Source: Thermodesulfobacteriota bacterium (GTDB taxonomy: Bacteria > Desulfobacterota > Desulfomonilia > UBA1062). Taken from it: a stretch of DNA of 64,000 nucleotides. Location of the stretch: contig DAITOA010000001.1 in the NCBI GenBank assembly GCA_036834365.1, positions 88,926 through 152,925 of the forward strand, given 5' to 3'. The notes beneath the pieces are model-generated. The model saw only the letters and a list, made by a program, of their open reading frames with translations. It was not told the DNA's origin and ran no database searches. The translations under genes and the position numbers were made by a program. Position 1 is the stretch's first letter. The number at the start of each line of letters is the position of its first letter. Positions 1 to 64,000 of the stretch are shown in pieces.

Positions 1-2
1 GA

Positions 3-1430
3 GATGCAGGACCTGAATCCTCGCTGAAAGATCCAGGTACCGTGATATTCGATGAGGATGGGGTCTATGAAGTGGTTTTCCAAGTGATTGATGCAAACGG
101 GGTCGGTCTCAGCGACGGCGTCACCATAATCGTCAGTCCCCACGTGTTTGACCCGCTTCCCCTTGCAGACATAGTATCACCAGCGGTCAATGGGGTCATC
201 ACCCAGAACGCTGCTGTAACGTTTCAGGGAGCAGTGAACGGGGGAGAGGGTCCTTATGGGTATCGCTGGAATTTCGATGGAGCGGCTCCCGACTCCACCA
301 AGAAAGATCCCGGGAGTGTCACCTTTCCCACAACAGGGACATACACCATAACCTATACCGTAACGGATGCGAATGGAAGGACGAGCTCCGATACAGTAAC
401 CCTGGCTGTCAATGCGCCGACAGGGGTGTACTGGGTGGGTGTGGCAGCAGGTGGCGATCACTCCGCAGCCCTCAGATCAGATGGAACGCTCTGGGCATGG
501 GGGGCAAATGACTATGGACAGGTGGGGACAGGGACGACCAGTGACTACAGCACCCCCCAACGCATTGGGAATGCGAATACCTGGTCGGCCGTGGCATTGG
601 GGACGTATCATACCATAGCCTTGAGGTCCGACGGGACGATGTGGGCCTGGGGAGCCAACCATCGTGGCCAGCTAGGCCGGGGCAATGCAGTCCCCTCCCT
701 GACGCCGGTAAGGATTGGATCGGATAAAGACTGGGCTGTGGTGGCCGCCGGGGCATTGCATTCGGCCGCATTGAAACGAGACGGCACGCTCTGGGTGTGG
801 GGGGGCAATTCCTATGGACAAGTGGGTACGGGAGATACGGTCGACCAGACTACACCTCAGGAGATCGGATCCGGTGTGGTATGGGTTGATGTCGCCGCGG
901 GCGGATTCCACACCCTGGCGATGAGATCAGACAGGACGATGTGGGCATGGGGCAAGAACACAAGCGGTCAGCTCGGAACAGGGGGCGTTACGGATTTCAG
1001 TCTCCCGATGCAGATAGCTCTCGATATCGACTGGATGGCCATGGCCGGTGGATACAGCAGTACAGTTGCCCTGAAGACCGACGGAACGTTGTGGGCCTGG
1101 GGAGGGACTCCCCGTCGGATCGGATCTGACAGAGATTGGACATCACCCGTGGCAGCGGGCAGTGCCCATTATCTGGCTCTCAAGCTCGATGGTTCTCTCC
1201 TTACCTGGGGTAGCAACCTGTCAGGACAGCTCGGAACCGGCGACAATCTAACCAGGGCTGCACCTGTGCAGGTTGGCCTGGACAGGAACTGGGCAGGGGT
1301 GGCGGCGGGATATGACCATTCCATGGGCCTGAGATACGACGGTACGATCTGGGCATGGGGCCTGAACACAAGCGGACAGCTCGGCAACGGATCTTTCGCG
1401 AGCACCAATGAGCCGGTTCGGATACCATAG
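3..1430 (+). CDS. PKD-domain plus RCC1-repeat (beta-propeller) protein; 5' end truncated by window edge
   Basis: Reading frame is open back to position 1 (no in-frame stop upstream of the GTG at 42). PKD-like segments 'VVFQVIDANGVGLSDGVTIIV' and 'TYTITYTVTDANGRTSSDTVTL'. At least 7 tandem ~50-aa repeats with the RCC1 signature 'DGT(L/M)WAWG.N..GQLG.G'. Confidence 0.75.
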   Translation, partial: DAGPESSLKDPGTVIFDEDGVYEVVFQVIDANGVGLSDGVTIIVSPHVFDPLPLADIVSPAVNGVITQNAAVTFQGAVNGGEGPYGYRWNFDGAAPDSTKKDPGSVTFPTTGTYTITYTVTDANGRTSSDTVTLAVNAPTGVYWVGVAAGGDHSAALRSDGTLWAWGANDYGQVGTGTTSDYSTPQRIGNANTWSAVALGTYHTIALRSDGTMWAWGANHRGQLGRGNAVPSLTPVRIGSDKDWAVVAAGALHSAALKRDGTLWVWGGNSYGQVGTGDTVDQTTPQEIGSGVVWVDVAAGGFHTLAMRSDRTMWAWGKNTSGQLGTGGVTDFSLPMQIALDIDWMAMAGGYSSTVALKTDGTLWAWGGTPRRIGSDRDWTSPVAAGSAHYLALKLDGSLLTWGSNLSGQLGTGDNLTRAAPVQVGLDRNWAGVAAGYDHSMGLRYDGTIWAWGLNTSGQLGNGSFASTNEPVRIP

Positions 1431-1593
1431 CCTGGGCATGAGGATGCAAGGTCGAACATCGCCAGGGGTGATAATCCGATAGGTTGTTCCGGAAAGTACT
1501 CTTCCGAACTGACGTGTATGCAGCTATGGTTTTGCTCTGATCACCCCTGATGCTTGTGCCGATTACTTCAATCATGTACATTCCCCATCACGT

Positions 1594-3390
1594 ATGAGCC
1601 GGATAAAGATCCTCTCCCCTGAACTCATCAACCAGATCGCTGCAGGCGAGGTCATCGAGCGACCCGCCTCCGTGGTGAAGGAGCTCGTGGAGAATGCCAT
1701 CGATGCAGGGGCAAAGTCCGTATCCATCGAGGTGAAAGGCAACGGGTGCGAGCTCATCCGTGTCAGCGACGACGGTTCGGGCATGGACGGAGCGGAACTC
1801 GAAACCGCCATCCTCAGGCATGCCACGAGCAAGATCGCCGGGGTGGACGATCTCTTCGCCATCAGGACCCTGGGCTTCAGGGGAGAGGCGCTGCCCAGTA
1901 TACTGTCCGTGAGCAGGTCTATGATCGCAACCAGGCAGGCGACCTCCGAACATGGGAACACCATCGACGTTGAGGGCGGAGCGGTGGTGAAACGCTCGAT
2001 GAAGGGCATGCCGCCCGGCACTACCATCGAGGTGTCGGACCTCTTTTACAACACCCCGGCCCGGAGGAAATTCCTCAAGACCGCGGCCACGGAACAGCGC
2101 AATGTCATTGACGTGATTTCCCGCTACGGCCTTGCCTACCCTTCCCTCAGATTCTCCCTGGACATAGACGGGAGGGTGGTTCTGAACCTGCCCGCTCACC
2201 TGAACCAGGAGGATCGGACTACGGCCGTGCTCGGCAGGAAGCTATCGGGCCGTATGATCCCCTTCCGAAGGGAGATGCCGGGGATAATCGTTCATGGACT
2301 TGCTGCACCCCCCGGAGAGGCCAGGCAGAACAGGACGGGCATCCATGTCTTCGTGAACAGGCGCTCCGTCAAGGATGCCATGCTTGGTGCCGCGGTGATC
2401 GAGGGTTACCATGGCATGCTCATGAAAGGCAGGTATCCCCTGGCAGCGCTCTTCGTGGATATCGACCCTGCAGAGGTGGACGTGAATGTCCATCCGTCCA
2501 AGGCCGAGGTGAGGTTCAGACATGCCGGCGCGGTGTTCGGACTGGTGGCATCGGCCGTCAGGGGGGCCTTGGCGCTTGGAACGACCGGACCCGAAGGGAT
2601 TCCGGCCGGTTTGTCCGTCCCATTGCATGCCGCCGACAGCGGGACCGAAGTCCATGCCGGGTATGGGGGCGGCACCCTGTCATCGAGGTCTCTGGATGCG
2701 GGAGAGGTCCTGTCGGTGGTCTACGGGCCCCGGGCTGCGGCCCGTATGCAGACGGGAAATCTCTTCAATGAAGCACTTCCGGAGGGACAGGACGGTTTCT
2801 CCTTTGCCGGACTTTCCGTTGTGGGTATCCTCCATGCGACCTATGTGCTTCTCCAGGACGAGTCGGCCCTGTATATCCTCGATCAGCATGCCGCTCATGA
2901 ACGGATAACCTACGAACGGCTCATGCGTGTCCATGCCTCGGGCAGCCATGCCGGTCAACAGCTCCTGACCCCCATGGTCCTGGAGGTGAGTGCCCAGGAG
3001 TTCAATGCCTTTACCGAGGCTTCAGATGCCATCGGAGAAATCGGGATCCGCTGCGAGCCCTTCGGCGATTCGGCGATAGCGGTCCGTTCGGTGCCCCAGC
3101 CCCTGGCGGACAAGGATATCCGGGAAGCGGTCTACGGTCTCATCCATGCACTCATGGAGGGCGGACATCGAGGAGACAAGGTCGGAGGAGACCGCGCCGG
3201 GGAGATGCTCGCCACTGTGGCATGCCACGCGAGCATACGTGCAGGCAAGGCCCTTACCCTACGAGAGGCGGAGCATCTGCTGGAGTCGCTCGTGGAGGAA
3301 GGATCTCCCCGGACCTGTCCCCACGGCAGACCCCTGTTCCGGAAGATCACGATCCAGGAGATCGAGCGGTGGCTGGGCAGGAGGACCTGA
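1594..3390 (+). CDS. mutL: DNA mismatch repair protein MutL
   Basis: N-terminus 'MSRIKILSPELINQIAAGEVIERPASVVKELVENAIDAGA' is the canonical MutL GHKL ATPase motif. Length 598 aa with C-terminal dimerisation region. Confidence 0.93.
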   Translation: MSRIKILSPELINQIAAGEVIERPASVVKELVENAIDAGAKSVSIEVKGNGCELIRVSDDGSGMDGAELETAILRHATSKIAGVDDLFAIRTLGFRGEALPSILSVSRSMIATRQATSEHGNTIDVEGGAVVKRSMKGMPPGTTIEVSDLFYNTPARRKFLKTAATEQRNVIDVISRYGLAYPSLRFSLDIDGRVVLNLPAHLNQEDRTTAVLGRKLSGRMIPFRREMPGIIVHGLAAPPGEARQNRTGIHVFVNRRSVKDAMLGAAVIEGYHGMLMKGRYPLAALFVDIDPAEVDVNVHPSKAEVRFRHAGAVFGLVASAVRGALALGTTGPEGIPAGLSVPLHAADSGTEVHAGYGGGTLSSRSLDAGEVLSVVYGPRAAARMQTGNLFNEALPEGQDGFSFAGLSVVGILHATYVLLQDESALYILDQHAAHERITYERLMRVHASGSHAGQQLLTPMVLEVSAQEFNAFTEASDAIGEIGIRCEPFGDSAIAVRSVPQPLADKDIREAVYGLIHALMEGGHRGDKVGGDRAGEMLATVACHASIRAGKALTLREAEHLLESLVEEGSPRTCPHGRPLFRKITIQEIERWLGRRT

Positions 3391-4304
3391 TCGTCATAAC
3401 CGGCCCCACCTGTTCGGGCAAGACCGGTCTGGTCCTGCGCCTTGCCCTGGACCACCCCATCGAGGTGATATCCGCCGATTCCATGCAGGTCTATCGGCAC
3501 ATGGACATAGCAACGGCAAAACCCACGGCCCGGGACCTCTCCATAGCGGTTCACCACATCATCGACGTGGTGAACCCTGACCAAGAGTTCCAGGCAGCCA
3601 TGTTCGTCTCCATGGCCCGGGAGAAGATAGCGGAGGTCAGGGCCAGGGGCGGGATACCTGTGGTGGTCGGCGGGACCGGGCTCTACATCAAGGCCCTCGT
3701 CCATGGCCTTGCCCCTGCGCCGGGACGATCCGAGGAGATCAGGAAGGTTCTGCGGAACCTGATTGCCAGAAGGGGGATGGATCATCTCGAGCGCATGCTC
3801 CTCAGGCTGGACCCGGAGGCTGCGGAAGGTATACGGAAAAATGATGCGATACGCACCGTACGTTCCCTGGAGATCATCCTACTGAGCGGACAAAAAGCGA
3901 GTGCAATCCTTGCCGGGCATGGATTCCGGCAGCGACGTTACGAAGCCCTGACCGCGTGCATCATGCCGGACAGGGAGCGGCTCTTTCCTGATATCGACCG
4001 GCGGACCGCGAGAATGGTAGACGACGGGCTTCTGGAAGAGACCGCAAGGATACTTTCCCTGGGTTACGGTCCGGAACTGCGTTCCATGCAGACCCTTGCC
4101 TACAAGCACGTCATCAGTCACTTCAGATCCGCAATCGACCTTGATGAGTGCATACGCCTGATACAGAGGGACACCAGGCGATTCGCCAAACGTCAGATTA
4201 CCTGGATGAAGGGGCGGCCCGATCAGACGTTCTTCCCATCGGCAGACACCGCATACGAAACGGTCTCGATGTGGCTGGAGCGAACGGGGCGGAAATGGGT
4301 GTAA
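3369..4304 (+). CDS. miaA: tRNA dimethylallyltransferase MiaA
   Basis: P-loop 'ITGPTCSGKTGL' followed by 'ISADSMQVYRHMDIATAKPT', which matches the MiaA family. Start placed at the in-frame GTG at 3369 overlapping the mutL stop; the track ORF from 3222 is an upstream extension. Confidence 0.85.
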   Translation: MAGQEDLIVITGPTCSGKTGLVLRLALDHPIEVISADSMQVYRHMDIATAKPTARDLSIAVHHIIDVVNPDQEFQAAMFVSMAREKIAEVRARGGIPVVVGGTGLYIKALVHGLAPAPGRSEEIRKVLRNLIARRGMDHLERMLLRLDPEAAEGIRKNDAIRTVRSLEIILLSGQKASAILAGHGFRQRRYEALTACIMPDRERLFPDIDRRTARMVDDGLLEETARILSLGYGPELRSMQTLAYKHVISHFRSAIDLDECIRLIQRDTRRFAKRQITWMKGRPDQTFFPSADTAYETVSMWLERTGRKWV

Positions 4305-4483
4305 GGGTTTCACCCAAGGGTAAATGTTTCTACCCTCTTCATCGGCCTTGTGCTAAGGGAAAAACGGAATTTTCAGTGCCATGGACTTTCCCAAGACAAG
4401 CCCATCGTCCTGACGAGGTAGGAGAGAAGAATCAACCGTCTTATACCCGTTTGAGAACGTTGAATGATGAGCAACGGTAAAGG

Positions 4484-5260
4484 ATGCAACCTGTGCGGTA
4501 CACATCAAGGAGATACCTCGAGAAGCTGATCCGGCGGAAGGCCGGGCAGGCCATCCACGACTACCGGATGATCGGGGAAGGAGACAGGGTCCTCGTGGCC
4601 GTCTCCGGCGGCAAGGATTCCATCGTCATGATGAAGATTCTCGCGGCGCTGAGGAAGGCCGCACCGGTACACTACGAACTCATCCCCGTGCATATCAAGA
4701 CCGGGTTCGAGAAGGACTTCGAGCGGATCTCCGCATGGGTGAGGGAATCGCTCGGATACGAGACCCTTGTCCATGACGGCGAGATCGCACAGATCATGGA
4801 CATTGCGGCCGATCCGGACAAGAGCCCCTGCGCCCTGTGTTCGCGCCTGCGGAGGGGAAAACTCTACGGCCTGGCCGAGGAGATGGGGGCAGCTTCCGTG
4901 GCGCTGGGCCACCACATGGACGACATCATCGAGACCTTCTTCCTGCGGAGCTTCTACACCGGACAGCTCGGGGCAATGGCGCCGGCCAGGGTGACCGACG
5001 ACGGGAAGAACCGCATCATCAGGCCCCTGGCCTACTGCACCAGGGACCTCATCGAGGCCTACTTTCCGTACCTCGAGGTCGAACCCGTGGTCATAGCATG
5101 CCCCATCCGGAAGGACAGCAAGCGTGAGCTCATCCGGGACTATATCAAACGCCTCGAACGTGATATACCATGCATGAAACACTCGATCTTTGCCTCCCTG
5201 GGCAACATCGACACCAAGAGCCTGTGTTTGAAGGAGAATACCCATGCGGATCCAGATTGA
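4484..5260 (+). CDS. ttcA: tRNA-cytidine(32) 2-sulfurtransferase TtcA (PP-loop ATPase)
   Basis: 'YLEKLIRRKAGQAIHDYRMIGEGDRVLVAVSGGKDS' (PP-loop SGGKDS) plus a 'CALCSRLRRG' cysteine motif, closely resembling E. coli TtcA. Confidence 0.85.
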   Translation: MQPVRYTSRRYLEKLIRRKAGQAIHDYRMIGEGDRVLVAVSGGKDSIVMMKILAALRKAAPVHYELIPVHIKTGFEKDFERISAWVRESLGYETLVHDGEIAQIMDIAADPDKSPCALCSRLRRGKLYGLAEEMGAASVALGHHMDDIIETFFLRSFYTGQLGAMAPARVTDDGKNRIIRPLAYCTRDLIEAYFPYLEVEPVVIACPIRKDSKRELIRDYIKRLERDIPCMKHSIFASLGNIDTKSLCLKENTHADPD

Positions 5261-5852
5261 TCCGATGAGGCCGAAACCACGCACCACCCAGCATGTCGCG
5301 GACATCCTGAAGGACGGCGGCATCATCGTATACCCCACGGACACGGTCTATGCCCTGGGATGCATGGTCAGCAACAAGCACGGACTGGAGAGGATCAGCC
5401 AGATCAAGGCGTCCATGAAGCCCAAGAGCATCATCTTCGCCGAGATCAAAGACATCAGCGAGTACGCCAAGGTGGGGAACGAGGCATACCGGCTCATGCG
5501 TGTGCTCTTCCCCGGCCCGTACACGTTGATCCTGCCCGCCACCCGGCTCGTTCCGCGCCTGCTCCAGTCGAAGCGGAAATCCATCGGGGTGAGGATTCCC
5601 GACCACTGGTTCTGCCATGCCCTGGTGGAGCAGGTCGGTGAACCCATCATCACCACGAGCGTCCCGATGACCGATGAGCGGATACACATAGACCCCATCG
5701 AGATAGAGGCCCATCTCGGGAACCGGGTGGATGCCATCGTGGACAGCGGCATACTGCCTGACATACCGTCCACCGTCATCTCGCTGGAAACCGATTCGCC
5801 CGAGATCGTCCGGTACGGGCTCGGCCCCACAGAGCTCATCGAGGCAGCCTAG
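5244..5852 (+). CDS. tsaC: L-threonylcarbamoyladenylate synthase (YrdC/TsaC type)
   Basis: 'GGIIVYPTDTVYALGC' YrdC signature. About 200 aa, with no Sua5 C-terminal domain. Confidence 0.8.
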   Translation: MRIQIDPMRPKPRTTQHVADILKDGGIIVYPTDTVYALGCMVSNKHGLERISQIKASMKPKSIIFAEIKDISEYAKVGNEAYRLMRVLFPGPYTLILPATRLVPRLLQSKRKSIGVRIPDHWFCHALVEQVGEPIITTSVPMTDERIHIDPIEIEAHLGNRVDAIVDSGILPDIPSTVISLETDSPEIVRYGLGPTELIEAA

Positions 5853-5863
5853 AGGTTCCTCTC

Positions 5864-7321
5864 ATGAAGAAGATGCTCATCAATGCCGTCCATCCTGAAG
5901 AGATCAGGGTTGCCGTTGTCGACGAAGGGGTGCTTACCGAATATCATATGGAGAGCGCCCTGAAGGAACAGCTCAGGGGAAACGTCTACAAGGCGCGTAT
6001 ATCCAAGGTGGAACACAGTCTGAATGCCGCATTCGTCGACTATGGTCGTGAAAAACACGGGCTGTTGCCCGCAGGCGACATCAACCCCGCCGTTGTCCCG
6101 GATGTAAAGAACGGGAGCCCTGTCATGCAGTCCCTGCGCAAGGGCATGGAGATCCTCGTGCAGGTGGTCCGCGAGGAAAAAGGGGCTAAGGGGGCGCTGC
6201 TCACCACCGAGATATCCCTGCCCGGACGGTTCCTCGTACTGCTGCCGCAACAGGACATGGCAGGGGTATCGCGTAAGATCGAAGACGAGAAGCAGCGTAA
6301 GCGTCTCCGTGAAATCATCGACCAGATCAAACCGCCCGAGGGCATGGGGATTATCGTGCGGACCGCTGGCATGGACAAGACCAAGACCGAGCTCGCCAAG
6401 GACATGACCTATCTTCTCAGGTTGTGGAAGAGCATCCAGGACCAGTTCAAGAAGACCGATTGCCCGAACATCATCTACAAGGAAGGCGACATCATCATAC
6501 GCACCATCCGGGACTACCTCACCACCGACACCACCGAAATCCTCATCGATGATGACGAAACGGTGAAGCGGGCCGCAACCTTCATGAAGACCTTCATGCC
6601 CAAGCAGAAGGACATCATCAAGACCTACAGGCAGAACAAGCCGCTGTTCACCAAATTCGAGCTGGAACAGCAGATCGAGGGCATCTACGACAAGAAGGTG
6701 AAGCTCAGGTCCGGAGGATCCATCATCATCGAGCCCACCGAGGCCATGGTGGTCATCGACGTGAACTCCGGACAGTCCACCAATACCAAGTCCATTGAGG
6801 CGACCGCATTTGAAACCAACCGGGAGGCAGCCGCTGAGATCGCTCGGCAACTGGTTCTGAGGGACCTGGGTGGCCTCATCGCCATCGACTTCATCGACAT
6901 GCGGTCCAAGGAAAACATCCGCGGTGTGGAAAAGGCCCTTCGCGAAGGTTTGAAGAACGACCGGGCCCACGTGGTCATCGGGAAGATCTCCAAGTTCGGG
7001 ATCATGGAGCTGTCCCGCGAGCGGCTCTCGCCGCCGCTTGTTGAGAAGAGCCATGTGCAGTGCCCTCTCTGCGAGGGGTTCGGCCTGATTCGATCCGTGG
7101 AGTCGGCTGCGTTCATGGCCCTTCGGGAGATACAGCTCTACCTGACGAGAAACAATACCTCAAGGATAAAGGTGAGCATGACGAGGGACGTGGGCCTCTA
7201 CGTTCTCAATCAGCAGAAGCGTCACCTCATGCGGCTCGAGCAGGATTTCAATACCGAGATCTTGATCTCTACGGTACATACCCTGAAGGTTGGGCAGATA
7301 CGGATCGAAGCAGCAGAGTAA
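5864..7321 (+). CDS. rng: Ribonuclease G/E family endoribonuclease (RNase G size)
   Basis: 485 aa. N-terminal S1 domain 'MKKMLINAVHPEEIRVAVVDEGVLTEYHMESA..GNVYKARISKVEHSLNAAFVDYG' and a catalytic RNase E/G core. Confidence 0.85.
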   Translation: MKKMLINAVHPEEIRVAVVDEGVLTEYHMESALKEQLRGNVYKARISKVEHSLNAAFVDYGREKHGLLPAGDINPAVVPDVKNGSPVMQSLRKGMEILVQVVREEKGAKGALLTTEISLPGRFLVLLPQQDMAGVSRKIEDEKQRKRLREIIDQIKPPEGMGIIVRTAGMDKTKTELAKDMTYLLRLWKSIQDQFKKTDCPNIIYKEGDIIIRTIRDYLTTDTTEILIDDDETVKRAATFMKTFMPKQKDIIKTYRQNKPLFTKFELEQQIEGIYDKKVKLRSGGSIIIEPTEAMVVIDVNSGQSTNTKSIEATAFETNREAAAEIARQLVLRDLGGLIAIDFIDMRSKENIRGVEKALREGLKNDRAHVVIGKISKFGIMELSRERLSPPLVEKSHVQCPLCEGFGLIRSVESAAFMALREIQLYLTRNNTSRIKVSMTRDVGLYVLNQQKRHLMRLEQDFNTEILISTVHTLKVGQIRIEAAE

Positions 7322-7328
7322 AAGAAGG

Positions 7329-8528
7329 CTACGGTCTTCTTTTATTCAGGTGGGATTCGGACAACCTGAGAAATGCATGGAACGCATTCCTCTCGTCATG
7401 GAAGTCCCTTATCGTGATACATGTCTGCAGGAGCGCCCAGGCACCATAAACCCATAGGATCTCATCCCGGATATCAGGGACAAGGAACTGTGTGAGCCAC
7501 AGCATGAACAGTGCCGCAGCCTCGATGAACCGGAAATCCATACGCACGAGGAATAGAAACCCAAGGTATGATTGAACGATGGTGAGCAGTATTTCCAGTT
7601 TCTGGTGGTCATCGAATACGACGGGTGCCACCGAACCGAGGCTGAAGGAATATACGAAGGGTATCGTGGCAACGAGGATCGTCCACTGATTTATGGATGA
7701 GGAAACGAAGTTGACCAGGGCCATAGGGGCCTTCTTGACCGTTCGCGCCCAGTGAAAGGCGGACAGTTTTTCGGGGAATTCACTCAGGAAAGGTGCCACC
7801 CACTGGACGAAGACAAAATGAGAGATCCCGATGGATGTAGCCAGGGCAAGCATCGAATTCAGGAACGGATGAGCAGAGTAGTAGATAACGATGGCGCCGA
7901 TGACGAAGAATCCAACAATCCAGACGATATTGAAGGGGTAGGATCTCCTCATCACGTATTTTGGTATACGCCCGAGGTCCTCGATCTCTTCGCGGTCCTG
8001 GGGCGGCATTTTTGACAAAAGGTACAGGTACAGGAAGTATATGGCAGCCAAAACAAACCCGTCAAAAATGTTCAGCGATCCCTTGACATAGATGACCAGA
8101 AAGTAGGCCAGTGCAGGCAGCAGGGAAAGAACCGCTATCGAATGTTCGTCGTCCAGTTCGATGACGAATCTCCCGGTCTTCTTGTTTCCGGCCGATCTTC
8201 TGAAGAACAGGGCCACGAAGTACACCATGGGCCATCCAAGTCCCACGAACAACCGGAGAGATCCTGTATAATTGGCGGTAATGAGGTGGACCTTGGCCGG
8301 ATCCTTTGCTGCCTCAAAGGCAATGACCGCCTCGATTGCAAATTCCGGGAGCGTCTGGATCCAGGCGAGCACGGCCAGGGCAAGCCCCTGGGAGATGTAG
8401 AACTGACCGCATTCGGCGGCCCATGCAATGAGCATGGCCGCCAGCACGATGGCAGGAAAGGTCCATAACGCGGCGTATGGGTCCACATCAGTCTCGCTTG
8501 TAAGGGGTATCCAGACGCGCCATACCAC
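7329..8528 (-). CDS. Polytopic membrane protein, possibly CaCA (Na+/Ca2+ exchanger-like) family
   Basis: 399 aa and highly hydrophobic. Two internal repeats carry 'LPEFAIE' and 'FLSEFPEK' motifs resembling the alpha-repeats of cation/Ca2+ exchangers. The family assignment is tentative. Confidence 0.4.
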   Translation of the reverse strand: MVWRVWIPLTSETDVDPYAALWTFPAIVLAAMLIAWAAECGQFYISQGLALAVLAWIQTLPEFAIEAVIAFEAAKDPAKVHLITANYTGSLRLFVGLGWPMVYFVALFFRRSAGNKKTGRFVIELDDEHSIAVLSLLPALAYFLVIYVKGSLNIFDGFVLAAIYFLYLYLLSKMPPQDREEIEDLGRIPKYVMRRSYPFNIVWIVGFFVIGAIVIYYSAHPFLNSMLALATSIGISHFVFVQWVAPFLSEFPEKLSAFHWARTVKKAPMALVNFVSSSINQWTILVATIPFVYSFSLGSVAPVVFDDHQKLEILLTIVQSYLGFLFLVRMDFRFIEAAALFMLWLTQFLVPDIRDEILWVYGAWALLQTCITIRDFHDERNAFHAFLRLSESHLNKRRP

Positions 8529-8598
8529 AGTCGGGTGGTCGAGTCCACCGGGATGGAGATCATACGGGAATGTGTCGGGGTATAGAAAAGTGAAGAGA

Positions 8599-8673
8599 TG
8601 GTGGGCCGCATAGGATTTGAACCTATGACTTCTACCGTGTGAAGGTAGCGCTCTCCCCCTGAGCTAGCGGCCC
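8599..8673 (-). tRNA. tRNA-Val (anticodon CAC)
   Basis: Reverse complement reads GGGCCGC TAGCTCAGGGGGAGAGCGCTACCTTCACACGGTAGAAGTCATAGGTTCAAATCCTATGCGGCCCACCA. The acceptor stem is a perfect 7 bp (GGGCCGC/GCGGCCC), the anticodon loop is TTCACAC, the T-arm is GGTTCAAATCC, and the 3' CCA is encoded. Confidence 0.95.
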
Positions 8674-8688
8674 GAGCCAATGGGCAAA

Positions 8689-8717
8689 TCTATACAATCC
8701 GACCCCAGAGGTGTCAA
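8689..8717 (-). promoter_or_regulatory. Sigma70-type promoter for tRNA-Val (-35 TTGACA, 17-bp spacer, -10 TATAGA)
   Basis: Minus strand reads TTGACAcctctggggtcggattgTATAGAtttgccc, ending about 15 nt upstream of the mature tRNA 5' end. Confidence 0.6.
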
Positions 8718-9031
8718 GCGGAATATCCCCGGAAGCTGGCGAGGATGTTGCATATTTATTCCAGAGGTGGCGGTCAATGACAGGACGGAAAAGCCAGGCT
8801 TACGGGTCTTCACGAATCAGGGTCTTTTCCCTGGCCTTCGTCTTCGTATTCCTCATCATGATATGGAACGTCCATACTGTCGAGCACAAGAGCCTTTCCT
8901 TGATGCTTGGAGCACTCGCCGACATCCTGTTCAGCGAGAAAACCCTGAAATTCGGAGGCCTTCTGATGTACGGCGTGGTCGCCCTCATCGTGTGCGGGAT
9001 CATGTGCTGCCTGGTGAACGATTTGGAGTGA
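8711..9031 (+). CDS. Hypothetical small membrane protein (two predicted TM helices)
   Basis: 106-aa ORF divergent from the tRNA, with hydrophobic segments 'VFSLAFVFVFLIMIW' and 'LLMYGVVALIVCGIMCCLV'. There is no recognisable family and it may be spurious. Confidence 0.25.
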   Translation: MSSGISPEAGEDVAYLFQRWRSMTGRKSQAYGSSRIRVFSLAFVFVFLIMIWNVHTVEHKSLSLMLGALADILFSEKTLKFGGLLMYGVVALIVCGIMCCLVNDLE

Positions 9032-9171
9032 CCGGTCAAGGACTTCAACGAGACACGGCTTGCCTTTTCAGCGGATTCGACCCCCTACCCTGAGGGTCTT
9101 CCGATCCTCGATCATGAAGCAGACACATTTGTAACCAGGCAGGGACAGAACCGTATCGAATTCCCCGTTTG

Positions 9172-11103
9172 TCACTCCATGGGCAGCGAGAAGTAGAATG
9201 TCGATCCCCGGCCGGGTTTGGACTTCACCCAGATGTCTCCGCCCATGACCTGCAGCGCCTTTTTCACGATGGACAGGCCGATGCCCGTGCCTTCCACATG
9301 GTTGTCGGACACCCTATAGAAGATATCGAAGATATTGCCCGTATGTTCTTCGGGGATGCCCACGCCGTTGTCCTTGACGGAAAAGATATGCATGTTGCCC
9401 AGCGTCTCATACCCGATGCTTATGACAGGCACCCTGTCCGGGTGAGAATATTTGACCGCGTTGGATATGAGGTTGGAGAAGACCTGGGTGATCCTGATCC
9501 TGTCCGCCTTGATGGCGGGCAGGTCTTCGGCGGTGACGACCTTCCCCTTTTTTTCATCGATCCTGGTGGCCAGCTCCATGATGATCTCGTCGACGATCTC
9601 CCTGGTGGGGAACTCCTCTTTCTTGAGTTTCAGGTTTTCCACGGCCGAGAGCGTCAGGAGGTTGGTGACGAATTCCTCCATATGCCTGCCGCTGTCGTGG
9701 ATCGCCTCGATGTATTGGAGTTCCTTGGATGAAAGTTTGGCGGCGGCCGATTTCATAAACCTATCGCAGAAACCGTTGATGGCTATGATGGGGTTCTTCA
9801 GATCGTGGGACACGGTGGAAACGAGCTGCCGGAGCTCCTCGTTGCGCTGGCGGATGAGGTTCAGGGCGTCCTTGAGTTCATCGGAGGTCCTGGAAATTTC
9901 CTGGAACAGGTAGATGTTCTCCATGACCGCACCCATGTGCACCCCGATGGTGATGAGCAGGCGCTCGTCCTCGGGCGAAATGGTTCGCTGCCCGAAGGAG
10001 CCGATGTTCATGACGCCGAGGAGCCGTGTCCTTGACTGGATGGGAATGGATGCGAACGACCGGATGCCCTGCTGCCTGAAGGCGATGGATTGGATGCGGT
10101 TGTCGAGGGATGCGTTCTCGATGATCATGGGTTTGCCGCTGATGGCCACCCTGCCCGCAATGCCCTCGCCGAGCTTGAGCTCCCTGACGGTCTGCATCAC
10201 CTCCTCGGGCATGCCGTGAAACAGTTCACAGCGGAGGGTCTTCCTCTTCTCATCGAGGACATAGATGAGGCCCATCTCGATGTTCATGATCTGAAGCACC
10301 TGCTCCAGGGTGTTCTGCAGGACCTCCTTGAGCTCAATGGAGGAGGAGAGCGTCTTCGATATGGTGTTGACCGCAGCGAGGTCCTGGTTCTGACGCATCA
10401 GCCGTCTCTGGAGGAGCACCTTCTCCGTGACGTCACGCAGCATGGCGATGGAGGTCCCGGGACGGTCCTCGATGAAGTGGAAGTTGCCCTCGAGCACCTT
10501 CTGCCCTGTCTTGGTGTTCACCGCGATCTGGGCGAAGAACTTCTTGGCCGTCTTCCTCCGCAGCGCGGCGATGTCCTCCCTGCCCCGCTCATCCACCAGG
10601 TCGAAGATGGATTTGCCCAGGATCTCTTCCGGTTTGTTCTGCATGATATCGACGAAGGCCGGATTCGCGAAGGTGATGAACCCGTGGTTCATGATCAAGA
10701 TGGCATCGGGTGCATCCTCGATGAGCTTGCGATACCTGCCCTCCCTGGCCAGACCGCCGCTCACGAAGTCACCCAGGAGCACATAGAGGGAATTCAGGCG
10801 ATATCCGGTGATATTGATGAGACCGGATACCTTCACCCTGGGCGAGCTCAGGGTTTCCACGATGAGGGAGAACGGCTTGTTCGTCTCGATGAGGCGCTTG
10901 AGCATCTTTTCGAGGCGGTCATCCACGAGGAAGGTGTGGATGAGCTCATAGAGCGATTTGCCCACAAAGGGCAGAGCGGAGGGCTCCATGTTGGATTCCA
11001 GGAGCTTGTTGATGTAGATGACCGTTCCGCTCCGATCAAAGGCGCATACCGCAAAGGGTGCGTTTTCAAAGACGGAGCGTACCTGGTCGAAGTGGTCTTT
11101 CAT
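9172..11103 (-). CDS. Sensor histidine kinase with PAS/GAF sensory domains (cytoplasmic, not a hybrid)
   Basis: H-box 'STVSHDLKNPIIAINGF' and HATPase_c 'DNGVGIPEEHTGNIFDIFYR..GTGIGLSIVKK'. The N-terminal PAS and GAF-like regions are long. No receiver domain and no adjacent response regulator. Confidence 0.85.
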   Translation of the reverse strand: MKDHFDQVRSVFENAPFAVCAFDRSGTVIYINKLLESNMEPSALPFVGKSLYELIHTFLVDDRLEKMLKRLIETNKPFSLIVETLSSPRVKVSGLINITGYRLNSLYVLLGDFVSGGLAREGRYRKLIEDAPDAILIMNHGFITFANPAFVDIMQNKPEEILGKSIFDLVDERGREDIAALRRKTAKKFFAQIAVNTKTGQKVLEGNFHFIEDRPGTSIAMLRDVTEKVLLQRRLMRQNQDLAAVNTISKTLSSSIELKEVLQNTLEQVLQIMNIEMGLIYVLDEKRKTLRCELFHGMPEEVMQTVRELKLGEGIAGRVAISGKPMIIENASLDNRIQSIAFRQQGIRSFASIPIQSRTRLLGVMNIGSFGQRTISPEDERLLITIGVHMGAVMENIYLFQEISRTSDELKDALNLIRQRNEELRQLVSTVSHDLKNPIIAINGFCDRFMKSAAAKLSSKELQYIEAIHDSGRHMEEFVTNLLTLSAVENLKLKKEEFPTREIVDEIIMELATRIDEKKGKVVTAEDLPAIKADRIRITQVFSNLISNAVKYSHPDRVPVISIGYETLGNMHIFSVKDNGVGIPEEHTGNIFDIFYRVSDNHVEGTGIGLSIVKKALQVMGGDIWVKSKPGRGSTFYFSLPME

Positions 11104-11107
11104 GCCT

Positions 11108-11725
11108 TCAGTCGATCTCGAACGATCCTCCGGGACTCAGGATATGGACATTGCAGGCGCAGAGTTCGGAAAACTGTTCCGCATCCTTTTTTGAACCCAC
11201 GATATCGCCGTAGTGGATCGGAACGGCGTGCTCGGCACTGATGTCTTTGAAGACCCCGGCCGCTTCACGGGCGTCCATGGTGTAGGTGCCACCCACGGGG
11301 ATGAAGGCGACGTCCACCGAGAGCCCCTTCATCTCGGGAATCCTGTCCGTGTCCCCCGGGTGGTAGATTTTTTTCCCGTCGATCTCCACCACGTACCCGA
11401 CCCATCCGTTCGCCTTGGGGTGAAAGGCTTTGCTCAGGTTGTATGCGGGTATTGCCCGTATGCCGATGTCCTTGATTTTGAGTGTCGAACCGGCTGCGAT
11501 GAGGTCCGTCACCACAGGTGTGGACATGGGCGCCACGATCCTGCTGGTCTCATCGGTAAGGGTCTTGATGTCGAATTCGGAGTAGTGATCGTAGTGATCG
11601 TGGGTGAGCAGGATGATATCCGCATGATCCTTCTGCCGTATCTTCCAGGGATCTATGTACACGGTGGCGGATGAGCCTTTGATGCAAACACTTGCATGGC
11701 CAAGCCACGTGATACGTACAGCCAT
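11108..11725 (-). CDS. MBL-fold metallo-hydrolase
   Basis: 'LLTHDHYDHY' metal-binding motif typical of the metallo-beta-lactamase fold. Lies 4 bp downstream of the histidine kinase stop, so probably co-transcribed. Confidence 0.75.
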   Translation of the reverse strand: MAVRITWLGHASVCIKGSSATVYIDPWKIRQKDHADIILLTHDHYDHYSEFDIKTLTDETSRIVAPMSTPVVTDLIAAGSTLKIKDIGIRAIPAYNLSKAFHPKANGWVGYVVEIDGKKIYHPGDTDRIPEMKGLSVDVAFIPVGGTYTMDAREAAGVFKDISAEHAVPIHYGDIVGSKKDAEQFSELCACNVHILSPGGSFEID

Positions 11726-11915
11726 AGAGCACCTCCCGGGAATGAAGAATGCACGGTCATGATGCTGTAAATCTTAGAGCATAATACAAAAGCAAGGCAG
11801 GTGTTTCAATGGGAAAAGAGGGTTGTGAACAGCGGGAGAAAATAAGCGGCCAAAGCCCCCGGATCTGGATCAGATGCCGGATGGCATGACTTTCCGGGGG
11901 CCTGGGTTCTTAATT

Positions 11916-12311
11916 TCAGAACGCACCCAGTTGGCACGGGGTGACCTTGAGTCCCAGCGAGTCGGCCGCGTTTCCTGCCTCGGCCCTCATGATGCCCGAG
12001 GAATCGGCTATTTCCCAGAGTCGGGCGCAGGATATCTTTCCCTCCTTCGCGCCGGACCTGATGAGGTCGATGACGTCCTGTTTCACCTCGACCTTACGGC
12101 CAACGATCTTATAAGAGGATTGCCCCTTCCGGCCGTACCCGAAGAGGCCGAGCTGGCATTGGTCGAGTTTCACCCCGGCCTCGTTGGCGGCCTTGCCCAC
12201 ATCAAGGGGTTCGGCCTTCAGGTATGCTGCGATGAAGTGGGCTACTGAACAGGGGAGCTTGCCCTTGACGGGGTAGACGGCAATGGTCTCTTTGATCTTT
12301 TCAAACGACAT
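11916..12311 (-). CDS. Hypothetical protein with internal tandem duplication (two ~45-aa repeats ending in 'CQLGxFG')
   Basis: Repeat 1 is 'AEPLDVGKAANEAGVKLDQCQLGLFG' and repeat 2 is 'AEAGNAADSLGLKVTPCQLGAF'. Sits 22 bp downstream of the acetyl-CoA synthetase gene on the same strand. No family recognised. Confidence 0.45.
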   Translation of the reverse strand: MSFEKIKETIAVYPVKGKLPCSVAHFIAAYLKAEPLDVGKAANEAGVKLDQCQLGLFGYGRKGQSSYKIVGRKVEVKQDVIDLIRSGAKEGKISCARLWEIADSSGIMRAEAGNAADSLGLKVTPCQLGAF

Positions 12312-12333
12312 GGTTTTCCTCCCTCATGTGTCC

Positions 12334-14460
12334 CTATACTATCACCAGTGCGTCCGCTACGAAAGGTTTTCCGTTCACCACGATCATGGGGTTCAGATCG
12401 ATCTCCCTGATGTGTGGGAAGTGAATGGAGATCCGGCCCAGTGCCATGAGAATTGTGTTCAGTGCAGCTCTGTCCACGGGAGGCATTCCCCTGTAGTGGC
12501 CCAGGATGCGCCGGGAGGAAATGCCGTCCACCATCTCCGAGGCTTCGTGAGGCGCCAGGGGGGCGAGACGCAGCGTGATGTCGTCGAGCGCCTCGGTGAG
12601 CACTCCACCCAGTCCGAAGACCACGCAGGGAGGGAATCCGGGGTGGCGAGTGATGCCTGCCATGAGCTCGCGGTCTCCCTTGAGCATCTGAGCCACCAGG
12701 AGGGGGGAATCCCCGTCTTTGCCGCGGATGGACCGGTATGCGGCCTCAAGCCCGGCTTCGTCCTTCAGGTTCAGGTGCACGAAGCCGAGCTCGGTCTTGT
12801 GCGCAACGGTCGGCGAGCAGGCCTTGAGAACCACGGGGTAGCCGATCTCCCGGGCTTTCAGCAGGGTCTCTTCAAGCGTGTGGCTCAATGCCTCCCGGGG
12901 CGTCGGGATACCGTATACCTTCAGGAGTCTTTTCGCGCTGAATTCGTCGAAGCCGATCTGCGAAGCATGTTCGACGATCCGCAGCGCCTCCGCCGGGGGG
13001 GAGCCGGGATCTTCCGCCTTTTCCATGGGCCTGCTCCTGAACTGAAGGTGCCTGAAAAGTGCGCCCATGGCCCTGCCCGCCTTTTCCGGCGCGTCGAAGG
13101 TCGGAATGTGCCGTTCATGGAAGGTCTGGATGCAGTGGTCTTCCTTGCCGAAGAACGAGGAGATGAGGAGCGGTTTGCCGAATCGCTCGGGCATTGAGAC
13201 AAGGGCGTCCATGCTGATGCTCGCCATTTTGATGAGGTCTTCCTTGGTGATCTTCGCGAATTTTTCCAGCACCGGATGGAGGAGCTCCATGAAGGCCGTG
13301 TCCATGATGCCGTGGATGATGACGCCGTCCACCTCGTCCGACGAGAAGAGTACCCGGGGGATCTCTTCGGTGAGCGCCTTCATGTCGGTATGGAAGGTCA
13401 GGTCCACGGGGTTGCGTGCACTGGCATGGCCCGGCAGAAAAGCAGACACCTTTTCCTGCATCTCCCGTGAAAACTCGGGCACCTCGAGACCGCCACGGTT
13501 GCAGGTATGGGCTATGCCGGTGCCAGGCCCTCCCGAGTTGGTGAGGATGGCGACCCGCTTTCCCCTGAGCGGGGGCTGCGTGGCCAGGGCCCAGCCCGTC
13601 TTGTAGACGTCCTCGATGCTCTCCACGCCTATGATACCTGCCTGCTCGAACAGTGCCTCGTAGAGCCGGGACGGACCCGCCATGGCGCCGGTATGGCTGG
13701 AGCCGGAGCGCGCCCCGGCCTCGGTGCCGCCCACGTACTGGGCCACGATGGGCTTGATACGGCTTACCTTCGAGGCGACGTCGAGGAACCGGGCCGCGTC
13801 GCGGATGCCCTCGATGTAGAGGCCGATGGCTCTGGTGTGCTCATCCTCGCCAAGGTATTCGATACAGTCGATGAGGTTTATGTCCGCCTCGTTACCCACG
13901 CTGACGGCCTTGCTCAGGACGATCCCGCTCCTGTGGAGGTAGGAGACAACCTGAGCCACATAGGTGCCGCTCTGGGATGCGAGACCCAGACTCCCATCGT
14001 GGTCCTGCATGGGGCCTACGGTGATGTTGAGCGGCAGGTGGGTGTTCACGATGCCCAGACAGTTGGGGCCCAGGAACCGGATGCCGTAGTGCCGGGCGCG
14101 TTCGACGAGGGTCTTCTCCATGCCGCGGCCCTGATCGCCGGTTTCCCTGAAGCCTCCTGTGACGATGACCATGGAGCGGGTACCGAGCCTTCCGAAATCC
14201 TCCACCATGTCGAGAACGAGCCGGGTTGGCACGACGAGTACCGCCAGTTCCGGGGCGTAGGGGAGGTCCGCGATGTTCCGGTAGGCCTTCTTCCCGAGCA
14301 CCGTACTTTCCTTCGGGTGAACGGGCAGCACCTCCCCCGGATATCCCCCGGCGATGAGGTTCATACACTGGATGGTCCCCATGCTGGTGAACCTGTTGCT
14401 GGCGCCCACAAAGGCGATCGAAGACGGGTTCATGAGCTGTCGAATCGGATTATCCGCCAT
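12334..14460 (-). CDS. ADP-forming acetyl-CoA synthetase (NDP-forming acyl-CoA synthetase, fused alpha/beta domains)
   Basis: N-terminal CoA-binding 'IRQLMNPSSIAFVGASNRFTSMG', succinyl-CoA-synthetase-like ligase-CoA domains and a C-terminal ATP-grasp region. Start placed at the ATG at 14460, preceded by AGGAGG. Confidence 0.8.
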   Translation of the reverse strand: MADNPIRQLMNPSSIAFVGASNRFTSMGTIQCMNLIAGGYPGEVLPVHPKESTVLGKKAYRNIADLPYAPELAVLVVPTRLVLDMVEDFGRLGTRSMVIVTGGFRETGDQGRGMEKTLVERARHYGIRFLGPNCLGIVNTHLPLNITVGPMQDHDGSLGLASQSGTYVAQVVSYLHRSGIVLSKAVSVGNEADINLIDCIEYLGEDEHTRAIGLYIEGIRDAARFLDVASKVSRIKPIVAQYVGGTEAGARSGSSHTGAMAGPSRLYEALFEQAGIIGVESIEDVYKTGWALATQPPLRGKRVAILTNSGGPGTGIAHTCNRGGLEVPEFSREMQEKVSAFLPGHASARNPVDLTFHTDMKALTEEIPRVLFSSDEVDGVIIHGIMDTAFMELLHPVLEKFAKITKEDLIKMASISMDALVSMPERFGKPLLISSFFGKEDHCIQTFHERHIPTFDAPEKAGRAMGALFRHLQFRSRPMEKAEDPGSPPAEALRIVEHASQIGFDEFSAKRLLKVYGIPTPREALSHTLEETLLKAREIGYPVVLKACSPTVAHKTELGFVHLNLKDEAGLEAAYRSIRGKDGDSPLLVAQMLKGDRELMAGITRHPGFPPCVVFGLGGVLTEALDDITLRLAPLAPHEASEMVDGISSRRILGHYRGMPPVDRAALNTILMALGRISIHFPHIREIDLNPMIVVNGKPFVADALVIV

Positions 14461-14740
14461 ACATCCTCCTGGTCCCTGCGTCCTGGGACGACTTGCATGT
14501 GAAATACACATATCAAAATCCATGAACGGCATGAGCCGAACCGTAATATTGGATTATCATATTACACAATGCCATGGATATCCAGGATGAATTCATCTAA
14601 CTTCTGCATTACGTGTATGCTATGCTGTATTGTGACTACGCAGCGGGAGGATCCCCTTGGTTATGAAAATATCAATAAATTTAGTGCGATACCCATTGAG
14701 GAAAGACGTTTTCTGCCGATGAGCATGGTAGCGGCATTAT

Positions 14741-15463
14741 TTGACGGTAAAGGACGAACGGAACCATATGAGCTTGGCATCTTGCGTGTTCGCGAATACG
14801 TATCAGGCAAAGAGATTTCTCAGCATTTCCCTCCTTTCGCTCATCGGATTTTCCTGCATGTTCGAGGTCTTTCAATACATTGACCCCTCTCCCCTCAAGG
14901 ACTGGATATACCTGAGGATAGCCCTGGAGAAGATCGGGGTCTCGGGTCTGCTGCTCTTCGTTCTCTGTGTGGCCACCATGCCGCTGGCGGCACCCCTGAG
15001 CCTGCTCATCATGGCGGGATCTTCGGCCTACGGGGCTCCCCTGGGCATCGTCCTGTCCTATGTGGGCTGCCTGCTGAACGCCAACCTCGCCTTTTTTCTG
15101 GTCAAGGCTCTGCATATAGACAAGTCATGGGGACATGGCTCAAGATCAGGCAGGGTCAAGGGTGCGATCCAGGAGAACGGGTACCTCCTGGTGCTTGTCT
15201 TTCAGCTGATCACCATCATCCCCTTCACGATGATCAATGCTGCAGCATCGGCATCGGGGGTGTGCTGGAAGGATTTCATGAAGGCCACGCTTTTCGGCGT
15301 CATACCGGGCATCGCGGTATTCTCGCTGCTCGGGGAGATGGTCCTTGACGAGGTTTTATCGCCCCGGCTCTACCTGGCGACTGTATGTGCCGCCGTGCTG
15401 GTGATCCTCTGCCTTGCCCTCCTGAAGAAGAACGCCCAGCTGAGATCCAAGGCACTCACCTAA
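14741..15463 (+). CDS. TVP38/TMEM64 (DedA-related, SNARE-associated) family membrane protein
   Basis: 240 aa and multi-pass. 'VATMPLAAPLSLLIMAGSSAYGAPLGIVLSYVGCLLNANLAFFLVKAL' is typical of the TVP38/TMEM64 core. Confidence 0.5.
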   Translation: MTVKDERNHMSLASCVFANTYQAKRFLSISLLSLIGFSCMFEVFQYIDPSPLKDWIYLRIALEKIGVSGLLLFVLCVATMPLAAPLSLLIMAGSSAYGAPLGIVLSYVGCLLNANLAFFLVKALHIDKSWGHGSRSGRVKGAIQENGYLLVLVFQLITIIPFTMINAAASASGVCWKDFMKATLFGVIPGIAVFSLLGEMVLDEVLSPRLYLATVCAAVLVILCLALLKKNAQLRSKALT

Positions 15464-16080
15464 GGCCTGGAAAAATCCATCAGAGTGGAAAGAAGGATGT
15501 ACGTCGAGTAGTCCTTTGTTCTCAGGGACGTTGCCGGGACCGAACACCTTCAGGGCCATCTCCTGGTCGACCTTCAGGGGGATGACCCCCTGTACGAGCA
15601 TGTAGCTTCCCTTCCTGGCCATGGCCAGGCCCATGACCTTACCGTCTTCGGAAAGCAGTTCCACCGGAGAAGGCCTGGTGAAGCAGACAGGCGAAAACGC
15701 GTGGTCCCCGCCCTTTATCCTGACATCCAGGCCGCACATGTTCAAGGTCGCAGCGAACACCCGGGAGATAACGAGGGAGCATTCGGGGATGCTCCCGGGG
15801 AAGATCCCGCCGACCGGCGTACTGATGCTGAAGGTTATGTCGTCCCCATGCAGGACCGCGCCTCCGCCTGTAGGTCTCTGCAGGACGGGCAGGACAAGGC
15901 TCTTGTCGTGGAGTTCAAAGGATTTCTGATGAAAGCCCGTGGTCACGGCGGGTTCGGCCCAGTCGTAGAGCCTTAGCGCCCCGGGGATGATTCCGTTTCT
16001 TACCGCCTCGAAGAGCTCGAGGTCGGTCTCCATGGTGAGGCTCGGCGGGCACTTCCCTTCATGCAGGAACAGCCATGGGC

Positions 16081-16084
<4 letters not shown>
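15356..16084 (-). CDS. Lipoate--protein ligase / octanoyltransferase family protein (BPL/LPL catalytic domain only)
   Basis: 'VLPVLQRPTGGGAVLHGDDITFSI' matches the LplA/LipB 'RR.SGGGAV.HD' catalytic motif. ATG at 16084 overlaps the stop of the preceding gene (ATGA). Confidence 0.65.
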
Positions 16085-16494
<410 letters not shown>

Positions 16495-17058
16495 TCAACT
16501 CACTCGTTCAATGTAGTCGCCGGTTCTGGTGTCGACCTTGACCACCTCGCCGACGCTTATGAACAGGGGGACCTGGATGGTGACGCCGGTCTCGAGCTTG
16601 GCAGGCTTCGATCCGCCGGAGGCGGTATTACCCTTCAGGCCCGGGTCGGTCTCCACGACCTCTAGTTCCATGAACATGGGAAGCTCCACACCGATGGGCA
16701 CCCCGTTGTGGAGGAGCACCTCAACCTCGACGTTTTCCTTGAGGTAACCCAGTGCGTCTCCCATATGGTCCTCTGTCAGGGTCATCTGATCGTAGGTCTG
16801 GGTGTCCATGAAGCAGTAACCGCTCTCATCCTGGTAAAGATATGACATCCGTTTCTCTTCGAGGTCGGGGACGTCGACCTTTTCTCCGGACCGGAAGGTG
16901 ATGTCGAGGACCTTGCCGCTGATCAGGCTCTTGATCTTCGTCCTGACAAAGGCCCCGCCCTTGCCCGGCTTTACATGCTGGAAATCAACGATGGTATACG
17001 GCTCACCGTCGATCTCAATCTTCAGGTTCTTCCTGAACTGTGCTGTTGAATACTGCAT
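16495..17058 (-). CDS. efp: Elongation factor P
   Basis: 'MQYSTAQFRKNLKIEIDGEPYTIVDFQHVKPGKGGAFVRTKIKSL' contains the canonical EF-P KPGKG loop. 187 aa. Confidence 0.95.
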   Translation of the reverse strand: MQYSTAQFRKNLKIEIDGEPYTIVDFQHVKPGKGGAFVRTKIKSLISGKVLDITFRSGEKVDVPDLEEKRMSYLYQDESGYCFMDTQTYDQMTLTEDHMGDALGYLKENVEVEVLLHNGVPIGVELPMFMELEVVETDPGLKGNTASGGSKPAKLETGVTIQVPLFISVGEVVKVDTRTGDYIERVS

Positions 17059-17070
17059 AAGGCCTCACCT

Positions 17071-18132
17071 CTAGCTGATATTTCTGATGATTCCCTTATC
17101 AAGATTTGTGAGACGCTTGCAAGAATTATCTGTTACCAGCACCATGTCCTCCAGCCTGATGCCGTATCGGCCGGGCATATATACCCCGGGCTCGATGGTG
17201 ATGACCATGCCTTCTTCCAGGAGGTCTTCGGACAATGGCGACACCGTGGGGGCCTCATGGACCTCCCTGCCCACGCCATGGCCGAGGCCGTGTCCGAAGT
17301 AGGAGGAGAGCCCTCCCGAGGCGAGATGATCTCTGGCGATCCTGTCCACGTCGGAGGCCTTCACCCCGGGTGCTACGGCCTTCATGGCCCGGGCCTGGGC
17401 CTCGTGGACCTTCTGGTAGGCCTCGCTGAAGCCGTCCGGCGGAGAGCCGGTGAGCACGGTGACGGTCTGATCGGAGCAGTAGCCGTTATACACGCATCCG
17501 AAGTCGATGATCACCACCTCGTTTCCGCCTATCACCCTGTCCGAGGCTGCTCCGTGAGGCATGGCCGACCTCGTCCCCGAGGCGATGAGCAGTTCGAAGG
17601 ACGTCCCGCTGGCACCCCTTGTCCGCATCTCCCACTCGAGGTCGAGGGACACATCGATCTCCCTGCGGCCAGCGAGCCCTTTCTCCAGGACCTTCTCCAG
17701 GGCCTCCTCGGAGATCGAGGCCGCCTTCCGGACGGCGGCGGTTTCTGTTTCGTCCTTGATGGAGCGCAGGTTCCTGAGCTGGGTCCCCATCGGAGTCATC
17801 TCGATGCCCCGGTAAAGGTCCTTCATCTTCAGGAAGCTGTCGATATCGAGGATATTGGATTCAAGACCCATGGTCTGTACGCCTTCTTCCCTGAGCACTT
17901 CAAGGATGTCCTCCCAGCGCCGCTTGAACTCGCGCACCTCGTCCCGGGTCTCGCCCATCGCCTGGAGGGTGTTGCGCGAATCCACGAACAGGAAGGATTT
18001 CTCCTCAGTGAACAGGTACAGTGCGTCCGAGCCGGTGTATCCGCTCAGATACGTGATGCTTGGACGGGAAAGGAGGAGGATGGCATCGAGCCCCCTGAGG
18101 TATCGGCGTGCCCTGCTAAGCCTTTTTTCCAT
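17071..18132 (-). CDS. pepP: Xaa-Pro aminopeptidase (M24 family)
   Basis: M24 metal ligand region 'YFGHGLGHGVGREVHEAP' and creatinase/prolidase N-terminal domain. Start placed at the ATG at 18132 (MEKRL..). Confidence 0.8.
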   Translation of the reverse strand: MEKRLSRARRYLRGLDAILLLSRPSITYLSGYTGSDALYLFTEEKSFLFVDSRNTLQAMGETRDEVREFKRRWEDILEVLREEGVQTMGLESNILDIDSFLKMKDLYRGIEMTPMGTQLRNLRSIKDETETAAVRKAASISEEALEKVLEKGLAGRREIDVSLDLEWEMRTRGASGTSFELLIASGTRSAMPHGAASDRVIGGNEVVIIDFGCVYNGYCSDQTVTVLTGSPPDGFSEAYQKVHEAQARAMKAVAPGVKASDVDRIARDHLASGGLSSYFGHGLGHGVGREVHEAPTVSPLSEDLLEEGMVITIEPGVYMPGRYGIRLEDMVLVTDNSCKRLTNLDKGIIRNIS

Positions 18133-18559
18133 GCAACTCCCAGACGGCCTCCAGGGCGATCTCGTAGCCAAGGGGCCCCATCCCGGAGATGGTCCCGGCT
18201 GCGATGTCGGAGAAGTAGTTGACCTGCCGGAACGGCTCCCGTGAAGCCGCCTTGCTCAGGTGCACCTCAATGAAGGGGAGGTTCACCGCAAGCAGTGCAT
18301 CCCTCAGGGCAACCGAGGTGTGGGTGTAGCCGCCGGGGTTGATGATGAAGGCGCCGAAGCCCATGGCGGGGGCTTTCTGGATCCTGTCGATGAGCTCTCC
18401 CTCGTGGTTGGACTGGAAGAAGTCCACCTCGACGCCGATGCTCAGGGCTTTGCGCCTGAGGGCCGATTCGATCTCTTCAAGGCTCGTGGCCCCATAGACG
18501 GATGGTTCCCGCTTCCCGAGCAGGTTCAGATTCGGCCCGTTGATCACCAGTATCTTCAT
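18116..18559 (-). CDS. aroQ: 3-dehydroquinate dehydratase, type II
   Basis: 'MKILVINGPNLNLLGKREPSVYG' is the type II DHQase N-terminus. ATG at 18559 overlaps the upstream stop (ATGA). Confidence 0.9.
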   Translation of the reverse strand: MKILVINGPNLNLLGKREPSVYGATSLEEIESALRRKALSIGVEVDFFQSNHEGELIDRIQKAPAMGFGAFIINPGGYTHTSVALRDALLAVNLPFIEVHLSKAASREPFRQVNYFSDIAAGTISGMGPLGYEIALEAVWELHGKKA

Positions 18560-19095
18560 TTCTTCAGCCTCACCAGCCATCCCTCCAGCGTCTTCCTGAG
18601 GTAGAGGTTCTGGACGTTCAAGGCATCCTGGCGGGATGCCTCGTCAAGTGCACCAATGCTGTCCACCTGGGTATAGATGTCCAGGGCCTGCTCGAAGTGG
18701 CCCTGCTGTGCATAGACCTTGGCAAGATCGACGGACGGTTCCCTCATGAGTTCCTCACGGTCGGCTTCCTGTGCCTCGAGGAGGTCCCTTGCCTCGTCGT
18801 CATCGGGATAGAATGCCAGATACCGCTCGAGACATATACGGGCACGGTCCGTATCGCCGCGTTTTCTGTGGATGAGAGCGAGGTAATACATCGATCTGAC
18901 AAGGCTCTGAGCCTGATCAGCGATCTTCTCGAGCACCTCGGCTGCTTCGCCGTACCTTCCGAGCTTGTACAGCGAGATCCCTGACAAGAGTTTGTCTTCA
19001 GGGTTCTTGCGGGTCTTGGCTGCCCGGACGACGTCCAGGAGCCTGCCTTCATCGAAGGCCTTCTGCACTTTCTCTGACGAACCGGCCATACGCAC
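18556..19095 (-). CDS. TPR-repeat protein embedded in the aro operon
   Basis: 179 aa, predicted helical, with TPR-like 34-aa repeats (e.g. 'SLYKLGRYGEAAEVLEKIADQAQ', 'YYLALIHRKRGDTDRARICLERYLAFYPDD'). Confidence 0.55.
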   Translation of the reverse strand: MRMAGSSEKVQKAFDEGRLLDVVRAAKTRKNPEDKLLSGISLYKLGRYGEAAEVLEKIADQAQSLVRSMYYLALIHRKRGDTDRARICLERYLAFYPDDDEARDLLEAQEADREELMREPSVDLAKVYAQQGHFEQALDIYTQVDSIGALDEASRQDALNVQNLYLRKTLEGWLVRLKK

Positions 19096-20611
19096 CTAAT
19101 ATTTGAGAACCAGTAAGCTTTTTAACGGTAACATCACCTACACCCGGAGTCAACACAAAGTGAATGCCTTCGCCGGTGGATTTCTTGTCCGCAAAGATGG
19201 ACTCTCCTATACGGTCCGGATGCGGGTAGTCAAGCTCTTCGAGGGGGTATGCATGCTTTCTGACGAGCCGGAAGATCCGGTCCGCCTCCTTGGGCGGTAC
19301 AAGGCCGAGCTCACGGGAGAGCCAGACGGCGAAGTACATCCCGGCGGACACTGCGCGGCCGTGGCTCATGGCGAACCCATGGGCGTGCTCCACGGCGTGT
19401 CCCAGGGTATGACCGAAGTTCAGGGTCCTGCGGAGACCCCCTTCCCGTTCGTCCCGGCTCACCACCGATGCCTTGTCCCGGACGCACATGGTCACGACCT
19501 TCAGATAATCGAGGTCTCCCGCTGCCTCCAGGTATTCGAACAGCGGGGTGTCCATGATGATCCCGTACTTGATGACCTCTGCCATGGCGTCTCTGATCAG
19601 AGAGGCATCGAGGGTGTCGAGGAACGCCGTATCGCTCACCACCAGAAGCGGCTGGTGAAAGGTTCCCACCAGGTTCTTGCCCTGCCTCACGTCGATGCCC
19701 GTCTTGCCCCCGATGCCCGAATCCACCTGGGCCAGCAGGGTCGTGGGGACCTGCACCACCGGGATGCCCCGCATGAAGATACTGGAGGCAAAGGCCGCCA
19801 GGTCGCCGGTCACGCCGCCCCCGATGGCGAGGCAGATCCACTGCCGGTTCGCCTGTGCTGAGAACATCTCGTCCAGGACATTCTTCAGAAAATCGAAGGA
19901 CTTGGATGCCTCGCCCGAGGGAACCGTCACGACGGCGTTTCTCGTCCCTGTCAGGCAGGAGCGGATTACGGACCCATGGTGAGCCATGACCTGCTCGTCC
20001 ACGAGCGCGAAAAGACCTTCAGGCCGAAGGTGCCGGGACAGGTATCTCCGCATGTCCGGGATGATGCCGCTGCCGATGTGCACCGGATAGGGTGAAGATG
20101 GGGCCAGTACCGGCACCGGGTCAGGGAGTGCATGGGCCCAACCGGCCACCGCATCGACCACGTCCCCGGGGGAAAGGCCATCCGTATCCACGATGAAATC
20201 GGCATCGTCATAGGCCGGGGTTCTTTCCTGGAGAAGACTGCGGGCGTTTGTATCCCACAGGGGTCTTGCAGAATCTTCGGGCACGCGCCCGGACAGTGTT
20301 TCGAAGCCCGCCCGCAGGTGCACGATGTATCCGCTTGCCTTCATGACCGCCCTGTTTGCGGGGTCGACCGGCAGACCTCCGCCTGTGGCCACCACGGCCT
20401 GTATGCCCCGGCCGGCCACGTCGAGGAGGGCATCGTGTTCCAGTACCCTGAAGGCGCTCTCCCCTGCGACGCCAAAGATCTCCCTGACGGAGCTCCGAGT
20501 GCGGGAGCAGATTTCCTCATCGAGATCGAAGAAGGCGCAGCCGAGACGTTCTGCAAGCCTCCTGCCCGCAGTGGTCTTGCCGGCACCCATGAAACCGGTC
20601 AGGAAGATCAT
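19049..20611 (-). CDS. aroKB: Bifunctional shikimate kinase / 3-dehydroquinate synthase (AroK-AroB fusion)
   Basis: N-terminal P-loop 'MIFLTGFMGAGKTTAGRRLAERLG' (shikimate kinase), then the DHQ synthase core 'GGGVTGDLAAFASSIFMRGIPVVQVPTTLLAQVDSGIGGKTGID'. Confidence 0.88.
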   Translation of the reverse strand: MIFLTGFMGAGKTTAGRRLAERLGCAFFDLDEEICSRTRSSVREIFGVAGESAFRVLEHDALLDVAGRGIQAVVATGGGLPVDPANRAVMKASGYIVHLRAGFETLSGRVPEDSARPLWDTNARSLLQERTPAYDDADFIVDTDGLSPGDVVDAVAGWAHALPDPVPVLAPSSPYPVHIGSGIIPDMRRYLSRHLRPEGLFALVDEQVMAHHGSVIRSCLTGTRNAVVTVPSGEASKSFDFLKNVLDEMFSAQANRQWICLAIGGGVTGDLAAFASSIFMRGIPVVQVPTTLLAQVDSGIGGKTGIDVRQGKNLVGTFHQPLLVVSDTAFLDTLDASLIRDAMAEVIKYGIIMDTPLFEYLEAAGDLDYLKVVTMCVRDKASVVSRDEREGGLRRTLNFGHTLGHAVEHAHGFAMSHGRAVSAGMYFAVWLSRELGLVPPKEADRIFRLVRKHAYPLEELDYPHPDRIGESIFADKKSTGEGIHFVLTPGVGDVTVKKLTGSQILGAYGRFVRESAEGLR

Positions 20612-21741
20612 AGACTCTCCCAGTATGTTCTGTGCTCTGCGAAGGCGTCCGCAAGGGCGTCCATGGAGGGCTGGGTGAACCCATCGAGGATGGCGCCCGA
20701 AAGCGCAATGACGGCCATGGCCTCGCCTACCACCGAGGCCGCCGGCACGGCGCAGACATCGGAACGTTCATAGCCTGCCTGCACGGGAGAGCCGTCGCGC
20801 AGGTCAACGGTGGGCAGGCCCCTGGTGAGGGTGGGGATCGGCTTCATGGTGCACCTGATGACCACGGGCTCGCCGTTGGTCATGCCGCCCTCCAGGCCCC
20901 CCGCATTGTTGGACGATCTGGTCTTGGGTCTGGTCGGCAGGATGGGATCGTGTATCAGGGATCCCGGCTTTTCCCCGCAGGCGATGCCGGCGCCGATCTG
21001 GACCGCCTTGATGGCCGGTATGGACATGAGGTGCAGCGTGAGCAGGGCATCGAGCCGTTTGTCCCACTGGGTGTACGAGCCGATGCCCGGGGGAAGACCC
21101 GATGCCGTCACGACGAACTCACCGCCCAGGGAGTCGCCGTCCGCTGCGGCATGGTCGATGGCCCGCTCCATCTCTCCGGTCGCCTTGCCGTCGGGACAGA
21201 AGACGCTCGATGCGTCACGTGCCTGCAGGTCGAAAGGCCCGTCGTAGGCGATGGGCCCGATCCTCGTGACCCATGAACAGACCTCTATCCCCAAGGCGGA
21301 AAGGAAGGACTTCAGCAGGCCGCCGGCAGCCACGCGGCCTGCGGTCTCGCGGGCGCTGGAGCGTTCGAGGACGTCTCTCAGGTCTTTGTGCCGGTACCGG
21401 ACGGCGCCGGCCAGGTCGGCATGGCCGGGCCGCGGTGTATGGAGCTCCCTGCCTGCTTCGATGCGCCAGGGGTCCAGGAACTGCTTCCAGTTCTCGAAGT
21501 CCCGATTCCACACGGCCAGCAGAATCGGGCTCGCCAGGGTGAGGCCTCCCCGGATACCGGAGAGCACATCGACCCGGTCTTTCTCGATGGCCATTCTGCC
21601 CCCCCTTCCGTAGCCGAGCTGGCGGCGGGCAAGGTCGGCATCGATAACGCCGCGGTCCACCCGGAGCCCTGCAGGCAGGCCGTCCAGGAAGGCGAAGACG
21701 CCCCGGCCATGCGATTCACCCGCAGTGTAGAAGACGAGCAT
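20608..21741 (-). CDS. aroC: Chorismate synthase
   Basis: 'MLVFYTAGESHG' N-terminus (compare B. subtilis MRYLTAGESHG) and FMN-binding regions. Start at the ATG at 21741, with GGAGG 5 nt upstream; the track ORF begins at an upstream GTG. Confidence 0.9.
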   Translation of the reverse strand: MLVFYTAGESHGRGVFAFLDGLPAGLRVDRGVIDADLARRQLGYGRGGRMAIEKDRVDVLSGIRGGLTLASPILLAVWNRDFENWKQFLDPWRIEAGRELHTPRPGHADLAGAVRYRHKDLRDVLERSSARETAGRVAAGGLLKSFLSALGIEVCSWVTRIGPIAYDGPFDLQARDASSVFCPDGKATGEMERAIDHAAADGDSLGGEFVVTASGLPPGIGSYTQWDKRLDALLTLHLMSIPAIKAVQIGAGIACGEKPGSLIHDPILPTRPKTRSSNNAGGLEGGMTNGEPVVIRCTMKPIPTLTRGLPTVDLRDGSPVQAGYERSDVCAVPAASVVGEAMAVIALSGAILDGFTQPSMDALADAFAEHRTYWESL

Positions 21742-21772
21742 GAAACCTCCAAACACGATTCAATGGGGTGTG

Positions 21773-21802
21773 ATTATGGTGGATGGAGGCAGGGTTTGTC
21801 AA
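21773..21802 (-). promoter_or_regulatory. Sigma70-like promoter of the aroC superoperon (-35 TTGACA, 18-bp spacer, -10 CATAAT)
   Basis: Minus strand reads TTGACAaaccctgcctccatccacCATAATcacacc, about 30 nt upstream of the aroC ATG. Confidence 0.55.
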
Positions 21803-21844
21803 CAGAGGGCCATAAAAGGTGGGTGGTGCTCTTTCTCCTGTCAA

Positions 21845-21855
21845 GGGGGGGGGGG
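21845..21855. repeat. Homopolymeric G11 tract (C11 on the minus strand) upstream of the aro promoter
   Basis: Read directly as 'tcaagggggggggggatgg'. Flanked by the imperfect 22-bp direct repeats ggtgctctttctcctgtcaagg (21825-21846) and ggttctctttttcctgtgtcgg (21858-21879). Confidence 0.9.
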
Positions 21856-21938
21856 ATGGTTCTCTTTTTCCTGTGTCGGTCGTCTGGAACTCCCATGACA
21901 CCCGATGGAAATGAGAAACTCTCCCCCCTTAAGAATCC

Positions 21939-23840
21939 TCAGAATCTCATCTTCGCCGCAAACCGGTAGGTCCTCCCTGCTACGGGGTAGTAGAACGACC
22001 CCCAGTCCGTCGTGCTCACGTATTCGGGGGATCGGTCGTCCAGGAGGTTGTCCACCTTGAAGGATACATTGGCGTTGGGCCCCACATCGTAGAGAACGGC
22101 GGCATTGACGAGGTACCGGTTGTCGGTCCTCTCCGTGTTGGCCTCATCCTCATAGGCCCTGCCCCTGAGCTGGTAGGAGAGCGTGACGGTCATGGCACGG
22201 TCCGCGATCTCCTCATAGAGATCCGTCTGGAGATTGAGGACCTGAGAAGGCTTCTGGCCGAGCTCGTTTCCCTCGTACTGCCCGCTCTCATAGGTATACC
22301 TGCTCAGGATGTAGTTGGCGGAGAGCATGATGTTTTCCAGGGGCGATGCCCAGACGCTGGCCTCCATGCCCTGGGCGAGCACCTTGTCCACATTGATGTA
22401 GGTGAATGTCTCCGGTTCCGGGTAGTCCATCTTGATGAGGTCGCGGTAGGTGGTGCGGAAGTAGTTTGCGCCGATCCCGAAGCCGTTGAAGGTAACGACC
22501 GGGCCGATGTCGAAGCCCAATGATTTCTCTGGCTCGAGGTCGGGATTTTGGATGAAGGTGTACCAGCTGGAAGGGGCATAGAGCTGCCCCATGGTCGGCT
22601 CGCGGTAACCGCTGCCCGCATTGGCCTTGAGCTGGACATGCCGGAACACTTTCCATGCGGCACCTGTATGGTACGACCACCGCTCGTCGAACTCCGAGCT
22701 GTCATCGTACCTGCCGGTGAGTTCGAGAGAAACGGGATCCAGGTCGATGCCGGTCGAGAGGACGCCGCTTGCCGTGCCCCGGCTATGGACCCCGTAGTCG
22801 TCGCTGTCCATGCGCTCGTGGAGGTATTCCATGGATGGTCTCAATGCAAAGATCCCCACCTTTCTCGCATAGGACAGCGATAAGGCCCGGTCCACCAGCT
22901 TCTGTCTGCTGTCCCCGAAGACGCTCTCAGTGCTCGTGCGGTTTGCAATCATCCACGTCCTCAGCTTCACCGATTCGTTGCCGGATATATCATGGCCGGT
23001 CTCCGCCACGTACATGTCCTGCACGGTGATCACCGAATCATCGGGGGTTATGACGCCTGCAGTCCCCTCACCGCCGGGCGAGCCGTTCTCCTGGATGATG
23101 CGGTTTCCCGTGAGCGAGGTTTTCCACCCGCTTGCGTCGAACACCGCCTTGAACAGGCCGGAGGTGTTCTCATAGCCGTTGTTGTCCCTTCTCGCAGAGC
23201 TGCCGTCTTCCCGCTCATAGCGGAAGTCATAGTCGGCAAATGAACGGGTGAGGTTGGCGAGGATGCCGATCTCCCCTGCCCTCATGCTCAGATGCCCGTG
23301 ATAGAGCCCGTACCCGTAGGTGCCCTGGGACGCGGTGAGCTCATACTCATCCGTGGGAGACGGGTCGGCGGTGACGAGGTTTACCACCCCGCCCATGGCC
23401 GCCTTTCCGAAGACCGCGCTGTTGCTGCCCCTGATCACCTCGATCTGTTCGATATCCGGCATCACGTACCGGGACAGATCCACGATGTCGCCGGTGACCT
23501 GGTTTAAGGGTATGCCGTCGATCATGATGAGGGTCTGCTGGAAGTTCGATCCGCGCACCGACAGGGGCGACGGTGTGGCGCCGCCGTAATCGGAGAGGTC
23601 CACGGAAGAAGCGTGTCGGAGCGTCTCCTCGGTGTCGATGAGGCCTGTGGACTCGGGGCCGACCGTGATGATGTCGGAAAAGGAAGTATCTGCCTTTTCG
23701 ACGACGGAACCCTGCGGTGCATTCTCCACCGTCGGTGTAACGACGATGAGAATTTCGGAATCCGCAGGCAGGAATCTGGGAAAGGTGAAGAGACACACGA
23801 TCAGGAAAAGGAGAAACACGGGTGTAAAACGATGGGACAT
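21939..23840 (-). CDS. TonB-dependent outer-membrane receptor, probably a cobalamin/corrinoid transporter (BtuB-like)
   Basis: 633 aa with signal peptide and N-terminal plug region, a beta-barrel ending in the terminal aromatic 'AAKMRF', and a cobalamin riboswitch in the 5' leader. Confidence 0.85.
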   Translation of the reverse strand: MSHRFTPVFLLFLIVCLFTFPRFLPADSEILIVVTPTVENAPQGSVVEKADTSFSDIITVGPESTGLIDTEETLRHASSVDLSDYGGATPSPLSVRGSNFQQTLIMIDGIPLNQVTGDIVDLSRYVMPDIEQIEVIRGSNSAVFGKAAMGGVVNLVTADPSPTDEYELTASQGTYGYGLYHGHLSMRAGEIGILANLTRSFADYDFRYEREDGSSARRDNNGYENTSGLFKAVFDASGWKTSLTGNRIIQENGSPGGEGTAGVITPDDSVITVQDMYVAETGHDISGNESVKLRTWMIANRTSTESVFGDSRQKLVDRALSLSYARKVGIFALRPSMEYLHERMDSDDYGVHSRGTASGVLSTGIDLDPVSLELTGRYDDSSEFDERWSYHTGAAWKVFRHVQLKANAGSGYREPTMGQLYAPSSWYTFIQNPDLEPEKSLGFDIGPVVTFNGFGIGANYFRTTYRDLIKMDYPEPETFTYINVDKVLAQGMEASVWASPLENIMLSANYILSRYTYESGQYEGNELGQKPSQVLNLQTDLYEEIADRAMTVTLSYQLRGRAYEDEANTERTDNRYLVNAAVLYDVGPNANVSFKVDNLLDDRSPEYVSTTDWGSFYYPVAGRTYRFAAKMRF

Positions 23841-23934
23841 CTGGACACCTCCATGGATTTTTCCCTTGGAGTCTCCACCCGGGTACGCGGGTGTAGTCCG
23901 TACTGCGGATAGGTCTTCTGACTCACGGTCTTTT

Positions 23935-24060
23935 CAGCAGCCTTGCCTTCCCGCTTGCGCAGTGGCATTGAAAGGTCTGCCATGTCCGTTTACAGCGGCG
24001 TCCCCGTCCCGGATTTACACCGGGTTCCCTTGAATCCGCAGCAGGGTGAGGTTTTGATAA
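23935..24060 (-). promoter_or_regulatory. Cobalamin (AdoCbl) riboswitch in the 5' leader of the TonB-dependent receptor gene
   Basis: Minus strand reads ..AAGGGAACCCGGTGTAAATCCGGGACGGGGACGCCGCTGTAAACGG..AATGCCACTGCGCAAGCGGGAAGGCAAGG. This matches the conserved cobalamin-riboswitch core (GGGAA..GGTG.AAATCC..CCGC.ACTGTAA) and the B12 box GCCACTG followed by GGGAAGGC. Confidence 0.85.
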
Positions 24061-24118
24061 CAGACTGGCGTCGGGGGTGTCAAATTATTCTCTTGCACTG
24101 CCTGGAATTCTCTGGCAT

Positions 24119-24202
24119 ATGCGGAGTATGAAGACAGTATCGGCACCCACATATTTCGGCTATTATTTCTGGTTTTACGGGATGTGGCCACCTGTGGGCT
24201 GA
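24119..24202 (+). CDS. Aromatic-amino-acid-rich leader peptide (27 aa: MRSMKTVSAPTYFGYYFWFYGMWPPVG)
   Basis: ATG at 24119 (alternative ATG at 24128), TGA at 24200. 9 of 13 consecutive residues are Tyr, Phe or Trp. Sits 23 nt upstream of an intrinsic terminator in the DAHP synthase leader. Confidence 0.7.
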   Translation: MRSMKTVSAPTYFGYYFWFYGMWPPVG

Positions 24203-24225
24203 ACTGTTCGGATACGAACACACCA

Positions 24226-24261
24226 GGCCGTGGGTGGTCACCTCCCACGGCCTTTTTCTTT
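24226..24261 (+). terminator. Intrinsic terminator (attenuator) in the aroF leader
   Basis: GGCCGTGGG-tggtcacct-CCCACGGCC is a perfect 9-bp GC-rich stem followed by TTTTTCTTT. Located between the leader peptide and the DAHP synthase start. Confidence 0.85.
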
Positions 24262-24314
24262 GGAGGCCCTGGGAAGTGATACACGCGGCTTAGGAAAACG
24301 GAAAGGAGGCCAGT

Positions 24315-25334
24315 GTGATCATTTCTATGAAAAAGGGAGCATCTCAAGAACAGATCGACCACGTCAAAACCCTCATCGAGTCGTTCGGCTACCGGATACA
24401 CGAGAGCATAGGTGAGGAGCGGACCCTGCTGGGGGCCATCGGAGACGAGCGGGGCAAGGAGAGGCTCACCAGTCTGGAAGCCCAGCCCGGCGTCGAGAAG
24501 GTTATCCGCATCCTGAGCCCGTACAAGCTCGCTTCCCGGGAGACCAAGGTCGAGCCCACGGTGGTGGATCTCGGCATGGGGGTGAAGGTGGGCAACAGCC
24601 GCATTGCCGTCATGGCCGGGCCGTGCGCCGTGGAATCAAAGGAGCAGATCATGGAGGTTGCCCGGGCCATCAAGGAATGCGGGGGGCATGTTCTGCGGGG
24701 CGGCGCCTTCAAGCCGAGGACCTCGCCGTATGCGTTCCAGGGCCTGAAGAACGATGGCCTTCTGCTCCTGTCCATGGCGCGTGAGCAGTTCGGCATACCC
24801 GTGGTGACGGAGGTCATGGATGTCGCCCATATCGAGGTCATCCTGGAAAATGCGGACTGTCTGCAGGTCGGAGCCCGCAACATCCAGAATTTCCAGCTCC
24901 TGAAAGAAGTCGGCCGGACGAACAAACCGGTCCTGCTCAAGCGCGGCATGTCGACCACCATCGAGGAATTCCTCATGTCGGCCGAGTATGTGCTCTCGGC
25001 GGGCAACAGTCAGGTGATCATGTGCGAGCGGGGCATCCGCACCTTCGAGACCGCCACCCGGAACACCCTGGATCTCTCGGCCGTGCCGGTGCTCAAGGAG
25101 AAGACCCATCTGCCCGTCATCGTGGACCCGTCGCACGGCACGGGGCACGCCCGCTATGTGGAAGCCATGTCGTACGCCGCCATCGCGGCCGGGGCCGACG
25201 GCCTCATGATCGAAGTTCACCCGCGTCCTGAAGAGGCCCTGTCCGACGGACCGCAATCCCTGCGGCCGGACGAGTTCAAACGGGTCATGGAAGGCGTCAG
25301 GCGGATAGCCAGGGCAGTGGGAAGGGATGTATGA
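24315..25334 (+). CDS. aroF: 3-deoxy-7-phosphoheptulonate (DAHP) synthase, type I-beta with N-terminal regulatory domain
   Basis: N-terminal ACT/FL-like regulatory domain, then a KDSR/DAHPS TIM-barrel core '[43 protein letters not shown]'. GTG start with AAAGGAGG 5 nt upstream. Confidence 0.88.
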
Positions 25335-25377
25335 GGGGCTTGATTCTTCCCTGATTCATCCCTAGTATAGAGGCATT

Positions 25378-25905
25378 ATGGGATACTTTATGCCGGAGCA
25401 TAAGATCGCCGTCAGGTACGGCTCATGTCTTGCAGAGCGTGTGGTCTGCAAGGAGCTGAGCTGGAGCGGCAGCGGCATGTACGACATCAAGACCCTGGCC
25501 GAATTCGATGAAGAGGCGCCGAAAGGCGGGGTCTTCGCCCAGCTCCTGCGCGTGGAGCCGTTGAGGTCCACTCTGCCCCCCCACTACCGGGTCTGCCTGC
25601 AGGACAGGGAGATCCTGGATTTCGTGGAGGGGAACCTGGATATTGACCTTGTGTCGCTCATCACCTACATCATGACCCACGAGCTGCTCCATATCCACCG
25701 TTTCGCCACCGGCAAGGCCGATTTCTTCGGCGAGAGCAGGGACGAGGAGGTCATGGTGGATGCCCTCACGCGGGTCTTCCTGGCCAAGAACCCGGTCATC
25801 GGACTGAAAAGGGTGCTGTCCCTCCTTGACAAGATCGCGGCGGCGCCACTATATAACGACCACATCCTGAAAAACGAGCAGAGGTGCGTCAATGCCTATC
25901 TATGA
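25378..25905 (+). CDS. Hypothetical HExxH-motif protein (possible SprT/WLM-like zinc metallopeptidase fold)
   Basis: 175 aa. The only motif is 'ITYIMTHELLHIHRF' (HEXXH). No signal peptide. Confidence 0.4.
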   Translation: MGYFMPEHKIAVRYGSCLAERVVCKELSWSGSGMYDIKTLAEFDEEAPKGGVFAQLLRVEPLRSTLPPHYRVCLQDREILDFVEGNLDIDLVSLITYIMTHELLHIHRFATGKADFFGESRDEEVMVDALTRVFLAKNPVIGLKRVLSLLDKIAAAPLYNDHILKNEQRCVNAYL

Positions 25906-26170
25906 ATACCGGTGTCTGAAATGCAACCATGAGTTCGAGGCCATGCAGAAGTTCAGCGATGCCCCCCTGAGCAAGTGCCCGTCCTGCGGTGGCAAGGCCA
26001 AGAGGCTCATATCCCGTTCGTCCTTCCAGCTCAAGGGCTCGGGGTGGTATCTGACCGACTATGCCAAGAAGGGTTCGCCCCGGGACATTCCGGAGAGCAA
26101 GTCTTCGTCGGATACGTCCTCGGATGCTCCTACCCCCTCTTCGACCACGTCATCGAGCGATGACGACTGA
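25892..26170 (+). CDS. FmdB-family zinc-ribbon protein
   Basis: 'MPIYEYRCLKCNHEFEAMQKFSDAPLSKCPSCGG' has the CxxC...CxxC FmdB signature, with an acidic Ser/Asp-rich tail. Overlaps the upstream ORF by 14 bp. Confidence 0.8.
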   Translation: MPIYEYRCLKCNHEFEAMQKFSDAPLSKCPSCGGKAKRLISRSSFQLKGSGWYLTDYAKKGSPRDIPESKSSSDTSSDAPTPSSTTSSSDDD

Positions 26171-26178
26171 AGGCTGAA

Positions 26179-26652
26179 ATGGCTCTGACCCATCTCGACA
26201 GGAAGGGCCGCGTCAGCATGGTGGATGTGGGTGAAAAGACAGTGACCCGCAGGGCCGCCAGGGCGAAGGGAATCATCCGGATGAGTACGGATGCCTTTGC
26301 CGCCGTGATGTCCGATTCCGTGAAGAAGGGAAATGTCCTGGCAACGGCGAAGATAGCCGGGATCATGGCCGCAAAGAACACGGGCACCACCATCCCTCTC
26401 TGTCACCCGCTCCCCATAGAGCACATCTCCGTCGATTTTCACCCGGACGAGTCGTCGTCTTCCATCGGGGCCGAGGCCACGGTGAAGGTGTCCGGCAGGA
26501 CCGGTGTCGAGATGGAGGCGCTCCACGCCGTAACCGTGGCCCTGCTCACCATCTATGACATGGTCAAGGCAGTGGACAAATCCATGACCATCGGGGAGAT
26601 CCGGCTGGAAGAGAAGTCCGGCGGGAGAAGCGGGCACTACAAACGGAAGTAG
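26179..26652 (+). CDS. moaC: Cyclic pyranopterin monophosphate synthase accessory protein MoaC
   Basis: 'LTHLDRKGRVSMVDVGEKTVTRRAARAKG..' MoaC family, 157 aa. Confidence 0.88.
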   Translation: MALTHLDRKGRVSMVDVGEKTVTRRAARAKGIIRMSTDAFAAVMSDSVKKGNVLATAKIAGIMAAKNTGTTIPLCHPLPIEHISVDFHPDESSSSIGAEATVKVSGRTGVEMEALHAVTVALLTIYDMVKAVDKSMTIGEIRLEEKSGGRSGHYKRK

Positions 26653-26747
26653 TCCCTCGCAGTAACGGGGATGCGGCGTCCGCCGCCCCTGTGAGACAAC
26701 CCTTTGACTGTCCCTTAAGGAGCGGCGACCGCTGCGGATTGAATACG

Positions 26748-27410
26748 CTACTGCGTCAGGGGTGCGAGCTGGAGCTCGACCCGGCGGTTCTGCTGGCGGC
26801 CCGCCTCGGTGTCGTTGCTGGCGATGGGCCTGGATTCGCCGAAGCCCTGGGTGACGACCCTTCTCCCGTCCACACCCTGCGAGATGAGGTACTGGCCGAC
26901 GCTGGCGGCGCGGCGCTCGGACAGGGTCTGGTTGTAGGCGTCACTGCCCACGCTGTCCGTGTGCCCGTAGACGTCGATGAGGGTCTTGTCGAACTCCTTG
27001 AGCACCAGGACCACGGAGTTGAGGACATCATAGAAGCCCGCATTGATATCGGAGCTGTCGGTCTTGAAGGTGACGTTGCCCGGCATGTTGAGGATGATGT
27101 TGTCCCCCTGCCTGGTCACGCTCACCCCGGTGCCCTGGAGCCTCTGCCTGAGCTTGTCCTCCTGACGGTCCATGTAGTAGCCGACCCCTGTCCCGGTGAG
27201 GCCTCCCACTCCGGCACCGATGAGGGCTCCCTTGCGTTTGTCCTTGCTCACCGCGGCCCCGACGGCGGCACCGCCCGCGGCCCCGATGAGCCCCCCTATG
27301 GCCGCCTTGCTCAGCTTCTGCTCTCCGGTATACGGATCGGTCGTGCAGCCGCCCTCGAAGAGAAACAGAGCCGCCACGGCAATCACGAGACCATAACTTA
27401 CGATGCGCAT
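26748..27410 (-). CDS. OmpA-family lipoprotein with glycine-zipper region
   Basis: Signal and lipobox 'LFLFEGGC', Gly-rich zipper 'GGLIGAAGGAAVGAAV', and a C-terminal OmpA domain 'DSVGSDAYNQTLSERRAASVGQYL'. ATG at 27410 is preceded by a G-rich RBS. Confidence 0.75.
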   Translation of the reverse strand: MRIVSYGLVIAVAALFLFEGGCTTDPYTGEQKLSKAAIGGLIGAAGGAAVGAAVSKDKRKGALIGAGVGGLTGTGVGYYMDRQEDKLRQRLQGTGVSVTRQGDNIILNMPGNVTFKTDSSDINAGFYDVLNSVVLVLKEFDKTLIDVYGHTDSVGSDAYNQTLSERRAASVGQYLISQGVDGRRVVTQGFGESRPIASNDTEAGRQQNRRVELQLAPLTQ

Positions 27411-27544
27411 TGTCTTCCCCCCTTTTCTATTCCGATATACGGGCGATGAAAAACCCGTGAACATCATGATTCAGCGGTTTCCGCTATGTACATAATAATC
27501 GTGAACAGCCGGGCTTTCAACAGGATTCCGAAGACACTGTCCGG

Positions 27545-28137
27545 TCATCCGGCATGAGCGAGGAGGCGCTCGCATTCCCTGACGATATCCGCATGCACCG
27601 CATCGCGGTCCTTGCCCGCATCGATGACCCTGTGACGGCTGTTCCGGGAGATGGTTAGGAATGCCTCCCTCAGCCTCCGGTGATACTCGATCCCCTGCCG
27701 CTCGAACCGGTCGGACGGGTCGATCCGCGCCAGCGCACGTTCCGGATTCAGGTCCATGACAAAGGTCAGGTCGGGTTCGACCCAGGTCCCGCTCATCTCC
27801 ATGAGGGATCGGACCCTTTCCAGGCCTATACCGCCCATGATACCCTGATACGCGAGGGTGGAATCGACGAACCGGTCGATGACGATGATCCTGCCGGAAG
27901 CCAGTCCGGGTTCGACGATCTCTCTGAGGTTCTGCCTCCGGGAGGCGAGGATCAGCATGAGCTCCGTCATGACGTCCATGCTTCCGCCCAGGAAGAGGCC
28001 GCGGATCTCCTCGGAAAGAGAAGAGCCGCCGGGCTCCCTTAAGGAGAGCCACGGCAGCCCTTTTCCGGTCAGAAAGGAGCAGAGGCGGGAGGCGTTCGTC
28101 GTCTTGCCGGCCCCCTCACCCCCTTCAAAGGTAATGA

Positions 28138-28141
<4 letters not shown>
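27545..28141 (-). CDS. tmk: Thymidylate kinase
   Basis: 'MIITFEGGEGAGKTT' P-loop and the dTMP kinase fold. Overlaps the ppdK stop by 4 bp. Confidence 0.9.
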
Positions 28142-30810
<2,669 letters not shown>

Positions 30811-30964
30811 GATATTCTCCCTCTTTCAGATACTGGTGATCGGGTTAAAGCCTGCAAACGATAGTATACATGGGGAGTTCTGTTCAAGTGAAAAATGGCA
30901 CCCCGTGCCTGTTTGTGCAGTAGGTGAAAACGTCCGGGTTTCGACAACGGGGCGAAAGACAGGT

Positions 30965-31034
30965 CTGCTCAACCCATGCATCTCGCGAACCCCACCTTTT
31001 TTAATGTCATCCGCGAGATGCATGGGTTGAGCAG
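30965..31034. repeat. Palindromic terminator-like element, copy A (23-bp perfect stem, 24-nt loop)
   Basis: CTGCTCAACCCATGCATCTCGCG / loop aaccccaccttttttaatgtcatc / CGCGAGATGCATGGGTTGAGCAG. Shares stem termini (CTGCTCA...CATCTCGCG) with copy B at 50585. Confidence 0.9.
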
Positions 31035-31069
31035 GTCAAGTTTCTGGTCCGGAGAGTCGTCTCGAGCCG

Positions 31070-32410
31070 TCACTGATTGAGGCCCAGAATCGATCGTGCA
31101 GCGATGATGCCGGAGCAGCTTGCCTGGATGAGGCCCCGGGTGATGCCGGCACCGTCGCCTATGACGTAGAGCCCGTCCATCTGGGAGCCAAGACTGCGGT
31201 CGAGTCTGATGCGATTGGAGTAGAACTTGACCTCGATGCCGTACAGGAGGGTATGGGCCGAGTTGACCCCGGGGGCGATACGGTCGAGACCGGAGAGCAT
31301 CTCCACGATGTCGGTGAGGATCCGGTACGGCAGGCAGTAGCTGAGGTCTCCCGGTGTGGCCTGCTTCAGGGTTGACCGGGTAGTGCATTTCTGGAGCCTG
31401 CCCTGGGTGGTCCGTCTGCCGCTCAGCAGGTCGCCAAGCCGCTGCACGATGACGCCCTTGCCCAGCATGTTGGCGAGCCTGGCCACCGATTCCCCGTAGC
31501 CGATCGGGTCGTCGAAGGGCTCGGTGAAGTTCGCGCTCACCAGCAGGGCGAAGTTGGTGTTCTCCGTGCGCTTGTTGGCCCAGGAATGGCCGTTGACCGT
31601 GACGATGTCACCCAGGGTCTCGATGACCACCTCGCCGTAGGGGTTCATGCAGAAGGTCCGCACCTTGTCGTCGAAGGTGCGCGAGTAGTGGATGTATTTG
31701 GTCTCGTAGGCCTTGCTGGTGAGGTGCTCCATGACCGCGGCGGGAAGCTCCACCCTCACGCCGAGGTCCACCGGGTTCGGATGGGTCTCGAGGCCGAGCT
31801 TCTTAGCCTGTCCGGACATCCATGAGGAGCCCACACGGCCCGGTGCCGCGATGATGCGAGGCGCTTGGATGACGGTCCCGTCCGACAGCTCCACCCCGGT
31901 GACGGCCCCGGCCCTGTGGAGGATCTCCTTTGCCATGGTGTTGAAGATCATGCGCACCCTGCCGTCGAGCTCATGCCGGAGCCTCTCGAGGATGACCAGG
32001 AGGTTCTCGGTGCCGATGTGTCGCACCCTGGTGGGCACATAGACGAGGCCTGACAGCCGCGCCTGGGCGGTCATGGCCTCGGCGTCGTCGCTGTCAACGG
32101 TGAACAGGTCTCCCGACGGGGCATATCCCGTATAGAGGCCGTCCACGTGCTCCAGGAGCCGGAGCAGCTCTTCGTCGGCCACCAGGCTCGACAGCTGGCC
32201 GCCCACATCGGTGGAGATGGTGAGCTTGCCGTCGCTGTATGCCCCGGCACCTCCCCATCCGACGAGCATCTCCCTGCCTGTCCTGGATCGGGCGTGGATA
32301 TCGTTGCCCTGCTCGATGATGACGATTTCCATGGACGGGTCGTTCAAGGCAAGCTCACGGGCTGCGAAGATGCCGGCAGGTCCTGCGCCGATGATGACGA
32401 CGTCAGCCAT
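31070..32410 (-). CDS. FAD-dependent oxidoreductase (COG2509-like uncharacterised FAD-dependent dehydrogenase)
   Basis: Rossmann 'MADVVIIGAGPAGIFAARELA' dinucleotide-binding motif. 446 aa. Confidence 0.6.
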   Translation of the reverse strand: MADVVIIGAGPAGIFAARELALNDPSMEIVIIEQGNDIHARSRTGREMLVGWGGAGAYSDGKLTISTDVGGQLSSLVADEELLRLLEHVDGLYTGYAPSGDLFTVDSDDAEAMTAQARLSGLVYVPTRVRHIGTENLLVILERLRHELDGRVRMIFNTMAKEILHRAGAVTGVELSDGTVIQAPRIIAAPGRVGSSWMSGQAKKLGLETHPNPVDLGVRVELPAAVMEHLTSKAYETKYIHYSRTFDDKVRTFCMNPYGEVVIETLGDIVTVNGHSWANKRTENTNFALLVSANFTEPFDDPIGYGESVARLANMLGKGVIVQRLGDLLSGRRTTQGRLQKCTTRSTLKQATPGDLSYCLPYRILTDIVEMLSGLDRIAPGVNSAHTLLYGIEVKFYSNRIRLDRSLGSQMDGLYVIGDGAGITRGLIQASCSGIIAARSILGLNQ

Positions 32411-33569
32411 AGGTGGCCCTCCTCCTTCTCATAAGGATAACGCCCGCTGCCATGGCTGCAAGGTCGGCAGACCATGCGGCCAGGGCGGGATGGATATATC
32501 CGGACATTCCTGCACTGGTCATGGCGGAGTGGACGGCCCAGTATACGAGGCCCAGCACGATCCCGACGGATATGCCCCTCGCTATGCCCCCGGCCCTCGG
32601 GAAGCGCAGGCCGAAGGGAAGCACCAGGAGGGTCATGATGAGCGGCGCCATGGCGAAGCTGATCCGGCTGTGGATCTGCGTATCCAGGTTTACCGACCGT
32701 ATTCCGCCCTCCCGCAGGTGCTTGCGGTATGCCAGGAGTTCGCCCAGGGTCAGCACGTCCGGGCTCGGCTGTGCTATGGCCAGGTCGGACGGAGGGTGTG
32801 CGAGCGGCAGGATGGATTCGCCGTGGTCGACGGATATGTTACCCGGAGACAGGCGTATAGTCTCCAGGTTCGGGGAATGCCAGGTCCGTCCGTTCCACGT
32901 TGCGGTGTCGGCGCGCAGGATGGTCGTGATCCTTCCTTCTCTGATCCGGTAACAGGTGATATTCCTGATGATCCCGTGGGGAATGTCGACATGCTGAACC
33001 CGATAGATGTCCCCGCCGATCTTGAATCTCCCGCCGTGGACGGAGAATGACCCCTCGACGCCCCTCTTCTTGATGGACACCTGCTCGATCTTCTCCGCCT
33101 CTCTCTGGGCCAGGGGGTAGATGGAGAAGGACAGCGCCGCCATGATGAGAACGGCGATGAGGCTTACCGTGAGATAGGGGATGGACAGCCTGGCGAAGGA
33201 GACCGAGCATGCCTGCATGGCGATGGTTTCCACATGGCGGGAAAAGGATGCCTGGGTGGCGATGATGCCCACGCATACGGAGAACGGGAGGACCCAGTGG
33301 ATCATCTGTGGCGTGGAACAGAGCATGAACCTCGCAATAACCGCGCCGCTGGCGTCGTAGTCGTTGAAGAGGCCGATGTTGCCCAGAAATACCGACGCGA
33401 AGACGAGGAGCGACAGGCTGAGCCAGGACGCGGCGCACATGAAGGCGGCCTTGGAGAAGACGTATCTGTTCAGGGTGCCCGTAGTCAGCCCTCCCTCACT
33501 CTGAAGCCCAGGGCCCGCCATATCCATACGGACATCAGGGCAGCAGCGAATATCATGTTCGGGAGCCAT
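32403..33569 (-). CDS. lptG: LptF/LptG-family LPS export permease
   Basis: YjgP/YjgQ family: 'RYVFSKAAFMCAASWLSLSLLVFASVFLGNIG', six TM helices and a periplasmic beta-jellyroll. It is the second of two tandem paralogues. Confidence 0.75.
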   Translation of the reverse strand: MAPEHDIRCCPDVRMDMAGPGLQSEGGLTTGTLNRYVFSKAAFMCAASWLSLSLLVFASVFLGNIGLFNDYDASGAVIARFMLCSTPQMIHWVLPFSVCVGIIATQASFSRHVETIAMQACSVSFARLSIPYLTVSLIAVLIMAALSFSIYPLAQREAEKIEQVSIKKRGVEGSFSVHGGRFKIGGDIYRVQHVDIPHGIIRNITCYRIREGRITTILRADTATWNGRTWHSPNLETIRLSPGNISVDHGESILPLAHPPSDLAIAQPSPDVLTLGELLAYRKHLREGGIRSVNLDTQIHSRISFAMAPLIMTLLVLPFGLRFPRAGGIARGISVGIVLGLVYWAVHSAMTSAGMSGYIHPALAAWSADLAAMAAGVILMRRRRATYG

Positions 33570-34540
33570 GCTCCGAATATGGGGTTCATGGCCCCGGATT
33601 TGACCATGCGGTCTGAAAAGACAAAGACGAGGTAGTACCCGATCACTGTGGCAAGGCCGACGATGAACCCCGTGAACCGGGGGGATCGGGGTTTCTGGAT
33701 GCCGAAGCTGATGCCGATCAGCCCCAGGATGAGGTTGAAGAGAGGAAAGGCATAGCGGTTGTGATACTCCTTGATCCTCTTCGGGGTTGCTTTCTCTTTC
33801 AGGAGGTTCCTGAACTCAGGCTGAGTCGCCGTGTCGTACGATTTTATCCGGAGCTGCGATGCAAGGTCGGCCTCGAGGGTGAAGACATATTCGTCAAAGG
33901 TCAGTGAACGGTCGGCCTGCCGGGTGCTCATGAACACGCTGCCGTTCTTCAGTTGCATGGTGATGGCCCCGCTGGTCGCCTCGATGGTACCCTTCTCCGC
34001 GGATATCACCGTGTCCTCACGACCCGAGGTTTCGATATAGATCCCCTTGAGCTGCTTCTTCTTCTGGTTCACCGCATCCACGTACACGATAATGTCTTTG
34101 AAGGTGTCATTGAACTCCCCTTCCTCCAGGAAGGCGAGGATCTTCTTGGGGGCCTCCTGTGCCAGGTCCGTCTGGATCTTCTTCATGGAAAGCGGGCCCA
34201 GATAGGTCGATATGGAGACGTGGATCAGGAGGCAGATCACCGAAAGGAACAGGAACGGCGCATACAGGGTGGCGGAGCGTACTCCGCACGCCTTTATGGC
34301 TATGATCTCGGACTCCACGGAGAGTCTCTCCAGGACGAGGAGGATGGAGAAGAGCAGACCCATGGGGATCACGAATGCCGACATGGGGACCATGGCCAGC
34401 AGCAGGATGTCCACATCCCTGATGGTAACGGCCTTGCCGATGCGGATCCACTGCACGATCATCATGACGCCGTAGAGTATGGCAAGGGTCCCGATGAAGA
34501 TCTCGATGAGCTGGGAGAAGAGATACCGTTTGATCCTCAT
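33485..34540 (-). CDS. lptF: LptF/LptG-family LPS export permease
   Basis: 'MRIKRYLFSQLIEIFIGTLAILYGVMMIVQW' YjgP/YjgQ family. It is the first of two tandem paralogues. Confidence 0.75.
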   Translation of the reverse strand: MRIKRYLFSQLIEIFIGTLAILYGVMMIVQWIRIGKAVTIRDVDILLLAMVPMSAFVIPMGLLFSILLVLERLSVESEIIAIKACGVRSATLYAPFLFLSVICLLIHVSISTYLGPLSMKKIQTDLAQEAPKKILAFLEEGEFNDTFKDIIVYVDAVNQKKKQLKGIYIETSGREDTVISAEKGTIEATSGAITMQLKNGSVFMSTRQADRSLTFDEYVFTLEADLASQLRIKSYDTATQPEFRNLLKEKATPKRIKEYHNRYAFPLFNLILGLIGISFGIQKPRSPRFTGFIVGLATVIGYYLVFVFSDRMVKSGAMNPIFGAWLPNMIFAAALMSVWIWRALGFRVREG

Positions 34541-34660
34541 ATTGACCGTGATTATAGACCGGTGCGTTGAATTTTGTCCACACCCGCGGACTCCGACCCG
34601 GGTGCGCCCGGCGTGCTCGCGATTGACACATCCCGGAGAAGACGGTATGGTGTCTCACAA

Positions 34661-35458
34661 ATGAAGAGAATATTTACCTTTTTTCTTGCCTTGGCCGTGT
34701 TCGCCGGCATGCTCGGGTGTGCGCACCGGCACACCGAAGAAGAATATCGGGCCGTTCAGGCGGAGCTGGGCGCGTGCAGGAAGCAGTATGAGGAAAGCCA
34801 GGCAGAGAAGACCCGACTGGAAAACGACCTGAAGGAATCCCTCCGGAAGCTCGAGAAGGCATCTGAGGACATTACTGCAGGGTACTCCAACAAGCAGGAT
34901 CTTCTCGACAGCAATATCGAATGCATGGATGAGAACAGGGCGCTGCTCAAACAGCTCTCCAAGTTCAAGGTGATCACCCAGGAGCGTAAGGATGCCGAGT
35001 GGAGGCTGAACAAGGCCAGTGATAACCTCGTGGAATTTCTCGCCTCCGAGCGCATGAACGACCAGCTCTATATCGTCAAGGCCGAGAATGCCGTGAAGGT
35101 CATCATCCCGCAGCGCTCACTCTTTCCGGCGTCCTCCAGTGCATGGCTCATGCCGAAAGGGGCCGTGCTCATCAAAAAGATCGCCAAGGGGGTGGAAGGG
35201 CTCAAGCCGCTCACCATAGCGGTGGCAGGCCATACCGATGGCGTGCCGCTTCCCCGGGCCATCATGAAGACATACCCGAGCCAGTGGGATCTCGGCTTTG
35301 CACGGGCGGTCTCCGTGCTCCTCGCCCTCGAGAATGCGGGGATCGCCAGGGACAAGCTCTCGGCCGTTTCCTATGGGGATACCAGACCCATCGCCGATAC
35401 GAACACCGAGGAGGGGAAGGCCATGAACAGGCGCGTGGAGATTGTCATCACGCCGTAG
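34661..35458 (+). CDS. OmpA/MotB-domain lipoprotein with long coiled-coil
   Basis: Lipoprotein signal 'MKRIFTFFLALAVFAGMLGC', a ~120-aa coiled-coil segment, and a C-terminal OmpA-like peptidoglycan-binding domain 'AVAGHTDGVPL..NRRVEIVI'. Confidence 0.75.
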   Translation: MKRIFTFFLALAVFAGMLGCAHRHTEEEYRAVQAELGACRKQYEESQAEKTRLENDLKESLRKLEKASEDITAGYSNKQDLLDSNIECMDENRALLKQLSKFKVITQERKDAEWRLNKASDNLVEFLASERMNDQLYIVKAENAVKVIIPQRSLFPASSSAWLMPKGAVLIKKIAKGVEGLKPLTIAVAGHTDGVPLPRAIMKTYPSQWDLGFARAVSVLLALENAGIARDKLSAVSYGDTRPIADTNTEEGKAMNRRVEIVITP

Positions 35459-37391
35459 GGGAAGATGGATCTTTTTCCCCTGCCTTTTTGAGCTTCGGTC
35501 TTCTCCTGATCTTCGCCACCATCACTCTCGTATGGTCCCGTATATCGACGTTTCTGTCCCCGAACCTCCATGCCAGGTAGGTTTCGAGGTAGTCCCGGAA
35601 CTCGCGGCCAAGGATGGGGTCCGCCCCGGTCACGGTGTCCAGGTGGTCCTCGTGGGTGCTGTTCGCCCTGAGGCGGATGCCCTTGCGGACGAGTGCCCTG
35701 CGCACTTTCTCGTAGGGTTGGAGCATGGAGTTCCTGAGAAAGAGATATGCAGCCAGGAGCGCCGAACAGATCCCGAACAGGACCAGTATGTGGGTCGTCA
35801 GGTTCTCGAGCTGTCTGGTGATGCGGGGGGCCGTATGGAAGGCCCTGAGGGCGATGTGGATCTGGTCGTCCAGGGAGTATTCAATGACCCACCTGATCCA
35901 CCTGAACCGGAGCTCGTCGAGGAGGTGGAGCCGTAGGACCCCAGCGGCACGACCGGCGGGGGTGGCATCGATGGTGCGCCACGTCCTGTCCCAGTACTCC
36001 ACCCAGGCATGAGCATCCGCAGCCCTGACGATGTAGTAGTTCCCGTTTTCATTATACTCGGTTACATGGAACCCCGTGACGACCCGGGCCGGGATGCCGC
36101 ATCCCCTGAGCATGGCGGCGAGTGCGGAGGCGAAGTGCTCGCAGGTACCGCTCTGTCCTGACGTCACGAACCATTCTATGCCTCCCCTGCCCCGGGGCGC
36201 CGCAAGGGGGGTCAGCGAATAACGGTACCGTGTCCGGAGGTATCGGGCGATGCGTTCCGCCCTGATCATGGCGCTTCCCTGCCCTGCAATGCGAAGCCCG
36301 AGATCCGTAACCGCAGCCAGGCCTTCCGGGACCTTCGTGCTTCCCGGTGTGGAAGGTCCGGGGATCCGGCTCACCCAGAGGTCGTACCGGGGTGGAGGTC
36401 CGGTGGTCCAGTAGAGGTTCGTGCCCTTGACGACATAGAGCTCGGGATGGATGTCGTGAAACCAGAACGGGAAAAGGACGTTTTCTGAGACGAGGGAGGC
36501 CGGATAGACGCTGAGTCTGTCGGTAGTCCTGTTCGAAACGGGTGCGGCGGACCCCCTCGTTCCCTGTTTGAAGAAGCCGTCGGGGGATATCCCCTCGAGG
36601 CGTGCGCCTGAGAGGTAGAAATCCCTCGGGGGCTGGCCCCAGGTCCAGATGATCCGCATGATGATTGCCGTACTGTTGCTGACCCTGTCGGAGGATTTCA
36701 GGTCCACGTCTTCCGTGAAGGAATACCTGTTCTGCTGTGCGAGGCTGTGCCGGATGAGGGATGACGCAGGCCTTGGAAGAACATAGAAGAGGATACTTGA
36801 GGTCAGGACGATCCCCAGGGCGACCGCCGTCCAGTGCATGGCGCCCATGCGCCTCATGTCCGCCGCCGGAGAGAACAGATGGGCATCGAGGGCGCTCAGT
36901 GTCATCGGAACCAGGAGGATCATCGGGATGAGGCCGAGGAGAAACAGGGGACTGATGGTGAAGATGGTGGCGAGCATGCACTGGGAAAAGGCTATCCCGA
37001 CCATCTGATACATCTCTCTCGGAGATTTCTTCATGAGGAGCCTGGCCGTGGCAAGGAGCAGGATGAGGTCACGGAGTGCGGGAACCACGGAGTCGCCCCC
37101 GACTGAGGAGATTCGCCAGGCCTCGAGACTCCCCGCAGCCAGGATGACCGCCAGGGCAAGGCCCTTGCCCATGACCCCGCGGTCGAAGTACCGGCGCCAT
37201 ACGATCAGGTGTATCCCTGCAAGCAAGAGGAATATACCCCAGTTCAGGAGGTTCGAGAGGCTCAGGCAGAGCATCCCGGCCGCGGACGTGCAGACGACCA
37301 GCAGCTTCAGATTCTCAGGGGTATCAGATGTATATGATGTGTGCTTCATTGGGCAATGTCTCGATGGAGGGCTGGTGAATCGTGTCCGCAA
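35448..37391 (-). CDS. Transglutaminase-like (TgpA-type) membrane protein: DUF3488, transglutaminase core, DUF4129
   Basis: N-terminal multi-TM region and a transglutaminase core with the catalytic Cys in 'GTCEHFASALAAMLRGCGIPARVVTGF'. Confidence 0.75.
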   Translation of the reverse strand: MRTRFTSPPSRHCPMKHTSYTSDTPENLKLLVVCTSAAGMLCLSLSNLLNWGIFLLLAGIHLIVWRRYFDRGVMGKGLALAVILAAGSLEAWRISSVGGDSVVPALRDLILLLATARLLMKKSPREMYQMVGIAFSQCMLATIFTISPLFLLGLIPMILLVPMTLSALDAHLFSPAADMRRMGAMHWTAVALGIVLTSSILFYVLPRPASSLIRHSLAQQNRYSFTEDVDLKSSDRVSNSTAIIMRIIWTWGQPPRDFYLSGARLEGISPDGFFKQGTRGSAAPVSNRTTDRLSVYPASLVSENVLFPFWFHDIHPELYVVKGTNLYWTTGPPPRYDLWVSRIPGPSTPGSTKVPEGLAAVTDLGLRIAGQGSAMIRAERIARYLRTRYRYSLTPLAAPRGRGGIEWFVTSGQSGTCEHFASALAAMLRGCGIPARVVTGFHVTEYNENGNYYIVRAADAHAWVEYWDRTWRTIDATPAGRAAGVLRLHLLDELRFRWIRWVIEYSLDDQIHIALRAFHTAPRITRQLENLTTHILVLFGICSALLAAYLFLRNSMLQPYEKVRRALVRKGIRLRANSTHEDHLDTVTGADPILGREFRDYLETYLAWRFGDRNVDIRDHTRVMVAKIRRRPKLKKAGEKDPSSPTA

Positions 37392-38247
37392 GGGCCAGGC
37401 TGGTGAGCATCCTGATCTTGTGTTCCCGGGAGAGGGCTATGCCGCTGTAGTGGTTGTTCAGGAGAAGGCCGATGGGTCTCCCCATGCGGTGGAGCTCGGC
37501 TATAACATAGGCGGCATGAGAGAGTTTCGTCTCCATGTCGGCACCGGGAAGCAGGACCACCACACCGTTCATGCCCGATCCTCCCTCCATCACGCGGGAG
37601 ACGAGGCCCAGGTGCTGCTTCTTCCATACCACCGTGGAGAGGGGATCGCCGGGTGCATAAGGCCTGACATGGGAGATGGAGTCGTGCGCCTTCCCTCCAC
37701 CTGAGTCCCGAACTCCCGATACGGGCGGCGTGGCGAATATCAGCGGGCGAGGAAACACGATGACCTCCCCGGCGGCGGAAAAGGTGATGGACTTCTCGAA
37801 GAGGCCGTAGGGATAGGTCGTCGACACGACGATGTCGCCGAGCGCAGCCCTCCCCCTGGCGTGAAAGGTCGCATCCATATGGAGCAGTTGGGTCTCCTGC
37901 CTGTGCAGTTCGGTGATCTTCATGCGGGAATGATCGCTCAGCACGAGCCGGGATGATCCGTTCCGGGTGTTCCTGACGAGGTAGCCTATTCTGGCGGGAG
38001 TCTGTGCGTGGATCTCGGTGGGCAGAACCCTGTCAAGCTCCACATGGCGCAGGTTCATCTCGGACTCGATGCCCGAGACGATCATGAACGCCAGCATGCC
38101 TGCGAGCATCAGGTACAGGAGGTTGTTCCCGGTGGAAAGGGAGATGACGATGAGACAGACGAGGAAGAAGAAAAAGATCTTCCCCGCCTTGGTCAGTCTG
38201 AATCCCCGCGGGGGCTTGAGATATTTAAAGAGGGAGGTCAACCTCAT
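37324..38247 (-). CDS. DUF58 family protein (vWA-like; MoxR partner)
   Basis: N-terminal TM segment 'KIFFFFLVCLIVISLSTGNNLLYLMLAGMLAFMIV' followed by a DUF58/vWA-like domain. Encoded directly downstream of the MoxR ATPase. Confidence 0.7.
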   Translation of the reverse strand: MRLTSLFKYLKPPRGFRLTKAGKIFFFFLVCLIVISLSTGNNLLYLMLAGMLAFMIVSGIESEMNLRHVELDRVLPTEIHAQTPARIGYLVRNTRNGSSRLVLSDHSRMKITELHRQETQLLHMDATFHARGRAALGDIVVSTTYPYGLFEKSITFSAAGEVIVFPRPLIFATPPVSGVRDSGGGKAHDSISHVRPYAPGDPLSTVVWKKQHLGLVSRVMEGGSGMNGVVVLLPGADMETKLSHAAYVIAELHRMGRPIGLLLNNHYSGIALSREHKIRMLTSLALADTIHQPSIETLPNEAHIIYI

Positions 38248-39181
38248 CGAGTATGGTCTCTATGATGCCGCCAGCGGCTCCGTTCTTGGATATTATGCGG
38301 TGCTCGAGCACATGGGGCGCCATGCGCCTGACATCTCCCGGTGTTATGAAGTCCCTTCCGTCGATGAATGCCCATGCCTGGGATGCCCTTTTCAGTGCGA
38401 GTCCTCCCCTGGGTGAGACGCCGAGCTCGATGTGGGGGTGTGCCCTGGTGGCCCGCACGATCCGGGTGATGTAGGAGAGGATTTCAGGATGAACCTTGAT
38501 ACCGGAGGCGGCATCGATGAGGGAGAGCACCTCCTCTCGCTCCATCATGGGACTGAGCTTCAGTGCATCGGAGTGGTCGATATCCTTTCTGAGGATCTCG
38601 GTTTCCTCCTCCAGGGGGGGGTATCCGACGTTTACCTTGATGAGAAACCTGTCCAGCTGGCTTTCCGGGAGGGGAAAGGTCCCCACGATCTCGGCGGGAT
38701 TCTGGGTGGCGATGACCATGAAGGGTTCGGGAAGCTTGTAGGTGATGCCATCGATGGTGACCTGCTTCTCCTCCATGGCCTCGAGCAGGGCCGACTGGGT
38801 TTTGGGGGATGTCCTGTTGATCTCGTCGGCCAGGACGATGCTGGCGAACACGGGGCCCTTGACCAATTCCAGTGATGAAGCGCCGCTTCTGAAGGTATGG
38901 AAGCCCGTTACGTCGGAAGGCAGCATGTCGTTGGTGAACTGTATACGTTTGAAGCTCAGGTGGAGGAGCTGGGCGAGCGATATGGCTATCAGGGTCTTGC
39001 CCACCCCGGGCACGCCTTCCAGGAGTACATGGCCCCCGGACAGGAGTGCCGCCAGGACGCATCTCAGGACCTCGTCCTGGCCTAGGTAGACGTCGTGCAT
39101 CTTGAAGATGATGTCATGAATCTTCTTGGGGTTGTCCATGGGGTGATCCATCCTTCCAGATGACCTATCGGTATTCTTCAT
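38225..39181 (-). CDS. MoxR-family AAA+ ATPase
   Basis: 'IHDIIFKMHDVYLGQDEVLRCVLAALLSGGHVLLEGVPGVGKTLIAISLAQLL' is MoxR Walker A, and the AAA_3 family lid is present. Confidence 0.9.
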   Translation of the reverse strand: MKNTDRSSGRMDHPMDNPKKIHDIIFKMHDVYLGQDEVLRCVLAALLSGGHVLLEGVPGVGKTLIAISLAQLLHLSFKRIQFTNDMLPSDVTGFHTFRSGASSLELVKGPVFASIVLADEINRTSPKTQSALLEAMEEKQVTIDGITYKLPEPFMVIATQNPAEIVGTFPLPESQLDRFLIKVNVGYPPLEEETEILRKDIDHSDALKLSPMMEREEVLSLIDAASGIKVHPEILSYITRIVRATRAHPHIELGVSPRGGLALKRASQAWAFIDGRDFITPGDVRRMAPHVLEHRIISKNGAAGGIIETILDEVDLPL

Positions 39182-39370
39182 GTCTTTCTATGAGAAGGAA
39201 GGGACGATTTCAAGGGTCCTCTCATCGAGCCGCCCGGGTAATGAACCTGGGAGGATATGAATGTGAACGGGAGGCTTCTCCCTGAGGGCCTTTCGGGTTC
39301 GGGACAAGGGGAAGGCACCCCCGGCTGAGTCAAAGAATCAGGAAAAGTTCAGGGGATGCAGGACTCTCCG

Positions 39371-39619
39371 TCACTCATCCGGGAGAAGCTTCCTGACCTT
39401 TTCCAGGAGCTCATGGATCTCTTTCTCGCGGGTCTTCAGGTAATCGCGGTAATCGAACGACATGCGTGCATGGTGGATCTCGATGCGTGTGGTGAGCTCC
39501 TCCCTCTTCAGGAGCATCTTGATGAGAGCCAGCTCTTCCTTGGAAGTCTCCAGGTTCATCATATCGGGCTCCTTTCCTTGGTATACCCTGCTTCGCCGGG
39601 ACGCAGGGCAATCCTCCAC
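39371..39619 (-). CDS. Hypothetical small charged helical protein
   Basis: 82-aa ORF (probably starts at the internal MMNLETSKEE..) divergent from the histidine kinase gene. No recognisable family, and an overlapping plus-strand ORF is equally possible. Confidence 0.25.
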   Translation of the reverse strand: MEDCPASRRSRVYQGKEPDMMNLETSKEELALIKMLLKREELTTRIEIHHARMSFDYRDYLKTREKEIHELLEKVRKLLPDE

Positions 39620-39712
39620 AGTTCACCTGATAGTTATATAATCACCATGGAACTGTGAGGGAAGATCTGATATAAAGTTTGTGCTTGAATTTTCCGATGT
39701 TCCACGTGAAGG

Positions 39713-41974
39713 TTGATCATGGCTGACATGCGGTACAGGCAGATTCTTGAGGACATGGAGGAGGGCTATTACGAGATAGACCTGACCGGCACCTTCACCT
39801 TCGTTAATAAAATCGTCTGCAAGATCGCAGATTTGCCCGGAAAAGACCTGGTGGGGATGAATTATGCGGACTATACCACCAAGGCCACTGCAAAACGGGT
39901 GTTCAAGGTCTTCAACAAGGTATTTCAGACCGGCTTTCCCCAGAGGATCGAATACGAGATCATCCTGAAGGACAATACCCGCAAGACCATCGAGAACTCC
40001 ATCAGCCTTCTCAGAGACGGCGCAAACAACATCATCGGTTTCTGCGGTCTTGTCAACGACATCACCAAGCGCAAACGGCTGGAGGAGCAGCTCCGGGAGA
40101 ATCAGGAGCGGTTCGAATCCCTCTTCGAGAATGCCAACGAGCTCATCATTACCACCGATGCCTACGGCTACATCAGGCGCCTGAACAAGAAGATCGAGGA
40201 GATATCGGGCTATACAAGGGCCGAGCTCATCGGCAAGAGCATCCTGGTCATTGCGCATCCGGATGACCGGCATATCTATATCGACTTCTGGAAGCAGCTC
40301 CTGGAGGGCAAGACACCGAGGCTCGAACTCAGGGCGGTGGGAAAGGACGGCAGGATCGCCTCGCTCCTTGCCAGTGGCAGTGCCATCCTCAAGGGCGGCA
40401 GGATCCTTGAGGTGCAGTATAATGCCCAGGAGATCTCGTCCCTGAAGATTGCACAGCAGACCATCGAAGACCTTAAGAACCACCTGAGCAGTATATTCGA
40501 GTCGAGTCCCAACATGATCATCTGCCTGGACAGTACGGGTAAGGTCATCATGGCCAATCCGGTCACGGAGAGAATCTTCCGCAAGCCCTTGAGCGCAATC
40601 GTAGGCAAGGGCGTATCGTCCTTGAGCCAGCAGATGGAATCGTATCAGAAGGTCATTCAGGAAGTCCAGAAGGAGAGCGTCCCCCAGTTTCTCCACGAGC
40701 AGATCCTCTCCTCCGACAGCGACGATGTGTTCGACGTGAGCATCTACCCCCTCATGAACGCCAGTGTCGGCGGGATCGTCTTTACGGCCGTTGACATCAC
40801 CGAGAAGAAACACATGGAGCTCCAACTCATCCATGCCCAGAAGATGGAAACCATTGGAGAACTGGCAGGGGGGGTGGCCCACGACTTCAACAACATCCTC
40901 ACCGGGATCACGGGAAACCTCTCCATGCTCAGGTATACCACGGACAGGGACAAGATGGAGCATTATATCGGCACGCTCGAAAACATCACCGAGCGTGCGC
41001 GGGATCTCACCCGCCAGATGCTCGCCTTCACCAAGAGGAACGAGGGCAAGCCCGAACCGATCAGCATAGGTCATGCAGTCGGTGAGGTCATGGACATGTC
41101 CGTCAAATCGATCCCGAAGAACATCAGGATCGAATATAACGGATCCGGGAAGGATTACCGGGTGTTCATCGATCACACCCACCTCATCCAGGTGCTCCTG
41201 AACCTCGTCGTCAATGCCAAGGATGCCATCGGGGACAACCAGGACGGATGCATAACCGTCTCCGTGAACCCCCTGGTCGTGGACAAGGACTCCCGGAGAC
41301 AATACATTCTCGGTTCCGTGGGGAAGTATGTGAGGATCGATGTCTCCGACAACGGATGCGGCATGAGCCTGGATATCCTGCCCAAGATCTTTGATCCCTT
41401 TTACAGCACCAAGCAGAAGGGACCGGAAAAGGGAACCGGCCTCGGCCTTTCCATCGCGTACAACATCATCAAGAATGCAGGGGGGAGCATACAGGTCAGC
41501 TCCATGGAGGGCAGAGGGTCCACCTTCAGCATCCTGCTTCCCCTGTGCAGATCCAAGGAGAAGGTCAGGATCGTCGAGGATAGGATCAGCCAGGGTGCGT
41601 CGAAGAACCGGGCGCGTATCCTCATCGTGGATGATGAGGACATGCTGCGCGATATCGGCAGGGAGATGATCGGTCTGCTGGGACACATGGTGGAAACGGC
41701 GGCCGACGGAAACGAATGCATGGAGATCCTCAAGAGGGATCGGGGCGGCTTTGACCTGGTCATCCTCGATATGATCATGCCGGGCCTCGATGGTTACCAT
41801 ACCCTCCTGGAGATGCAGAAGCTCGGTATCGATACCCGGGTGGTCATCTCCTCGGGATTTTCCTTTGAGCACGAGAAGGATGACCTCCTCACAAACCCGC
41901 TCATTGTTGCCCGCCTGAACAAGCCCTTCAATCTCAACGAGCTGTCCCATGTCCTGGAAGAGGCGCTGGCATAG
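39713..41974 (+). CDS. Hybrid sensor histidine kinase (multiple PAS, HisKA, HATPase_c, REC)
   Basis: H-box 'GGVAHDFNNILTGITGNLSML'; HATPase 'DNGCGMSLDILPKIFDPFYSTK..GTGLGLSIAYNI'; C-terminal receiver 'RILIVDDEDMLRD..DLVILDMIMPGLDG'. Confidence 0.9.
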   Translation: MIMADMRYRQILEDMEEGYYEIDLTGTFTFVNKIVCKIADLPGKDLVGMNYADYTTKATAKRVFKVFNKVFQTGFPQRIEYEIILKDNTRKTIENSISLLRDGANNIIGFCGLVNDITKRKRLEEQLRENQERFESLFENANELIITTDAYGYIRRLNKKIEEISGYTRAELIGKSILVIAHPDDRHIYIDFWKQLLEGKTPRLELRAVGKDGRIASLLASGSAILKGGRILEVQYNAQEISSLKIAQQTIEDLKNHLSSIFESSPNMIICLDSTGKVIMANPVTERIFRKPLSAIVGKGVSSLSQQMESYQKVIQEVQKESVPQFLHEQILSSDSDDVFDVSIYPLMNASVGGIVFTAVDITEKKHMELQLIHAQKMETIGELAGGVAHDFNNILTGITGNLSMLRYTTDRDKMEHYIGTLENITERARDLTRQMLAFTKRNEGKPEPISIGHAVGEVMDMSVKSIPKNIRIEYNGSGKDYRVFIDHTHLIQVLLNLVVNAKDAIGDNQDGCITVSVNPLVVDKDSRRQYILGSVGKYVRIDVSDNGCGMSLDILPKIFDPFYSTKQKGPEKGTGLGLSIAYNIIKNAGGSIQVSSMEGRGSTFSILLPLCRSKEKVRIVEDRISQGASKNRARILIVDDEDMLRDIGREMIGLLGHMVETAADGNECMEILKRDRGGFDLVILDMIMPGLDGYHTLLEMQKLGIDTRVVISSGFSFEHEKDDLLTNPLIVARLNKPFNLNELSHVLEEALA

Positions 41975-42135
41975 CCCCTGGAACACATGCCCCCCCCTTC
42001 TTTCATCGGAACCCGGTCTTGAGAAATTGTGTGAACATGCCGGCTCATCTTCCTTTTCCACCCTGCCGATAGTATTGTTAGTTCAGAAAGAGAAAACCTG
42101 TCCATGATGGCGGGGTACCTTCGGGGGCGCAAGCA

Positions 42136-43662
42136 ATGTCAGTTCTGAGGGAATTCGATGATTCTTTCTTTGAAGACCTGTTCGTGAATTCTACTGCCAT
42201 CTCCGCCGTCACGGATGAGAACGGGATACTCCAAAAGGTGAACACGAGAGCCATGGAGATGTTTTTCGGCACAGAAAACGATACCGGATCGGTCCTCGGC
42301 AGGAACATCCTCGAGTTCATCCATGTCGAAGACAGGCCCAAGGTCATAGAGAGATGGAAGGAAAGCCTTGAGGGGAAAAAAGAGGTGAAGTACGACCTCC
42401 GCATGACCGGCGCGGACGGGCATGTCATGTATTTTCTCATCAGCGGCAGGCCGATCCTCCGGGACGACAGGGTCGTCCTGTTTCATTACCAGGCCCTGGA
42501 CATCATCGATCAGAAGGTGCAGGAGCAGAACCTCATGGCGTCAGCCGGCGCCGAGATCCTTGCGCAGATAGCCGGCGGGTTCGCCCATGACTTCAACAAC
42601 CTGCTCACCGTCATCAACGGCTATTCCGAGATTCTCAAGATGTCCATGGACAAGAGCGATGCCCTGTACCACAAGGTGAGCCAGATCTGCGAAGCCGGCC
42701 GTCAGGCATCCGTTCTTACCCGGCGGATGCTCGAGTTCAGTAGGAAGACGAAGACCGAGGCCAGGCTGGTGGATCTGAACGCAGAGATCTTCAATCAGGA
42801 AGGCATCATCAAACACGTTATCGGCGAGAACATCTCGGTGGGCTTCTCCAAATCACCGGGGATCGGGAAGGTGCTCATAGAACCGGCACACCTGGCGACC
42901 CTCCTCGTCAACCTCACGATCAATGCCAAGGATGCCATGTCCAAAGGCGGCGAGATAACCATCAGCACGGAGCCTCTCGATGTCAATGGGGCCAATGAAC
43001 ATCTTTACGCTCAGGTGCCCCACGGGAGCTATATCCTCCTCACCTTCAAGGACACGGGCGAGGGCATGACCGAGGAGGTGCGTCGGCAGATATTCGATCC
43101 CTTCTTTTCCACCCGGGACGGCGGCAAGGGGATCGGATTGTGGACCGTACAGAATATCGTTCACACGGCCAACGGGCATATATTCGTTGAATCCGATCAG
43201 GAATTCGGCACGACGTTCTCCATTCTCTTCCCCTCGTCCACCGCAGAGATCAAGGGTTTGCCCCACGGTGACAAGGATGTTGAGCCGGTTCATGAACCGG
43301 CAGGAAAGAAGACTATCCTGGTGGTCGAGGATGACGATACGGTCCGCGATCTGGTGAATGAAGTGCTCAAGCAGCAGGGGCACGTGACGCTGACCGCACG
43401 CAACGGGGGAGACGCCCTCCAGATTGCCAGGCAGTTCGAAGGCCATATCGACCTGCTCATAACCGATATGGTCATGCGAAGGATCGACGGCAGGATGCTC
43501 GCCCGGAAGATGAAGTCCATCTGGCCCCACGTCAAGGTCATGTTCATGTCGGGATACGGCGGGGAGATACTGGATGAGGACGAGCTCAAAGGGAGTGTTT
43601 TTCTCCAGAAGCCGTTCCTCCCGAAGGACCTCATCGACAAGGTCATGGCCGTATTCCGGTGA
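42136..43662 (+). CDS. Hybrid sensor histidine kinase (PAS, HisKA, HATPase_c, REC)
   Basis: H-box 'GGFAHDFNNLLTVINGYSEIL'; HATPase 'DTGEGMTEEVRRQIFDPFFSTR..GIGLWTVQNI'; receiver 'ILVVEDDDTVRD..DLLITDMVMRRIDG'. Confidence 0.9.
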   Translation: MSVLREFDDSFFEDLFVNSTAISAVTDENGILQKVNTRAMEMFFGTENDTGSVLGRNILEFIHVEDRPKVIERWKESLEGKKEVKYDLRMTGADGHVMYFLISGRPILRDDRVVLFHYQALDIIDQKVQEQNLMASAGAEILAQIAGGFAHDFNNLLTVINGYSEILKMSMDKSDALYHKVSQICEAGRQASVLTRRMLEFSRKTKTEARLVDLNAEIFNQEGIIKHVIGENISVGFSKSPGIGKVLIEPAHLATLLVNLTINAKDAMSKGGEITISTEPLDVNGANEHLYAQVPHGSYILLTFKDTGEGMTEEVRRQIFDPFFSTRDGGKGIGLWTVQNIVHTANGHIFVESDQEFGTTFSILFPSSTAEIKGLPHGDKDVEPVHEPAGKKTILVVEDDDTVRDLVNEVLKQQGHVTLTARNGGDALQIARQFEGHIDLLITDMVMRRIDGRMLARKMKSIWPHVKVMFMSGYGGEILDEDELKGSVFLQKPFLPKDLIDKVMAVFR

Positions 43663-43675
43663 GAAGGACGAGACC

Positions 43676-44374
43676 CTACCGGACCATGCACCTGCCCACC
43701 AGGGATTGAAGCTCTGTCACGAGCGGTTCAAGATCCTCGTCAGGCATGGATGCCTGCCCCTCGTAAGCCTTCTCCACGTGTTTCGACGGTATGAATTTCT
43801 GGAGTATATACAGGGAGGCACCCTCGATCATCCTGCCGATAGCCCTTACGTCATCCGGCTTCAGGAGGGTTTCCGGAAGGGTCGTCCGGAACTCGTGGGG
43901 GATGGAGGAGGCCCTGATGAGGTTGATACTGTCCCGTATATCGGTGATGTTCACGAGGGAACCTGTAACGAGAGCGTATTTCTCCCAGGGTGCCTTGATG
44001 TCCATGGCGAGGTAATCGGGAATGCCTTTGCCGATGGCTTCCCGCAGTATCTGCGGCCTTGAACCGTTGGTGTCGAGCTTCACGAGAAATCCCATGGACT
44101 TGATGCGCTCCATGAAGGGTATGAGATCGGCCTGCAGCGTTGGTTCACCTCCCGTGACAACCACGGCGTCGAGTTTGCCTTTCCTCCTGTCGAGATAGGA
44201 GAACAGATCATCCTGGCGGATGGTGCCACAGTATCGCTCAGGGACCACGAGTTCCGGGTTGTGGCAGTAGGGACACCGGAAATTGCATCCGCGGGTGAAT
44301 ACCACGGCGCTGATCCTGCCGGGATAGTCGATGAAGGATGTCTTCTGCACATAGGCCACGTTCATACCCTGCAT
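43676..44374 (-). CDS. nrdG: Anaerobic ribonucleoside-triphosphate reductase activating protein (radical SAM)
   Basis: 'ISAVVFTRGCNFRCPYCHNPEL' is the NrdG CxxxCxxC radical SAM motif. Start chosen at the ATG at 44374 (MQGMNV..), with AGGAG 5 nt upstream. Confidence 0.85.
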   Translation of the reverse strand: MQGMNVAYVQKTSFIDYPGRISAVVFTRGCNFRCPYCHNPELVVPERYCGTIRQDDLFSYLDRRKGKLDAVVVTGGEPTLQADLIPFMERIKSMGFLVKLDTNGSRPQILREAIGKGIPDYLAMDIKAPWEKYALVTGSLVNITDIRDSINLIRASSIPHEFRTTLPETLLKPDDVRAIGRMIEGASLYILQKFIPSKHVEKAYEGQASMPDEDLEPLVTELQSLVGRCMVR

Positions 44375-44690
44375 AGAATCTCCTGGCAGATCATAAGGCA
44401 TAATGGGAGGAACGTGCCTTATGAATAAGATGTCTGTCAATGCATTCTTCTATCATGAACTCATGAATGGCTTGATTTATCGGGCAATGCCGTCCATAAT
44501 GATAAACTGTGATATGATCGATTTGATGGGCGTCCACCGGTGAATTGCTGTCAAGATTCCTTTTCAAGAAATTTTGCTCTTTGGTCGATTGGGTAACCAT
44601 GGGGACACCCAGCATGTGGTCGGGTGCTGCATGCCTAAGGACATGCGACAGATCCCGGAAGCATCTGTGAAAGGAGCGAGAGGACTCATC

Positions 44691-45074
44691 ATGGCGAAGA
44701 TGCGCATTCTCATTATGGATGATGAGGAACTGATCCTCGATGTCGTGAGCAGCATGCTCGAATATCTGGGCTATGACGTGGAAATTTCCAAGAACGGACA
44801 GGAGGCCCTCGAAAAATACCAGGCATCCCTGCATGCGGGCAATCCCATCAGTGCCGTGATCATGGACCTCACCATCCCCGGGGACCGGGGGGGGAAAGAG
44901 GTCATCCAGGACCTGTTGACCCTTGATCCTCATGTCCGGGCGATCGTTTCCAGCGGATACTCCAATGATCCCATCATGTGCAACTGCGGGGAATACGGAT
45001 TCAAAGGGGTCGTGAAGAAACCGTTCAAGATGGAAGACCTCCGGGACGTTCTGGGCAAGGTGTTAAACTCCTGA
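44691..45074 (+). CDS. Single-domain response regulator (CheY-like receiver only)
   Basis: 'MAKMRILIMDDEELILDVV..AVIMDLTIPGDRGG..VKKPF' receiver domain with no output domain. AAGGAG RBS before the ATG at 44691. Confidence 0.85.
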   Translation: MAKMRILIMDDEELILDVVSSMLEYLGYDVEISKNGQEALEKYQASLHAGNPISAVIMDLTIPGDRGGKEVIQDLLTLDPHVRAIVSSGYSNDPIMCNCGEYGFKGVVKKPFKMEDLRDVLGKVLNS

Positions 45075-45099
45075 ATCGAAGCTCCATGCCGAAAAATGA

Positions 45100-45145
45100 G
45101 GCACCCGGCCGGGACGAGGCTCCATGGCCGGGCGCCTTTCATGTT
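45100..45145. terminator. Bidirectional intrinsic terminator between the response regulator gene and nrdD
   Basis: GGCACCCGGCC-gggacgaggctccat-GGCCGGGCGCC followed by TTTCATGTT on the plus strand. Sits between convergent genes. Confidence 0.6.
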
Positions 45146-45156
45146 CGCATCCTCGT

Positions 45157-47370
45157 TCACACCTGATGTGCCACGCCTTTCTCTGCATCGGGAGACGGTG
45201 ATATGCCTTCCCTGCCGGCCTTTGCCTGGGAAGGCCGCATCTTGTAAACCTGCCCCGCCGTGATCTCCTCGTCAGGCACGGCCTTTTCGACACGGAAGGA
45301 TTTGCGCTGGATGAATTCCTCCTTCTTGCCGTTGTTCCACTGCGCCACCGGCCTCAGGTAGCCGACCACGCGGGAATAGACTTCGGTGATCTCGCCGCAC
45401 TCGGGACAGGTGGGGTGGCTGCCGGTGATGTATCCATGGCCCGGGCAGACGCTGAAGGTGGGACTGAAGGTGAAGTAGGGGATCTTGTACCCGTTGCAGA
45501 TTTTCATGACGAGGCGCTTGATCACCTCGGGGTTGTCCACGCGTTCGCCGGCGAAGATGTGCAGGACCGTTCCGCCGGTGTACTTGGCCTGTATGTCGTC
45601 CTGCAGGTCCAGGGCCTCGAAGATGTCGTCCGTGTAGTTCACGGGCAGTTGGGAGGAGTTCGTGTAGTAGGGCTCGTGGCTCTCGCCGTAGGCCTCCTCG
45701 TTGGCGCAGATGATGTCCGGGTATCGCTTCTTGTCGAGCCGGGCCATGCGGTACGAGGTACCCTCGGCGGGCGTCGCCTCGAAGTTGTAGTTGTTCCCGG
45801 TCTTTTCCTGGAGGAGGACCAGCTTGTCCCTGATGAAATCGGCCACCTTCAGTGCGAAGAGCCTGCCCTGCTCCGTTCCGATGTCGCAGCCGAAGAGGTT
45901 TATGCACGCCTCGTTCATACCCACGATACCGATGGTGGAGAAGTGGTTTTTCCAGTACTCGCCGAAGCGCTGCTTCATGCCGGCCAGGTAGTACTTGGTG
46001 TACGGGTAGAGGTTGTGGTCCGTGAAGCTCTCCAGGACCTTGCGCTTGATCTCGAGGGACGTGCTGGCGATGTCGATGAGGTCCTCGAGGCGCTGCATGA
46101 ATTCGCCTTCCGACGAGCTCAGGTACCCCAGCCTCGGCAGGTTGATGGTCACGACCCCGATGGAGCCGGTGAGGGGGTTCGATCCGAACAGGCCGCCTCC
46201 CCTCTTGACCAGTTCGCGGTTGTCGATCCTGAGCCTGCAGCACATGCTCCTGGCATCGCCCGGGTCCATGTCCGAGTTGATGAAGTTCGAGAAGTAGGGC
46301 ACGCCGTATTTGGCGGTCATCTCCCACAGTCCGGTCAGGTTCGGGTCGTCCCAGTTGAAGTCGGCGGTGATGTTGTAGGTGGGGATGGGGAACGTGAACA
46401 CCCTGCCCTTGGCGTCGCCGTTGGCCATGACCTCCACGAAGGCCCGGTTGAACAGGTCGAGCTCGTGCTGGAATTCGCCGTAGGTCACATCCTGGATCTT
46501 GCCGCCGATGACCACGCCCTGGTCGGCGTAGTGCGCCGGTACGTCCAGGTCGAGGGTCACGTTGGTGAATGGGGTCTGGAAGCCGACCCTGGTGGGCACG
46601 TTGATGTTGAAGATGAACTCCTGCAGGGCCTGCTTCACCTGGAGGTAGTCGAGGTTGTCGTAGCGGATGAAGGGCGCCAGCAGGGTGTCGAAGTTGGAAA
46701 ACGCCTGGGCCCCTGCGGCTTCGCCCTGGAGGGTGTAGAAGAAGTTCACGATCTGGCCTAATGCGGTGCGGAAATGCCTGGCCGGTTTGCTTTCGACCTT
46801 GCCGGGCGCCCCCTTGAACCCCTGGAGCAGGAGGTCGTAGAGGTCCCACCCCACGCAGTAGACGGAGATGATGTTGAGGTCGTGGATGTGGAAGTCGCCG
46901 TCTGAGTGGGCATTGCGCACCTCGGGCGGGTAGATCTTGTTGAGCCAGTAGATCTTGCTGATCTCGGACGACAGGTAGTTGTTCAGGCCCTGGAGCGAGA
47001 ACGCCATGTTGCTGTTCTCGTTCACCTGCCAGTCGAGCTTCTCGAGGTACTGGTCGATGAGGTCCACGCCCATGCCCGCCTTGATGTCGCGTATCTTGGC
47101 ATGCTGGTCCCGGTAGATGATGTACGCCTTGGCCGTCTTCCGGTACATGGACTGGAGCAGGACCTCCTCCACGATATCCTGGATCGCCTCCACCGACGGT
47201 ATGTCCGTCGTGGTCTCCTGGGCGATGGAAAGCACCTTGACCATGAGCCTGTGGGCCATGGTCTCGTCGAATTCTTCCGTGGCCCTGCCCGCCTTGGCTA
47301 TGGCGGCGGTGATCTTGGGGGCATCAAAGGGCACTACACGGCCGTCCCTTTTCCTGATGGTGCTGAACAT
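45157..47370 (-). CDS. nrdD: Anaerobic ribonucleoside-triphosphate reductase (class III RNR)
   Basis: 737 aa with an N-terminal ATP-cone 'MFSTIRKRDGRVVPFDAPKI' and a C-terminal Zn-ribbon 'CPGHGYITGSHPTCPECGE' with glycyl-radical region 'SRVVGYLRPV'. Confidence 0.92.
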   Translation of the reverse strand: MFSTIRKRDGRVVPFDAPKITAAIAKAGRATEEFDETMAHRLMVKVLSIAQETTTDIPSVEAIQDIVEEVLLQSMYRKTAKAYIIYRDQHAKIRDIKAGMGVDLIDQYLEKLDWQVNENSNMAFSLQGLNNYLSSEISKIYWLNKIYPPEVRNAHSDGDFHIHDLNIISVYCVGWDLYDLLLQGFKGAPGKVESKPARHFRTALGQIVNFFYTLQGEAAGAQAFSNFDTLLAPFIRYDNLDYLQVKQALQEFIFNINVPTRVGFQTPFTNVTLDLDVPAHYADQGVVIGGKIQDVTYGEFQHELDLFNRAFVEVMANGDAKGRVFTFPIPTYNITADFNWDDPNLTGLWEMTAKYGVPYFSNFINSDMDPGDARSMCCRLRIDNRELVKRGGGLFGSNPLTGSIGVVTINLPRLGYLSSSEGEFMQRLEDLIDIASTSLEIKRKVLESFTDHNLYPYTKYYLAGMKQRFGEYWKNHFSTIGIVGMNEACINLFGCDIGTEQGRLFALKVADFIRDKLVLLQEKTGNNYNFEATPAEGTSYRMARLDKKRYPDIICANEEAYGESHEPYYTNSSQLPVNYTDDIFEALDLQDDIQAKYTGGTVLHIFAGERVDNPEVIKRLVMKICNGYKIPYFTFSPTFSVCPGHGYITGSHPTCPECGEITEVYSRVVGYLRPVAQWNNGKKEEFIQRKSFRVEKAVPDEEITAGQVYKMRPSQAKAGREGISPSPDAEKGVAHQV

Positions 47371-47512
47371 ACGGTTCCTCCTCTAAGAATCAAACATCAT
47401 TCGGCTGTTTTGTTGACGACACCTACCGACTCAAGCTCCCATAAACCTGACTGACGGTAACTTCTGTACAGTTCTTTTAGGGGTGAGGTATCAGTGATGA
47501 ACTCCTGATGTA

Positions 47513-47559
47513 ATACTATATATAGTGTACCCCACACAACATCATACTATATATAGGAC
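47513..47559. promoter_or_regulatory. Tandem NrdR boxes upstream of nrdD
   Basis: ATACTATATATAGTGT (47513-47528) and ATACTATATATAGGAC (47544-47559), offset 31 bp, against the NrdR consensus acaCwAtATaTwGtgt. About 145-190 bp upstream of the nrdD start. Confidence 0.75.
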
Positions 47560-47629
47560 TTCTTTCATGGAAAGCAAGGGGGAATTTGCGAAAAAATCTT
47601 CGCGGGTTTGTTCCGGAGAGGAGGGGCGG

Positions 47630-47668
47630 ACCGGTCCCCGCCCCTCCGGGGTATTTTTGCTGAACCTG
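47630..47668. terminator. GC-rich hairpin plus T-run (terminator-like) downstream of the acyl-CoA ligase gene
   Basis: GGAGGGGCGG-accggtcc-CCGCCCCTCC, then GGGGTATTTTTG. Confidence 0.5.
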
Positions 47669-47671
47669 TCC

Positions 47672-49480
47672 TTATTCCTTGTCGTCCTGATACATCCGGT
47701 CGATATCTGCAGCGTAGTTCTTGCTGACCACCTTGCGCTTGATCTTCAGCGTCGGCGTCAGCTCTCCGCTTTCGATGCTGAACTCCCGTGACAGGATGAT
47801 GAACCTCCGTATCTGCTCCACCCGGGCGTAATCCTTCATGAGACCCTTGATCTTGGCGTCGTAGAAGGCTATGATATCGGGCTTTTTCACGAGGTCTTCG
47901 TTGGAATTGAAGGAGATGCCCTGTTTCTTGGCATATCCGGCAAGCTCCTTGAAGTTCGGAACGATGAGGGCGCTCAGGAACTTCTTGCCCTCGCCGATGA
48001 CCACGGCCTGCTCGATGAACAGGTCGGCGACGAGGCTGTTCTCGATGTTCTGGGGCGCGACGTTCTTGCCGCCTGCGGTGACGATGATGTCCTTTTTCCG
48101 GTCGGTGATGTACAGGCACCCGCGCTCGTCAATGCGGCCGATGTCGCCGGTCATGAACCATCCGTCCTCGGTGAAGACCGCCTTGGTGTCCTCGGGCTTG
48201 TTGAAGTACCCCTTCATGACCTGGGGACCCTTGATGAGGATTTCGCCGTCCCCGGCTATCTTGACCTGGGTGTCCGGGAAAGCGGGGCCTACGGACCCGA
48301 ATGCGAACACCTCGAAACGGTTGGCATTGGTCACCGGGCTCGTCTCGGTCAGCCCATAGCCGTTGTGGACCGCTACCTTCATACCGTTGAAGAACCGGTC
48401 GATCTCCGTGGCGAGCGGGCCACCGCCGCTGATGAAGATCCTGATGCGGTCGAGGCCGAGGGCGGAGCGCAGCTTGCTGAACACCAGGGCATCGGCGAGG
48501 TCGTACTGGAGCTTGATGGGCCCCGGCATGGGCTTTCTCTGAACCAGGTAATCCACGGCCCTGTCCGCGACGCCCAAGGCCCACTCGAAGAGTTTCTTCT
48601 TCAGAGGGGGTGCATTGTTTGCCTTGGCCATGATGCCGGAATGGAGCTTCTCGAAGAGCCTGGGCACGCTTACCATCAGGGTCGGCCGTATCTCCTGCAT
48701 GTTCTCCAGCACGGTGGAAAAGGACTCGGCAAGGCTTATGGAGGCTCCGACCTGGACCATAAGGTAGAAGGCGACCGTCCTGCCGAGGGAATGGCTCCAG
48801 GGGAGCAGCGCCAGCGATTCGTCCCGGTGGTCGATGATGGGGTGCGAGGCATAGGCCTGCATCACGTTGGCCACGAAGTTGCTGTGGGTGAGCATGACGC
48901 CTTTTGGCTGGCCGGTGGTCCCCGAGGTGTAGATGAGGGTTGCCAGATCATCCGGATTGATGCCGTTCAGACGGACGTCCAGCACTGACTTGTCCTTGAC
49001 CGCATCGCCCCGGAGCATGAGCTCATCGAGGGTCAGCACGTTCTTGTCCGGCACATCGATCTTGTCGAAGGTGATGATGTATTTCAGCGGTTTGAGCTGT
49101 GCCTTGACCGACAGGATCCTGTCCAGGTGGTCCTTGTCGGAGACGAAGAGCACCTTGGTGGCGGAGTCGTTGATGATGTAAGCCGCTTCCGCCGCCGAAT
49201 TGGTGGCATAGATCGGGGCGTCGGGAGATCCGATGGTGAGTGCGGCCAGATCGGCAACCATCCACTGCCAGCAGTTCTCGGAAAAGATGCCCACCATGTC
49301 GCCGGGCTCAATGCCAAGAGAGATGAGACCCAGGCCCGTGCGGCAGACCATGGTCTGCATCTCCTTCCAGCTGATGGGAACGTACCTGCCCTCCTTCTTG
49401 TATCGGACAAAGGTCTCGTACTGATACTTCTCAGCCCTGTTGTGGAAAATACCGGAAATGTGTTTCTCGGAATACGCCAT
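47672..49480 (-). CDS. Long-chain fatty acid--CoA ligase (AMP-dependent synthetase/ligase)
   Basis: AMP-binding motif 'LIYTSGTTGQPKGVMLTH'. 602 aa, ANL superfamily. Confidence 0.85.
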   Translation of the reverse strand: MAYSEKHISGIFHNRAEKYQYETFVRYKKEGRYVPISWKEMQTMVCRTGLGLISLGIEPGDMVGIFSENCWQWMVADLAALTIGSPDAPIYATNSAAEAAYIINDSATKVLFVSDKDHLDRILSVKAQLKPLKYIITFDKIDVPDKNVLTLDELMLRGDAVKDKSVLDVRLNGINPDDLATLIYTSGTTGQPKGVMLTHSNFVANVMQAYASHPIIDHRDESLALLPWSHSLGRTVAFYLMVQVGASISLAESFSTVLENMQEIRPTLMVSVPRLFEKLHSGIMAKANNAPPLKKKLFEWALGVADRAVDYLVQRKPMPGPIKLQYDLADALVFSKLRSALGLDRIRIFISGGGPLATEIDRFFNGMKVAVHNGYGLTETSPVTNANRFEVFAFGSVGPAFPDTQVKIAGDGEILIKGPQVMKGYFNKPEDTKAVFTEDGWFMTGDIGRIDERGCLYITDRKKDIIVTAGGKNVAPQNIENSLVADLFIEQAVVIGEGKKFLSALIVPNFKELAGYAKKQGISFNSNEDLVKKPDIIAFYDAKIKGLMKDYARVEQIRRFIILSREFSIESGELTPTLKIKRKVVSKNYAADIDRMYQDDKE

Positions 49481-49693
49481 AATTCCCCCCTTCTAAAGTT
49501 CTTCAGATGTAGTGAAACATCTCGTGTTGTCCGGGAATATGCCTTGCAGCGGGATCGTGGAAACCATGCCGTCCCCGTTGATCCGTATGTCATGTCTGTA
49601 TACCATTTCCTTGCATTCAACAACTCATTTCTCCTGGAATCCGAGGAAGGTGAATCGTTGCGATGTATCGGGAAATTCACTATAGTGCTCACT

Positions 49694-50527
49694 ATGAACA
49701 ACGCCTTGAGCATCGATGTAGAGGAGTATTTCCAGATCCATGTGCTCTCCGGTATCATCCGTCAGGATCAGTGGAATCTCATGCCTTCGTTCGTGGAGGA
49801 CAATACCCTGAGGATCCTCGATCTTCTCGATAAGCACGGCATCAAGGCGACCTTTTTCTGCCTCGGGTGGATCGCGGAGCGTCATGGAGACCTCATCCGT
49901 CGGATGCATGAGAAGGGCCACGAGATCGCCTGCCACGGGTTCGCCCACCAGGTCATCTACGGGCAGGACCCTGCACGGTTCAAGGAAGACGTGACCAGGG
50001 CCAAGCAGGTCCTGGAAGACGCCACGGGCGTCCCGGTCATCGGCTACCGGGCACCCACCTACTCCATCACGGACAAGACCCTGTGGGCCATTAAGATCCT
50101 TGAGGATGCGGGATTCCTCTACGACTCGAGCATCTTTCCCATCTACCATGACAACTACGGCATCCCGGATGCCCCCCGGTTCCCCCACCGGCTCCAGGGG
50201 AGCACCCTGGTGGAGTTCCCCATCTCCACGCTCAAGATCGGACCCGTGAACATCCCCGTCTCAGGAGGGGGGTATTTCCGGCTGCTGCCCTACACACTCA
50301 CGAGGCTGGGGCTGAAGGAGGTCATGTCCGGCGGGAGGCCCTTCGTCTTCTACATCCATCCCTGGGAACTCAATCCCGATACCCCGCGGGTACCGGGCAT
50401 GCCAGTATTATCACGGTTCCGGACTTACATCGGCATCCGTTCCGCCAGGGCCAGGTTCGAGCGGCTCATCTCGGATTTCCGATTCGCCCCGATCCGGGAT
50501 GTCCTTGCTGAGCTCGGGCTCCTGTGA
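49694..50527 (+). CDS. Polysaccharide deacetylase family protein (DUF3473 type, resembling the PEP-CTERM/exosortase-locus subfamily)
   Basis: 'MNNALSIDVEEYFQ..' N-terminus and NodB-like 'HGIKATFFCLGWIAERHGDLIRRMHEKGHEIACHGFAHQ', with a DUF3473-like C-terminal region. Start chosen at the ATG at 49694. Confidence 0.6.
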   Translation: MNNALSIDVEEYFQIHVLSGIIRQDQWNLMPSFVEDNTLRILDLLDKHGIKATFFCLGWIAERHGDLIRRMHEKGHEIACHGFAHQVIYGQDPARFKEDVTRAKQVLEDATGVPVIGYRAPTYSITDKTLWAIKILEDAGFLYDSSIFPIYHDNYGIPDAPRFPHRLQGSTLVEFPISTLKIGPVNIPVSGGGYFRLLPYTLTRLGLKEVMSGGRPFVFYIHPWELNPDTPRVPGMPVLSRFRTYIGIRSARARFERLISDFRFAPIRDVLAELGLL

Positions 50528-50584
50528 GGAGGGTCCGGATACGTCATTCTTGACATCTTGTTTCGAAGCAAAGAAAAGACAGAA

Positions 50585-50659
50585 CCTGCTCAGGGAAGTA
50601 CATCTCGCGTCATTCGTTGAAAATCACGCTGTTTCGCGAGATGTACTTCCCTGAGCAGG
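50585..50659. repeat. Palindromic terminator-like element, copy B (25-bp perfect stem, 25-nt loop)
   Basis: CCTGCTCAGGGAAGTACATCTCGCG / loop tcattcgttgaaaatcacgctgttt / CGCGAGATGTACTTCCCTGAGCAGG. Lies between convergent genes with T-rich flanks on both sides. Confidence 0.9.
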
Positions 50660-50726
50660 CCATGTTTTCTCTTGTACAGCGTCCCAAGCAGAAGCTCAGA
50701 TGACTTGGCGCCGTGTCCATCTCCCT

Positions 50727-52715
50727 TCAGACACTCTTGAGGGCCTCGCGGGCCTCATCCCTGGTCTCGTAGATGTGCGGGGCGAGCCTCCGCTTGTTCA
50801 GCGCCTCCCCCAGCTTCATCCTGAGGAAGGTGTTGGTGGTGTAGCGGGTCACGCCGGAATAGAACTTCTTCACCACCCTGCGCACCATGGCCGTATAGTC
50901 GTCCACGAGCTCGGGGAGTATGTCGAAGTTGTCGTAGTTCACGATGGTATACACCTTCTTCCCCAGCGGCGAGCAGATGCCGGTGACCATGTCCTCGATG
51001 GCCTTGATGTCTCTGCGGCTCCTGATCTTGTGTCCCTCGAAGTTCACGAAGAAGAGGTTCTCCTCCGCATCATAGGTGAGCCGTTCCGCCAGGCTCAGCT
51101 CGGTCATGTCGTCCCGCAGGGACATGGGCGCCGTCCGGAAGATGCGCTCGTCCATGGTGCGGGGCGTTCCCCTGATGACCGGGGTGAAGTCCATGCGTGA
51201 GAGGACATCGCGTTCGATGTCGATGCCCGGAGCGACCTCGATGAGCTCGAGGCCGTCCCTTCCCAGGGAGAACACGCACCGCTCGGTGATGTAGAAGACC
51301 GGCTGGTTCTTCATCAGGGCATAGCGCCCGCTGAAGGTGACCTGCTCCACCTGGTGGAGGAACTTCCTCCCGGTGCCTTCCTGGTCGATGACGAGCCCCC
51401 GGTCTTTGACCGAGACCCTGAGCCCGCCCGCGGTGAAGGTCCCCGTGAAGACGACCTTCCTGGCGTTCTGGCTGATGTTGATGAACCCCCCGCAGCCGGC
51501 GAGCCGCTCTCCGAACCTGCTCACGTTGGTGTTGCCTTCCCGGTCCGCCTGGGCCAGCCCCAGGAAGCAGCAGTCCAGCCCGCCGCCGTCGTAGAAGTCG
51601 AACTGGTTCGGCTGGTCGATGATGGCCTCGGGGTTTGTGGAGGCCCCGAAGCTTAAGCCGCCGGCAGGCATGCCCCCGATGGTGCCGGGCTCTGCGGTCA
51701 GGGTGATGTACTCCAGAATCCGCTCCTCGTTGGCCACCCTGGCCACCCCTTCGGGCATGCCGATGCCCAGGTTGATGATGCTGTTGCCCTTGAGCTCCAT
51801 GGCGGCCCTGCGGGCGATGATCTTGCGCGCCCCCATCTCCATGGGAGGCAGCGACTGCATGGGTATCTTGACCTCGGCGCTGTAGGCCGGGTTCGACCGC
51901 TCGGCGAACGTCGTCCAGTGGTTCTCGGGCCGGGAGACCACCACGCAGTCCACCAGGATGCCCGGGATTCTGACCTGACGTGCACTGAGGGTCCCTCTCT
52001 CGGCGACACGCTCCACCTGTGCGATGACGAAGCCTCCCGAGTTTTTGGCCGCCATGGCCATGGACAGCGTCTCGATGGTGAGCGCCTCCTTCTCCATGGT
52101 GATGTTGCCGTCGGTATCGGCGGTGGTGCCCCGGATAACGGCCACGTTGATGGGGAAGGTCCTGTAGGCGAGATACTCAGTCCCGTCGAAGGAGACGAGC
52201 TCCACCAGGTCCTCGGTGGTGACCTCGTTCACCTTGCCCCCGCCGAAACGGGGATCGATGTAGGTGTACAGGCCCACGGTGGTGATGGTCCGGGGCTTGT
52301 GTGCCGCGATGTCCCGGAACATGTGGGAGATCACGCCCTGGGGGAGGTTGTAGGCCTCGATCCTGTTCTCCATGGCAAGCCTGCCCAGCTTCGGGGCAAG
52401 ACCCCAGTGGCCTCCCACGACCCGTTTCACCAGTCCCTCGTGGGCCAGGTGGTTGAGTCCACGATCCTTGCCGTCGCCCTGCCCTGCGGCATAGACCAGG
52501 GCAAGGTTCCTCGGCCTGCCCGTGGCAAGGAAGTGCTCCTCCAGGCTTGACAGGATCTCCTCGGGGACGCCGATGCCCACGAACCCTCCGGTAGCCACCG
52601 TGTCGCCGTCATGGATGGCCTGGACCGCCTCCTGGGCGGATACGACCTTGCCTCTGCGCATCCGCGAGGGCGGCCAGGTGGAGAGCATGGGGTGCAACGA
52701 TCCGCGTTTCGCCAT
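50727..52715 (-). CDS. Family I CoA-transferase with fused alpha/beta subunits (acyl-CoA:acetate/3-ketoacid CoA-transferase-like)
   Basis: 662 aa. '[31 protein letters not shown]' (subunit A-like) followed by a subunit B-like region. Confidence 0.65.
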
Positions 52716-52810
52716 GGCAGACCTCCCTTCAATGAATCCTGGGAAAAATGAACAATATACACATTAATAGGGAATTGTACCCCTGCATCAAGGGGATCGG
52801 CAGCCCTCGG

Positions 52811-53509
52811 TTACTTTTTCCCCCGCAATTCGTTCATGAGGTCCATCTGAACCTCCTGGATCTCCACGAGGCGCTGCCACTGGTGGGAGATGAGGTGATC
52901 GAGCTTCTGGTGCAGGTGGCGTATCTCCAGCTCGGCCTTCAGGTTCACCTGGTAATCGTGCATTGCACGGTCCCGGTCCCGTGCCTCCTGGCGATTCTGA
53001 CTCATCATGATGATGGGCGCCTGGATAGCGGCGAGGCATGAGAGGACCAGATTCAGGAGGATATAGGGGTACGGATCGAAGGGGCGAGCGGCAATGAGAA
53101 AAGAATTGACGGCCATCCAGCACACGATGACCAGAAAGAAGATGGTAATGAAGGTCCAGCTCCCACCGAAATCCGCGATCCGGTCCGCAAGGCGATCCCC
53201 GAGATTCAAGTGGGATTCAAAGTCAATGGTGGGATTTCTGGAAAGGATATCCTGCTCCTTCAGGCTTTCGAGCACCTCGCGCTCTATCTCCGTAATTTCC
53301 CCTTTCTCGGTTTCAAGGAGCTCTTCCACATACCTGTTGCGGTATCTTTCCAGGTCCCTGGTGCAGATCCATCCGTTCTCGTCCCAGGCGCCATGATCCC
53401 GCCTGATCAATTCTCCAAGAACGGGCCTGACTATGATACCGGGTCTCAGCTCTGCATGTGCCGTGGCGCCGCAGATCTGACAGACATGACTCTGTTCGGT
53501 TTTCTTCAC
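52811..53509 (-). CDS. DUF1003-family membrane protein with N-terminal Cys-rich segment
   Basis: 'FGGSWTFITIFFLVIVCWMAVN' matches the DUF1003 core; N-terminus 'CQICGATAHAE..WICTRD'. Terminal gene of the arn-containing operon. Confidence 0.5.
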   Translation of the reverse strand: MKKTEQSHVCQICGATAHAELRPGIIVRPVLGELIRRDHGAWDENGWICTRDLERYRNRYVEELLETEKGEITEIEREVLESLKEQDILSRNPTIDFESHLNLGDRLADRIADFGGSWTFITIFFLVIVCWMAVNSFLIAARPFDPYPYILLNLVLSCLAAIQAPIIMMSQNRQEARDRDRAMHDYQVNLKAELEIRHLHQKLDHLISHQWQRLVEIQEVQMDLMNELRGKK

Positions 53510-53573
53510 CTCATACCCCCTCGTTTGTTTTCCGCGTATACTCGCCTGCAGTCCCGCCGGTTCCCGGAATTGA

Positions 53574-54158
53574 TTATGAAGGATGAACGGATGTATTCCC
53601 CGTACGCCTCTTCATGATAATCGAATGCAGCACCCACACCACCATGCCGGTCATGATGATGAACCCTGCCAGGAGTGCCTCATACTTTTTGATGTGCTGG
53701 AGGACAAGTCCGGCCGCATGGCCGAAGACATAACCAAGACAGGCTATGACAAGGGCCCAGGCAAATCCGCCGACACAGTTGTATGCCATGAACTTCCACG
53801 GAGAAATGCCGCTTGCCCCGATGAGAAACGGGGTGACGGTGCGTATCCCGTAGATGAATCTGAAGAGGAGGATCACCGCCGTCTGGTTGCGCCGCATCAG
53901 GGAGAGGACACGCGTCGATTTGGCCTTCCAGGAGCGATGGGAATCGAGATAGGCGATCCCCTTTTTTCTTCCCATGAAGAAATAGAGCTGGTCTCCGGCA
54001 AAGGTGCCCAGGAATGCAGACAGGACGACGAAGGAGAACGAGAGGTAGCCCTGGTGAGAAAGGAACCCGGCCATCACCAGGACGGTCTCACCCTCGAAGA
54101 AGGTTCCCACGAGGATGATCGCATACCCGTAATGGATGATGAACGTCTCGATACCCAT
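53574..54158 (-). CDS. DedA-family membrane protein
   Basis: 'LVGTFFEGETVLVMAGFLSHQGYLS..FLGTFAGDQLYFFMGRKKG' is the DedA signature (E..G and G.R motifs). Confidence 0.85.
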   Translation of the reverse strand: MGIETFIIHYGYAIILVGTFFEGETVLVMAGFLSHQGYLSFSFVVLSAFLGTFAGDQLYFFMGRKKGIAYLDSHRSWKAKSTRVLSLMRRNQTAVILLFRFIYGIRTVTPFLIGASGISPWKFMAYNCVGGFAWALVIACLGYVFGHAAGLVLQHIKKYEALLAGFIIMTGMVVWVLHSIIMKRRTGNTSVHPS

Positions 54159-54234
54159 AATGATTCAGTGCATGATCCCGTCAAAACCGGCGCAGTATTC
54201 CGGGATGATACCATGAGGTACGCCCTGGATGAAC

Positions 54235-55824
54235 TCAAATCTCGTCATTGATGCGATAGATAAAGTACACCTTCCTCTCGGTCTTGATCGTCTCTTGCAA
54301 GTGCTGATTCCGGAAGCGGTCTTCGAGGTTTTTCTCCGACAGCAGGATGAAGGCGTCATCCCTGCCGGCCATGACGCTTAGCTGCTCTTCCTTCAGCGGT
54401 CTGACGGCCCTGCCTGAGGCCCAGACGATCTCGGGGGGGAGGTCTCCCAGGGAGTAGAAGGCCTTTTCCCTGTACTCCGGGACGGTTCTGAGGTGCATGA
54501 ACGGAGCCGCCTCATCCTGTCCGAGCCGTTCAGCGACCACCGGCGGGAGGAGGACGATGCCGAGGCAGATGCCAGCAACGGCGATCAGGAAGCTCCTCTC
54601 GGTGCGCTGTCTCCAATACAAGTAAATGAGCACCCCGCCGGTACACGCAAGGAGAACGGCCCCGGGCAGAGCAATCAGCCTGTTCCGGGAGAAGTGGACG
54701 AGCACCCCGGCACCGGCGATCAATGCCGTTCCGGTCACGATGGAGAAGGCCCCGTACACGATCTTCCTGACAGTCCCCGATGCCGCCTTGAGATACCCGA
54801 TCGATAGTGCCGAGACGACGGCACCCGGCACGACGGCAGGCAGGAGGTAACGGACCTTTTTCTCCGGGAAGACCGTTATGAAGATGATGGTGAGGATGAA
54901 CCAGAAGACGAAGAGCTTCTCCCCGGGCTTCCAGTCTTTTTTGATAAAGGGAGCCGCGAGGCCGTGGAAGAGAAAGAAGACCCAGACGCCCACGATCTCC
55001 TGGAGGTGGAGCAGGTAGTACCACAGGGGCTCGGTATGGTTCGTGAACCACCCCGTGGATTCCCTCGATGCCACCGCAGCCGCGGCGTGGGGGGTGTTCA
55101 GGTACACATACACCGGCCATGCAGCCGATATGACCGCACAGAAGAGAAAGGACCACAGGAGCCCCCACCGGGTATCACGCAGGTCCTTCAGGCCGAAGGC
55201 GATGATGTAGCTGATCAGGAAGGGCGCCAGCATGACCCAGAAGGGCACGGGTCCTTTGCTGTAGAAGGCGAAGGCCATAAGCACCGAAAACAGGACAAGG
55301 TAGAAAGGCCTGCCCCGCTTGCTCAGGAAGGTCTCGGCCAGCGCCCAGACCGCGCCGGTCATGAACGAGATGGAAAAGATGTCCCAGGCGTTCTTGCGGG
55401 CCGAGAGCATGAACAGGTAGCTCGTGGCGAGGACGAGCAGCGAGGTCAGGGCAATGTCCCTGTCTCCGGTGATCCGCCTCACAAGGAGGTAGGTGAAAAC
55501 AGCCAGAAGCAGAGCCGATATGCCCGACGGGATCCTGTTCACTGTGAGGTCGGCGTCGGTGCCCGCCCACTGCATGAACACGGCGGTGATCCACGTGGGC
55601 AGGGGCGGTTTGGCGATCCTGAGCTCACCGTTCATGGTGGGCAGCAGCCAGGATCCTCCCGCGGTCATTTCGCGCGCCGTAATGAAGTTCCTGGCCTCCA
55701 TGACGTTTACGGGAACGATGTTGCCGTAGAGGAAGATGGTGATGAAGAGGACGACAGCGACGAACAGTGCCCCTTTGTTTATCCGGGGACAGGGCGGTTT
55801 CAGAAGGATTCCCCTGTCGAACAT
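54235..55824 (-). CDS. arnT: ArnT-like undecaprenyl-phosphate-Ara4N transferase (GT83/GT39-type), copy 1
   Basis: 'FITAREMTAGGSWLLPTMNGELRIAKPPLPTWITAVFMQWAGT' aligns with the E. coli ArnT N-terminal region. About 13 TM helices. Start chosen at the ATG at 55824. Confidence 0.7.
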   Translation of the reverse strand: MFDRGILLKPPCPRINKGALFVAVVLFITIFLYGNIVPVNVMEARNFITAREMTAGGSWLLPTMNGELRIAKPPLPTWITAVFMQWAGTDADLTVNRIPSGISALLLAVFTYLLVRRITGDRDIALTSLLVLATSYLFMLSARKNAWDIFSISFMTGAVWALAETFLSKRGRPFYLVLFSVLMAFAFYSKGPVPFWVMLAPFLISYIIAFGLKDLRDTRWGLLWSFLFCAVISAAWPVYVYLNTPHAAAAVASRESTGWFTNHTEPLWYYLLHLQEIVGVWVFFLFHGLAAPFIKKDWKPGEKLFVFWFILTIIFITVFPEKKVRYLLPAVVPGAVVSALSIGYLKAASGTVRKIVYGAFSIVTGTALIAGAGVLVHFSRNRLIALPGAVLLACTGGVLIYLYWRQRTERSFLIAVAGICLGIVLLPPVVAERLGQDEAAPFMHLRTVPEYREKAFYSLGDLPPEIVWASGRAVRPLKEEQLSVMAGRDDAFILLSEKNLEDRFRNQHLQETIKTERKVYFIYRINDEI

Positions 55825-55825
55825 G

Positions 55826-56530
55826 TCACTCGGCTCCGGAGTTTCTGACAGTGGCGGGAAACCATTTTCCAAGCAGTTTCCTGGAAAAAACGGACATGAC
55901 CAGGAGTGCAGTGGCAAGGGCGATCTGCTGGAGGTTTCCCTTGACCCCGCCGCTGCCGAACGTGGCGAAGACAGCTGCCAGGGGGATGAACCCGAGGAGG
56001 GATCCGAGCATGAAATCCCGGAAGGACACCCTGCAGCTCCCGCAGAGCAGGCTCATGAGCGTCGAGTTGGAAAAGGGGAAGAGCCTCCCGTAGAGCACCC
56101 ACCAGAAGGCGTTCTCCTGGAATCGTGTCTGCCAGATCCTCAAGGTGCCGCCCACTCTCCGCTCCACCACCCCGGCAAGCATGGACTTCCCGGCGCCGTA
56201 GAGGATCGAGGCCCCCAGAAGAGATGCGAAGAGGGACAGGAGCGTGCCCATAGCCGCGCCGTAGATGATCCCGCCCACGGCGCTCGCCCAGAGGCGGGGA
56301 ATACCGGCAGCGATGAGCCCTCCCCAGATGAGGGTAAAGAGGAAGGCGGAGAACAGAAGGCCGGGGCCGCCATGGCCGCCCTTGAGGGTTTCCCGCATGC
56401 CCTGGATATCGAAGAGATATTCCCGGACCCCGGGACTTCCCAGGAGAACCGCCATGGCAGTGAAAAGGACCGCCAGGAAGACAACGCGGCCGATGTCCTT
56501 GGCCAGCTGCTTATTGATTGTCAGACCCAT
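55826..56530 (-). CDS. TVP38/TMEM64 (DedA-related) family membrane protein
   Basis: 234 aa and multi-pass. 'GIPRLWASAVGGIIYGAAMGTLLSLFASLLGASILYGAGK'. Confidence 0.5.
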   Translation of the reverse strand: MGLTINKQLAKDIGRVVFLAVLFTAMAVLLGSPGVREYLFDIQGMRETLKGGHGGPGLLFSAFLFTLIWGGLIAAGIPRLWASAVGGIIYGAAMGTLLSLFASLLGASILYGAGKSMLAGVVERRVGGTLRIWQTRFQENAFWWVLYGRLFPFSNSTLMSLLCGSCRVSFRDFMLGSLLGFIPLAAVFATFGSGGVKGNLQQIALATALLVMSVFSRKLLGKWFPATVRNSGAE

Positions 56531-57266
56531 TCTTCTCCGTCACCGTGTACCTCAGAGCCCTCTTCCTCAGCCAGAAGACACCTGCCAGGTCGGCAAGGCC
56601 CACCCAGAGCCTGCTGTTGATCCCGCCGCCGTACTTGCTCGTGCCGTGTTCCCGCACCCGGTGGTTCACCGGGGTCTCCGCCACGGTGAACCCGGCCATG
56701 ATGAACAGGGCCGGGAAGAACCGGTGGGCGTTCCTGAAGAACCGGATGCGCTCTAGGCATGTGCGGCGGAACACGCGCACCGAGCACCCCACGTCCGTGA
56801 TGTTGTCCTTGAGCACCGAGGAGCGTACCGTATTTGCGATCCTGCTGGACATGCGGCGTACAAAATTGTCGGCCCGTCTCCGCCTGATGCCGCACATCAT
56901 GTCCACGCCCCGCTTGTCCATCTCCTCGAACAGGTGGAGGATGTCACGGGGGTCGTTCTGTCCGTCGCCGTCCAGGGTGGCTATGTACTCGCCCTGTGCC
57001 GCACGGAACCCGGCCTCCAGGGCGGCGGACTGGCCGCTGTTGGGATGGAGATGTATGGCCCGGAAGTTATCATGTGTCCGTGCAAGACCGTCCATGATCG
57101 CGGATGTCCCGTCCGTGGATCCGTCGTCCACCATGACGAGTTCCCATGCAAGGCTCCCGTGGGAGGACAGGATCTCCAGTACTTCCTTGCAGACGGCCTC
57201 CAGGGACTCGGCCTCGTTGTAGAACGGGATGACGATGCTCAAGACCATGGGTTTCACTGTCATCAT
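56511..57266 (-). CDS. GT2 polyprenyl-phosphate sugar transferase (second ArnC/DPM1-like glycosyltransferase)
   Basis: 'MVLSIVIPFYNEAESLEAVCKEVLEIL..ELVMVDDGSTDGTS' and a DxD-type 'IATLDGDGQNDP'. About 250 aa with no C-terminal TM helices. Start at the ATG at 57266, with GGAGA upstream. Confidence 0.7.
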   Translation of the reverse strand: MMTVKPMVLSIVIPFYNEAESLEAVCKEVLEILSSHGSLAWELVMVDDGSTDGTSAIMDGLARTHDNFRAIHLHPNSGQSAALEAGFRAAQGEYIATLDGDGQNDPRDILHLFEEMDKRGVDMMCGIRRRRADNFVRRMSSRIANTVRSSVLKDNITDVGCSVRVFRRTCLERIRFFRNAHRFFPALFIMAGFTVAETPVNHRVREHGTSKYGGGINSRLWVGLADLAGVFWLRKRALRYTVTEKNGSDNQ

Positions 57267-57321
57267 AGTCTTCTCCATATATCCGATCGCCATGCATGAC
57301 AATACACCATATTCGTCAGGC

Positions 57322-58176
57322 TTAGACCGCACACTTGAAGGCGCGGCCCGGCAGCAGACCCATGGTGAGAGGCCGGACAGGGAGAGTGCCGCGGTCAAGG
57401 GACAGGGCGATTTCTTCCAGCGTACGGATCCGATAGCCCAGCCTTACGGCAAGGTTCAGGATCTGTTCGAACACCTCGCTGCACATCATGCCCTCGACCT
57501 CTGCATGAACGGGCAGGACCTGGGGAAAAGGGTCGGATGACCGCTGCTTCAGGGAGTCCATGACACCCTCCGCTCCCACCTCCTCGATGCAGGGCAGGTT
57601 GGAGGGGATTTCCAGCATGCCGTTCTCTAAAAAGATGAAAGGGGAACGCGCCCGGGTGCAGCTGAGATATGCCAGGTCGAAACGTGCGGCGATCGCGAGG
57701 GAGCGTTCATCCATCATCCAGCTGGGTGCGCCGAAGGCCTTGGGTTTCTTGCCTGTAACATGGATGTATGCAGCCACCATCTTTTGAAACCATGTCTCAA
57801 TGGACCGCCGGGTCATGAGAAAGAGCCAGTCCTGCCATAGACGGTGGTCCCAGGCATGGCAGGCGACCTCGTGACCTTTATGCAGGAGGTCCCTGATCGT
57901 GTCCGGGAAGGCAAGCCCGATCATGGGGGCCTTCAGGACCGTGCCGTACAGTGCGGTCTTCCACCCGTAGAGCCCCGGGGCATTGGTGCGGATCATCTTT
58001 TTTAAAAAGGCCGGACGGAGGAGCTGGAGTACGGCCAGTCCGGACCGGTCGGGGCCGAAGCTGATGAAAAAGCTCGCCCTCAGCCCGTGTTCGTCAAGGG
58101 TGCGGGTAATGAGGGGCACACCCTCCTTCATGCCTCTGAAGGTGTCCACGTCGACCTTGAGGATCAGATCAGGCAT
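57322..58176 (-). CDS. arnD: 4-deoxy-4-formamido-L-arabinose-phosphoundecaprenol deformylase
   Basis: 'LILKVDVDTFRGMKEGVPLITRTLDEHGLRASFFISFGPDRSGL..GHEVACHAWDHRLWQ' is closely similar to E. coli ArnD. ATG at 58176 overlaps the upstream stop. Confidence 0.85.
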   Translation of the reverse strand: MPDLILKVDVDTFRGMKEGVPLITRTLDEHGLRASFFISFGPDRSGLAVLQLLRPAFLKKMIRTNAPGLYGWKTALYGTVLKAPMIGLAFPDTIRDLLHKGHEVACHAWDHRLWQDWLFLMTRRSIETWFQKMVAAYIHVTGKKPKAFGAPSWMMDERSLAIAARFDLAYLSCTRARSPFIFLENGMLEIPSNLPCIEEVGAEGVMDSLKQRSSDPFPQVLPVHAEVEGMMCSEVFEQILNLAVRLGYRIRTLEEIALSLDRGTLPVRPLTMGLLPGRAFKCAV

Positions 58177-59200
58177 CGGTTGAGGCTGTCTCCTCCAGGA
58201 AGCTGTCCAGTGTCCGCTTGAGGGCGTCGTCAAGGGGCACCTTCGGAGCCCACCCAAGCATTTCCTGTGCGTTTTGAATGGAAGGGACCCGGGTCTGGAT
58301 GTCCTGGTACCCCTTACCGTAGAATTCGCCGGACGACTTGTACAGGATCTCCGAATACGATCCGTCTCCGCTGTGCATAGGATGCCGCCTGAACAGGTCC
58401 AGGAGTTTGTAGGCCAGGTCCTTGATGGTGATGTTGTTGGCGGGATTCCCGATGTTGAAGATCTGCTTGCTGGCACGGCCGCTCTCGTTGTGCAGGATCT
58501 TCATGAGAGCTTCCATGCCGTCGTCGATGTAGGTGAAGGACCTGCTCTGCATGCCTCCGTCCACCAGTGCGATGGGTGATCTGAATACCATGGATGCAAT
58601 GAACTGGGTGACCACGCGCGAAGAACCCTCCTTGGCCGTCTCCAGGGAATCGAGCCTCGGGCCGATCCAGTTGAATGGCCTGATCAGGGTGAAGTCGAGC
58701 TCGCCCCGCTCTCCGTAGGCCCAGATGACCCGGTCCAGAAGCTGCTTGGAGCACGAGTAGATCCAACGCTGCATGGGGATCGGACCCAGAATGAGGGGAG
58801 AAGTATATTCGTCGAAGCTCTCGTCCGTGCACATGCCGTAGACCTCCGAGGTGGAGGGGAAGATCACCCGCTTGCCGTACTTCACGCACTGCCTGATGAT
58901 CCGCAGGTTCTCCTCGAAGTCCAGCTCGAAGACGCTCAGGGGCCGCTCCACATAGGTCTTGGGGGTGGCAATGGCGACCAGGGGCAGGACCACGTCGCAT
59001 TTCTTGATGTGATACTCGATCCATTCCTTGTTGATGGCGATATCGCCTTCTATGTAGTGGAACCGCGGGTCGCCCATGACGCCCTTGAGCTTCTGGTCGC
59101 CCAGGTCCATACCGTAGACGTGCCAGTCCGAGTCTCTCATGATCCGTTCGCTCAGGTGCGAACCGATGAAACCGTTCACGCCCAGGATGAGCACATTCAT
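58169..59200 (-). CDS. arnA: UDP-glucuronate oxidative decarboxylase domain of ArnA, encoded as a separate gene
   Basis: 'MNVLILGVNGFIGSHLSERIMRDSDWHVYGMD..KCDVVLPLVAIATP..FELDFEENLRIIRQCVKYGKRVIFPSTSEVYGMC' is collinear with the E. coli ArnA C-terminal domain. Confidence 0.88.
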   Translation of the reverse strand: MNVLILGVNGFIGSHLSERIMRDSDWHVYGMDLGDQKLKGVMGDPRFHYIEGDIAINKEWIEYHIKKCDVVLPLVAIATPKTYVERPLSVFELDFEENLRIIRQCVKYGKRVIFPSTSEVYGMCTDESFDEYTSPLILGPIPMQRWIYSCSKQLLDRVIWAYGERGELDFTLIRPFNWIGPRLDSLETAKEGSSRVVTQFIASMVFRSPIALVDGGMQSRSFTYIDDGMEALMKILHNESGRASKQIFNIGNPANNITIKDLAYKLLDLFRRHPMHSGDGSYSEILYKSSGEFYGKGYQDIQTRVPSIQNAQEMLGWAPKVPLDDALKRTLDSFLEETASTDA

Positions 59201-60111
59201 TGCAGGTTCTCCTTTTCGTGTTCCTTGAAATATGAACAGAGTCCAGTGCCGGTGAATACACGTCCGTTTATCTCGATCTCCAAGGGTCTCAGAGTGCCTT
59301 CCCCGGTCCCGATGAACACGTCATTACCCTTGATCACGATGCTGCCGGGTTTCAGTGAGGATCCTGAGGCCGGGACGGCCCGCCAGATAAAGACCATGTC
59401 ATCCCCGATGAATCCGAAGGCCCCGGGATACGGCCGGGTGACGGCCCGGATGAGGTTGTAGATCTCCTCGGCGGGCCTGTCCCATGAGATCCGTCCGTCT
59501 TCGGGCTTTCTGCCGCCGAAGTACGACCCCTTGGAGAGGTCCTGCGGTTCTTTGGGGATGTCGCCGCTGATCATGCGGGGGAGGATCTCCGCGAGCATGG
59601 CATCCGCAGCCCGTTCCAGCTTTCCGAAGAGCGTGAGAGCGGTATCCTCATGGGTGATCTCCACCCGCTTCTGGGCCGTAACAGGACCGGCATCGGGCTT
59701 TTCCACCATCTCGTGGAGCGTCACGCCGGTGGCCTTTTCCCCTTTGAGGATGACCCAGTTCACCGGGCACCGGCCGCGGTAGGAGGGCAGCAGTGAGCCA
59801 TGGAGATTGTAGGCGCCTTGCTTCGGAATGGAAAGAATCGCGGGCTTGAGCATGAAGCGGTAATAGAAGCTGAAGATGAAATCGGGCTGAGCGCCTTTGA
59901 CCTTCTCGACCCACCCATGCCGGTTGGGGTTTTCCGGACACACGCACGGGATGTCGAGCTCACGGCAGAGCGACGGCACGGATGCGAACCATACGTTCTC
60001 GTCAGGGTCGTCCTCGTGGGAGAACACGAGCGGTATCTCCATGCCGGCATCGAGAAGCCTCCTGATGCCGATGACACCCATGTTGTGGTACGCGAAGACC
60101 ACCGCCCTCAC
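59197..60111 (-). CDS. arnA: UDP-Ara4N formyltransferase domain of ArnA, encoded as a separate gene
   Basis: 'VRAVVFAYHNMGVIGIRRLLDAG..DFIFSFYYRFML..YNLHGSLLPSYRGRCPVNWVILKGEKATGVTLHEMVEKPDAG' is collinear with the E. coli ArnA N-terminal domain. GTG start overlaps the upstream stop; its own stop overlaps the ATG of the decarboxylase gene. Confidence 0.85.
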   Translation of the reverse strand: MRAVVFAYHNMGVIGIRRLLDAGMEIPLVFSHEDDPDENVWFASVPSLCRELDIPCVCPENPNRHGWVEKVKGAQPDFIFSFYYRFMLKPAILSIPKQGAYNLHGSLLPSYRGRCPVNWVILKGEKATGVTLHEMVEKPDAGPVTAQKRVEITHEDTALTLFGKLERAADAMLAEILPRMISGDIPKEPQDLSKGSYFGGRKPEDGRISWDRPAEEIYNLIRAVTRPYPGAFGFIGDDMVFIWRAVPASGSSLKPGSIVIKGNDVFIGTGEGTLRPLEIEINGRVFTGTGLCSYFKEHEKENLQ

Positions 60112-61037
60112 GGGTAGATCCTCCTGATGGTGTACGGCGGACGCTTCTTCACCTCGCGGTAGATCCTGCCCACGTACTCCCCCATGACCCCGAAGGCCAG
60201 GAACTGGGCCCCGATGAAGAAGAACAGCACGGCGAACAGGGTAAAGATGCCCTGTGCCGCCCATTCGGCGCCGAAGGCCAGCCGCGCCACGGCCAGGAAG
60301 GCGCCGAAGCCTATGCCGAGAAAGGCAAGTACGAAGCCGGCATAGAGCATGAACTTCAGCGGAAATTCGGAAAAGGACGTAATGAGGTCGAAATGCAGGG
60401 AGATGAGACTGCCAAGGGAGTACTTGGACTCACCGGCATAACGCTCCTCGTGGCCTACGTCGATCTCGGCGATGTCCTTGGCGAAGCTCACCGCCAGGGC
60501 CGGGATGAAGGTGGAGTGCTCGTGGCTCGAAAGCATGTATTCGACCACGTGCCTCCGGTAGGCCCTGAGCATGCATCCCCAGTCATTGAGGTGTACACCC
60601 GTGATGCGGCGGGTCATGGCATTGACCAGGCGGCTGGCCGACTTGCGGAAGAACGAGTCCTGGCGCATCCTGCGAACCGTTCCCACCACCTCATAGGCGC
60701 CCGTCTCCATGACGTCCACCAGGCGGGGGATCTCTTCGGGCGGGTTCTGAAGGTCAGCATCGAGCGTGACTACGATATCCCCGGTGCTTGTTTCGAAGCC
60801 TGCGAACACGGCTGCATGCTGGCCGTAGTTCCGGGAGAGCTCCACCACCTTCACCCGCCCGGAGGCATGGCTGCGCAGGATCTCCAGCGACCCGTCGCGG
60901 CTGCCGTCATCCACGAGGATCACCTCGTAATCCCTTTGCAGGCCTTCCATGACCGGCAGCAGACGTTCGAAGAGCCTTCCGATAACCTGATCCTCATTGT
61001 ATACCGGGATCACCACCGATACCTTTGCCTGGTTCAT
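60108..61037 (-). CDS. arnC: Undecaprenyl-phosphate 4-deoxy-4-formamido-L-arabinose transferase
   Basis: 'VSVVIPVYNEDQVIGRLFERL..YEVILVDDGS..LDADLQNPPEEIPRLV..WGCMLRAYRRHVVEYML..GESKYS' is near-collinear with E. coli ArnC, including two C-terminal TM helices. Confidence 0.9.
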   Translation of the reverse strand: MNQAKVSVVIPVYNEDQVIGRLFERLLPVMEGLQRDYEVILVDDGSRDGSLEILRSHASGRVKVVELSRNYGQHAAVFAGFETSTGDIVVTLDADLQNPPEEIPRLVDVMETGAYEVVGTVRRMRQDSFFRKSASRLVNAMTRRITGVHLNDWGCMLRAYRRHVVEYMLSSHEHSTFIPALAVSFAKDIAEIDVGHEERYAGESKYSLGSLISLHFDLITSFSEFPLKFMLYAGFVLAFLGIGFGAFLAVARLAFGAEWAAQGIFTLFAVLFFFIGAQFLAFGVMGEYVGRIYREVKKRPPYTIRRIYP

Positions 61038-61039
61038 GT

Positions 61040-61966
61040 CTATAGGGCCTCCTGCGTCCTCGTATAGAGCGATTTTCTGTTGAGGATTAAAAAAATGCTT
61101 CCTATGGCCACCGACAGCCACAGGGTGAACACGCGGGCCATGATGGCGGCCATCCCCGCATCCGGGGCCGGCATACCGGCATGGATGAGCAGTCCCAGAA
61201 GGCTCGCATCGGTCACCACGAGCCCGCCCGGGATGAAGGAAACCGCCCCGACCAGGGTGGAAAACCCGAAGATGACCGTGGCATCGATGATCCCGATTTC
61301 GTGACCAAGCCCCCGGGCTATGAGGTGAAGGGCGACGCCCTCGCTCGTCCAGGCTGCCAGGGTGATGACGAGGGAGATGACAAGCACCTTCGGCCCGAAA
61401 AGGGCGAACATGTCATCGAGGGCCCCTTTGAGCTCATGCGCCCGGGCGGCCAGGAACGGGGAGCGGGAAGCAAGATCAAGGAGACGCTCGGGAATCGGCC
61501 TTGCCAGCATGAGCATGGGCAGGCAGCACAGGAGCAGGGTCCAGCCGGAGCCTCCCAGAACGCTCACCCCCAGCAGGGAGATGACGCTCAGACCCACGAG
61601 GTCCATGAGGAGCTCGGCGATCACGACGGGGGAACCGGCGATGAGGGTCCTGCCTGTTGCCGTCTTGAGGAACTGCGCCTTGAGGAGAAAACCCGCCTTG
61701 CCCGGTGTGGCGCTCATGGACAGCCCTGTCAGGAATATCCCGAGGCTCCTGGCGATCTTCACCTGGAAGCCTGTTTTTTTCAGGTACAGGTCCCACCGGA
61801 AGAACTTGATCAGGTCGTTGCAGAACCCGAACACGGCTATGGCTGGTACCAGGGTGAGGGGGAAGGCCTTCAGGGTGGGCAGGGCCTTTCTCACATCGCC
61901 CAGCATGACGATTGCCGAGTAGGTTATGAAGGCGAGGATAAGGCCGAAGACTATGCCCTTTTTCAC
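61040..61966 (-). CDS. UPF0104 / lysylphosphatidylglycerol-synthase TM-region-like membrane protein (putative flippase-like)
   Basis: 308 aa and polytopic. 'SLGIFLTGLSMSATPGKAGFLLKAQFLKTATG'. Sits where arnE/arnF would be expected. Confidence 0.5.
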   Translation of the reverse strand: MKKGIVFGLILAFITYSAIVMLGDVRKALPTLKAFPLTLVPAIAVFGFCNDLIKFFRWDLYLKKTGFQVKIARSLGIFLTGLSMSATPGKAGFLLKAQFLKTATGRTLIAGSPVVIAELLMDLVGLSVISLLGVSVLGGSGWTLLLCCLPMLMLARPIPERLLDLASRSPFLAARAHELKGALDDMFALFGPKVLVISLVITLAAWTSEGVALHLIARGLGHEIGIIDATVIFGFSTLVGAVSFIPGGLVVTDASLLGLLIHAGMPAPDAGMAAIMARVFTLWLSVAIGSIFLILNRKSLYTRTQEAL

Positions 61967-63084
61967 CCACAGATCTCCCTCAGGGCAAGGATCACCCTGT
62001 CTATCTGCGAGTCTTCCATGGATGGGTAGAGTGGTATGCTCAGGATGCTCTCCGCAGCCGCTTCGGTTTCCGGGAGACTCACCGTGCCGAGATGTTCCCT
62101 GACGTAGCTCAGGGCATGGCATGCAGGGAAGTGCAGGCCATACCCGATGTTACGTTCCGCAAGCTCCTGCATGAGGGCGGCCCGGCCTATTGACCGCGCC
62201 TTGACCACGAAGAGGTGCCATGAATGCACATGTGCATAGGTGGGGATGCCCGGCAGGTCCAGGCCCTTGAGGTTGGACAGACCATCGAGGTAGCGTTTCG
62301 CGATCCGGGTCCTCTTTGCATTTATCTCCCCGATCTTGGCGAGCTGAACGATGCCCAGGGCGGCCTGCATGTCCGTGAGGTTGTACTTGAAGCCAGGCTC
62401 CGCTATGTCGTAGCTCGGGTCCGATGCCTTGCCGTAGCGTTTCCATGCGTCGCGTTCGATGCCGTGGAACTTCATGAGCTTCAGCTTCTTCATGAGATCT
62501 TCGGGACCGCCGGTGATCATCCCCCCCTCCCCTGTGGTGATGTTCTTGATGGGGTGAAAGGAGTAGATCGCCGGGTTCCTGGCGCCGATATGGGCGCCCT
62601 TGTAGAAGGTCCCCACGGCATGGGCCGCATCTTCGATGAGGGGTATCCCCCTGCAGGCATCCTCGATGGCGTCCAGATCCGCCGGGGCGCCGGCGAAGTG
62701 CACGGGGATGACCGCTTTCGTGTTTTTCGTGACGAGCCGCGCAATCTCATCAGGACGCACGAGCAGGGTGTCGTAGTCGATATCGGCAAAGACAGGGCGT
62801 GCCCCGGCGATCATGATCTGGTTCGCTGTGGAGGCAAAGGTCATGGACGGAGTGATCACCTCATCGCCGGGACCGATGTGAAGGGCCCTGAGCAGCAGGT
62901 GAAGCCCCGCGGTGCCGGAGGCAAGTGCCAGGGCGTGGGGCGATCCCACATAGGCGGCGAAGCGCTGTTCGAACTCGGCGCACTTCGGGCCGGTGGTTAT
63001 CCATCCGGACTTCAGGACCTCAGCGACGGCATCGATCTCCTCGCTGCCGATGTAAGGCCTGCTCATGGGTATGAAGTCATTCAT
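61963..63084 (-). CDS. arnB: UDP-4-amino-4-deoxy-L-arabinose--oxoglutarate aminotransferase
   Basis: DegT/DnrJ/EryC1 fold, collinear with E. coli ArnB: 'SRPYIGSEEIDAVAEVLKSGWITTGPKCAEFEQRF..GDEVITPSMTF..VIPVHFAGAPADLDAI..AIYSFHPIKNIT..KYNLTDMQAALG'. Confidence 0.88.
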   Translation of the reverse strand: MNDFIPMSRPYIGSEEIDAVAEVLKSGWITTGPKCAEFEQRFAAYVGSPHALALASGTAGLHLLLRALHIGPGDEVITPSMTFASTANQIMIAGARPVFADIDYDTLLVRPDEIARLVTKNTKAVIPVHFAGAPADLDAIEDACRGIPLIEDAAHAVGTFYKGAHIGARNPAIYSFHPIKNITTGEGGMITGGPEDLMKKLKLMKFHGIERDAWKRYGKASDPSYDIAEPGFKYNLTDMQAALGIVQLAKIGEINAKRTRIAKRYLDGLSNLKGLDLPGIPTYAHVHSWHLFVVKARSIGRAALMQELAERNIGYGLHFPACHALSYVREHLGTVSLPETEAAAESILSIPLYPSMEDSQIDRVILALREICG

Positions 63085-64000
63085 TCGTTCTTGTCTCCCT
63101 GTGGTTCGGACGTGTCCTTGATGTTCCAGAGTTCGGTGGGCCGCTTATCATAGCCTGTAGTCCGTATCAGCCTGAACCCTCTGGACTGGAGAAGTTTCTG
63201 CACGTCCGAGCCGTCCCTGCCGTTGAAATACAGGACATATGGTGTACTCCCCGCATTGACCATCCCCTCGAACCGCTTCCAGTCCGGAATGGATTCCGCC
63301 CTGAATCCCCCGTAAAAGGAGCTGAAGGCCAGGGCCGTCTCGCTCAGGTTGTACCCCATGACCCGCTCGTTTCCCACAATGGTGCCTGCATACCGGAAAA
63401 AGGGGCGATAACTTTTGATGACATCCACCTGGTGGAAAAGAACCGGGGACCAGGTAAGCAGCAGCAGAGCCCAACAGGCAGCCAGTCTTTGGGGCAGGGT
63501 GAACATGCGCGACCCGAGCATGGTTCCCAGGAAGAGCGCCGACAGGAGAGATGCCAGCAGTGTCATCTGCCATGACCCGCCGAGCTTCGCATGAAAAGCG
63601 ATGGGGACCATGATGAATACGAGGCCGGTGAATGCCCCGGGCAACCAGGTGGCCCACCGCCGTTCTACCGGCCGTACATCCTCGGGCATGCGTGACAGCC
63701 ATACCCCCACGACGGCGGCCATGGCCGGGTACAGGGGAAGGATGTAGAGCCCGCGTTTCGTGGAGGCGATGCTCAGGAGTATGAATCCGCCGAAGAACCA
63801 GCTGTAAAAGAACCGGAGGCGTGTATCGGGCCTCCTCAGGAAGACGGTCGCCGGGATCAGCAGGAGCGACCAGGGCAGCCCCTCGGTGAAGATGACCTGC
63901 AGATAATAGTAAAGGGGACGCACGTGGCCGCCCTGGTAAACGCCCACGTCCATGAACCTGCCCAGGTTGTTGAACAGGAAGAAGGTGAAAAGGAAATCCG
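63081..64000 (-). CDS. ArnT-like (GT83/GT39) polytopic glycosyltransferase, copy 2; 5' end beyond window
   Basis: Frame is open to position 64000 ('DFLFTFFLFNNLGRFMDVGVYQGG..'). Hydrophobic C-terminal half has the typical GT39/GT83 architecture. First gene of the arn operon as seen in this window. Confidence 0.65.
   Translation of the reverse strand, partial: DFLFTFFLFNNLGRFMDVGVYQGGHVRPLYYYLQVIFTEGLPWSLLLIPATVFLRRPDTRLRFFYSWFFGGFILLSIASTKRGLYILPLYPAMAAVVGVWLSRMPEDVRPVERRWATWLPGAFTGLVFIMVPIAFHAKLGGSWQMTLLASLLSALFLGTMLGSRMFTLPQRLAACWALLLLTWSPVLFHQVDVIKSYRPFFRYAGTIVGNERVMGYNLSETALAFSSFYGGFRAESIPDWKRFEGMVNAGSTPYVLYFNGRDGSDVQKLLQSRGFRLIRTTGYDKRPTELWNIKDTSEPQGDKNE

Follow-up and report, generated by a model that had tools for sequence, protein, structure and literature searches.

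We have identified a compact element of ~135 nt, located upstream of a DAHP synthase gene in a 64,000-nt stretch of DNA from a Thermodesulfobacteriota bacterium (the whole stretch is hereafter called the window), that very probably serves as a ribosome-mediated leader-peptide transcription attenuator controlling that gene. The layout of an aromatic-rich ORF, a terminator and the DAHP synthase gene had been proposed to be an attenuator from the sequence alone; this layout is conserved among relatives, and an antiterminator that competes with the terminator is backed by compensatory changes. From sequence and comparative analysis we infer the start of transcription, the translation of the leader and its response to aromatic amino acids.

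The element belongs to an undescribed family of a well-known kind of mechanism, and each of its less common traits has a precedent: the start appears to be leaderless, a single block combines three cognate residues, and the target is the common entry enzyme of a pathway. General understanding of attenuation is unchanged by the finding. It enlarges the known set of leader-peptide attenuators by a family of more than 50 members that Rfam does not represent, and it points to probable control of shikimate pathway entry in an uncultured, environmentally widespread group of anaerobes. Such control would pair an enzyme bearing an allosteric ferredoxin-like domain with a transcriptional switch that responds to how much Tyr, Phe and, in most members, Trp is available. 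The family also suggests that leaderless leader peptides occur beyond Actinobacteria and Deinococcus, and the element is a potential aromatic amino acid sensor.

The leader ORF, its putative promoter and its distribution

Coordinates count from the first nucleotide of the window, and features lie on the plus strand unless stated otherwise. The regulated gene (24315-25334) starts with GTG and encodes a type Iβ DAHP synthase of 339 aa (Pfam PF00793, E 8.5e-84). Its Shine-Dalgarno sequence, AAAGGAGG, is directly readable at 24302-24309 and is kept in the alignment of relatives. The N-terminus of the enzyme carries a ferredoxin-like regulatory domain (PF18152, E 3.7e-21). In Thermotoga-type enzymes this domain is a known site of allosteric feedback, and it would provide further control on top of the attenuator. 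The neighboring gene, on the minus strand at 21939-23840, encodes a TonB-dependent receptor and has a cobalamin riboswitch of its own (23891-24054, 91.4 bits).

Read directly, the frame from ATG 24119 to TGA 24200-24202 translates as MRSMKTVSAPTYFGYYFWFYGMWPPVG. The sequence-only reading had taken ATG 24119 as the start codon, but the start conserved in the family is ATG 24128, giving a peptide of 24 aa. ATG 24119 was rejected as a start, as it is unconserved, lies inside the conserved -10 hexamer described below and is in frame by coincidence. The leader peptide ORF thus defined (24128-24202; sequence MKTVSAPTYFGYYFWFYGMWPPVG) has 24 codons plus TGA and is probably leaderless. All 23 complete relatives from genomes, and the 29 metagenome loci, keep its ATG, frame and TGA.

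The putative regulatory codons form the block YFGYYFWFY (24152-24178), with four Tyr, three Phe and one Trp codons. That nine of 13 consecutive codons of the short ORF specify Tyr, Phe or Trp, as noticed in the sequence-only reading, is borne out by the sequence, and the run is the top-scoring stretch of the window. Among ~95,000 stop-free segments of 13 codons, scanned in six frames of the 64 kb, both segments with nine Phe/Tyr/Trp codons and all four with eight lay within the leader ORF. Aromatic residues account for 9 of the 24 leader codons, versus 6.9% of codons in the confident genes of the window, and the run is above chance expectation.

In the alignment of the family, seven columns are aromatic, with an aromatic residue in 160 of their 166 cells. 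Tyr and Phe replace one another at five columns through the codons TAT, TAC, TTT and TTC, so that the first base is always T, the second A or T, and the third T or C. Every indel that distinguishes the leaders in length is a multiple of three. The consensus peptide is M-x(3-4)-S-A-x(2)-(Y/F)(Y/F)-G-YYFWF-x(2-5)-PPVG-stop, with 22-25 residues, of which 6-11 are encoded by aromatic codons; the N-terminal third varies freely, YYFWF is highly conserved and the PPVG-UGA end is near-invariant. TAT, the minor Tyr codon in the genes of the window (31% of Tyr codons), is used for 41 of the 43 Tyr residues at the two core Tyr positions of the alignment. A Trp codon is present in 22 of 24 leaders compared and is missing from L018 and L020, and sensing of Trp, as far as codon content indicates, is therefore not universal in the family. 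Given these coding signatures in the alignment, we infer that the leader ORF is read as codons.

A putative promoter precedes the ORF at a fixed distance. Its -35 element, TTGCAC (24093-24098), appears as TTGnnn at the same position in all 35 aligned family members. A putative extended -10 element (24113-24121) consists of TG (24113-24114), a further G and the hexamer CATATG (24116-24121). The spacer between the -35 element and the -10-like hexamer is 17 nt in the 35 aligned members, and TGn precedes a hexamer of the form (C/T)ATA(T/A/G)N in 29 of 35 sequences. This consistent picture was obtained with a -10 search anchored on the -35 element with a spacer of 16-18 nt; an unanchored search was noisy, chose spurious hexamers and was discarded. 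About 30 of the 35 distinct sequences have 6-7 nt between the end of the -10 and the conserved ATG, a count made after two out-of-frame ATG picks and one mis-anchored -35 had been corrected by hand.

Transcription usually starts seven nt after the -10. Promoter geometry therefore places the start probably at the A of ATG 24128 or immediately beside it, which would make the leader mRNA leaderless. There is no Shine-Dalgarno sequence ahead of ATG 24128, where the 6-nt gap after the -10 leaves no room for one. Translation from a leaderless 5' end is suggested by this lack of space together with the 6-7 nt between -10 and ATG.

In order to survey the distribution of the element, the DAHP synthase was used as a query against one genome per species, yielding 80 loci. 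The 24 closest (68-93% protein identity) come from metagenome-assembled genomes (MAGs) titled Deltaproteobacteria, Thermodesulfobacteriota, Desulfomonilia or "Syntrophaceae UBA", and the arrangement of leader, terminator and DAHP synthase gene was found in all 24. It is complete in 23; in L019 a contig end truncates the leader, and the ORF end and terminator are retained. Conservation of the ORF and terminator in related genomes, a check that the sequence-only reading had suggested, thus holds before the DAHP synthase gene in every relative in which it could be tested.

Metagenome contigs were scanned with an exact pattern covering the ORF end and a terminator arm, which gave 33 matches. An aromatic ORF is present in 29 of these, and in 28 of the 29 a DAHP synthase start lies 94-123 nt past the leader stop, the contig of the 29th being too short. 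The other four matches have neither an aromatic ORF nor a DAHP synthase and were set aside as chance. An nhmmer search with a profile of the aligned leaders, covering the window and 113 loci (846 kb in total), returned a single full copy for each family locus and for the window (24128-24266); the 56 DAHP synthase loci that are more distant have none, nor was any other copy found in the 846 kb. Weak matches on the reverse strand correspond to the palindromic terminator. Family loci derive from digester, sludge, wetland and peat metagenomes.

Some more distant loci have leaders of other kinds. L039 (57-58% identity) and L051, from a Desulfomonilaceae MAG, carry different aromatic leaders, MKCSVLQSGLYQDYYWYYYYVTCGGD and MTSFRSNALFFAFWGYYYYPTPSGG, respectively. 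Each of these has a Shine-Dalgarno sequence; the two share a terminator that is unrelated to the one at 24225-24261, and an upstream copy of its 3' arm could serve as an antiterminator. To judge from these sequences, the aromatic-leader strategy seems to have more than one origin in this group, or to have diverged there repeatedly. Triplet repeats of the form (G/U)AG, resembling TRAP sites, occur in the Firmicute loci L025 and L047.

Competing RNA structures and the position of the ribosome

The intrinsic terminator spans 24225-24261, with a GC-rich stem at 24225-24253 (arms GGCCGUGGG and CCCACGGCC) and a U-tract, TTTTTCTTT, directly after it at 24253-24261. At its core is the perfect 9-bp stem that had been spotted after the ORF, formed by GGCCGTGGG (24226-24234) and CCCACGGCC (24244-24252); the spacings originally given, 23 nt from the ORF and 53 nt to the gene, are also correct on direct reading. 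The stem extends to 12 pairs with one U-U mismatch and a UCA loop. Across the 24- and 35-sequence alignments, 95.7-96.9% of cells are paired in the terminator (95.7% versus 42-64% in slid controls for the 35 sequences), although these and the pairing statistics that follow are inflated by the relatedness of the sequences and by the derivation of the structures from a single member. One U-A pair is replaced by C-G in 6 of 35 sequences, and the terminator is the sole long helix in the RNAalifold consensus. Because no plus-strand gene ends upstream, this plus-strand terminator is located inside a 5' leader. A simple terminator scanner missed the hairpin, as the 9-bp-stem reading gives a 9-nt loop and the scanner accepts loops of up to 8.

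A mutually exclusive antiterminator, sought by eye without success in the sequence-only reading, emerged on folding as the pairing of 24184-24197 with 24228-24241. Its 5' strand, region 2 (GUGGCCACCUGUGG, 24184-24197), overlaps the last codons, W-P-P-V-G, and its 3' strand, region 3 (CCGUGGGUGGUCAC, 24228-24241), is common to the antiterminator and to the 5' arm and loop of the terminator. When the window sequence was folded with the early aromatic codons masked as if occupied by a ribosome, regions 2 and 3 formed 14 bp, and the helix was lengthened by pairing of GGGA (24179-24182) with UCCC (24243-24246). In 35 distinct sequences, 88.6% of cells in the antiterminator and its enclosed hairpin are paired versus 37-52% in slid controls, none of 500 shuffles reaches the observed paired percentage or covariation score, and the core pairs are retained in 33-35 of the 35. 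Both strands have changed in L021 (CUACC with GGUAG), and three pairs are altered on both strands in L024. These compensatory changes are specific to the antiterminator, because the positions fall in the terminator loop. True double-sided covariation is confined to a few pairs.

Inside the antiterminator loop is a small hairpin, UGUUCG-GAUA-CGAACA (24205-24220), with 87% of cells paired in the 35 sequences and three of its six pairs changed on both sides. It probably nucleates or stabilizes the antiterminator. A hairpin here, GTTCGGATACGAAC, had already been noticed and is real, but it had been placed at 24205-24218 and lies at 24206-24219.

In the absence of a ribosome, region 2 is predicted to pair with region 1 (24136-24171), the 5' strand of an anti-antiterminator, and the minimum free energy fold of the free window RNA contains this pairing together with the terminator. 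Pairing of regions 1 and 2 reaches 78.5% of cells versus 33-45% in slid controls (24 sequences), with several pairs broken in many members; its covariation score exceeds that of all 500 shuffles. RNAalifold keeps only a 4-bp core, UGGU (24170-24173, including the Trp codon) with GCCA (24187-24190). Of the three structures, this is the weakest supported.

The effect of ribosome position was examined by folding the RNA from the leading edge of the ribosome to the end of region 3, before region 4 exists, in imitation of co-transcriptional folding. The leading edge was assumed to lie at the A-site +13 nt, and the boundary of the permissive window depends on that footprint. The antiterminator formed in all 35 sequences for A-sites no further than the final codon of the aromatic block, apart from three sequences that did not form it at the first one or two aromatic codons. 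It never formed at roughly the last six to eight A-site positions, stop codon included, and the second Trp codon of the window (24185-24187) falls outside the permissive zone. Under the assumed footprint, then, the model predicts that the antiterminator is possible only with the ribosome halted at or before the last aromatic codon. Mean predicted stabilities are -28.9 kcal/mol for the antiterminator versus -22.4 kcal/mol for the terminator.

Two other folding schemes were abandoned. An initial masking scheme allowed pairing across the ribosome, between RNA upstream and RNA downstream of it, giving odd folds at late stall positions, and all RNA 5' of the leading edge was then masked. Equilibrium folding of the full masked leader was also unsuitable as a test of the switch, since the terminator is very stable and the antiterminator was obtained in only about 20 of 35 sequences. 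In 15 of 35 the terminator is the minimum-energy state of the full-length leader at every stall site; the decision must therefore be kinetic, as in classical attenuators.

Past the terminator is a further conserved block, GGAGGCCCTGGGAAGTGATACACGCGGCTTA (24262-24292), which is conserved in close relatives and whose motifs GCC-N-GGG and CGGCC recur in distant ones. The block is similar to region 3, and pairing with region 4 is conceivable. For the subgroup with a GTG start, a helix between the block and the start-codon region (CACAC:GUGUG and AAGUGA:UCAUUU) is also predicted, from sequences with too little variation to weigh it. RNAalifold gave no consensus structure between the terminator and the start codon for the whole family, nor for the ATG-start subgroup. 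The block may add translational control, and the attenuation model leaves its conservation unexplained.

Proposed mechanism and alternative explanations

We propose that the promoter (-35 at 24093-24098, extended -10 at 24113-24121) would initiate RNA at or beside the A of ATG 24128, and that the 24-codon ORF would be translated without a Shine-Dalgarno sequence. With Tyr-, Phe- and Trp-tRNAs all charged, the ribosome would reach the last codons and the UGA (24200-24202) and cover region 2 (24184-24197), leaving region 3 to pair with region 4. The terminator stem (24225-24253) and its U-tract would then form and transcription would end before the DAHP synthase gene. If any of the three charged tRNAs became scarce, the ribosome would be expected to stall within YFGYYFWFY (24152-24178) and mask region 1. 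Region 2, now free, would capture region 3 as soon as it was made, aided by the hairpin at 24205-24220; the terminator would not form and read-through into the gene would follow. Where the leader is not translated, region 1 would pair with region 2 and the terminator would again form.

A different sensor might operate the same switch, with a riboswitch, a T-box-like interaction with tRNA or an RNA-binding protein setting its state and the ORF being incidental. Regions 2 and 3 and the hairpins are indeed conserved at the nucleotide level, third codon positions included, and other DAHP synthase loci appear to have protein- or RNA-based leaders, to judge from the TRAP-like triplets of L025 and L047. 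The aromatic block, however, has a three-base periodicity, its Tyr/Phe exchanges remain aromatic, ATG and TGA are invariant with indels in frame, and in all 35 sequences the last aromatic codon is the limit up to which a stall is permissive. Searches for known regulators agree with this: in 20000-30000, the single cmscan match against Rfam with a cutoff of E = 1 was the minus-strand cobalamin riboswitch, and for 24080-24330, with the cutoff relaxed to E = 10, cmscan returned two chance-level matches to unrelated families and no leader family (Trp_leader, Phe_leader, His_leader, Leu_leader and Thr_leader are among those in Rfam) or T-box. TRAP-type repeats (9-11 (G/U)AG triplets, 2-3 nt apart and overlapping the antiterminator) were not seen on inspection of 24100-24314. 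A switch of this sort is thus very unlikely to account for the element.

Alternatively, the ORF could be an independent small gene for a functional hydrophobic and aromatic peptide, with the DAHP synthase gene expressed by unregulated read-through or from a promoter of its own. The peptide is highly conserved, including YYFWF and the C-terminal PPVG, and leader peptides can act in trans, as exemplified by peTrpL (PMC7298713). Nevertheless, Pro-Pro is replaced by Leu-Pro in L021 and by Leu-Ser in L024, the same two members in which compensatory changes occur in the RNA partner. As the loss of Pro-Pro comes with these changes, RNA pairing is the best account of why PPVG is nearly invariant, and we rejected PPVG as a primary signal at the peptide level. 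The N-terminal third of the peptide is also free to vary, the element is found only before DAHP synthase, and an overlap of the antiterminator with the end of the ORF would be purposeless in an independent gene. Moreover, a promoter scan of 23000-26000, a range that takes in the 53-nt gap from U-tract to gene, found no plus-strand promoter-like site. We consider an independent peptide gene highly improbable.

The near-invariant PPVG-UGA end bears on one more proposal, in which the nascent chain itself would be the sensor. The aromatic chain followed by Pro-Pro-Val-Gly-UGA would arrest the ribosome or slow its termination, either in the manner of TnaC, whose arrest responds to free Trp, or through an EF-P-dependent pause at Pro-Pro. 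A ribosome parked at the stop codon would cover region 2, so that termination would be enforced when free aromatic amino acids were abundant, and such logic is self-consistent in that the presence of the amino acid turns expression off. RNA pairing, however, suffices to explain the conservation of these codons, given the compensatory changes that accompany loss of Pro-Pro; the peptide, judged by eye, has no likeness to known arrest peptides; and plain attenuation requires no arrest, which leaves little room for this proposal. Similarly slim is the chance of a leader that combined arrest or slow termination with obligatory coupling from the leaderless 5' AUG, so that the switch would read the pools of both free amino acid and charged tRNA. 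Attenuation by stalling at aromatic codons remains our preferred reading.

Comparison with known attenuators

A literature search for aromatic amino acid attenuators in Deltaproteobacteria found nothing, and the closest comparisons come from other lineages. The thr and ilvGMEDA leaders are multivalent, with mixed regulatory codons, and the element would share with them multivalent sensing through codons of more than one kind. The mixture of aromatic residues in one leader, initially regarded as unusual, is less so in view of these two systems and of the Phe-Tyr-Phe leader on the DAHP synthase gene of C. glutamicum discussed below. The classical enterobacterial attenuators are those of trpL, pheL (pheA) and hisL (Yanofsky 1981). 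The element follows their scheme of a 2:3 antiterminator and a 3:4 terminator, with a putative 1:2 anti-antiterminator; as in those systems, the regulatory codons lie within region 1 or immediately ahead of it, and the ORF stops near region 2. It differs in having no sequence or covariance-model match to the Rfam leader families, in a start that lacks a Shine-Dalgarno sequence and is apparently leaderless, in combining three cognate residue types in one block, and in its target, which is the common entry enzyme of the pathway and not a terminal branch.

Precedents for the start of the leader exist in Deinococcus deserti, with 14 predicted leaderless leader peptides (PMC4007540), and in mycobacteria, for which leaderless polycysteine short ORFs are described (bioRxiv 10.1101/834739). 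As these systems are presented, the regulatory ORF lies at the 5' end of the transcript with a -10 a few nt before the AUG, as it appears to in the element studied here. The start was mapped by RNA-Seq in those accounts, whereas here it is deduced from promoter geometry, and the lineages and target genes are different. Synthesis of a leader peptide without a ribosome-binding site is also reported for the ilvB leader of C. glutamicum (Morbach et al. 2000, as cited in PMC4046766).

The nearest functional counterpart is the aroR-aroF system of C. glutamicum, described as a Phe-Tyr-Phe leader peptide before a DAHP synthase gene (Neshat et al. 2014, in the account of PMC11802643; see also PMC7356990) and remarked on earlier in PMC4046766. 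Read-through in that system is described as rising under Phe limitation and not under Tyr limitation (PMC11802643). In both cases a short aromatic leader precedes a DAHP synthase gene and read-through would follow ribosome stalling under aromatic limitation, a response that is a prediction for the element studied here. C. glutamicum belongs to the Actinomycetota, in contrast to the Thermodesulfobacteriota-like MAGs of the present family, in which the aromatic run is much longer (6-11 aromatic codons), usually includes Trp and precedes an enzyme of the Iβ type with a ferredoxin-like domain. It seems likely that the two leaders originated independently, and the likeness drawn here is one of function.

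Genes flanking the leader

Upstream of the predicted aromatic leader-peptide attenuator (24128-24261, + strand) there is a cobalamin riboswitch on the minus strand (23891-24054; RF00174, 91.4 bits, E 3.8e-22). It lies on the 5' side of a TonB-dependent receptor gene with Plug and beta-barrel domains (21939-23840, -), giving a BtuB-like arrangement. Transcription of this unit and transcription from the leader promoter run in divergent directions, and both promoters must therefore share the ~70 nt at 24055-24127.

More shikimate-pathway genes, spanning 18116-21756, are located just past the receptor gene, on the strand opposite to that of the DAHP synthase gene. These comprise a chorismate synthase gene (20608-21756, -), a shikimate kinase/3-dehydroquinate synthase fusion gene (19049-20611, -) and an ORF that, judged by eye, is a candidate type II dehydroquinase (18116-18580, -). 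A six-frame scan of the window flagged no aromatic-rich leader ORF near these minus-strand genes. The stretch ranked second by that scan among 13-codon stretches of the window, with 7 of 13 codons aromatic, is RLRFFYSWFFGGF (about 63780-63821, -), which is probably a portion of a membrane protein.

Three ORFs occur 3' of the DAHP synthase gene on the plus strand (25378-26652): a 175-aa ORF without a Pfam match (25378-25905, +), a zinc-ribbon protein gene (PF09723; 25892-26170, +) that overlaps it by 14 nt, and a MoaC gene (26179-26652, +).

A conserved block downstream of the terminator

The leader terminator is followed by a conserved block, GGAGGCCCTGGGAAGTGATACACGCGGCTTA (24262-24292, +), that is similar to the 5' arm of the terminator. 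In leader-family members whose DAHP synthase starts with GTG, as in the window, the block is predicted to form base pairs with the region around that gene's start codon.

Upstream regions of other DAHP synthase genes

A second aromatic leader family, unrelated to the window leader, was observed upstream of two more distant DAHP synthases, L039 and L051 (the latter from a Desulfomonilaceae MAG). The L039 leader (about 2834-3000) encodes the Tyr-rich peptide MKCSVLQSGLYQDYYWYYYYVTCGGD, and that of L051 (about 2831-3000) encodes MTSFRSNALFFAFWGYYYYPTPSGG. Both leaders carry a Shine-Dalgarno sequence and have the terminator AAAATGCGGAGCAAGCGCTCCGCATTTTTTATTTT in common; a GCGCUCC copy upstream of this terminator could serve as an antiterminator.

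At each of two Firmicute loci, (G/U)AG triplets separated by 2-3 nt form a run directly upstream of the DAHP synthase gene. The run in L025 (about 2880-2990; GGTAGGATGGTAGAATGGTAGGGTGAATG) is followed by a terminator-like hairpin, and L047 carries TATGGTAGTATGGTAGTACGGTAGGAAGTAA (about 2920-2965). In sequence, the triplet pattern of these two loci resembles TRAP binding sites.

Follow-up and report, generated by a model that had tools for sequence, protein, structure and literature searches.

To our knowledge, no mobile or selfish DNA of bacteria has been studied less than the short palindromic repeats, and nearly all that is known about them comes from Proteobacteria and a few pathogens. In REP, each unit of about 20-40 nt is a short, imperfect palindrome by itself, and the GTAG-type tetranucleotide at the 5′ end of REP is the motif that RAYT recognises and cleaves. 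REPINs are REP doublets that form hairpins and are mobilised by RAYT transposases in Pseudomonas fluorescens SBW25 and in other bacteria (PMC3116915, PMC3337134). They have two inverted conserved regions and a spacer of kept length that forms the hairpin, and compensatory changes are common in them (PMC3116915). In addition, there are the Correia repeat-enclosed elements (CREE/NEMIS) of Neisseria and the bacterial MITEs ERIC, RUP and BOX (PMC2649163, PMC2229807, PMC10969869). For the Correia elements, RNase III processing has been shown (PMC2649163).

In this study, we analysed a palindromic repeat family in an uncultured Desulfomonilia lineage. The family is a member of no named family and was previously unlisted, and it works like a REPIN or a MITE.

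Two palindromic elements in the window

The window, that is, the whole 64-kb stretch of DNA that was analysed, matches contig DAOPEO010000004.1 of the MAG GCA_035397145.1, an uncultured Desulfomonilia from anaerobic digesters. It includes two elements, as follows:

30938..31046, minus strand: copy A, whole element, 109 nt (limits from the similarity of four copies and from the flanking CCGGAC repeat)
30965..31034: hairpin core of copy A, arms 30965-30987 and 31012-31034 (23 bp, perfect), loop 30988-31011
50562..50669, minus strand: copy B, whole element, about 108-110 nt
50585..50659: hairpin core of copy B, arms 50585-50609 and 50635-50659 (25 bp, perfect), loop 50610-50634 (25 nt)

The hairpin of copy A consists of the arm CTGCTCAACCCATGCATCTCGCG, a 24-nt loop and the arm CGCGAGATGCATGGGTTGAGCAG, which are exact complements over 23 bp. 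Meanwhile, copy B has the arm CCTGCTCAGGGAAGTACATCTCGCG, a 25-nt loop and an exact complement, which together make a 25-bp stem. Both arms of the two copies can be written as CTGCTCA-N7/8-CATCTCGCG; the middle of the stem differs between the copies and its pairing is kept. The sequence is thus as the original prediction had described it, with perfect stems of 23 bp (A) and 25 bp (B), common outer and inner ends and unlike middles. On the minus strand, copy A begins with CAGAAAC and finishes with GTCGAAAC, and copy B begins with GAAAAC and finishes with GCTTCGAA(AC).

Copies A and B are the two longest perfect inverted repeats of the window. We found no other perfect hairpin of at least 12 bp with a loop of at most 60 nt in the 64 kb; the original prediction had called them much longer and more perfect than the ordinary terminators of the window. 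Furthermore, the pattern CTGCTCA-N5-12-CATCTCGCG had four matches in the window, one per arm, and the expected number was 0 (100 shuffles). The folding z-scores of both copies were −8 to −12 against shuffled sequence on either strand. Other CCTGCTCA 8-mers of the window were considered as family members and rejected; all of them lie within coding sequence as Leu-Leu codons and are unrelated. Both copies are identical or near-identical in at least six independent metagenome assemblies (JGI, ENA, NCBI, Logan), and thus they are not assembly artefacts.

Copy A is located 36 nt past the stop codon of the gene for a FAD-dependent oxidoreductase (31070-32410, minus strand) and 155 nt ahead of the start of ppdK (28138-30810, minus strand). 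Copy B is located between two convergent genes, one coding for a CoA-transferase (50727-52715, minus strand) and the other for a polysaccharide deacetylase/DUF3473 protein (plus strand, ending at 50527). The neighbours of both copies are housekeeping genes in conserved synteny, not cassettes. In addition, no transposase, RAYT, integrase or Y1 transposase gene was present among the genes called in the window, and no transposase, RAYT or integrase gene in about 43 kb of other loci read from the same genome.

Further copies in the same genome

An exact-pattern scan was performed against 185,579 species genomes, a set in which the species of the window evidently had no match. It gave six matches, none of them with an extended stem; these are chance matches, and no other carrier was found in the set. 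This leaves two readings, a very narrow family or boxes that drift. The same pattern had five matches in metagenome contigs, namely two true relatives (L016 and L019), two chance matches and one artefact. The artefact (L018, positions 1-104) is a perfect palindrome at the start of a 1.2-kb soil contig; its fit to the pattern is a chance one, and it most likely arose by fold-back in the assembly. It should be noted that the metagenome collection missed the window's own copies in samples known to hold them. Thus, the collection is incomplete and its negatives are weak.

The copy in L016 (also in L036) reads CCTGCTCAATCCATGCATCTCGCG, followed by a 26-nt loop and a complement with one A.C mismatch. 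It is located between the SRP RNA gene (ffs) and dnaX, 52 nt ahead of the dnaX start. The copy in L019 (also in L042) reads CCTGCTCAACCGGTGCATCTCGCG, with a 25-nt loop and a perfect complement, and is located between a gene for CoA-disulfide reductase and two hypothetical genes in a convergent arrangement. Both loci belong to the organism of the window, the uncultured Desulfomonilia MAG. Contig DAOPEO010000050.1, which carries the L016 locus, and the contig of the window are part of one MAG (GCA_035397145.1), and the locus was found in the window's samples (3300010350, ERZ27264001, 3300009772 and 3300025702). The L019 locus occurs in the same samples as the window, and in ERZ795057 its coverage is 13.3x, compared with 14.0x for the window's contig. 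The tetranucleotide composition of the two loci also agrees with that of the window, although this measure does not discriminate from close relatives.

Both loci are non-homologous to the loci of copies A and B. Two more intact copies at non-homologous sites of the same organism support the core of the original prediction, a dispersed family and not two unrelated terminators. Moreover, it had named as its weak point the case of only two copies without covariation beyond chance; what we found is four copies with eight pairs changed on both sides. In total, there are four intact and at least three partial copies in about 107 kb of the genome, two of the intact ones having been found by targeted search. 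The rough copy density in this genome is one per 35-50 kb.

A covariance model (R1) and HMMs of the half-elements were run on the window, 8 kb beyond its left end, 19 kb around dnaX and 9 kb more around L019. No further intact copy was found in these approximately 107 kb, only the half copies of L019. A weak R1 match at L016 336-458 was rejected as an element and is the SRP RNA. We also observed an inverted repeat at 39270-39393 of the window, with 16-nt arms (88% complementary) that are 92 nt apart; it is a weak R1 match (E = 0.025) and has none of the family boxes. In IMG/VR, the full pattern had no match and a single arm had 22 one-armed chance matches. Searching Rfam at a permissive threshold gave generic eukaryotic miRNA-precursor matches only, far below gathering scores. 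Finally, BlastN against 72,556 plasmids and 50,697 phage records returned nothing similar.

Structure of the unit and covariation of the stem

The four copies were aligned in a common orientation, which is the minus strand for both window copies. The alignment gave a unit of about 108-111 nt that is asymmetric and longer than the hairpin. It starts with the 5′ flank [C/G]AGAAAC.TGGC. The stem of 23-25 bp includes the invariant outer box CCTGCTCA, a variable paired middle of 7-8 bp and the invariant inner box CATCTCGCG, and the 3′ arm mirrors the 5′ arm. The loops of the four copies are 24-26 nt long and have no motif in common. The 3′ flank is longer than the 5′ flank and reads TGTCTTTC, about 9-10 nt and (T)CGAAAC. 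A common T-rich flank on the minus strand had already been noted for copies A and B; it is real and longer than was claimed, with AGAAAC.TGGC on the left and TGTCTTTC, 9-10 nt and TCGAAAC on the right.

In the four-sequence alignment, 93.9% of the cells pair, compared with 26-47% after a shift of the partner by 1-3 columns. Eight stem pairs are changed on both sides, and the observed value was reached in 0 of 500 shuffles, so that the earlier statement that the stem halves co-vary to keep the pairing is borne out. The four core stems (23-25 bp each) include no G.U pair and a single A.C mismatch, that of the L016 copy. This mismatch is fixed in 6/6 strain contigs, and because it falls at a position where copies A and L019 differ, it looks like an intermediate that is not yet compensated. 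In the flank extension, there are 10 G.U pairs on the model strand and 6 on the other, a strand asymmetry that is not decisive and is biased by the way the structure was derived.

It has been reported that template switching between the arms of inverted repeats homogenises the arms without selection (PMC8604942, PMC5941160, PMC7202029). Thus, covariation alone is no proof of selection on the structure. Since the core stems are free of G.U pairs, both strands fold equally well, and this points to arms that are probably maintained at the DNA level rather than by selection at the RNA level. Replication-strand bias was also considered, but the sign of the GC skew on the strand of the element differs between loci and gives it no support.

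Meanwhile, the strain contigs showed where copy A varies. Two strain SNPs (30995 and 31005) are both in its loop, and they are the sole variable sites of the 259-nt spacer in six strain contigs. Two of the 106 variable sites in about 55 kb thus fall within 24 nt, where about 0.05 would be expected. This polymorphism fits an unpaired loop that is unconstrained or damage-prone, and the loop may be a mutational hot spot.

Comparison with REPINs, MITEs and other described systems

The four copies share with REPINs two inverted conserved regions, a spacer of kept length within a hairpin, and compensatory changes. The likeness extends to the palindromic extragenic unit of about 100 nt with conserved ends, in which the spacer keeps its length and pairing rather than its sequence and compensatory changes occur often, and to the occurrence in clusters with decayed singlets or half copies, vertical inheritance and restriction to a lineage. 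However, the arm of the present unit is no palindrome in its own right: when folded, the four 24-25-nt arms did not outperform shuffled sequence (−0.1 to −1.1 kcal/mol, z-scores 0.1 to 1.1), and GTAG was found in no arm of the four copies. Other differences from REPINs are the unpaired central loop of 24-26 nt, the conserved inner box at the top of the stem, the low observed copy density and the host, which belongs to Desulfobacterota. Furthermore, RAYT systems have a single-copy Y1 gene flanked by repeats, whereas no RAYT gene was seen in the approximately 107 kb read here. REP copies are extragenic and number tens to hundreds, compared with the four intact and at least three partial copies in about 107 kb in our case. 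The original prediction of a REP-like or MITE-like repeat therefore stands as far as a dispersed structured family with presence/absence is meant; a strict REP it is not, given arms that are not palindromes and lack GTAG.

With MITEs, the unit shares a small size (108-111 nt, where MITEs are under about 500 bp), the lack of an ORF, and presence or absence at orthologous sites of related genomes. MITEs have terminal inverted repeats, whereas those of the present unit are long but subterminal, and its outermost ends ([C/G]AGAAAC and TCGAAAC) are not complementary. Like CREE and other bacterial MITEs, the copies are small non-coding intergenic insertions, present or absent between related genomes, whose inverted repeats fold into long RNA hairpins if co-transcribed. 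By analogy, they might affect their neighbours by termination, RNase III processing or promoter creation. However, there is no sequence similarity to these elements, the outermost ends are not inverted repeats, and no IHF site or promoter motif was recognised in our copies. In addition, the candidate duplication is 6 bp (or 4 bp) here instead of TA, and no parent insertion sequence is known.

The folded-strand architecture, the two conserved boxes per arm and the variable middle with kept pairing are also reminiscent of integron attC sites. The attC core sites are R″ (RYYYAAC) and R′ (GTTRRRY), and extrahelical bases are needed for the choice of strand. Copies A and L019 fit this core consensus (GCTCAAC, GTTGAGC), and it is broken by copies B (GCTCAGG) and L016 (GCTCAAT). 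Unlike attC sites, the stems have no extrahelical bases, and there is neither a cassette array nor an intI gene nearby. Finally, bidirectional intrinsic terminators resemble the copies in having a hairpin that is A-rich on its 5′ side, U-rich on its 3′ side and located between convergent genes or past a gene. They differ in size and in the U tract: here, the usual lengths are exceeded two- to fourfold by the stem and three- to eightfold by the loop, and the U tract is interrupted. Moreover, our family has identical box sequence, 16 nt in all, at unrelated loci.

Empty sites, insertion and decay

The synteny from the FAD-dependent oxidoreductase gene to ppdK is kept in three relatives, whose oxidoreductases are 89%, 82% and 82% identical at the amino acid level. 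Their spacers are 142, 188 and 119 nt long, respectively, compared with 259 nt in the window, and the hairpin is absent from the orthologous spacer in 3/3 relatives compared. If 109 nt (30938-31046) and one CCGGAC (together 115 nt) are taken out of locus A, 144 nt remain, and the closest relative (89%) has 142 nt. The excised locus aligns with that of the closest relative almost without gaps (5 gap columns). The direct repeats that flank the two window copies are as follows:

31047..31052, minus strand: candidate target-site duplication (TSD) of copy A, left, CCGGAC
30932..30937, minus strand: candidate TSD of copy A, right, CCGGAC
50670..50675, minus strand: candidate TSD of copy B, left, ACAAGA (same relative position as in copy A; alone not significant)
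50556..50561, minus strand: candidate TSD of copy B, right, ACAAGA

These repeats suggest a putative target-site duplication at copies A and B, and the length match of the empty site at locus A is in support of it. No matching direct repeat was found around the L016 and L019 copies. A 6-mer direct repeat occurs somewhere in such flanks by chance in about 30-37% of shuffles; with repeats at A and B only and a chance rate of this size, target-site duplication is not established. A 7-mer direct repeat around the L016 copy was rejected as a duplication, its right copy lying within sequence homologous to the dnaX leader of the relatives.

The L016 locus also has a counterpart without the element. 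The ffs-dnaX spacer is 220 nt long with the element in the species of the window, compared with 64 nt in a relative with an 83% identical DnaX. In this relative, the spacer lacks the element and has an ordinary small terminator instead (CTTTTCCCG...CGGGAAAAG-TCTTTT). The contigs L047 and L048 encode an identical DnaX protein and have quite different ffs-dnaX spacers; thus, the turnover of this spacer is fast. The gene order at L016 125-458 and L048 330-668 is a tadA-like deaminase gene, two tRNA-Ser genes, the SRP RNA gene and dnaX.

At L019 (6764-7066), the intact copy is ringed by three partial copies:

L019 6833-6860: degenerate left half
L019 7029-7040: right end
L019 6764-6788: right-flank relic of 25 nt

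The flank complementarities of this nest are interleaved, the left flank of one copy pairing with the right flank of the other, and simple nesting gives no explanation for it. At this CoA-disulfide reductase locus, an 86% relative has only the right-flank relic, at the orthologous place. From the partial copies and this relic, it follows that the family predates the species, and that it decays and takes new insertions close to its own relics. The same life history has been described for REPINs and MITEs (PMC3116915; PMC10969869).

Sequence comparison thus shows that copies were inserted between genes at several unrelated genomic sites in one uncultured Desulfomonilia species, after or during the divergence of the species from its relatives. 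No current mobility was seen; every copy is fixed in the strains, whose identity exceeds 99.8%, and copy B is identical in five strain contigs. In addition, several metagenome contigs (the ends of L012, L014 and L025) stop inside or just after one hairpin arm. The elements seem to break the assemblies of the host organism. Such breaks of metagenome contigs at the hairpins affect MAG assembly for the host lineage.

Relation to terminators and transcripts

An intrinsic terminator has a short G+C-rich stem of about 5-14 bp, a loop of 3-8 nt and a U tract directly 3′ of the stem. The stems of 23-25 bp and loops of 24-26 nt are far outside this range, and a consensus terminator scan called neither of the window copies. 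The U-rich 3′ tails are interrupted (ACCUGUCUUUCG in copy A and GUUCUGUCUUUUCUUUG in copy B), and the U tract starts 4-6 nt past the perfect stem. Copies A and B are not canonical intrinsic terminators. Nevertheless, the 5′ flank is A-rich and the 3′ flank U-rich, so that the transcript of either strand has a hairpin and then a U-rich run. At locus B, the copy is the only strong or terminator-like hairpin in the 199-nt spacer between the convergent genes. At locus A, there is a further small hairpin:

30897..30909, minus strand: small terminator-like hairpin GGCAC-GGG-GTGCC with ATTTTT after it, immediately ahead of the conserved promoter region of ppdK

This hairpin is 28 nt downstream of the end of element A and 55 nt past its stem. 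The relatives without the element have kept the T run and the promoter next to it but not the stem of this hairpin. In the consensus scan, no promoter-like site turned up inside the copies or directly upstream of them; the sole promoter call near copy A is downstream of it and matches the ppdK promoter. Meanwhile, about 110 nt upstream of ppdK (30811-30925) are strongly conserved in relatives with 82-89% protein identity, with the invariant blocks GCCATTTTTC, CTTGAACAG, TATACTATCGTTTGC and TATCTGA followed by GAGGGAGA. The region comprises a promoter and a conserved leader and is possibly regulatory.

With respect to transcription, two copies, A and L016, are informative and both in sense, each lying downstream of a gene. 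The other two (B and L019) are between convergent genes, where orientation is uninformative. As copies directly follow genes and are in sense with them, their transcription into long hairpin RNAs is probable. A perfect RNA duplex of 23-25 bp is a good substrate of RNase III. A terminator or RNA-processing effect of the copies is plausible, but it would be secondary.

Origin of the family and alternative explanations

We propose, as the rather probable explanation, that the copies form a lineage-restricted, non-autonomous, MITE/REPIN-like palindromic repeat family whose arms are kept perfect at the DNA level. Such a family would spread via an enzyme that acts in trans and recognises the hairpin as a folded single strand by means of the two conserved boxes. 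The arms would be kept complementary at the DNA level, either one being copied from the other or both being homogenised by template switching. In addition, long hairpin RNAs from the copies might cause pausing or termination of transcription in both directions, or RNase III might cleave them. A bolder form of this proposal, which we hold to be unlikely, is that Desulfobacterota have a REPIN-like system whose architecture is of a new type and which is served by a putative single-strand-specific transposase or recombinase that is probably single-copy. It would have a single long hairpin, two protein-binding boxes per arm and a free loop of 24-26 nt. The proposed fold-back regeneration of one arm in each round would account for stems that are perfect within copies though the copies differ.

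The copies could also be RNA elements of the host, that is, long bidirectional terminators or 3′-stabilising hairpins under selection for RNA structure that spread by occasional duplication. We regard this as doubtful. It agrees with the position of all four copies downstream of a gene in sense orientation (two of them between convergent genes), with the A-rich and U-rich flanks that give a hairpin and then a U-rich run on either strand, with the lack of another terminator-like hairpin in the spacer of locus B, and with the ordinary terminator that the 83% relative has at the same place upstream of dnaX. However, orientation is informative for two of these copies only, and locus A has its own small hairpin and T run 28 nt past the end of the element. 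The sizes of stem and loop are outside the terminator range, the U tract is interrupted and 4-6 nt off, and the scan calls neither window copy. Furthermore, core stems without G.U pairs are unexpected under selection at the RNA level, and the conserved boxes of 7 and 9 nt and the asymmetric flanks are unneeded for termination. Independent small-RNA genes, or regulatory hairpins processed by RNase III with copy-specific functions in the loops, would likewise act at the RNA level, and they are highly improbable. The constant loop length (24-26 nt) with free loop sequence, the strain polymorphism concentrated in the loop of copy A, and a perfect duplex of 23-25 bp that suits RNase III are what they would predict; but unconstrained sequence would equally show free variation of the loop, the loops have no common motif, Rfam gives generic miRNA-hairpin noise only, and the consensus scan shows no promoter-like site inside the copies or directly ahead of them.

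Perfect Watson-Crick pairing suits a structure that acts at the DNA level, and so it is also in line with folded single-stranded sites of recombination or transposition, similar to attC or to the ends of IS200/IS605. The boxes would then bind a protein and the 7-8-bp middle would be the spacer of strand exchange, which agrees with the bipartite box-spacer-box stem and with a spacer in which only the pairing is conserved. Copies A and L019 also happen to match the attC core consensus. We consider such sites very unlikely here, because copies B and L016 break this consensus, the stems are without extrahelical bases, the neighbours are syntenic housekeeping genes, and the window is without an integrase or Y1 transposase gene. 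As for chance similarity or an assembly artefact, assemblers can create palindromes at contig ends, as in L018, and several contigs break inside the hairpins. However, the same internal sequences occur in the six or more independent assemblies and the pattern expectation in shuffles is zero, by which this reading is refuted and has next to no probability left. The copies make up a clean low-copy family in an uncultured Desulfomonilia lineage of syntrophic type from anaerobic digesters, for which empty sites in close relatives and decayed relics allow comparison. It is a tractable case for the questions of how such elements spread, whether perfect arms are maintained via selection, template switching or fold-back copying, and whether operon boundaries and 3′ ends are rewired by the insertions, for example, ahead of ppdK and dnaX.

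Other features of the region

A cobalamin riboswitch (Rfam RF00174, 91 bits) was found at 23891-24054 on the minus strand of the window. The sole tRNA gene of the window is tRNA-Val(CAC) at 8599-8673, also on the minus strand. In addition, a perfect 16-bp hairpin with an 11-nt loop (GTCCTGGTCCCAGGCA...TGCCTGGGACCAGGAC) is present at L033 307-349, about 9.7 kb beyond the left end of the window. It is located between two convergent genes, and its sequence is unrelated to the repeat family.

Follow-up and report, generated by a model that had tools for sequence, protein, structure and literature searches.

An Ara4N operon with an MprF-type candidate flippase and an appended, putative GT2-VTT-GT83 glycosylation cassette in an uncultured Desulfobacterota

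The window analysed here, a 64-kb stretch of DNA, originates from the MAG of an uncultured Desulfobacterota ('Deltaproteobacteria bacterium') from anaerobic digesters. On its minus strand, a chain of tightly overlapped genes extends from 53574 to past 64000 and encodes ArnB, ArnC, a split ArnA, and ArnD. All genes named in a first-pass annotation of the same DNA were present on this strand in the order stated there. The operon had been called 'complete', however, whereas the window truncates its first gene. We recovered the full locus from metagenome contigs identical to the window, which revealed four ArnT-family (GT83) genes and an OmpR-type two-component system. Two of these genes, GT83c and a fourth GT83 with the RR-HK pair of this two-component system, are located just past 64000, outside the window. 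At the opposite end, position 53574 is the end of the DedA gene, and the DUF1003 gene, previously placed within 53574-64000, was found at 52811-53509. As read from the sequence, the genes meet at ATGA (GT83a/arnB, 4-nt overlap), GTGA (arnB/UPF0104, 4-nt overlap), a gap of 2 nt (UPF0104/arnC), overlaps at GTGA (arnC/formyltransferase) and ATGA (formyltransferase/decarboxylase), and an overlap of 8 nt (decarboxylase/arnD). Farther along, a gap of 55 nt separates arnD from GT2b, GT2b overlaps TVP38 by 20 nt, and gaps of 1, 76, and 64 nt lie at the TVP38/GT83b, GT83b/DedA, and DedA/DUF1003 junctions, respectively.

Ara4N is aminoarabinose, a sugar with which bacteria modify the lipid of their outer membrane. 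Resistance to polymyxin and cationic peptides arises mainly through the Ara4N pathway, the enzymes of which are well understood. Judged by sequence, the earlier assignment of the operon to this pathway is solid. The Arn enzymes share 34-58% identity with their E. coli counterparts in full-length, collinear alignments, and all catalytic residues checked are kept. ArnB, the UDP-4-keto-pentose aminotransferase (373 aa, 61963..63084, minus strand, PF01041 at 388 bits), shares 51% identity with E. coli ArnB along its full length and retains the PLP lysine (K188, K180 here). ArnC, the Und-P Ara4FN transferase (309 aa, 60108..61037, minus strand) with two predicted C-terminal TM helices, is 52% identical to E. 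coli ArnC, aligns over the full length with the solved ArnC at 348 bits, and keeps the DADLQN motif (DXD), R128, R137, S141, and R205. The two activities of ArnA reside in separate proteins. The UDP-Ara4N formyltransferase (304 aa, 59197..60111, minus strand) matches NF005414 at 383 bits, over the cut-off of 316, and is 45% identical to ArnA residues 1-274 with N102, H104, and D140 kept, while the UDP-glucuronate oxidative decarboxylase (343 aa, 58169..59200, minus strand) matches NF008872 at 550 bits, over the cut-off of 294, and is 58% identical to ArnA residues 318-657 with T432, S433, E434, Y463, K467, and R619 kept. ArnD, the Und-P-Ara4FN deformylase (284 aa, 57322..58176, minus strand), shares 34% identity with E. 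coli ArnD across residues 1-283, and its DVDT and HAWDH motifs (NodB-type DxD and HxxxH) align. ArnB, ArnC, and ArnD remain under the NCBIfam equivalog cut-offs, yet arn models are still their top matches (ArnB equivalog, 471.7 bits against a cut-off of 631; ArnD equivalog, 186 bits against 382).

By homology, the separate decarboxylase would convert UDP-glucuronate into the UDP-4-keto-pentose, which ArnB would aminate to UDP-Ara4N, and the separate formyltransferase would then produce UDP-Ara4FN. ArnC would transfer Ara4FN from this donor to undecaprenyl phosphate, followed by deformylation of the ArnC product by ArnD. In agreement with the first-pass annotation, ugd was not found among the Pfam-annotated called genes of the identical contigs, which span almost the entire window, nor in the locus as extended on contig L001.

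The operon has the same chemistry, nearly the same gene order (arnB, arnC, arnA functions, arnD), and the coupled translation of the enterobacterial arnBCADTEF (pmrHFIJKLM) operon of E. coli and Salmonella. It differs in having ArnA as two proteins of the NF005414 and NF008872 types, a GT83 gene before arnB instead of arnT after arnD, and four GT83 paralogues in the locus together with an appended second cassette. It also lacks ArnE/F and has a UPF0104 gene inserted between arnB and arnC. The enzymes are ordinary; what is unusual is the presence of two other membrane-protein families where the small flippase usually sits.

One of these is a UPF0104/LPG_synthase_TM protein of 308 aa (61040..61966, minus strand) with 8 predicted TM helices, matching PF03706 (117.5 bits; gathering cut-off, 33.4). 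A fold search of the PDB with its AlphaFold model (pLDDT 84.7) gave six significant matches, all of them MprF structures (E 7e-6 to 3e-4, TMq 0.58-0.65), and the next match had an E-value of 0.12. According to this model, the protein is a standalone MprF-type flippase-fold protein of the COG0392 family, for which the gene context suggests a translocation activity. The first-pass annotation had listed the protein and had also reported the absence of ArnE/F, but did not connect the two. The absence was borne out by an HMM built from 9 ArnE/F-type sequences (E<=1e-4), which picks up ArnE/F-like genes in some 22 further arn loci and gave no match in any frame of the window or L001. The arnB-UPF0104 pair, including its start/stop overlap, is conserved in all seven loci of the clade: UPF0104 lies between arnB and arnC in L001, L010, L011, L013, L014, and L095, and in L179, where the locus is rearranged, it still comes after arnB and overlaps it by 4 nt. 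The same HMM found no ArnE/F-like ORF in these seven loci, and no UPF0104 gene was found in the approximately 22 other arn loci carrying ArnE/F-like genes. The distributions of ArnE/F and UPF0104 are mutually exclusive across the arn loci compared. Because of these comparative data, namely the overlap with arnB and the exclusivity with ArnE/F, we infer that UPF0104 is the leading candidate for the Und-P-Ara4N flippase in place of ArnE/F. Translationally coupled to arnB, it would move Und-P-Ara4N to the periplasmic face.

UPF0104 is, however, not obligatory, and the flippase may be encoded elsewhere, because a close relative (L091, with a 75% identical ArnC) has an arn operon without UPF0104 and without ArnE/F, and many arn loci with full flanks likewise have neither gene. 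As environmental arn loci often have no ArnE/F, the absence is not unusual in itself, contrary to its earlier description as non-canonical. It is also possible, though on balance doubtful, that UPF0104 instead flips a modified phospholipid or glycolipid of the aminoacyl-PG or GlcN-PG type as a part of co-regulated charge remodelling, with a VTT/DedA protein or an unlinked ArnE/F flipping Und-P-Ara4N. The substrates for which this fold has experimental support are all phospholipids (MprF structures), and the standalone UPF0104 proteins GpgF and HexF, encoded in synthase-deacetylase-flippase operons, are themselves only predicted flippases of aminosugar lipids (PMC12713373). Moreover, the L091 operon without UPF0104 does have a VTT gene, and distant UPF0104 homologues (75 loci) never adjoin arn or GT2 genes. 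Such a role would nevertheless leave the start/stop overlap with arnB, persisting even in the rearranged locus, and the exclusive distribution with ArnE/F-like genes unaccounted for, and a search of the locus for a partner gene found neither an aminoacyl-PG synthase nor a GT4 or a lipid deacetylase.

The trio of ArnC, ArnD, and UPF0104 shares its logic with gpgSDF of P. aeruginosa and hexSDF of C. difficile, in which a lipid-linked N-acylated aminosugar is made and then de-N-acylated on the cytoplasmic side, the predicted flippase being a standalone UPF0104/COG0392 protein (PMC12713373). Those systems combine a GT4 synthase with phosphatidylglycerol or a glycolipid as the lipid, whereas here the synthase is a GT2 and the lipid undecaprenyl phosphate; the flippase role is predicted in all of them. 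The UPF0104 protein of the window scored 33.5 bits with the GpgF model, the cut-off of which is 320.

The operon begins with GT83a (63081..64000, minus strand), of which the window end at 64000 leaves the C-terminal 305 codons; the full gene on the identical contigs encodes 532 aa with PF02366/PF13231. GT83a scored 127.3 bits against the NCBIfam ArnT model and 75.7 bits against 5EZM, and it keeps D55, R58, E84, D158, K203, R270, and Y345 of C. metallidurans ArnT (CmArnT), with K85 replaced by Q and Y59 by V. The closest ArnT relative is the divergently transcribed GT83c just outside the window (213.7 bits to CmArnT), which keeps nearly all CmArnT residues and the ArnT_C domain. The second GT83 within the window, GT83b (529 aa, 54235..55824, minus strand), is divergent. 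It matches the PMT_2 domain PF13231 at 53.7 bits (cut-off 26.1), and a PDB search by sequence gave no match. In a Foldseek search, its model (pLDDT 90.9) matched CmArnT (5F15) with an E-value of 5e-16 and TM scores of 0.72/0.71, the next family following at 6.5e-8. Based on this model, GT83b has an ArnT-like GT-C fold with a small periplasmic C-terminal domain. Its family has an invariant signature (MEARN, AKPP, SKGP, W259, and Y326), but three CmArnT residues are replaced (D55 by M, E84 by A, and R270 by W). The two GT83-fold and two GT2 genes announced for the window were found.

At least one ArnT-family enzyme of the locus, GT83a in the operon or GT83c outside the window, would transfer Ara4N to lipid A or core. 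In Rhizobium, several GT83 enzymes (RgtA-D) draw on a common lipid-linked donor to modify different sites of the LPS, and the ArnT of Burkholderia acts on the core as well. By analogy, Ara4N or the second sugar, or the two together, might be placed on an acceptor other than the lipid A phosphates, for example Kdo/Ko of the core, O-antigen, a different glycan, or a protein, so that the four GT83s would represent different acceptors and not the 1- versus the 4'-phosphate. Besides these Rhizobium and Burkholderia cases, the scores of the four GT83s speak for this, as all are under the ArnT equivalog cut-off of 567 (230.7, 158.5, 127.3, and 61.4 bits), and so do the substitutions that both GT83s in the window carry at residues used by CmArnT. 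We consider this reading rather unlikely. GT83c has almost all ArnT residues together with ArnT_C, lipid A genes (PagL, lipid A acyltransferase, and PAP2) recur beside related cassettes, and the LptF/LptG genes in the window imply that the organism makes LPS.

Downstream of arnD, three genes stand out from the rest of the chain. GT2b, an ArnC-like polyprenyl-phosphate glycosyltransferase of 251 aa (260 aa in some callers; 56511..57266, minus strand), matches PF00535 at 119.8 bits. Among proteins of solved structure, it is nearest to ArnC (115 bits over residues 8-213), followed by GtrB (72 bits). Although all eight catalytic and phosphate-binding residues of ArnC are kept, GT2b has no predicted TM helices, the C-terminal ones of ArnC being missing. 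It is followed by a TVP38/TMEM64-type VTT-domain membrane protein of 234 aa (55826..56530, minus strand) with 5 predicted TM helices, which matches PF09335 at 61.2 bits and not the NCBIfam UptA model, and then by GT83b. In each of the seven contexts examined, a GT83 gene adjoins the GT2-VTT pair; arn genes are present in four of them, and the other three have none in the retrieved flanks of 8-9 kb on each side of the looked-up gene. Two of the three arn-free contexts adjoin lipid A genes (PagL, lipid A acyltransferase), and the arn operons of the same clade in L010 and L014 lack the cassette. Because GT2b-TVP38-GT83b recurs with and without arn, it is a separable, Gtr-like glycosylation module of three components. 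The first-pass view of a single arn operon does not take account of this separable part.

The cassette brings together a gene of the polyprenyl-phosphate GT2 synthase type and a GT-C transferase gene, as indicated by homology and predicted fold. Its compactness and portability, with a polyprenyl-phosphate sugar synthase, a small membrane protein, and a GT-C transferase, are shared with Gtr systems (GtrB-GtrA-Gtr*; PMC11127046). In contrast to Gtr, where the membrane partner is GtrA or of the SMR type, a TVP38/VTT protein of the DedA superfamily occupies this position. The locus was found to contain no ORF resembling GtrA or SMR proteins, and the synthase lacks the TM helices found in GtrB and ArnC. 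Our literature search found no paper on a GT2-VTT-GT83 combination. We propose that the TM-less GT2b would load a sugar onto undecaprenyl phosphate, that TVP38 would anchor this synthase and/or flip the lipid-linked sugar, and that GT83b would pass this second sugar on to an acceptor in the envelope, of which lipid A or LPS is the probable one. In Francisella (FlmF2/FlmK), Bordetella (LgmA/LgmB), and Rhizobium (RgtE/RgtA-D), an ArnC paralogue and an ArnT paralogue together attach a further sugar to lipid A or the core, and one donor can serve several GT83s. GT2b and GT83b may be a pair of this kind. ArnC-like and ArnT-like pairs glycosylating lipid A with other sugars have been summarised in part (PMC8306577).

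The cassette could alternatively be a branch of the Ara4N pathway itself, with GT2b as a redundant second ArnC or using another arn product, UDP-xylose or the UDP-4-keto-pentose from a bifunctional decarboxylase. This would be in line with the closer relation of GT2b to ArnC than to GtrB and its intact ArnC residues, the lack of nucleotide-sugar genes in the cassette, its linkage to arn in four of the seven contexts, and the match of the decarboxylase to a UDP-4-keto-pentose/UDP-xylose synthase model. The occurrence of the cassette without arn genes in the retrieved flanks and the identity of only 32% between GT2b and E. coli ArnC make it improbable. That the duplicated transferases are decaying pseudogenes or chance ORFs can be dismissed almost entirely, as the ORFs are intact and tightly coupled with catalytic residues kept, the transferase families show 45-90% identity across many contigs with invariant motifs, and both structure models (UPF0104 and GT83b) are of high confidence.

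Taken as a whole, the region probably represents an intact Ara4N operon with a second, separable glycosylation cassette, operating by the mechanism proposed above. More tentatively, we suggest that UPF0104 replaces ArnE/F for Und-P-Ara4N and, at the same time, that TVP38/VTT is the flippase or an obligate membrane subunit of the TM-less synthase in the portable cassette; neither family is known to move polyprenyl-phosphate sugars. To our knowledge, no protein has been proven to flip lipid-linked monosaccharides in any domain of life. For ArnE/F, GtrA, and SMR-type proteins, this function has been assigned mostly by genetics and context (PMC11127046). If the suggestion is true, MprF-type flippases would extend beyond phospholipids, and the DedA/VTT superfamily would gain a role in flipping lipid-linked monosaccharides. 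This superfamily has ER members in eukaryotes. The arn operons with UPF0104 or with ArnE/F, and the DedA-superfamily protein in the GtrA position, constitute natural experiments. Both UPF0104 and the GT2-VTT-GT83 cassette are of a small size that suits cloning and testing in an arnEF or gtrA background of E. coli.

In this locus, Desulfobacterota of anaerobic digesters are also seen to possess a sensor-linked island for LPS glycosylation that comprises multiple transferases, with four genes of the ArnT family, which bears on predicting the envelope charge and peptide resistance of uncultured anaerobes. The OmpR-type two-component system beside the locus probably regulates it. The prediction of intrinsic polymyxin/CAMP resistance in the first-pass annotation found no support; this two-component system suggests regulated expression.

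The DedA-family protein at the end of the chain (194 aa, 53574..54158, minus strand) matches PF09335 at 60.6 bits and scores far under the cut-offs of the NCBIfam DedA (47 bits) and UptA (36.9 bits, cut-off 250) models. It is a probable undecaprenyl-phosphate recycler, a role already known, and would bring this carrier lipid back to the cytoplasmic side of the membrane. In other bacteria, proteins of the DedA family act as C55-P flippases, and the Ara4N modification depends on them (PMC12893004, PMC7835334, PMC8692421). The DedA-family C55-P flippases tied to Ara4N modification of lipid A, namely DbcA of B. thailandensis, DkcA of K. pneumoniae, PA4029 of P. aeruginosa, and UptA of B. subtilis, are encoded by genes unlinked to arn, whereas here the gene is physically within the cluster; the VTT proteins of the window are family-level relatives of them only. 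A related arn locus (L178) contains a DedA-PAP2 fusion. The adjacent DUF1003 membrane protein (232 aa, minus strand, PF06210 at 145.5 bits), absent from the related loci L091, L010, L014, and L178, was seen on contigs of the same species only and is probably a neighbour of the system instead of a part of it.

Read directly, the minus strand carries an uninterrupted chain of ORFs, with probable starts, from 52811 to the end of the window. The chain opens with GT83a, an ArnT-family gene that runs off the window (63081 to beyond 64000), and continues with arnB (61963-63084), a standalone UPF0104 gene (61040-61966), arnC (60108-61037), separate ArnA-type formyltransferase (FT, 59197-60111) and decarboxylase (DH, 58169-59200) genes, and arnD (57322-58176). 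These are followed by GT2b, a second, ArnC-like GT2 gene (56511-57266), its VTT-domain partner TVP38 (55826-56530), a second ArnT-family gene, GT83b (54235-55824), dedA (53574-54158) and a DUF1003 gene (52811-53509). The junctions from GT83a to ArnD and from GT2b to GT83b are ATGA/GTGA overlaps or gaps of 1-2 nt, with wider gaps before GT2b (55 nt), DedA (76 nt) and DUF1003 (64 nt). Pfam and NCBIfam confirmed every family that the first-pass annotation had named. That annotation placed a complete arn operon at 53574-64000; the genes are present, but DUF1003 lies outside this interval and the first gene is cut by the window end. Scanning 52500-64000 for promoter and terminator consensus sequences gave no support for the operon boundaries: the counts (3 and 11) were not enriched over shuffled sequences (3.5 and 8.1). 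An Rfam search of 50000-64000 at the gathering threshold returned zero matches.

The assignment to the Ara4N pathway was right. ArnB (full length), ArnC and ArnD are 51%, 52% and 34% identical to their E. coli K-12 counterparts, and FT and DH are 45% and 58% identical to residues 1-274 and 318-657 of E. coli ArnA, respectively. Alignment to the E. coli proteins revealed conservation of the PLP lysine in ArnB, of N102, H104 and D140 in FT, and of T432, S433, E434, Y463, K467 and R619 in DH. ArnC retains the DADLQN motif together with R128, R137, S141 and R205, as listed among its catalytic residues (PMC12690121). The split FT and DH score above the curated thresholds of NF005414 and NF008872, the models for the split type. 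For ArnB, ArnC and ArnD, the best NCBIfam matches are the arn equivalogs, with scores under the cut-offs. The pathway call is nevertheless solid at the level of homology, since only the Ara4N route pairs such a formyltransferase with a deformylase. Judged by sequence, the core is an ordinary arn operon of an uncultured Desulfobacterota lineage.

By exact-protein look-up, the region occurs on no fewer than six metagenome or MAG contigs, including GCA_964511985.1 and contigs from anaerobic-digester samples; the only taxon of these identical contigs is the MAG label 'Deltaproteobacteria bacterium'. Their Pfam-annotated calls, which cover nearly the whole window, contain neither ugd nor small proteins of the EamA/SMR type, bearing out the reported absence of ugd from the window. 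The reported lack of ArnE/F also held: an HMM that combines ArnE/F of E. coli with seven ArnE/F-like proteins of other arn loci matched no reading frame in the window or in L001, the identical contig that extends past the window end. ArnC was used to collect 80 metagenome loci for a census, in which many arn loci had neither UPF0104 nor ArnE/F. Absence of ArnE/F is thus common among environmental arn loci and not special here.

The protein between ArnB and ArnC is a candidate for the missing flippase. It is a PF03706 member (117.5 bits) with eight predicted TM helices. Searching the PDB with a profile of its alignment gave zero matches, and MprF was recovered by fold search only: the model (pLDDT 84.7) matched six MprF structures at E 7e-6 to 3e-4, and the next match followed at E 0.12. 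The homologues that exceed 50% identity fall into about 46 clusters, in which the named taxa are Deltaproteobacteria or Desulfomonilia; the best match in species-representative genomes is 57% identical. The order arnB-UPF0104-arnC-FT-DH-arnD recurs in all four clade loci from these genomes with enough sequence (L010, L011, L013 and L014), and a fifth, on a 4.3-kb contig (L012), has arnB-UPF0104 before the contig ends. In a rearranged locus of GCA_018433775.1, UPF0104 still directly follows arnB with a 4-nt overlap, with arnC-FT-DH-arnD elsewhere in the cluster. Across the census, UPF0104 was confined to this clade, in which ArnC is at least 74% identical, and no locus combined it with an ArnE/F-like gene. 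ArnE/F-like genes were present in about 22 loci whose ArnC is 51-64% identical, and none of these had UPF0104.

Distant UPF0104 homologues (about 30% identity; other phyla and archaea) showed no general linkage to polyprenyl-phosphate GT2 or GT83 genes, as none of their 75 loci had arn, GT2 or GT83 neighbours; the sampled neighbours were the housekeeping genes Maf, UbiA and PHP. Hence no general rule stands behind the flippase assignment. The main counter-evidence to UPF0104 as an ArnE/F replacement is a close relative (L091, ArnC 75% identical), whose arn operon has neither UPF0104 nor ArnE/F. Standalone UPF0104 proteins, GpgF and HexF, are predicted, unproven flippases of synthase-deacetylase-flippase operons for aminosugar lipids (PMC12713373). 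ArnC, ArnD and UPF0104 would follow the same logic as these gpgSDF/hexSDF-type operons, in which flipping by GpgF and HexF is itself a prediction. Genomic context and fold suggest that the clade-specific, arnB-coupled MprF-type protein is likely a non-orthologous replacement of ArnE/F. We found no earlier description of UPF0104 in an arn arrangement in the searchable literature.

The first-pass annotation also noted a second GT2/GT83 pair. The pair exists, but as a separate cassette rather than as part of the arn pathway unit. Among solved proteins, GT2b resembles ArnC most (115 bits over residues 8-213), followed by GtrB (72 bits) and DPMS (48 bits). It conserves all catalytic and phosphate-binding residues of ArnC and stops short of ArnC's two TM helices, with zero TM segments predicted. 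GT2b and TVP38 always overlap at start and stop, and a GT83 gene adjoined them in seven of seven contexts examined, four with arn (L001, L091, L113 and L178) and three without (L092, L176 and L177, of which L092 has PagL and L176 a lipid A acyltransferase close by). Conversely, the arn operons of L010 and L014 lack the module, which makes it separable. The cassette has the architecture of Gtr-type three-component systems (PMC11127046), except that a VTT/DedA-superfamily protein occupies the position usually held by GtrA or an SMR-type protein. It holds no nucleotide-sugar gene. No previous description of the combination was found in the searchable literature. The recurring GT2-VTT-GT83 cassette is worth noting as a putative Gtr-like module, as its context and fold suggest.

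Two GT83 genes do lie within the window, as first reported, but the locus has four. On the identical contigs, the full 532-aa GT83a is followed upstream by a divergently transcribed 547-aa GT83c with an ArnT_C domain, a Metallophos protein, an uncharacterised 241-aa protein, and an operon of an OmpR-type response regulator, a histidine kinase and GT83d. Against the E. coli ArnT model, GT83c scored 230.7 bits, GT83d 158.5, GT83a 127.3 and GT83b 61.4; against the solved C. metallidurans ArnT, the first three scored 213.7, 75.8 and 75.7 bits and GT83b had no match. Mapped to the key residues of C. metallidurans ArnT (PMC8306577), GT83c conserves D55, R58, Y59, E84, K85, K203, R270 and Y345, whereas substitutions occur in GT83a (K85Q, Y59V), GT83d (E84A) and GT83b (D55M, the next residue being E, E84A and R270W). 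By score rank and residue map, the best ArnT candidate, GT83c, therefore lies outside the window, and GT83a and GT83b are more divergent paralogues. Sequence comparison of GT83b with the PDB gave zero matches, and its ArnT likeness emerged from a fold search, in which the model (pLDDT 90.9) matched 5F15 with TM 0.72 and E 5e-16; the next GT-C family was worse by eight orders of magnitude. GT83b is accordingly a true ArnT-fold enzyme, and the invariant motifs of its family argue against a pseudogene. Pseudogenes or chance ORFs were rejected as explanations of the duplicated transferases, since the frames are intact and the catalytic residues and families conserved.

The segment from GT83c to the regulator operon lies beyond the window end, at L001 766-8182 (about 64903-72319 if the window numbering is continued). 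Its Metallophos phosphoesterase is membrane-anchored, and Metallophos genes also occur in the arn loci L012, L096, L113 and L131; the 241-aa protein has two further copies in L113. The response regulator most resembles the CopR/CzcR and PmrA types. Just outside the window, the 223-nt intergenic region between the divergent GT83c and GT83a genes (L001 8183-8405) is strongly AT-rich against a genome of about 59% GC, has repeated TTACA/TTATAAT-like words, and probably serves both genes as promoter and regulator-binding region.

In several bacteria, DedA-family proteins are documented as C55-P flippases on which Ara4N modification and polymyxin resistance depend (PMC12893004, PMC7835334, PMC8692421). 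The window's DedA is a family-level match only; DedA and DUF1003 are both missing from related loci, which makes them lineage-specific neighbours. A third VTT/DedA-family gene (from about 14732, plus strand, 231 aa called) is surrounded by housekeeping genes; the genome therefore encodes several paralogues of DedA. In GCA_018433775.1, a 466-aa fusion of VTT (DedA) and PAP2 phosphatase lies between arnD and a GT83 gene (L178 16671-18071) and would provide a Rosetta-stone link from DedA to the handling of undecaprenyl-(pyro)phosphate or lipid A phosphate. The same cluster ends with two P-type cation ATPases (L179 9154-12939). The 205-aa four-TM proteins directly upstream of the ArnT-like gene in L098 (374-991) and L102 (6533-7150) were rejected as DedA-like flippases by their PAP2 phosphatase motifs; they hint at coupled dephosphorylation of lipid A or recycling of Und-PP.

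Elsewhere, the Pfam-annotated calls show housekeeping genes, including an LptF/LptG pair (LPS export permease; 32403-34540, minus strand), from which it follows that the organism makes and exports LPS. A gap of 95 nt separates DUF1003 from a 662-aa CoA-transferase (50727-52715, minus strand) without an evident link to glycosylation genes. A polysaccharide deacetylase with DUF3473, of the XrtA/PEP-CTERM-associated type (49127-50527, plus strand; the gene call covers its C-terminal 311 aa), adjoins an AMP-binding enzyme (47672-49480, minus strand) and suggests a nearby exopolysaccharide system unrelated to arn. An anaerobic ribonucleotide reductase NrdD and a radical-SAM activase (45157-47370 and about 43676-44440, minus strand) are consistent with a strict or facultative anaerobe, matching the anaerobic-digester contigs.

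What the first reader, a model, noticed from the sequence alone, without database searches (positions are those of the whole stretch)
53574..56530. DedA and TVP38 membrane proteins embedded in the arn operon (with UPF0104 at 61040-61966) in place of ArnE/ArnF
DedA-family proteins have been reported as required for colistin resistance and Ara4N modification in Burkholderia, and have recently been implicated as undecaprenyl-phosphate recyclers or flippases. Here a DedA gene (53574-54158), a TVP38/TMEM64 DedA-superfamily gene (55826-56530) and a UPF0104 (LPG-synthase TM-like) gene (61040-61966) are all co-operonic with arnBCADT. The canonical ArnE/ArnF flippase is missing. This genomic context independently supports a lipid-linked sugar or undecaprenyl-phosphate translocation role for these families. 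These could be experimentally tractable candidates for the undecaprenyl-phosphate-Ara4N flippase.
Basis: partly seen in the sequence, partly recalled or inferred. Interest (0 to 1): 0.55.

Follow-up and report, generated by a model that had tools for sequence, protein, structure and literature searches.

The report
Aminoarabinose operon with replacement lipid flippases
A lipid A aminoarabinose (polymyxin-resistance type) gene cluster from an uncultured anaerobe lacks the usual ArnE/ArnF flippase and carries three other lipid-transporter-like membrane genes, giving testable candidates for how lipid-linked sugars cross the membrane.

Summary
On the minus strand, 52811-64000, twelve tightly packed genes include arnT-like, arnB, arnC, split arnA and arnD, plus UPF0104 (61040-61966), TVP38 (55826-56530) and DedA (53574-54158). 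No ArnE/ArnF-like gene lies in the window or in 10 kb beyond it.

Comparative genomics gives the three genes different standing.
- **UPF0104** has a predicted MprF-flippase fold. It sits directly beside arnC in all 22 related loci, including Desulfurella, Scalindua and Omnitrophota. It is the best candidate undecaprenyl-phosphate-Ara4N flippase.
- **TVP38** belongs to the COG0398 branch of the DedA superfamily. It is coupled to a transmembrane-less GT2 in 35 of 37 loci, usually with a GT-C enzyme and usually far from arn. This looks like a separate three-component glycosylation module that joined arn here. Some arn operons (L093) have TVP38 but no UPF0104.
- **DedA** is the COG0586 type and carries the arginine pair of undecaprenyl-phosphate recyclers. 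Its orthologues elsewhere are not arn-linked.

All transport roles are inferred, none is shown. This is a new variant of known three-component systems.

The parts
63081..64000 (-). GT-C glycosyltransferase #1 (PMT/PMT_2, ArnT-like). Only the C-terminal 306 codons are in the window; the full gene is 532 aa. First gene of the operon.
   Evidence: The reading frame is open to the window end. The full gene carries PF02366/PF13231 on identical contigs. It is the second-best match to E. coli ArnT, E 1.5e-26.
61963..63084 (-). ArnB-like UDP-4-amino-4-deoxy-L-arabinose aminotransferase
   Evidence: PF01041 E 6e-116. Top NCBIfam hit is PRK11658, 472 bits, below the cutoff of 631. Overlaps both neighbours by 4 nt.
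61040..61966 (-). UPF0104 / MprF-flippase-domain-like membrane protein, 308 aa, stand-alone. Proposed undecaprenyl-phosphate-Ara4N flippase.
   Evidence: PF03706 117.5 bits, full length, and TIGR00374 above its cutoff. AF2 model pLDDT 79.8; the top six PDB matches are all MprF structures. Adjacent to arnC in 22 of 22 related loci.
60108..61037 (-). ArnC-like undecaprenyl-phosphate Ara4FN transferase (GT2 with two C-terminal TM helices)
   Evidence: 52% identical to E. coli ArnC and has 2 TM segments. PRK10714 399 bits, below the cutoff of 529.
59197..60111 (-). ArnA N-terminal-type formyltransferase, encoded as a separate gene
   Evidence: PRK06988 382 bits, above the cutoff of 316. PF00551 and PF02911 also match.
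58169..59200 (-). ArnA C-terminal-type UDP-glucuronate decarboxylase, encoded as a separate gene
   Evidence: PRK11908 550 bits, above the cutoff of 294. PF01370 also matches.
57322..58176 (-). ArnD-like deformylase
   Evidence: PRK15394 E 1.8e-51, below cutoff. PF01522 matches. 34% identical to E. coli ArnD over 96% of its length.
56511..57293 (-). Short GT2 with no TM helices (260 aa), related to polyprenyl-phosphate glycosyltransferases. First gene of module 2.
   Evidence: PF00535 E 2.4e-34. Best NCBIfam hits are ArnC, PgfS and PpgS, all below cutoff. No TM segment; 32-33% identical to the ArnC catalytic domain. Lies directly upstream of the TVP38 orthologue in 35 of 37 loci.
55826..56530 (-). 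TVP38/YdjX-type (COG0398) DedA-superfamily protein, 234 aa. Overlaps the GT2 stop by 20 nt. Proposed flippase or membrane partner of module 2.
   Evidence: PF09335 E 1.7e-16. Its first re-entrant loop has an invariant Pro-Arg and no acidic residue; its second has a single Arg. The GT2 coupling is conserved. It is present in arn operons that lack UPF0104.
54235..55824 (-). GT-C glycosyltransferase #2 (PMT_2, 529 aa), the periplasmic transferase of module 2. Not an ArnT orthologue.
   Evidence: PF13231 E 4e-14. Only E 2.6e-4 against E. coli ArnT. A GT-C lies within 3.5 kb of the TVP38 orthologue in 18 of 29 loci.
53574..54158 (-). DedA protein of the COG0586 type, 194 aa. Proposed undecaprenyl-phosphate recycler.
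   Evidence: PF09335 E 2.7e-16. Weak hits to DedA/UptA NCBIfam models, far below cutoff. R100 and R106 align with YghB R130 and R136, and E24 with D51. A 76-nt gap lies upstream with no terminator. Orthologues elsewhere are not arn-linked.
52811..53509 (-). DUF1003 membrane protein. Same strand, 64 nt after DedA. Its membership in the system is doubtful.
   Evidence: PF06210 E 7e-43. It shows no similarity to the gene that follows the DedA orthologue in L016.

Best explanation
The cluster is a composite envelope-glycosylation operon built from two undecaprenyl-phosphate (UndP) dependent modules and a carrier recycler.

**Module 1 is the Ara4N pathway.** ArnA (two genes) and ArnB make UDP-Ara4FN. 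ArnC loads it on UndP and ArnD deformylates it. The UPF0104 protein, a stand-alone homologue of the MprF flippase domain, carries the zwitterionic UndP-Ara4N to the periplasmic leaflet in place of ArnE/ArnF. An ArnT-like GT-C then transfers Ara4N to lipid A.

**Module 2 is a separate three-component system.** A transmembrane-less GT2 charges UndP with a second, unidentified sugar. The translationally coupled TVP38/COG0398 protein holds the GT2 at the membrane and/or flips the UndP-sugar. GT-C#2 transfers the sugar to a periplasmic acceptor.

**The COG0586 DedA** returns free UndP to the cytoplasmic leaflet, closing both cycles.

Shown here: the gene content, the family and fold assignments, the absence of ArnE/F from the locus, and the conserved gene linkages. 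Inferred: every transport activity, the sugar and acceptor of module 2, and co-transcription of DedA.
For: **UPF0104**
- The gene sits beside arnC, usually between arnB and arnC with overlapping stop and start codons, in 22 of 22 loci found with a family profile. These include Desulfurella acetivorans A63, Scalindua, Omnitrophota and many Desulfomonilia/Syntrophia-type MAGs at 38-62% identity.
- None of these loci has an EamA/SMR-like small gene, while the E. coli ArnE/F controls are detected.
- In Desulfurella the operon is ArnT-UPF0104-ArnC-ArnA-ArnA-ArnD, flanked by PagL and LptF/G.
- The AF2 model matches only MprF structures at E <= 0.001, with probability 1.00.
- ArnC keeps its own two TM helices, so UPF0104 is not needed as an anchor.
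- Family precedent: MprF flips Lys-/Ala-PG. GpgF and HexF are the predicted flippases of deacetylated aminosugar lipids in GT + deacetylase + UPF0104 operons (PMC12713373). All of COG0392 was predicted to be flippases with GT2/GT-C neighbours in archaea (PMC5898192).
- Distant UPF0104 relatives pair with TM-less GT2 genes, or with GtrA and DprE-like genes.

**TVP38**
- The GT2 lies immediately upstream in 35 of 37 loci, with spacing from a 20-nt overlap to a 27-nt gap except one apparently degraded locus (L084). A GT-C is nearby in 18 of 29 loci. Only 2 of 29 are arn-linked.
- In one contig, L044, TVP38 and a GT-C form a single in-frame ORF.
- Arn operons L093/L094 have GT2-TVP38 and no UPF0104, DedA or EamA gene in 16 kb.

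**DedA**
- The arginine pair and one acidic residue of UndP flippases are present (PMC10127716).
- A dedA gene in a glycosylation operon 'completing the cycle' is published for B. subtilis.
- A DedA-PAP2 fusion lies inside another arn cluster, L028.

The flippase slot of three-component systems is already known to be filled by unrelated families: GtrA, SMR and MATE (PMC11127046).
Against: - No transport activity is demonstrated for any of the three proteins, nor for their close homologues.
- The rest of the genome could not be searched, so an arnE/F pair elsewhere is not excluded.
- The loci were retrieved using UPF0104 or TVP38 as bait. Arn operons of this clade with neither gene could not have been seen.
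- Many of the 22 loci are related MAGs, and whole-operon transfer could inflate the apparent independence of the linkages.
- Arn operons without UPF0104 (L044, L084, L093) show it is dispensable in some lineages.
- COG0398 proteins were argued to be phospholipid scramblases rather than UndP transporters (PMC10127716).
- The DedA-arn linkage is not conserved. This genome is rich in VTT genes, three in 64 kb, so the adjacency could be fortuitous.
- The YghB E39 position falls in a deletion in this DedA.
- ArnB, ArnC and ArnD score below NCBIfam equivalog cutoffs, so the sugar could be a relative of Ara4N.
Confidence: 0.55

Rival explanations
1. One reading: the DedA and/or TVP38 proteins are themselves the undecaprenyl-phosphate-Ara4N flippase that replaces ArnE/ArnF, with UPF0104 as just one more candidate.
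For: Arn operons L093/L094, L044 and L084 lack UPF0104 but carry GT2-TVP38 right after arnD. In L093, TVP38 and a downstream MFS are the only transporter-like genes in 16 kb. DedA mutants of Burkholderia, Klebsiella and Pseudomonas lose Ara4N-lipid A (abstracts).
Against: TVP38 orthologues are overwhelmingly found with their GT2 and far from arn: 27 of 29 loci are not arn-linked, as are L013-L015. On one 710-kb contig the UPF0104 gene and the TVP38 module both occur; the TVP38 locus there (L049) has no arn genes nearby. DedA orthologues at 72% and 51% identity sit in housekeeping contexts. In P. aeruginosa, deleting either arnEF or dedA abolishes resistance, so DedA does not substitute for ArnEF. 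The DedA phenotype is explained by UndP recycling.
Confidence: 0.12
2. ArnE/ArnF-type or other flippases are encoded elsewhere in the genome. The three membrane proteins do something else: UPF0104 and TVP38 redistribute ordinary or modified phospholipids as part of a co-regulated envelope-remodelling response, and DedA has a general membrane-homeostasis role.
For: MprF of P. aeruginosa is reported as a promiscuous lipid scramblase (reference list of PMC12713373). E. coli YbhN/PplT is linked to cardiolipin and PG enzymes. COG0398 proteins were proposed to be phospholipid scramblases. The rest of the genome was not searchable.
Against: The position of UPF0104 beside arnC, with overlapping codons, is kept across phyla at 38-62% identity. 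This is hard to explain without a role in the same pathway. No phospholipid-modifying enzyme is in the clusters. The TVP38-GT2 start/stop overlap is conserved in 35 of 37 loci. In E. coli the flippase genes lie inside the arn operon, and P. aeruginosa numbers them contiguously with arnT (PA3556-PA3558).
Confidence: 0.15
3. TVP38, and the UPF0104 relatives that pair with TM-less GT2 enzymes, are not flippases. They are membrane anchors or activators that recruit the soluble GT2 and present UndP to it, as DPM3 does for DPM1. Flipping is spontaneous or done by the GT-C enzyme.
For: The partner GT2 proteins have no TM helix in the window, L011, L013, L091 and L092. The genes are translationally coupled. 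Flippase activity is also unproven for GtrA, SMR and MATE components.
Against: In the arn module, ArnC has its own two TM helices yet UPF0104 is still conserved next to it. Both families descend from demonstrated lipid translocators: MprF, and the DedA/TMEM41B/VMP1 group. The TVP38-GT-C fusion in L044 links TVP38 to the periplasmic step as well. Anchor and flippase roles are not exclusive.
Confidence: 0.15

Closest known systems
E. coli/Salmonella/Pseudomonas arnBCADTEF (pmrHFIJKLM) lipid A Ara4N operon
   Same: It has homologues of ArnB, ArnC (52% identical), ArnA, ArnD and ArnT-like GT-C enzymes in one tightly packed operon. A PmrAB-like two-component system lies nearby.
   Different: There are no arnE/arnF genes. 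ArnA is split into two genes. A UPF0104 gene is inserted between arnB and arnC. There are several GT-C paralogues. A second GT2-TVP38-GT-C module and a dedA gene are appended.
MprF flippase domain and stand-alone UPF0104 flippase candidates (GpgF of P. aeruginosa gpgSDF, HexF of C. difficile hexSDF, archaeal AglD C-terminal domain / COG0392)
   Same: It has the same Pfam family and predicted fold. It shares the same operon logic of glycosyltransferase + de-N-acylase + UPF0104 producing an amine-bearing lipid head group.
   Different: The substrate would be a polyprenyl-phosphate sugar rather than a glycerolipid. There is no aminoacyl-PG synthase domain. It scores far below the GpgF and MprF equivalog cutoffs. 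Flippase activity of GpgF and HexF is itself unproven.
Three-component periplasmic glycosylation systems (GtrA/GtrB/Gtr*; CsbB/GtcA/YfhO; C. youngae ORF15/ORF14-MATE/GT136; mycobacterial PpgS/Rv3632/Rv3779)
   Same: A polyprenyl-phosphate GT2 and a GT-C transferase are encoded together with a small or medium polytopic membrane protein in the flippase slot.
   Different: The slot is occupied by a TVP38/COG0398 DedA-superfamily protein (module 2) or by UPF0104 (module 1), not by a GtrA, SMR or MATE protein. The GT2 of module 2 lacks TM helices.
DedA-family UndP flippases (B. subtilis UptA/YngC, E. coli YghB/YqjA, B. thailandensis DbcA, K. pneumoniae DkcA, P. aeruginosa PA4029/DpcA)
   Same: It is of the COG0586 type, with the conserved arginine pair and an acidic residue in the first re-entrant loop. 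The published link is to Ara4N modification through carrier recycling, with occasional co-location with glycosylation operons.
   Different: It has a shortened first re-entrant loop that lacks the YghB E39 position. Identity to YghB is low (24%), and it scores far below the UptA equivalog cutoffs. In the pathogens studied, dedA is not described as part of the arn operon (the E. coli arn operon has none).

Membership tests
UPF0104 / MprF flippase-domain family (PF03706, COG0392) | Full-length match to the LPG_synthase_TM / 'flippase-like domain' profiles | tested here: met
   PF03706 117.5 bits against a cutoff of 33.4, covering residues 10-289 of 308. TIGR00374 57.5 bits against 43.2.
UPF0104 / MprF flippase-domain family (PF03706, COG0392) | Fold of the MprF transmembrane flippase domain | tested here: met
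   AF2 model pLDDT 79.8, pTM 0.80. The six PDB matches with E <= 0.001 are all MprF (9j8s, 7duw, 7f47, 9goe, 9j8q, 6lvf), with probability 1.00 and TM-score 0.57-0.64 on the query. A sequence-only PDB search found nothing.
Bifunctional MprF | C-terminal aminoacyl-phosphatidylglycerol synthase domain | tested here: not met
   The protein is 308 aa with no further domain. bifunc_MprF scores 28.9 bits against a cutoff of 600.
GpgF (glucosaminyl-PG flippase) equivalog | Score above the NCBIfam NF053789 cutoff | tested here: not met
   33.5 bits against a cutoff of 320.
UPF0104 / MprF flippase-domain family | Lipid translocation activity | not testable with these tools
   Needs a flipping assay, for example membrane-impermeant amine labelling of UndP-Ara4N.
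DedA superfamily, COG0586 UndP-flippase branch (UptA/YghB type) | VTT/DedA domain | tested here: met
   PF09335 60.6 bits against a cutoff of 33.9.
DedA superfamily, COG0586 UndP-flippase branch (UptA/YghB type) | [quoted passage not shown] | tested here: met
   R100 and R106 align with them in A4. The criterion is from PMC10127716.
DedA superfamily, COG0586 UndP-flippase branch (UptA/YghB type) | Two acidic residues in the first re-entrant helix (YghB E39, D51) | tested here: inconclusive
   E24 aligns with D51. E39 falls in a 10-residue deletion, though E22 lies two residues before E24.
DedA superfamily, COG0586 UndP-flippase branch (UptA/YghB type) | Equivalog-level score to UptA or E. coli DedA models | tested here: not met
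   UptA NF052604 scores 36.9 bits against 250. PRK10847 scores 47.2 against 236. It belongs to the family but is not an equivalog of a characterised member.
DedA superfamily, COG0398 branch (TVP38/YdjX/YdjZ type) | VTT domain, no acidic residues in the first re-entrant helix, and one or both arginines missing in the second | tested here: met
   PF09335 61.2 bits. The first re-entrant loop reads G-I-P-R-L-W with no acid. The second has R149 only. Homologues are labelled YdjX/TVP38 by JGI. No solved structure exists for comparison.
ArnE/ArnF (EamA/SMR-like heterodimeric UndP-Ara4N flippase) | Pair of ~110-130 aa four-TM EamA-like proteins encoded in the arn operon | tested here: not met
   None is present in the 64-kb window, in 10 kb beyond it, in the 22 UPF0104-arn loci or in L093. 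The E. coli controls are detected, with ArnF only weakly at E 0.0096. The rest of the genome was not searched.
Ara4N (arn) pathway | Homologues of ArnA (both activities), ArnB, ArnC, ArnD and ArnT encoded together | tested here: met
   Both ArnA halves score above equivalog cutoffs. ArnB, ArnC and ArnD have the arn model as top hit but fall below cutoff. ArnT-like GT-Cs are present, and the best E. coli ArnT match lies just outside the window.
Ara4N (arn) pathway | Ara4N actually attached to lipid A | not testable with these tools
   Needs lipid A mass spectrometry, for example in Desulfurella acetivorans A63.
Three-component (Gtr-type) periplasmic glycosylation system | Polyprenyl-phosphate GT2 plus GT-C transferase encoded together | tested here: met
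   The short GT2's best hits are ArnC, PgfS and PpgS. The adjacent GT-C is PMT_2. The linkage is conserved.
Three-component (Gtr-type) periplasmic glycosylation system | GtrA-family (PF04138) flippase component | tested here: not met
   There is no PF04138 gene in the cluster. TVP38 occupies the position.

The most novel reading that the evidence does not exclude
TVP38/COG0398-type DedA proteins are the bacterial branch closest to eukaryotic TMEM41B, VMP1 and TVP38. In this reading they are flippases (scramblases) for polyprenyl-phosphate monosaccharides and work with a DPM1-like TM-less GT2 and a PMT-like GT-C. They would be interchangeable with MprF-like UPF0104 proteins in arn operons. This would give the COG0398 branch its first function. 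It would also point to DedA-superfamily proteins as candidates for the still unidentified dolichol-phosphate-mannose/glucose flippases of the eukaryotic ER.
Probability: 0.3. Interest if true: 0.85.

Novelty: new variant of a known kind. Interest (0 to 1): 0.6.

Why it matters
Flippases for polyprenyl-phosphate-linked single sugars are among the least understood steps of envelope and protein glycosylation. ArnE/F, GtrA, Rv3789 and the MATE protein of Citrobacter are all assigned mostly by context. The ER flippases for dolichol-phosphate-mannose and -glucose are, to my knowledge, still unidentified.

This cluster and its relatives give two further, unrelated families sitting in that slot, with strong conserved linkage.
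- UPF0104 would extend the MprF-type flippase from aminoacylated or aminoglycosylated glycerolipids to UndP-Ara4N. That would explain how lineages outside the well-studied Proteobacteria can make Ara4N-lipid A without ArnE/F.
- TVP38/COG0398 would gain its first concrete biochemical context, and in strict anaerobes, contrary to the proposed link with aerobic metabolism.

A cultured organism with a complete genome, Desulfurella acetivorans A63, carries the minimal ArnT-UPF0104-ArnC-ArnA-ArnA-ArnD operon. An E. coli arnEF mutant offers a simple complementation test.

Tried and rejected
- **PDB sequence searches.** Profiles of both families found nothing. Only the fold search placed UPF0104 with MprF. 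The TVP38 model has no PDB counterpart, so fold membership rests on Pfam alone.
- **Terminator or promoter separating DedA from the operon.** No terminator-like site lies in the 76-nt gap. Site counts were no higher than in shuffled sequence.
- **A conserved DedA-DUF1003 pair.** The gene after the 72%-identical DedA orthologue is unrelated to DUF1003.
- **ArnE/F-like genes.** I used hydrophobicity scans plus Pfam. All small multi-TM ORFs near the arn genes turned out to be ends of larger genes (GT-C C-termini, LptF/G, MFS and others) or had no EamA/SMR match. The 148-aa protein in L093 has no Pfam match and a hydrophilic C-terminal third.
- **Literature.** Seven searches found no paper linking UPF0104 or COG0398 to arn or to UndP-sugars. 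The library does not hold most subscription journals.
- **GT-C#2 as the ArnT of the operon.** Rejected. It is the weakest E. coli ArnT match of the four GT-C paralogues.
- **Not done.** I did not use the representative-protein HMMER job because it gives no genomic context. I could not search whole genomes for arnE/F.

Full report
**1. What is in the sequence**

On the minus strand from about 64000 down to 52811 lies an unbroken run of twelve genes. Pfam and NCBIfam scans identify them. Independent gene calls on identical metagenome and MAG contigs fix their boundaries.

| Window coordinates | Gene |
|---|---|
| 63081 to beyond the window end | GT-C glycosyltransferase, PMT/PMT_2 (532 aa in full) |
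| 61963-63084 | ArnB |
| 61040-61966 | UPF0104 / LPG_synthase_TM protein (308 aa) |
| 60108-61037 | ArnC |
| 59197-60111 | ArnA-type formyltransferase |
| 58169-59200 | ArnA-type decarboxylase |
| 57322-58176 | ArnD |
| 56511-57293 | Short GT2 (260 aa) |
| 55826-56530 | TVP38-type VTT-domain protein |
| 54235-55824 | Second GT-C, PMT_2 |
| 53574-54158 | DedA-type VTT-domain protein |
| 52811-53509 | DUF1003 |

- From the first GT-C to the second, the junctions range from a 20-nt overlap to a 28-nt gap.
- DedA follows after 76 nt with no terminator-like hairpin.

**2. Is ArnE/ArnF missing?**

- A scan of all six frames found only DedA among ORFs of 70-220 aa with at least three hydrophobic segments. 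A looser scan added only pieces of larger genes.
- The 10 kb beyond the window end was read from identical contigs. It holds a divergently transcribed GT-C with an Arnt_C domain, a metallophosphoesterase, an OmpR-type regulator with its kinase, and a fourth GT-C. It has no small EamA-like gene.
- The method finds E. coli ArnE and ArnF taken from the K-12 arn operon. ArnF reaches Pfam EamA only at E 0.0096. The hydrophobicity scan is therefore the more sensitive half of the test.
- I could not search the rest of the genome.

**3. UPF0104 is a conserved part of this kind of arn operon**

- Homologues at 51-66% identity form a compact family, followed by a drop to about 30%.
- A profile of that family (A1) retrieved 22 loci from species-representative genomes.
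- In all 22, the gene lies directly beside arnC. Wherever enough sequence is held, the order is (ArnT)-ArnB-UPF0104-ArnC-ArnA-ArnA-ArnD.
- The loci include Desulfomonilia and Syntrophaceae MAGs, an Omnitrophota MAG, Candidatus Scalindua, and the cultured Desulfurella acetivorans A63.
- In Desulfurella the operon is ArnT(PMT_2+Arnt_C)-UPF0104-ArnC-ArnA-ArnA-ArnD, between a PagL lipid A deacylase and LptF/G.
- None of the small hydrophobic ORFs in these loci matches EamA or SMR.
- An AlphaFold2 model (pLDDT 79.8) matches only MprF structures at E <= 0.001 in the PDB.
- ArnC here keeps its two C-terminal membrane helices and is 52% identical to E. coli ArnC. UPF0104 is therefore not needed to hold ArnC at the membrane.

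Known or proposed substrates of this family are lipids with a phosphate or glycosyl head group carrying a free amine. Examples are Lys- and Ala-PG (MprF), glucosaminyl-PG (GpgF) and an aminohexosyl glycolipid (HexF). The last two come from operons of the form glycosyltransferase + deacetylase + UPF0104 (PMC12713373). UndP-Ara4N, made by ArnC and then the de-N-formylase ArnD, fits that pattern; this is my inference. Makarova and colleagues had already predicted that all COG0392 proteins are flippases and noted archaeal neighbourhoods with GT2 and PMT/STT3-like enzymes (PMC5898192).

More distant relatives that I looked up pair with TM-less GT2 genes of about 244 aa (L011, L091, L092), or sit with GtrA and DprE1/2-like genes (L012, L092). 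These are again polyprenyl-phosphate-sugar contexts.

**4. TVP38 belongs to a different, portable module**

- Orthologues at 42-90% identity are numerous.
- In two large contigs the gene sits in a small group of GT-C, short GT2 and TVP38, with no arn genes.
- A profile scan of metagenome contigs gave 48 loci.
  - The short GT2 lies directly upstream in 35 of the 37 loci with enough sequence. Spacing runs from a 20-nt overlap to a 27-nt gap, apart from one apparently degraded locus (L084).
  - The two exceptions are the most distant homologues.
  - A GT-C is within 3.5 kb in 18 of 29 loci.
  - Arn genes are present in only 2 of 29.
- The GT2 has no membrane helix and is 32-33% identical to the ArnC catalytic domain. 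Its best named relatives are ArnC, PgfS and PpgS.
- GT-C#2 is the poorest E. coli ArnT match of the four paralogues.
- Genes 57293-54235 are therefore a second three-component glycosylation system, with TVP38 where GtrA would be.
- By the criteria of Todor et al. (PMC10127716), TVP38 is of the COG0398 type. It has no acidic residue in the first re-entrant loop and only one arginine in the second. This subfamily has an invariant Pro-Arg in the first loop instead.
- Todor et al. considered COG0398 unlikely to move UndP and linked it to aerobic metabolism. Here it is in strict-anaerobe lineages, bound to a glycosylation pair.

Three further observations:
- **L028.** The arn cluster has both UPF0104 and GT2-TVP38, in a different order from the window.
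- **L044.** One ORF of 735 aa joins TVP38 to a GT-C.
- **L093/L094.** A 16-kb contig shows TCS-ArnT-ArnB-ArnC-ArnA-ArnA-ArnD-GT2-TVP38-GT-C-GT-C-MFS. It has no UPF0104, no COG0586 DedA and no EamA gene.

L093/L094 keeps alive the reading that TVP38 can also serve the Ara4N branch. It suggests that the two membrane proteins are functionally interchangeable.

**5. DedA**

- It aligns with E. coli YghB such that R100 and R106 match the essential R130 and R136, and E24 matches D51.
- The E39 position lies in a 10-residue deletion, with E22 close by.
- It is thus of the COG0586 type, the branch that holds all experimentally supported UndP flippases.
- Its linkage to arn is not conserved. Orthologues at 72% and 51% identity lie next to unrelated housekeeping genes.
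- The window holds a third VTT gene at 14741-15463 in an unrelated context. Such genes are common in this genome.
- On the other hand, a DedA-PAP2 fusion lies inside the arn cluster of L028.
- Roney and Rudner described B. subtilis uptA as the fifth gene 'completing the cycle' of a glycosylation regulon. They explained the Ara4N defect of dedA mutants by poor UndP recycling.
- In P. aeruginosa, deletion of arnEF and deletion of dedA (dpcA) each reduce the colistin MIC to 0.5 ug/mL. The two are therefore not redundant.
- I conclude that this DedA most likely recycles UndP, and that its co-location is opportunistic rather than defining.

**6. Mechanism proposed**

- Module 1 makes UndP-Ara4N. 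UPF0104 flips it, and an ArnT-like GT-C puts Ara4N on lipid A.
- Module 2 makes a second UndP-sugar with the TM-less GT2. TVP38 anchors the enzyme and/or flips the product. GT-C#2 transfers the sugar to an unknown periplasmic acceptor.
- DedA returns UndP to the cytoplasmic leaflet.
- The stand-alone modules carry no sugar-nucleotide genes, so the second sugar probably comes from a common nucleotide sugar. This is inference.
- All transport steps are inferred from family ancestry and conserved linkage.

**7. Caveats**

- The loci were found using the candidate genes as bait. Arn operons of these lineages with neither gene would not have been seen.
- Many loci are MAGs of related organisms.
- ArnB, ArnC and ArnD score below NCBIfam equivalog thresholds.
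- L084 looks degraded.
- The TVP38-GT-C fusion is a single metagenome contig.

**8. Comparison with what is known, and novelty**

Replacement of the flippase component by unrelated families is an established theme in three-component systems: GtrA, SMR-like ArnE/F and Rv3789, and a MATE protein in Citrobacter (PMC11127046). UPF0104 proteins were already predicted to be flippases in glycosylation. DedA proteins in glycosylation operons are published.

I did not find the following in the searchable literature:
- the specific, phylogenetically broad insertion of UPF0104 into arn operons that lack arnE/F;
- the tight GT2-TVP38-GT-C module.

I therefore class the finding as a new variant of a known kind, of moderate-to-good interest. 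Its main value is that it offers experimentally simple candidates for polyprenyl-phosphate-sugar flippases.

Noticed in passing
window 14741-15463 (+): A third VTT/DedA-superfamily gene (240 aa, PF09335 E 5.8e-18). It is 29% identical to the TVP38 gene over 110 aa, with Gln in place of the second-loop Arg. It lies between an ADP-forming acyl-CoA synthetase and a lipoate-ligase-like gene. That makes three VTT genes in 64 kb.
   Followed up: partly
L007:6539-8182 (-) and L007:766-4329, just beyond the window end: A divergently transcribed GT-C with an Arnt_C domain is the best match to E. coli ArnT (E 7e-44, 93% coverage). An OmpR-type regulator, its histidine kinase and a fourth PMT_2 GT-C follow. 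That makes four GT-C paralogues within about 20 kb.
   Followed up: partly
window 58169-60111 (-): ArnA is encoded as two separate overlapping genes, a formyltransferase and a decarboxylase. Both score above the cutoffs of the stand-alone models PRK06988 and PRK11908. The same split is seen in all related loci.
   Followed up: partly
L044:6001-8208: A single 735-aa ORF joins a TVP38 domain (residues 1-231, 74% identical to the window's) to a GT-C domain (residues 283-597). This is either a possible gene fusion or an assembly error in one metagenome contig.
   Followed up: partly
L028:5341-6780: A DedA (VTT) + PAP2 phosphatase fusion protein (479 aa) lies between arnD and a GT-C inside another arn cluster. 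That cluster also has UPF0104 and GT2-TVP38 in a rearranged order.
   Followed up: partly
L093:2522-13517 (also L094, L044, L084): Arn operons carry GT2-TVP38 after arnD but have no UPF0104 between arnB and arnC. In L093 nothing EamA-like lies in 16 kb. An MFS transporter and a 148-aa hydrophobic protein with no Pfam match lie downstream.
   Followed up: partly
L011:9279-10990, L091:8001-9769, L092:3229-4955: Distant UPF0104 relatives (25-31% identical) are translationally coupled to TM-less GT2 genes of about 244 aa. This mirrors the GT2-TVP38 pair. L012 and L092 also have GtrA and DprE1/2-like genes next to a UPF0104 gene.
   Followed up: partly
L036:7441-15613 (Desulfurella acetivorans A63, CP007051.1): The minimal arn operon with UPF0104 is flanked by a PagL lipid A 3-O-deacylase gene and an LptF/LptG permease gene, in a cultured organism with a complete genome.
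   Followed up: partly
window 49592-50527 (+): A polysaccharide deacetylase with a DUF3473 domain lies on the opposite strand, about 2 kb downstream of the cluster's last gene (DUF1003).
   Followed up: no
window 32403-34540 (-): An LptF/LptG permease pair. It confirms that the organism makes LPS and exports it to an outer membrane.
   Followed up: no
window 52811-53509 (-): A DUF1003 membrane protein with an N-terminal Cys-rich region follows DedA on the same strand. Its function is unknown, and it is not conserved next to DedA orthologues.
   Followed up: partly
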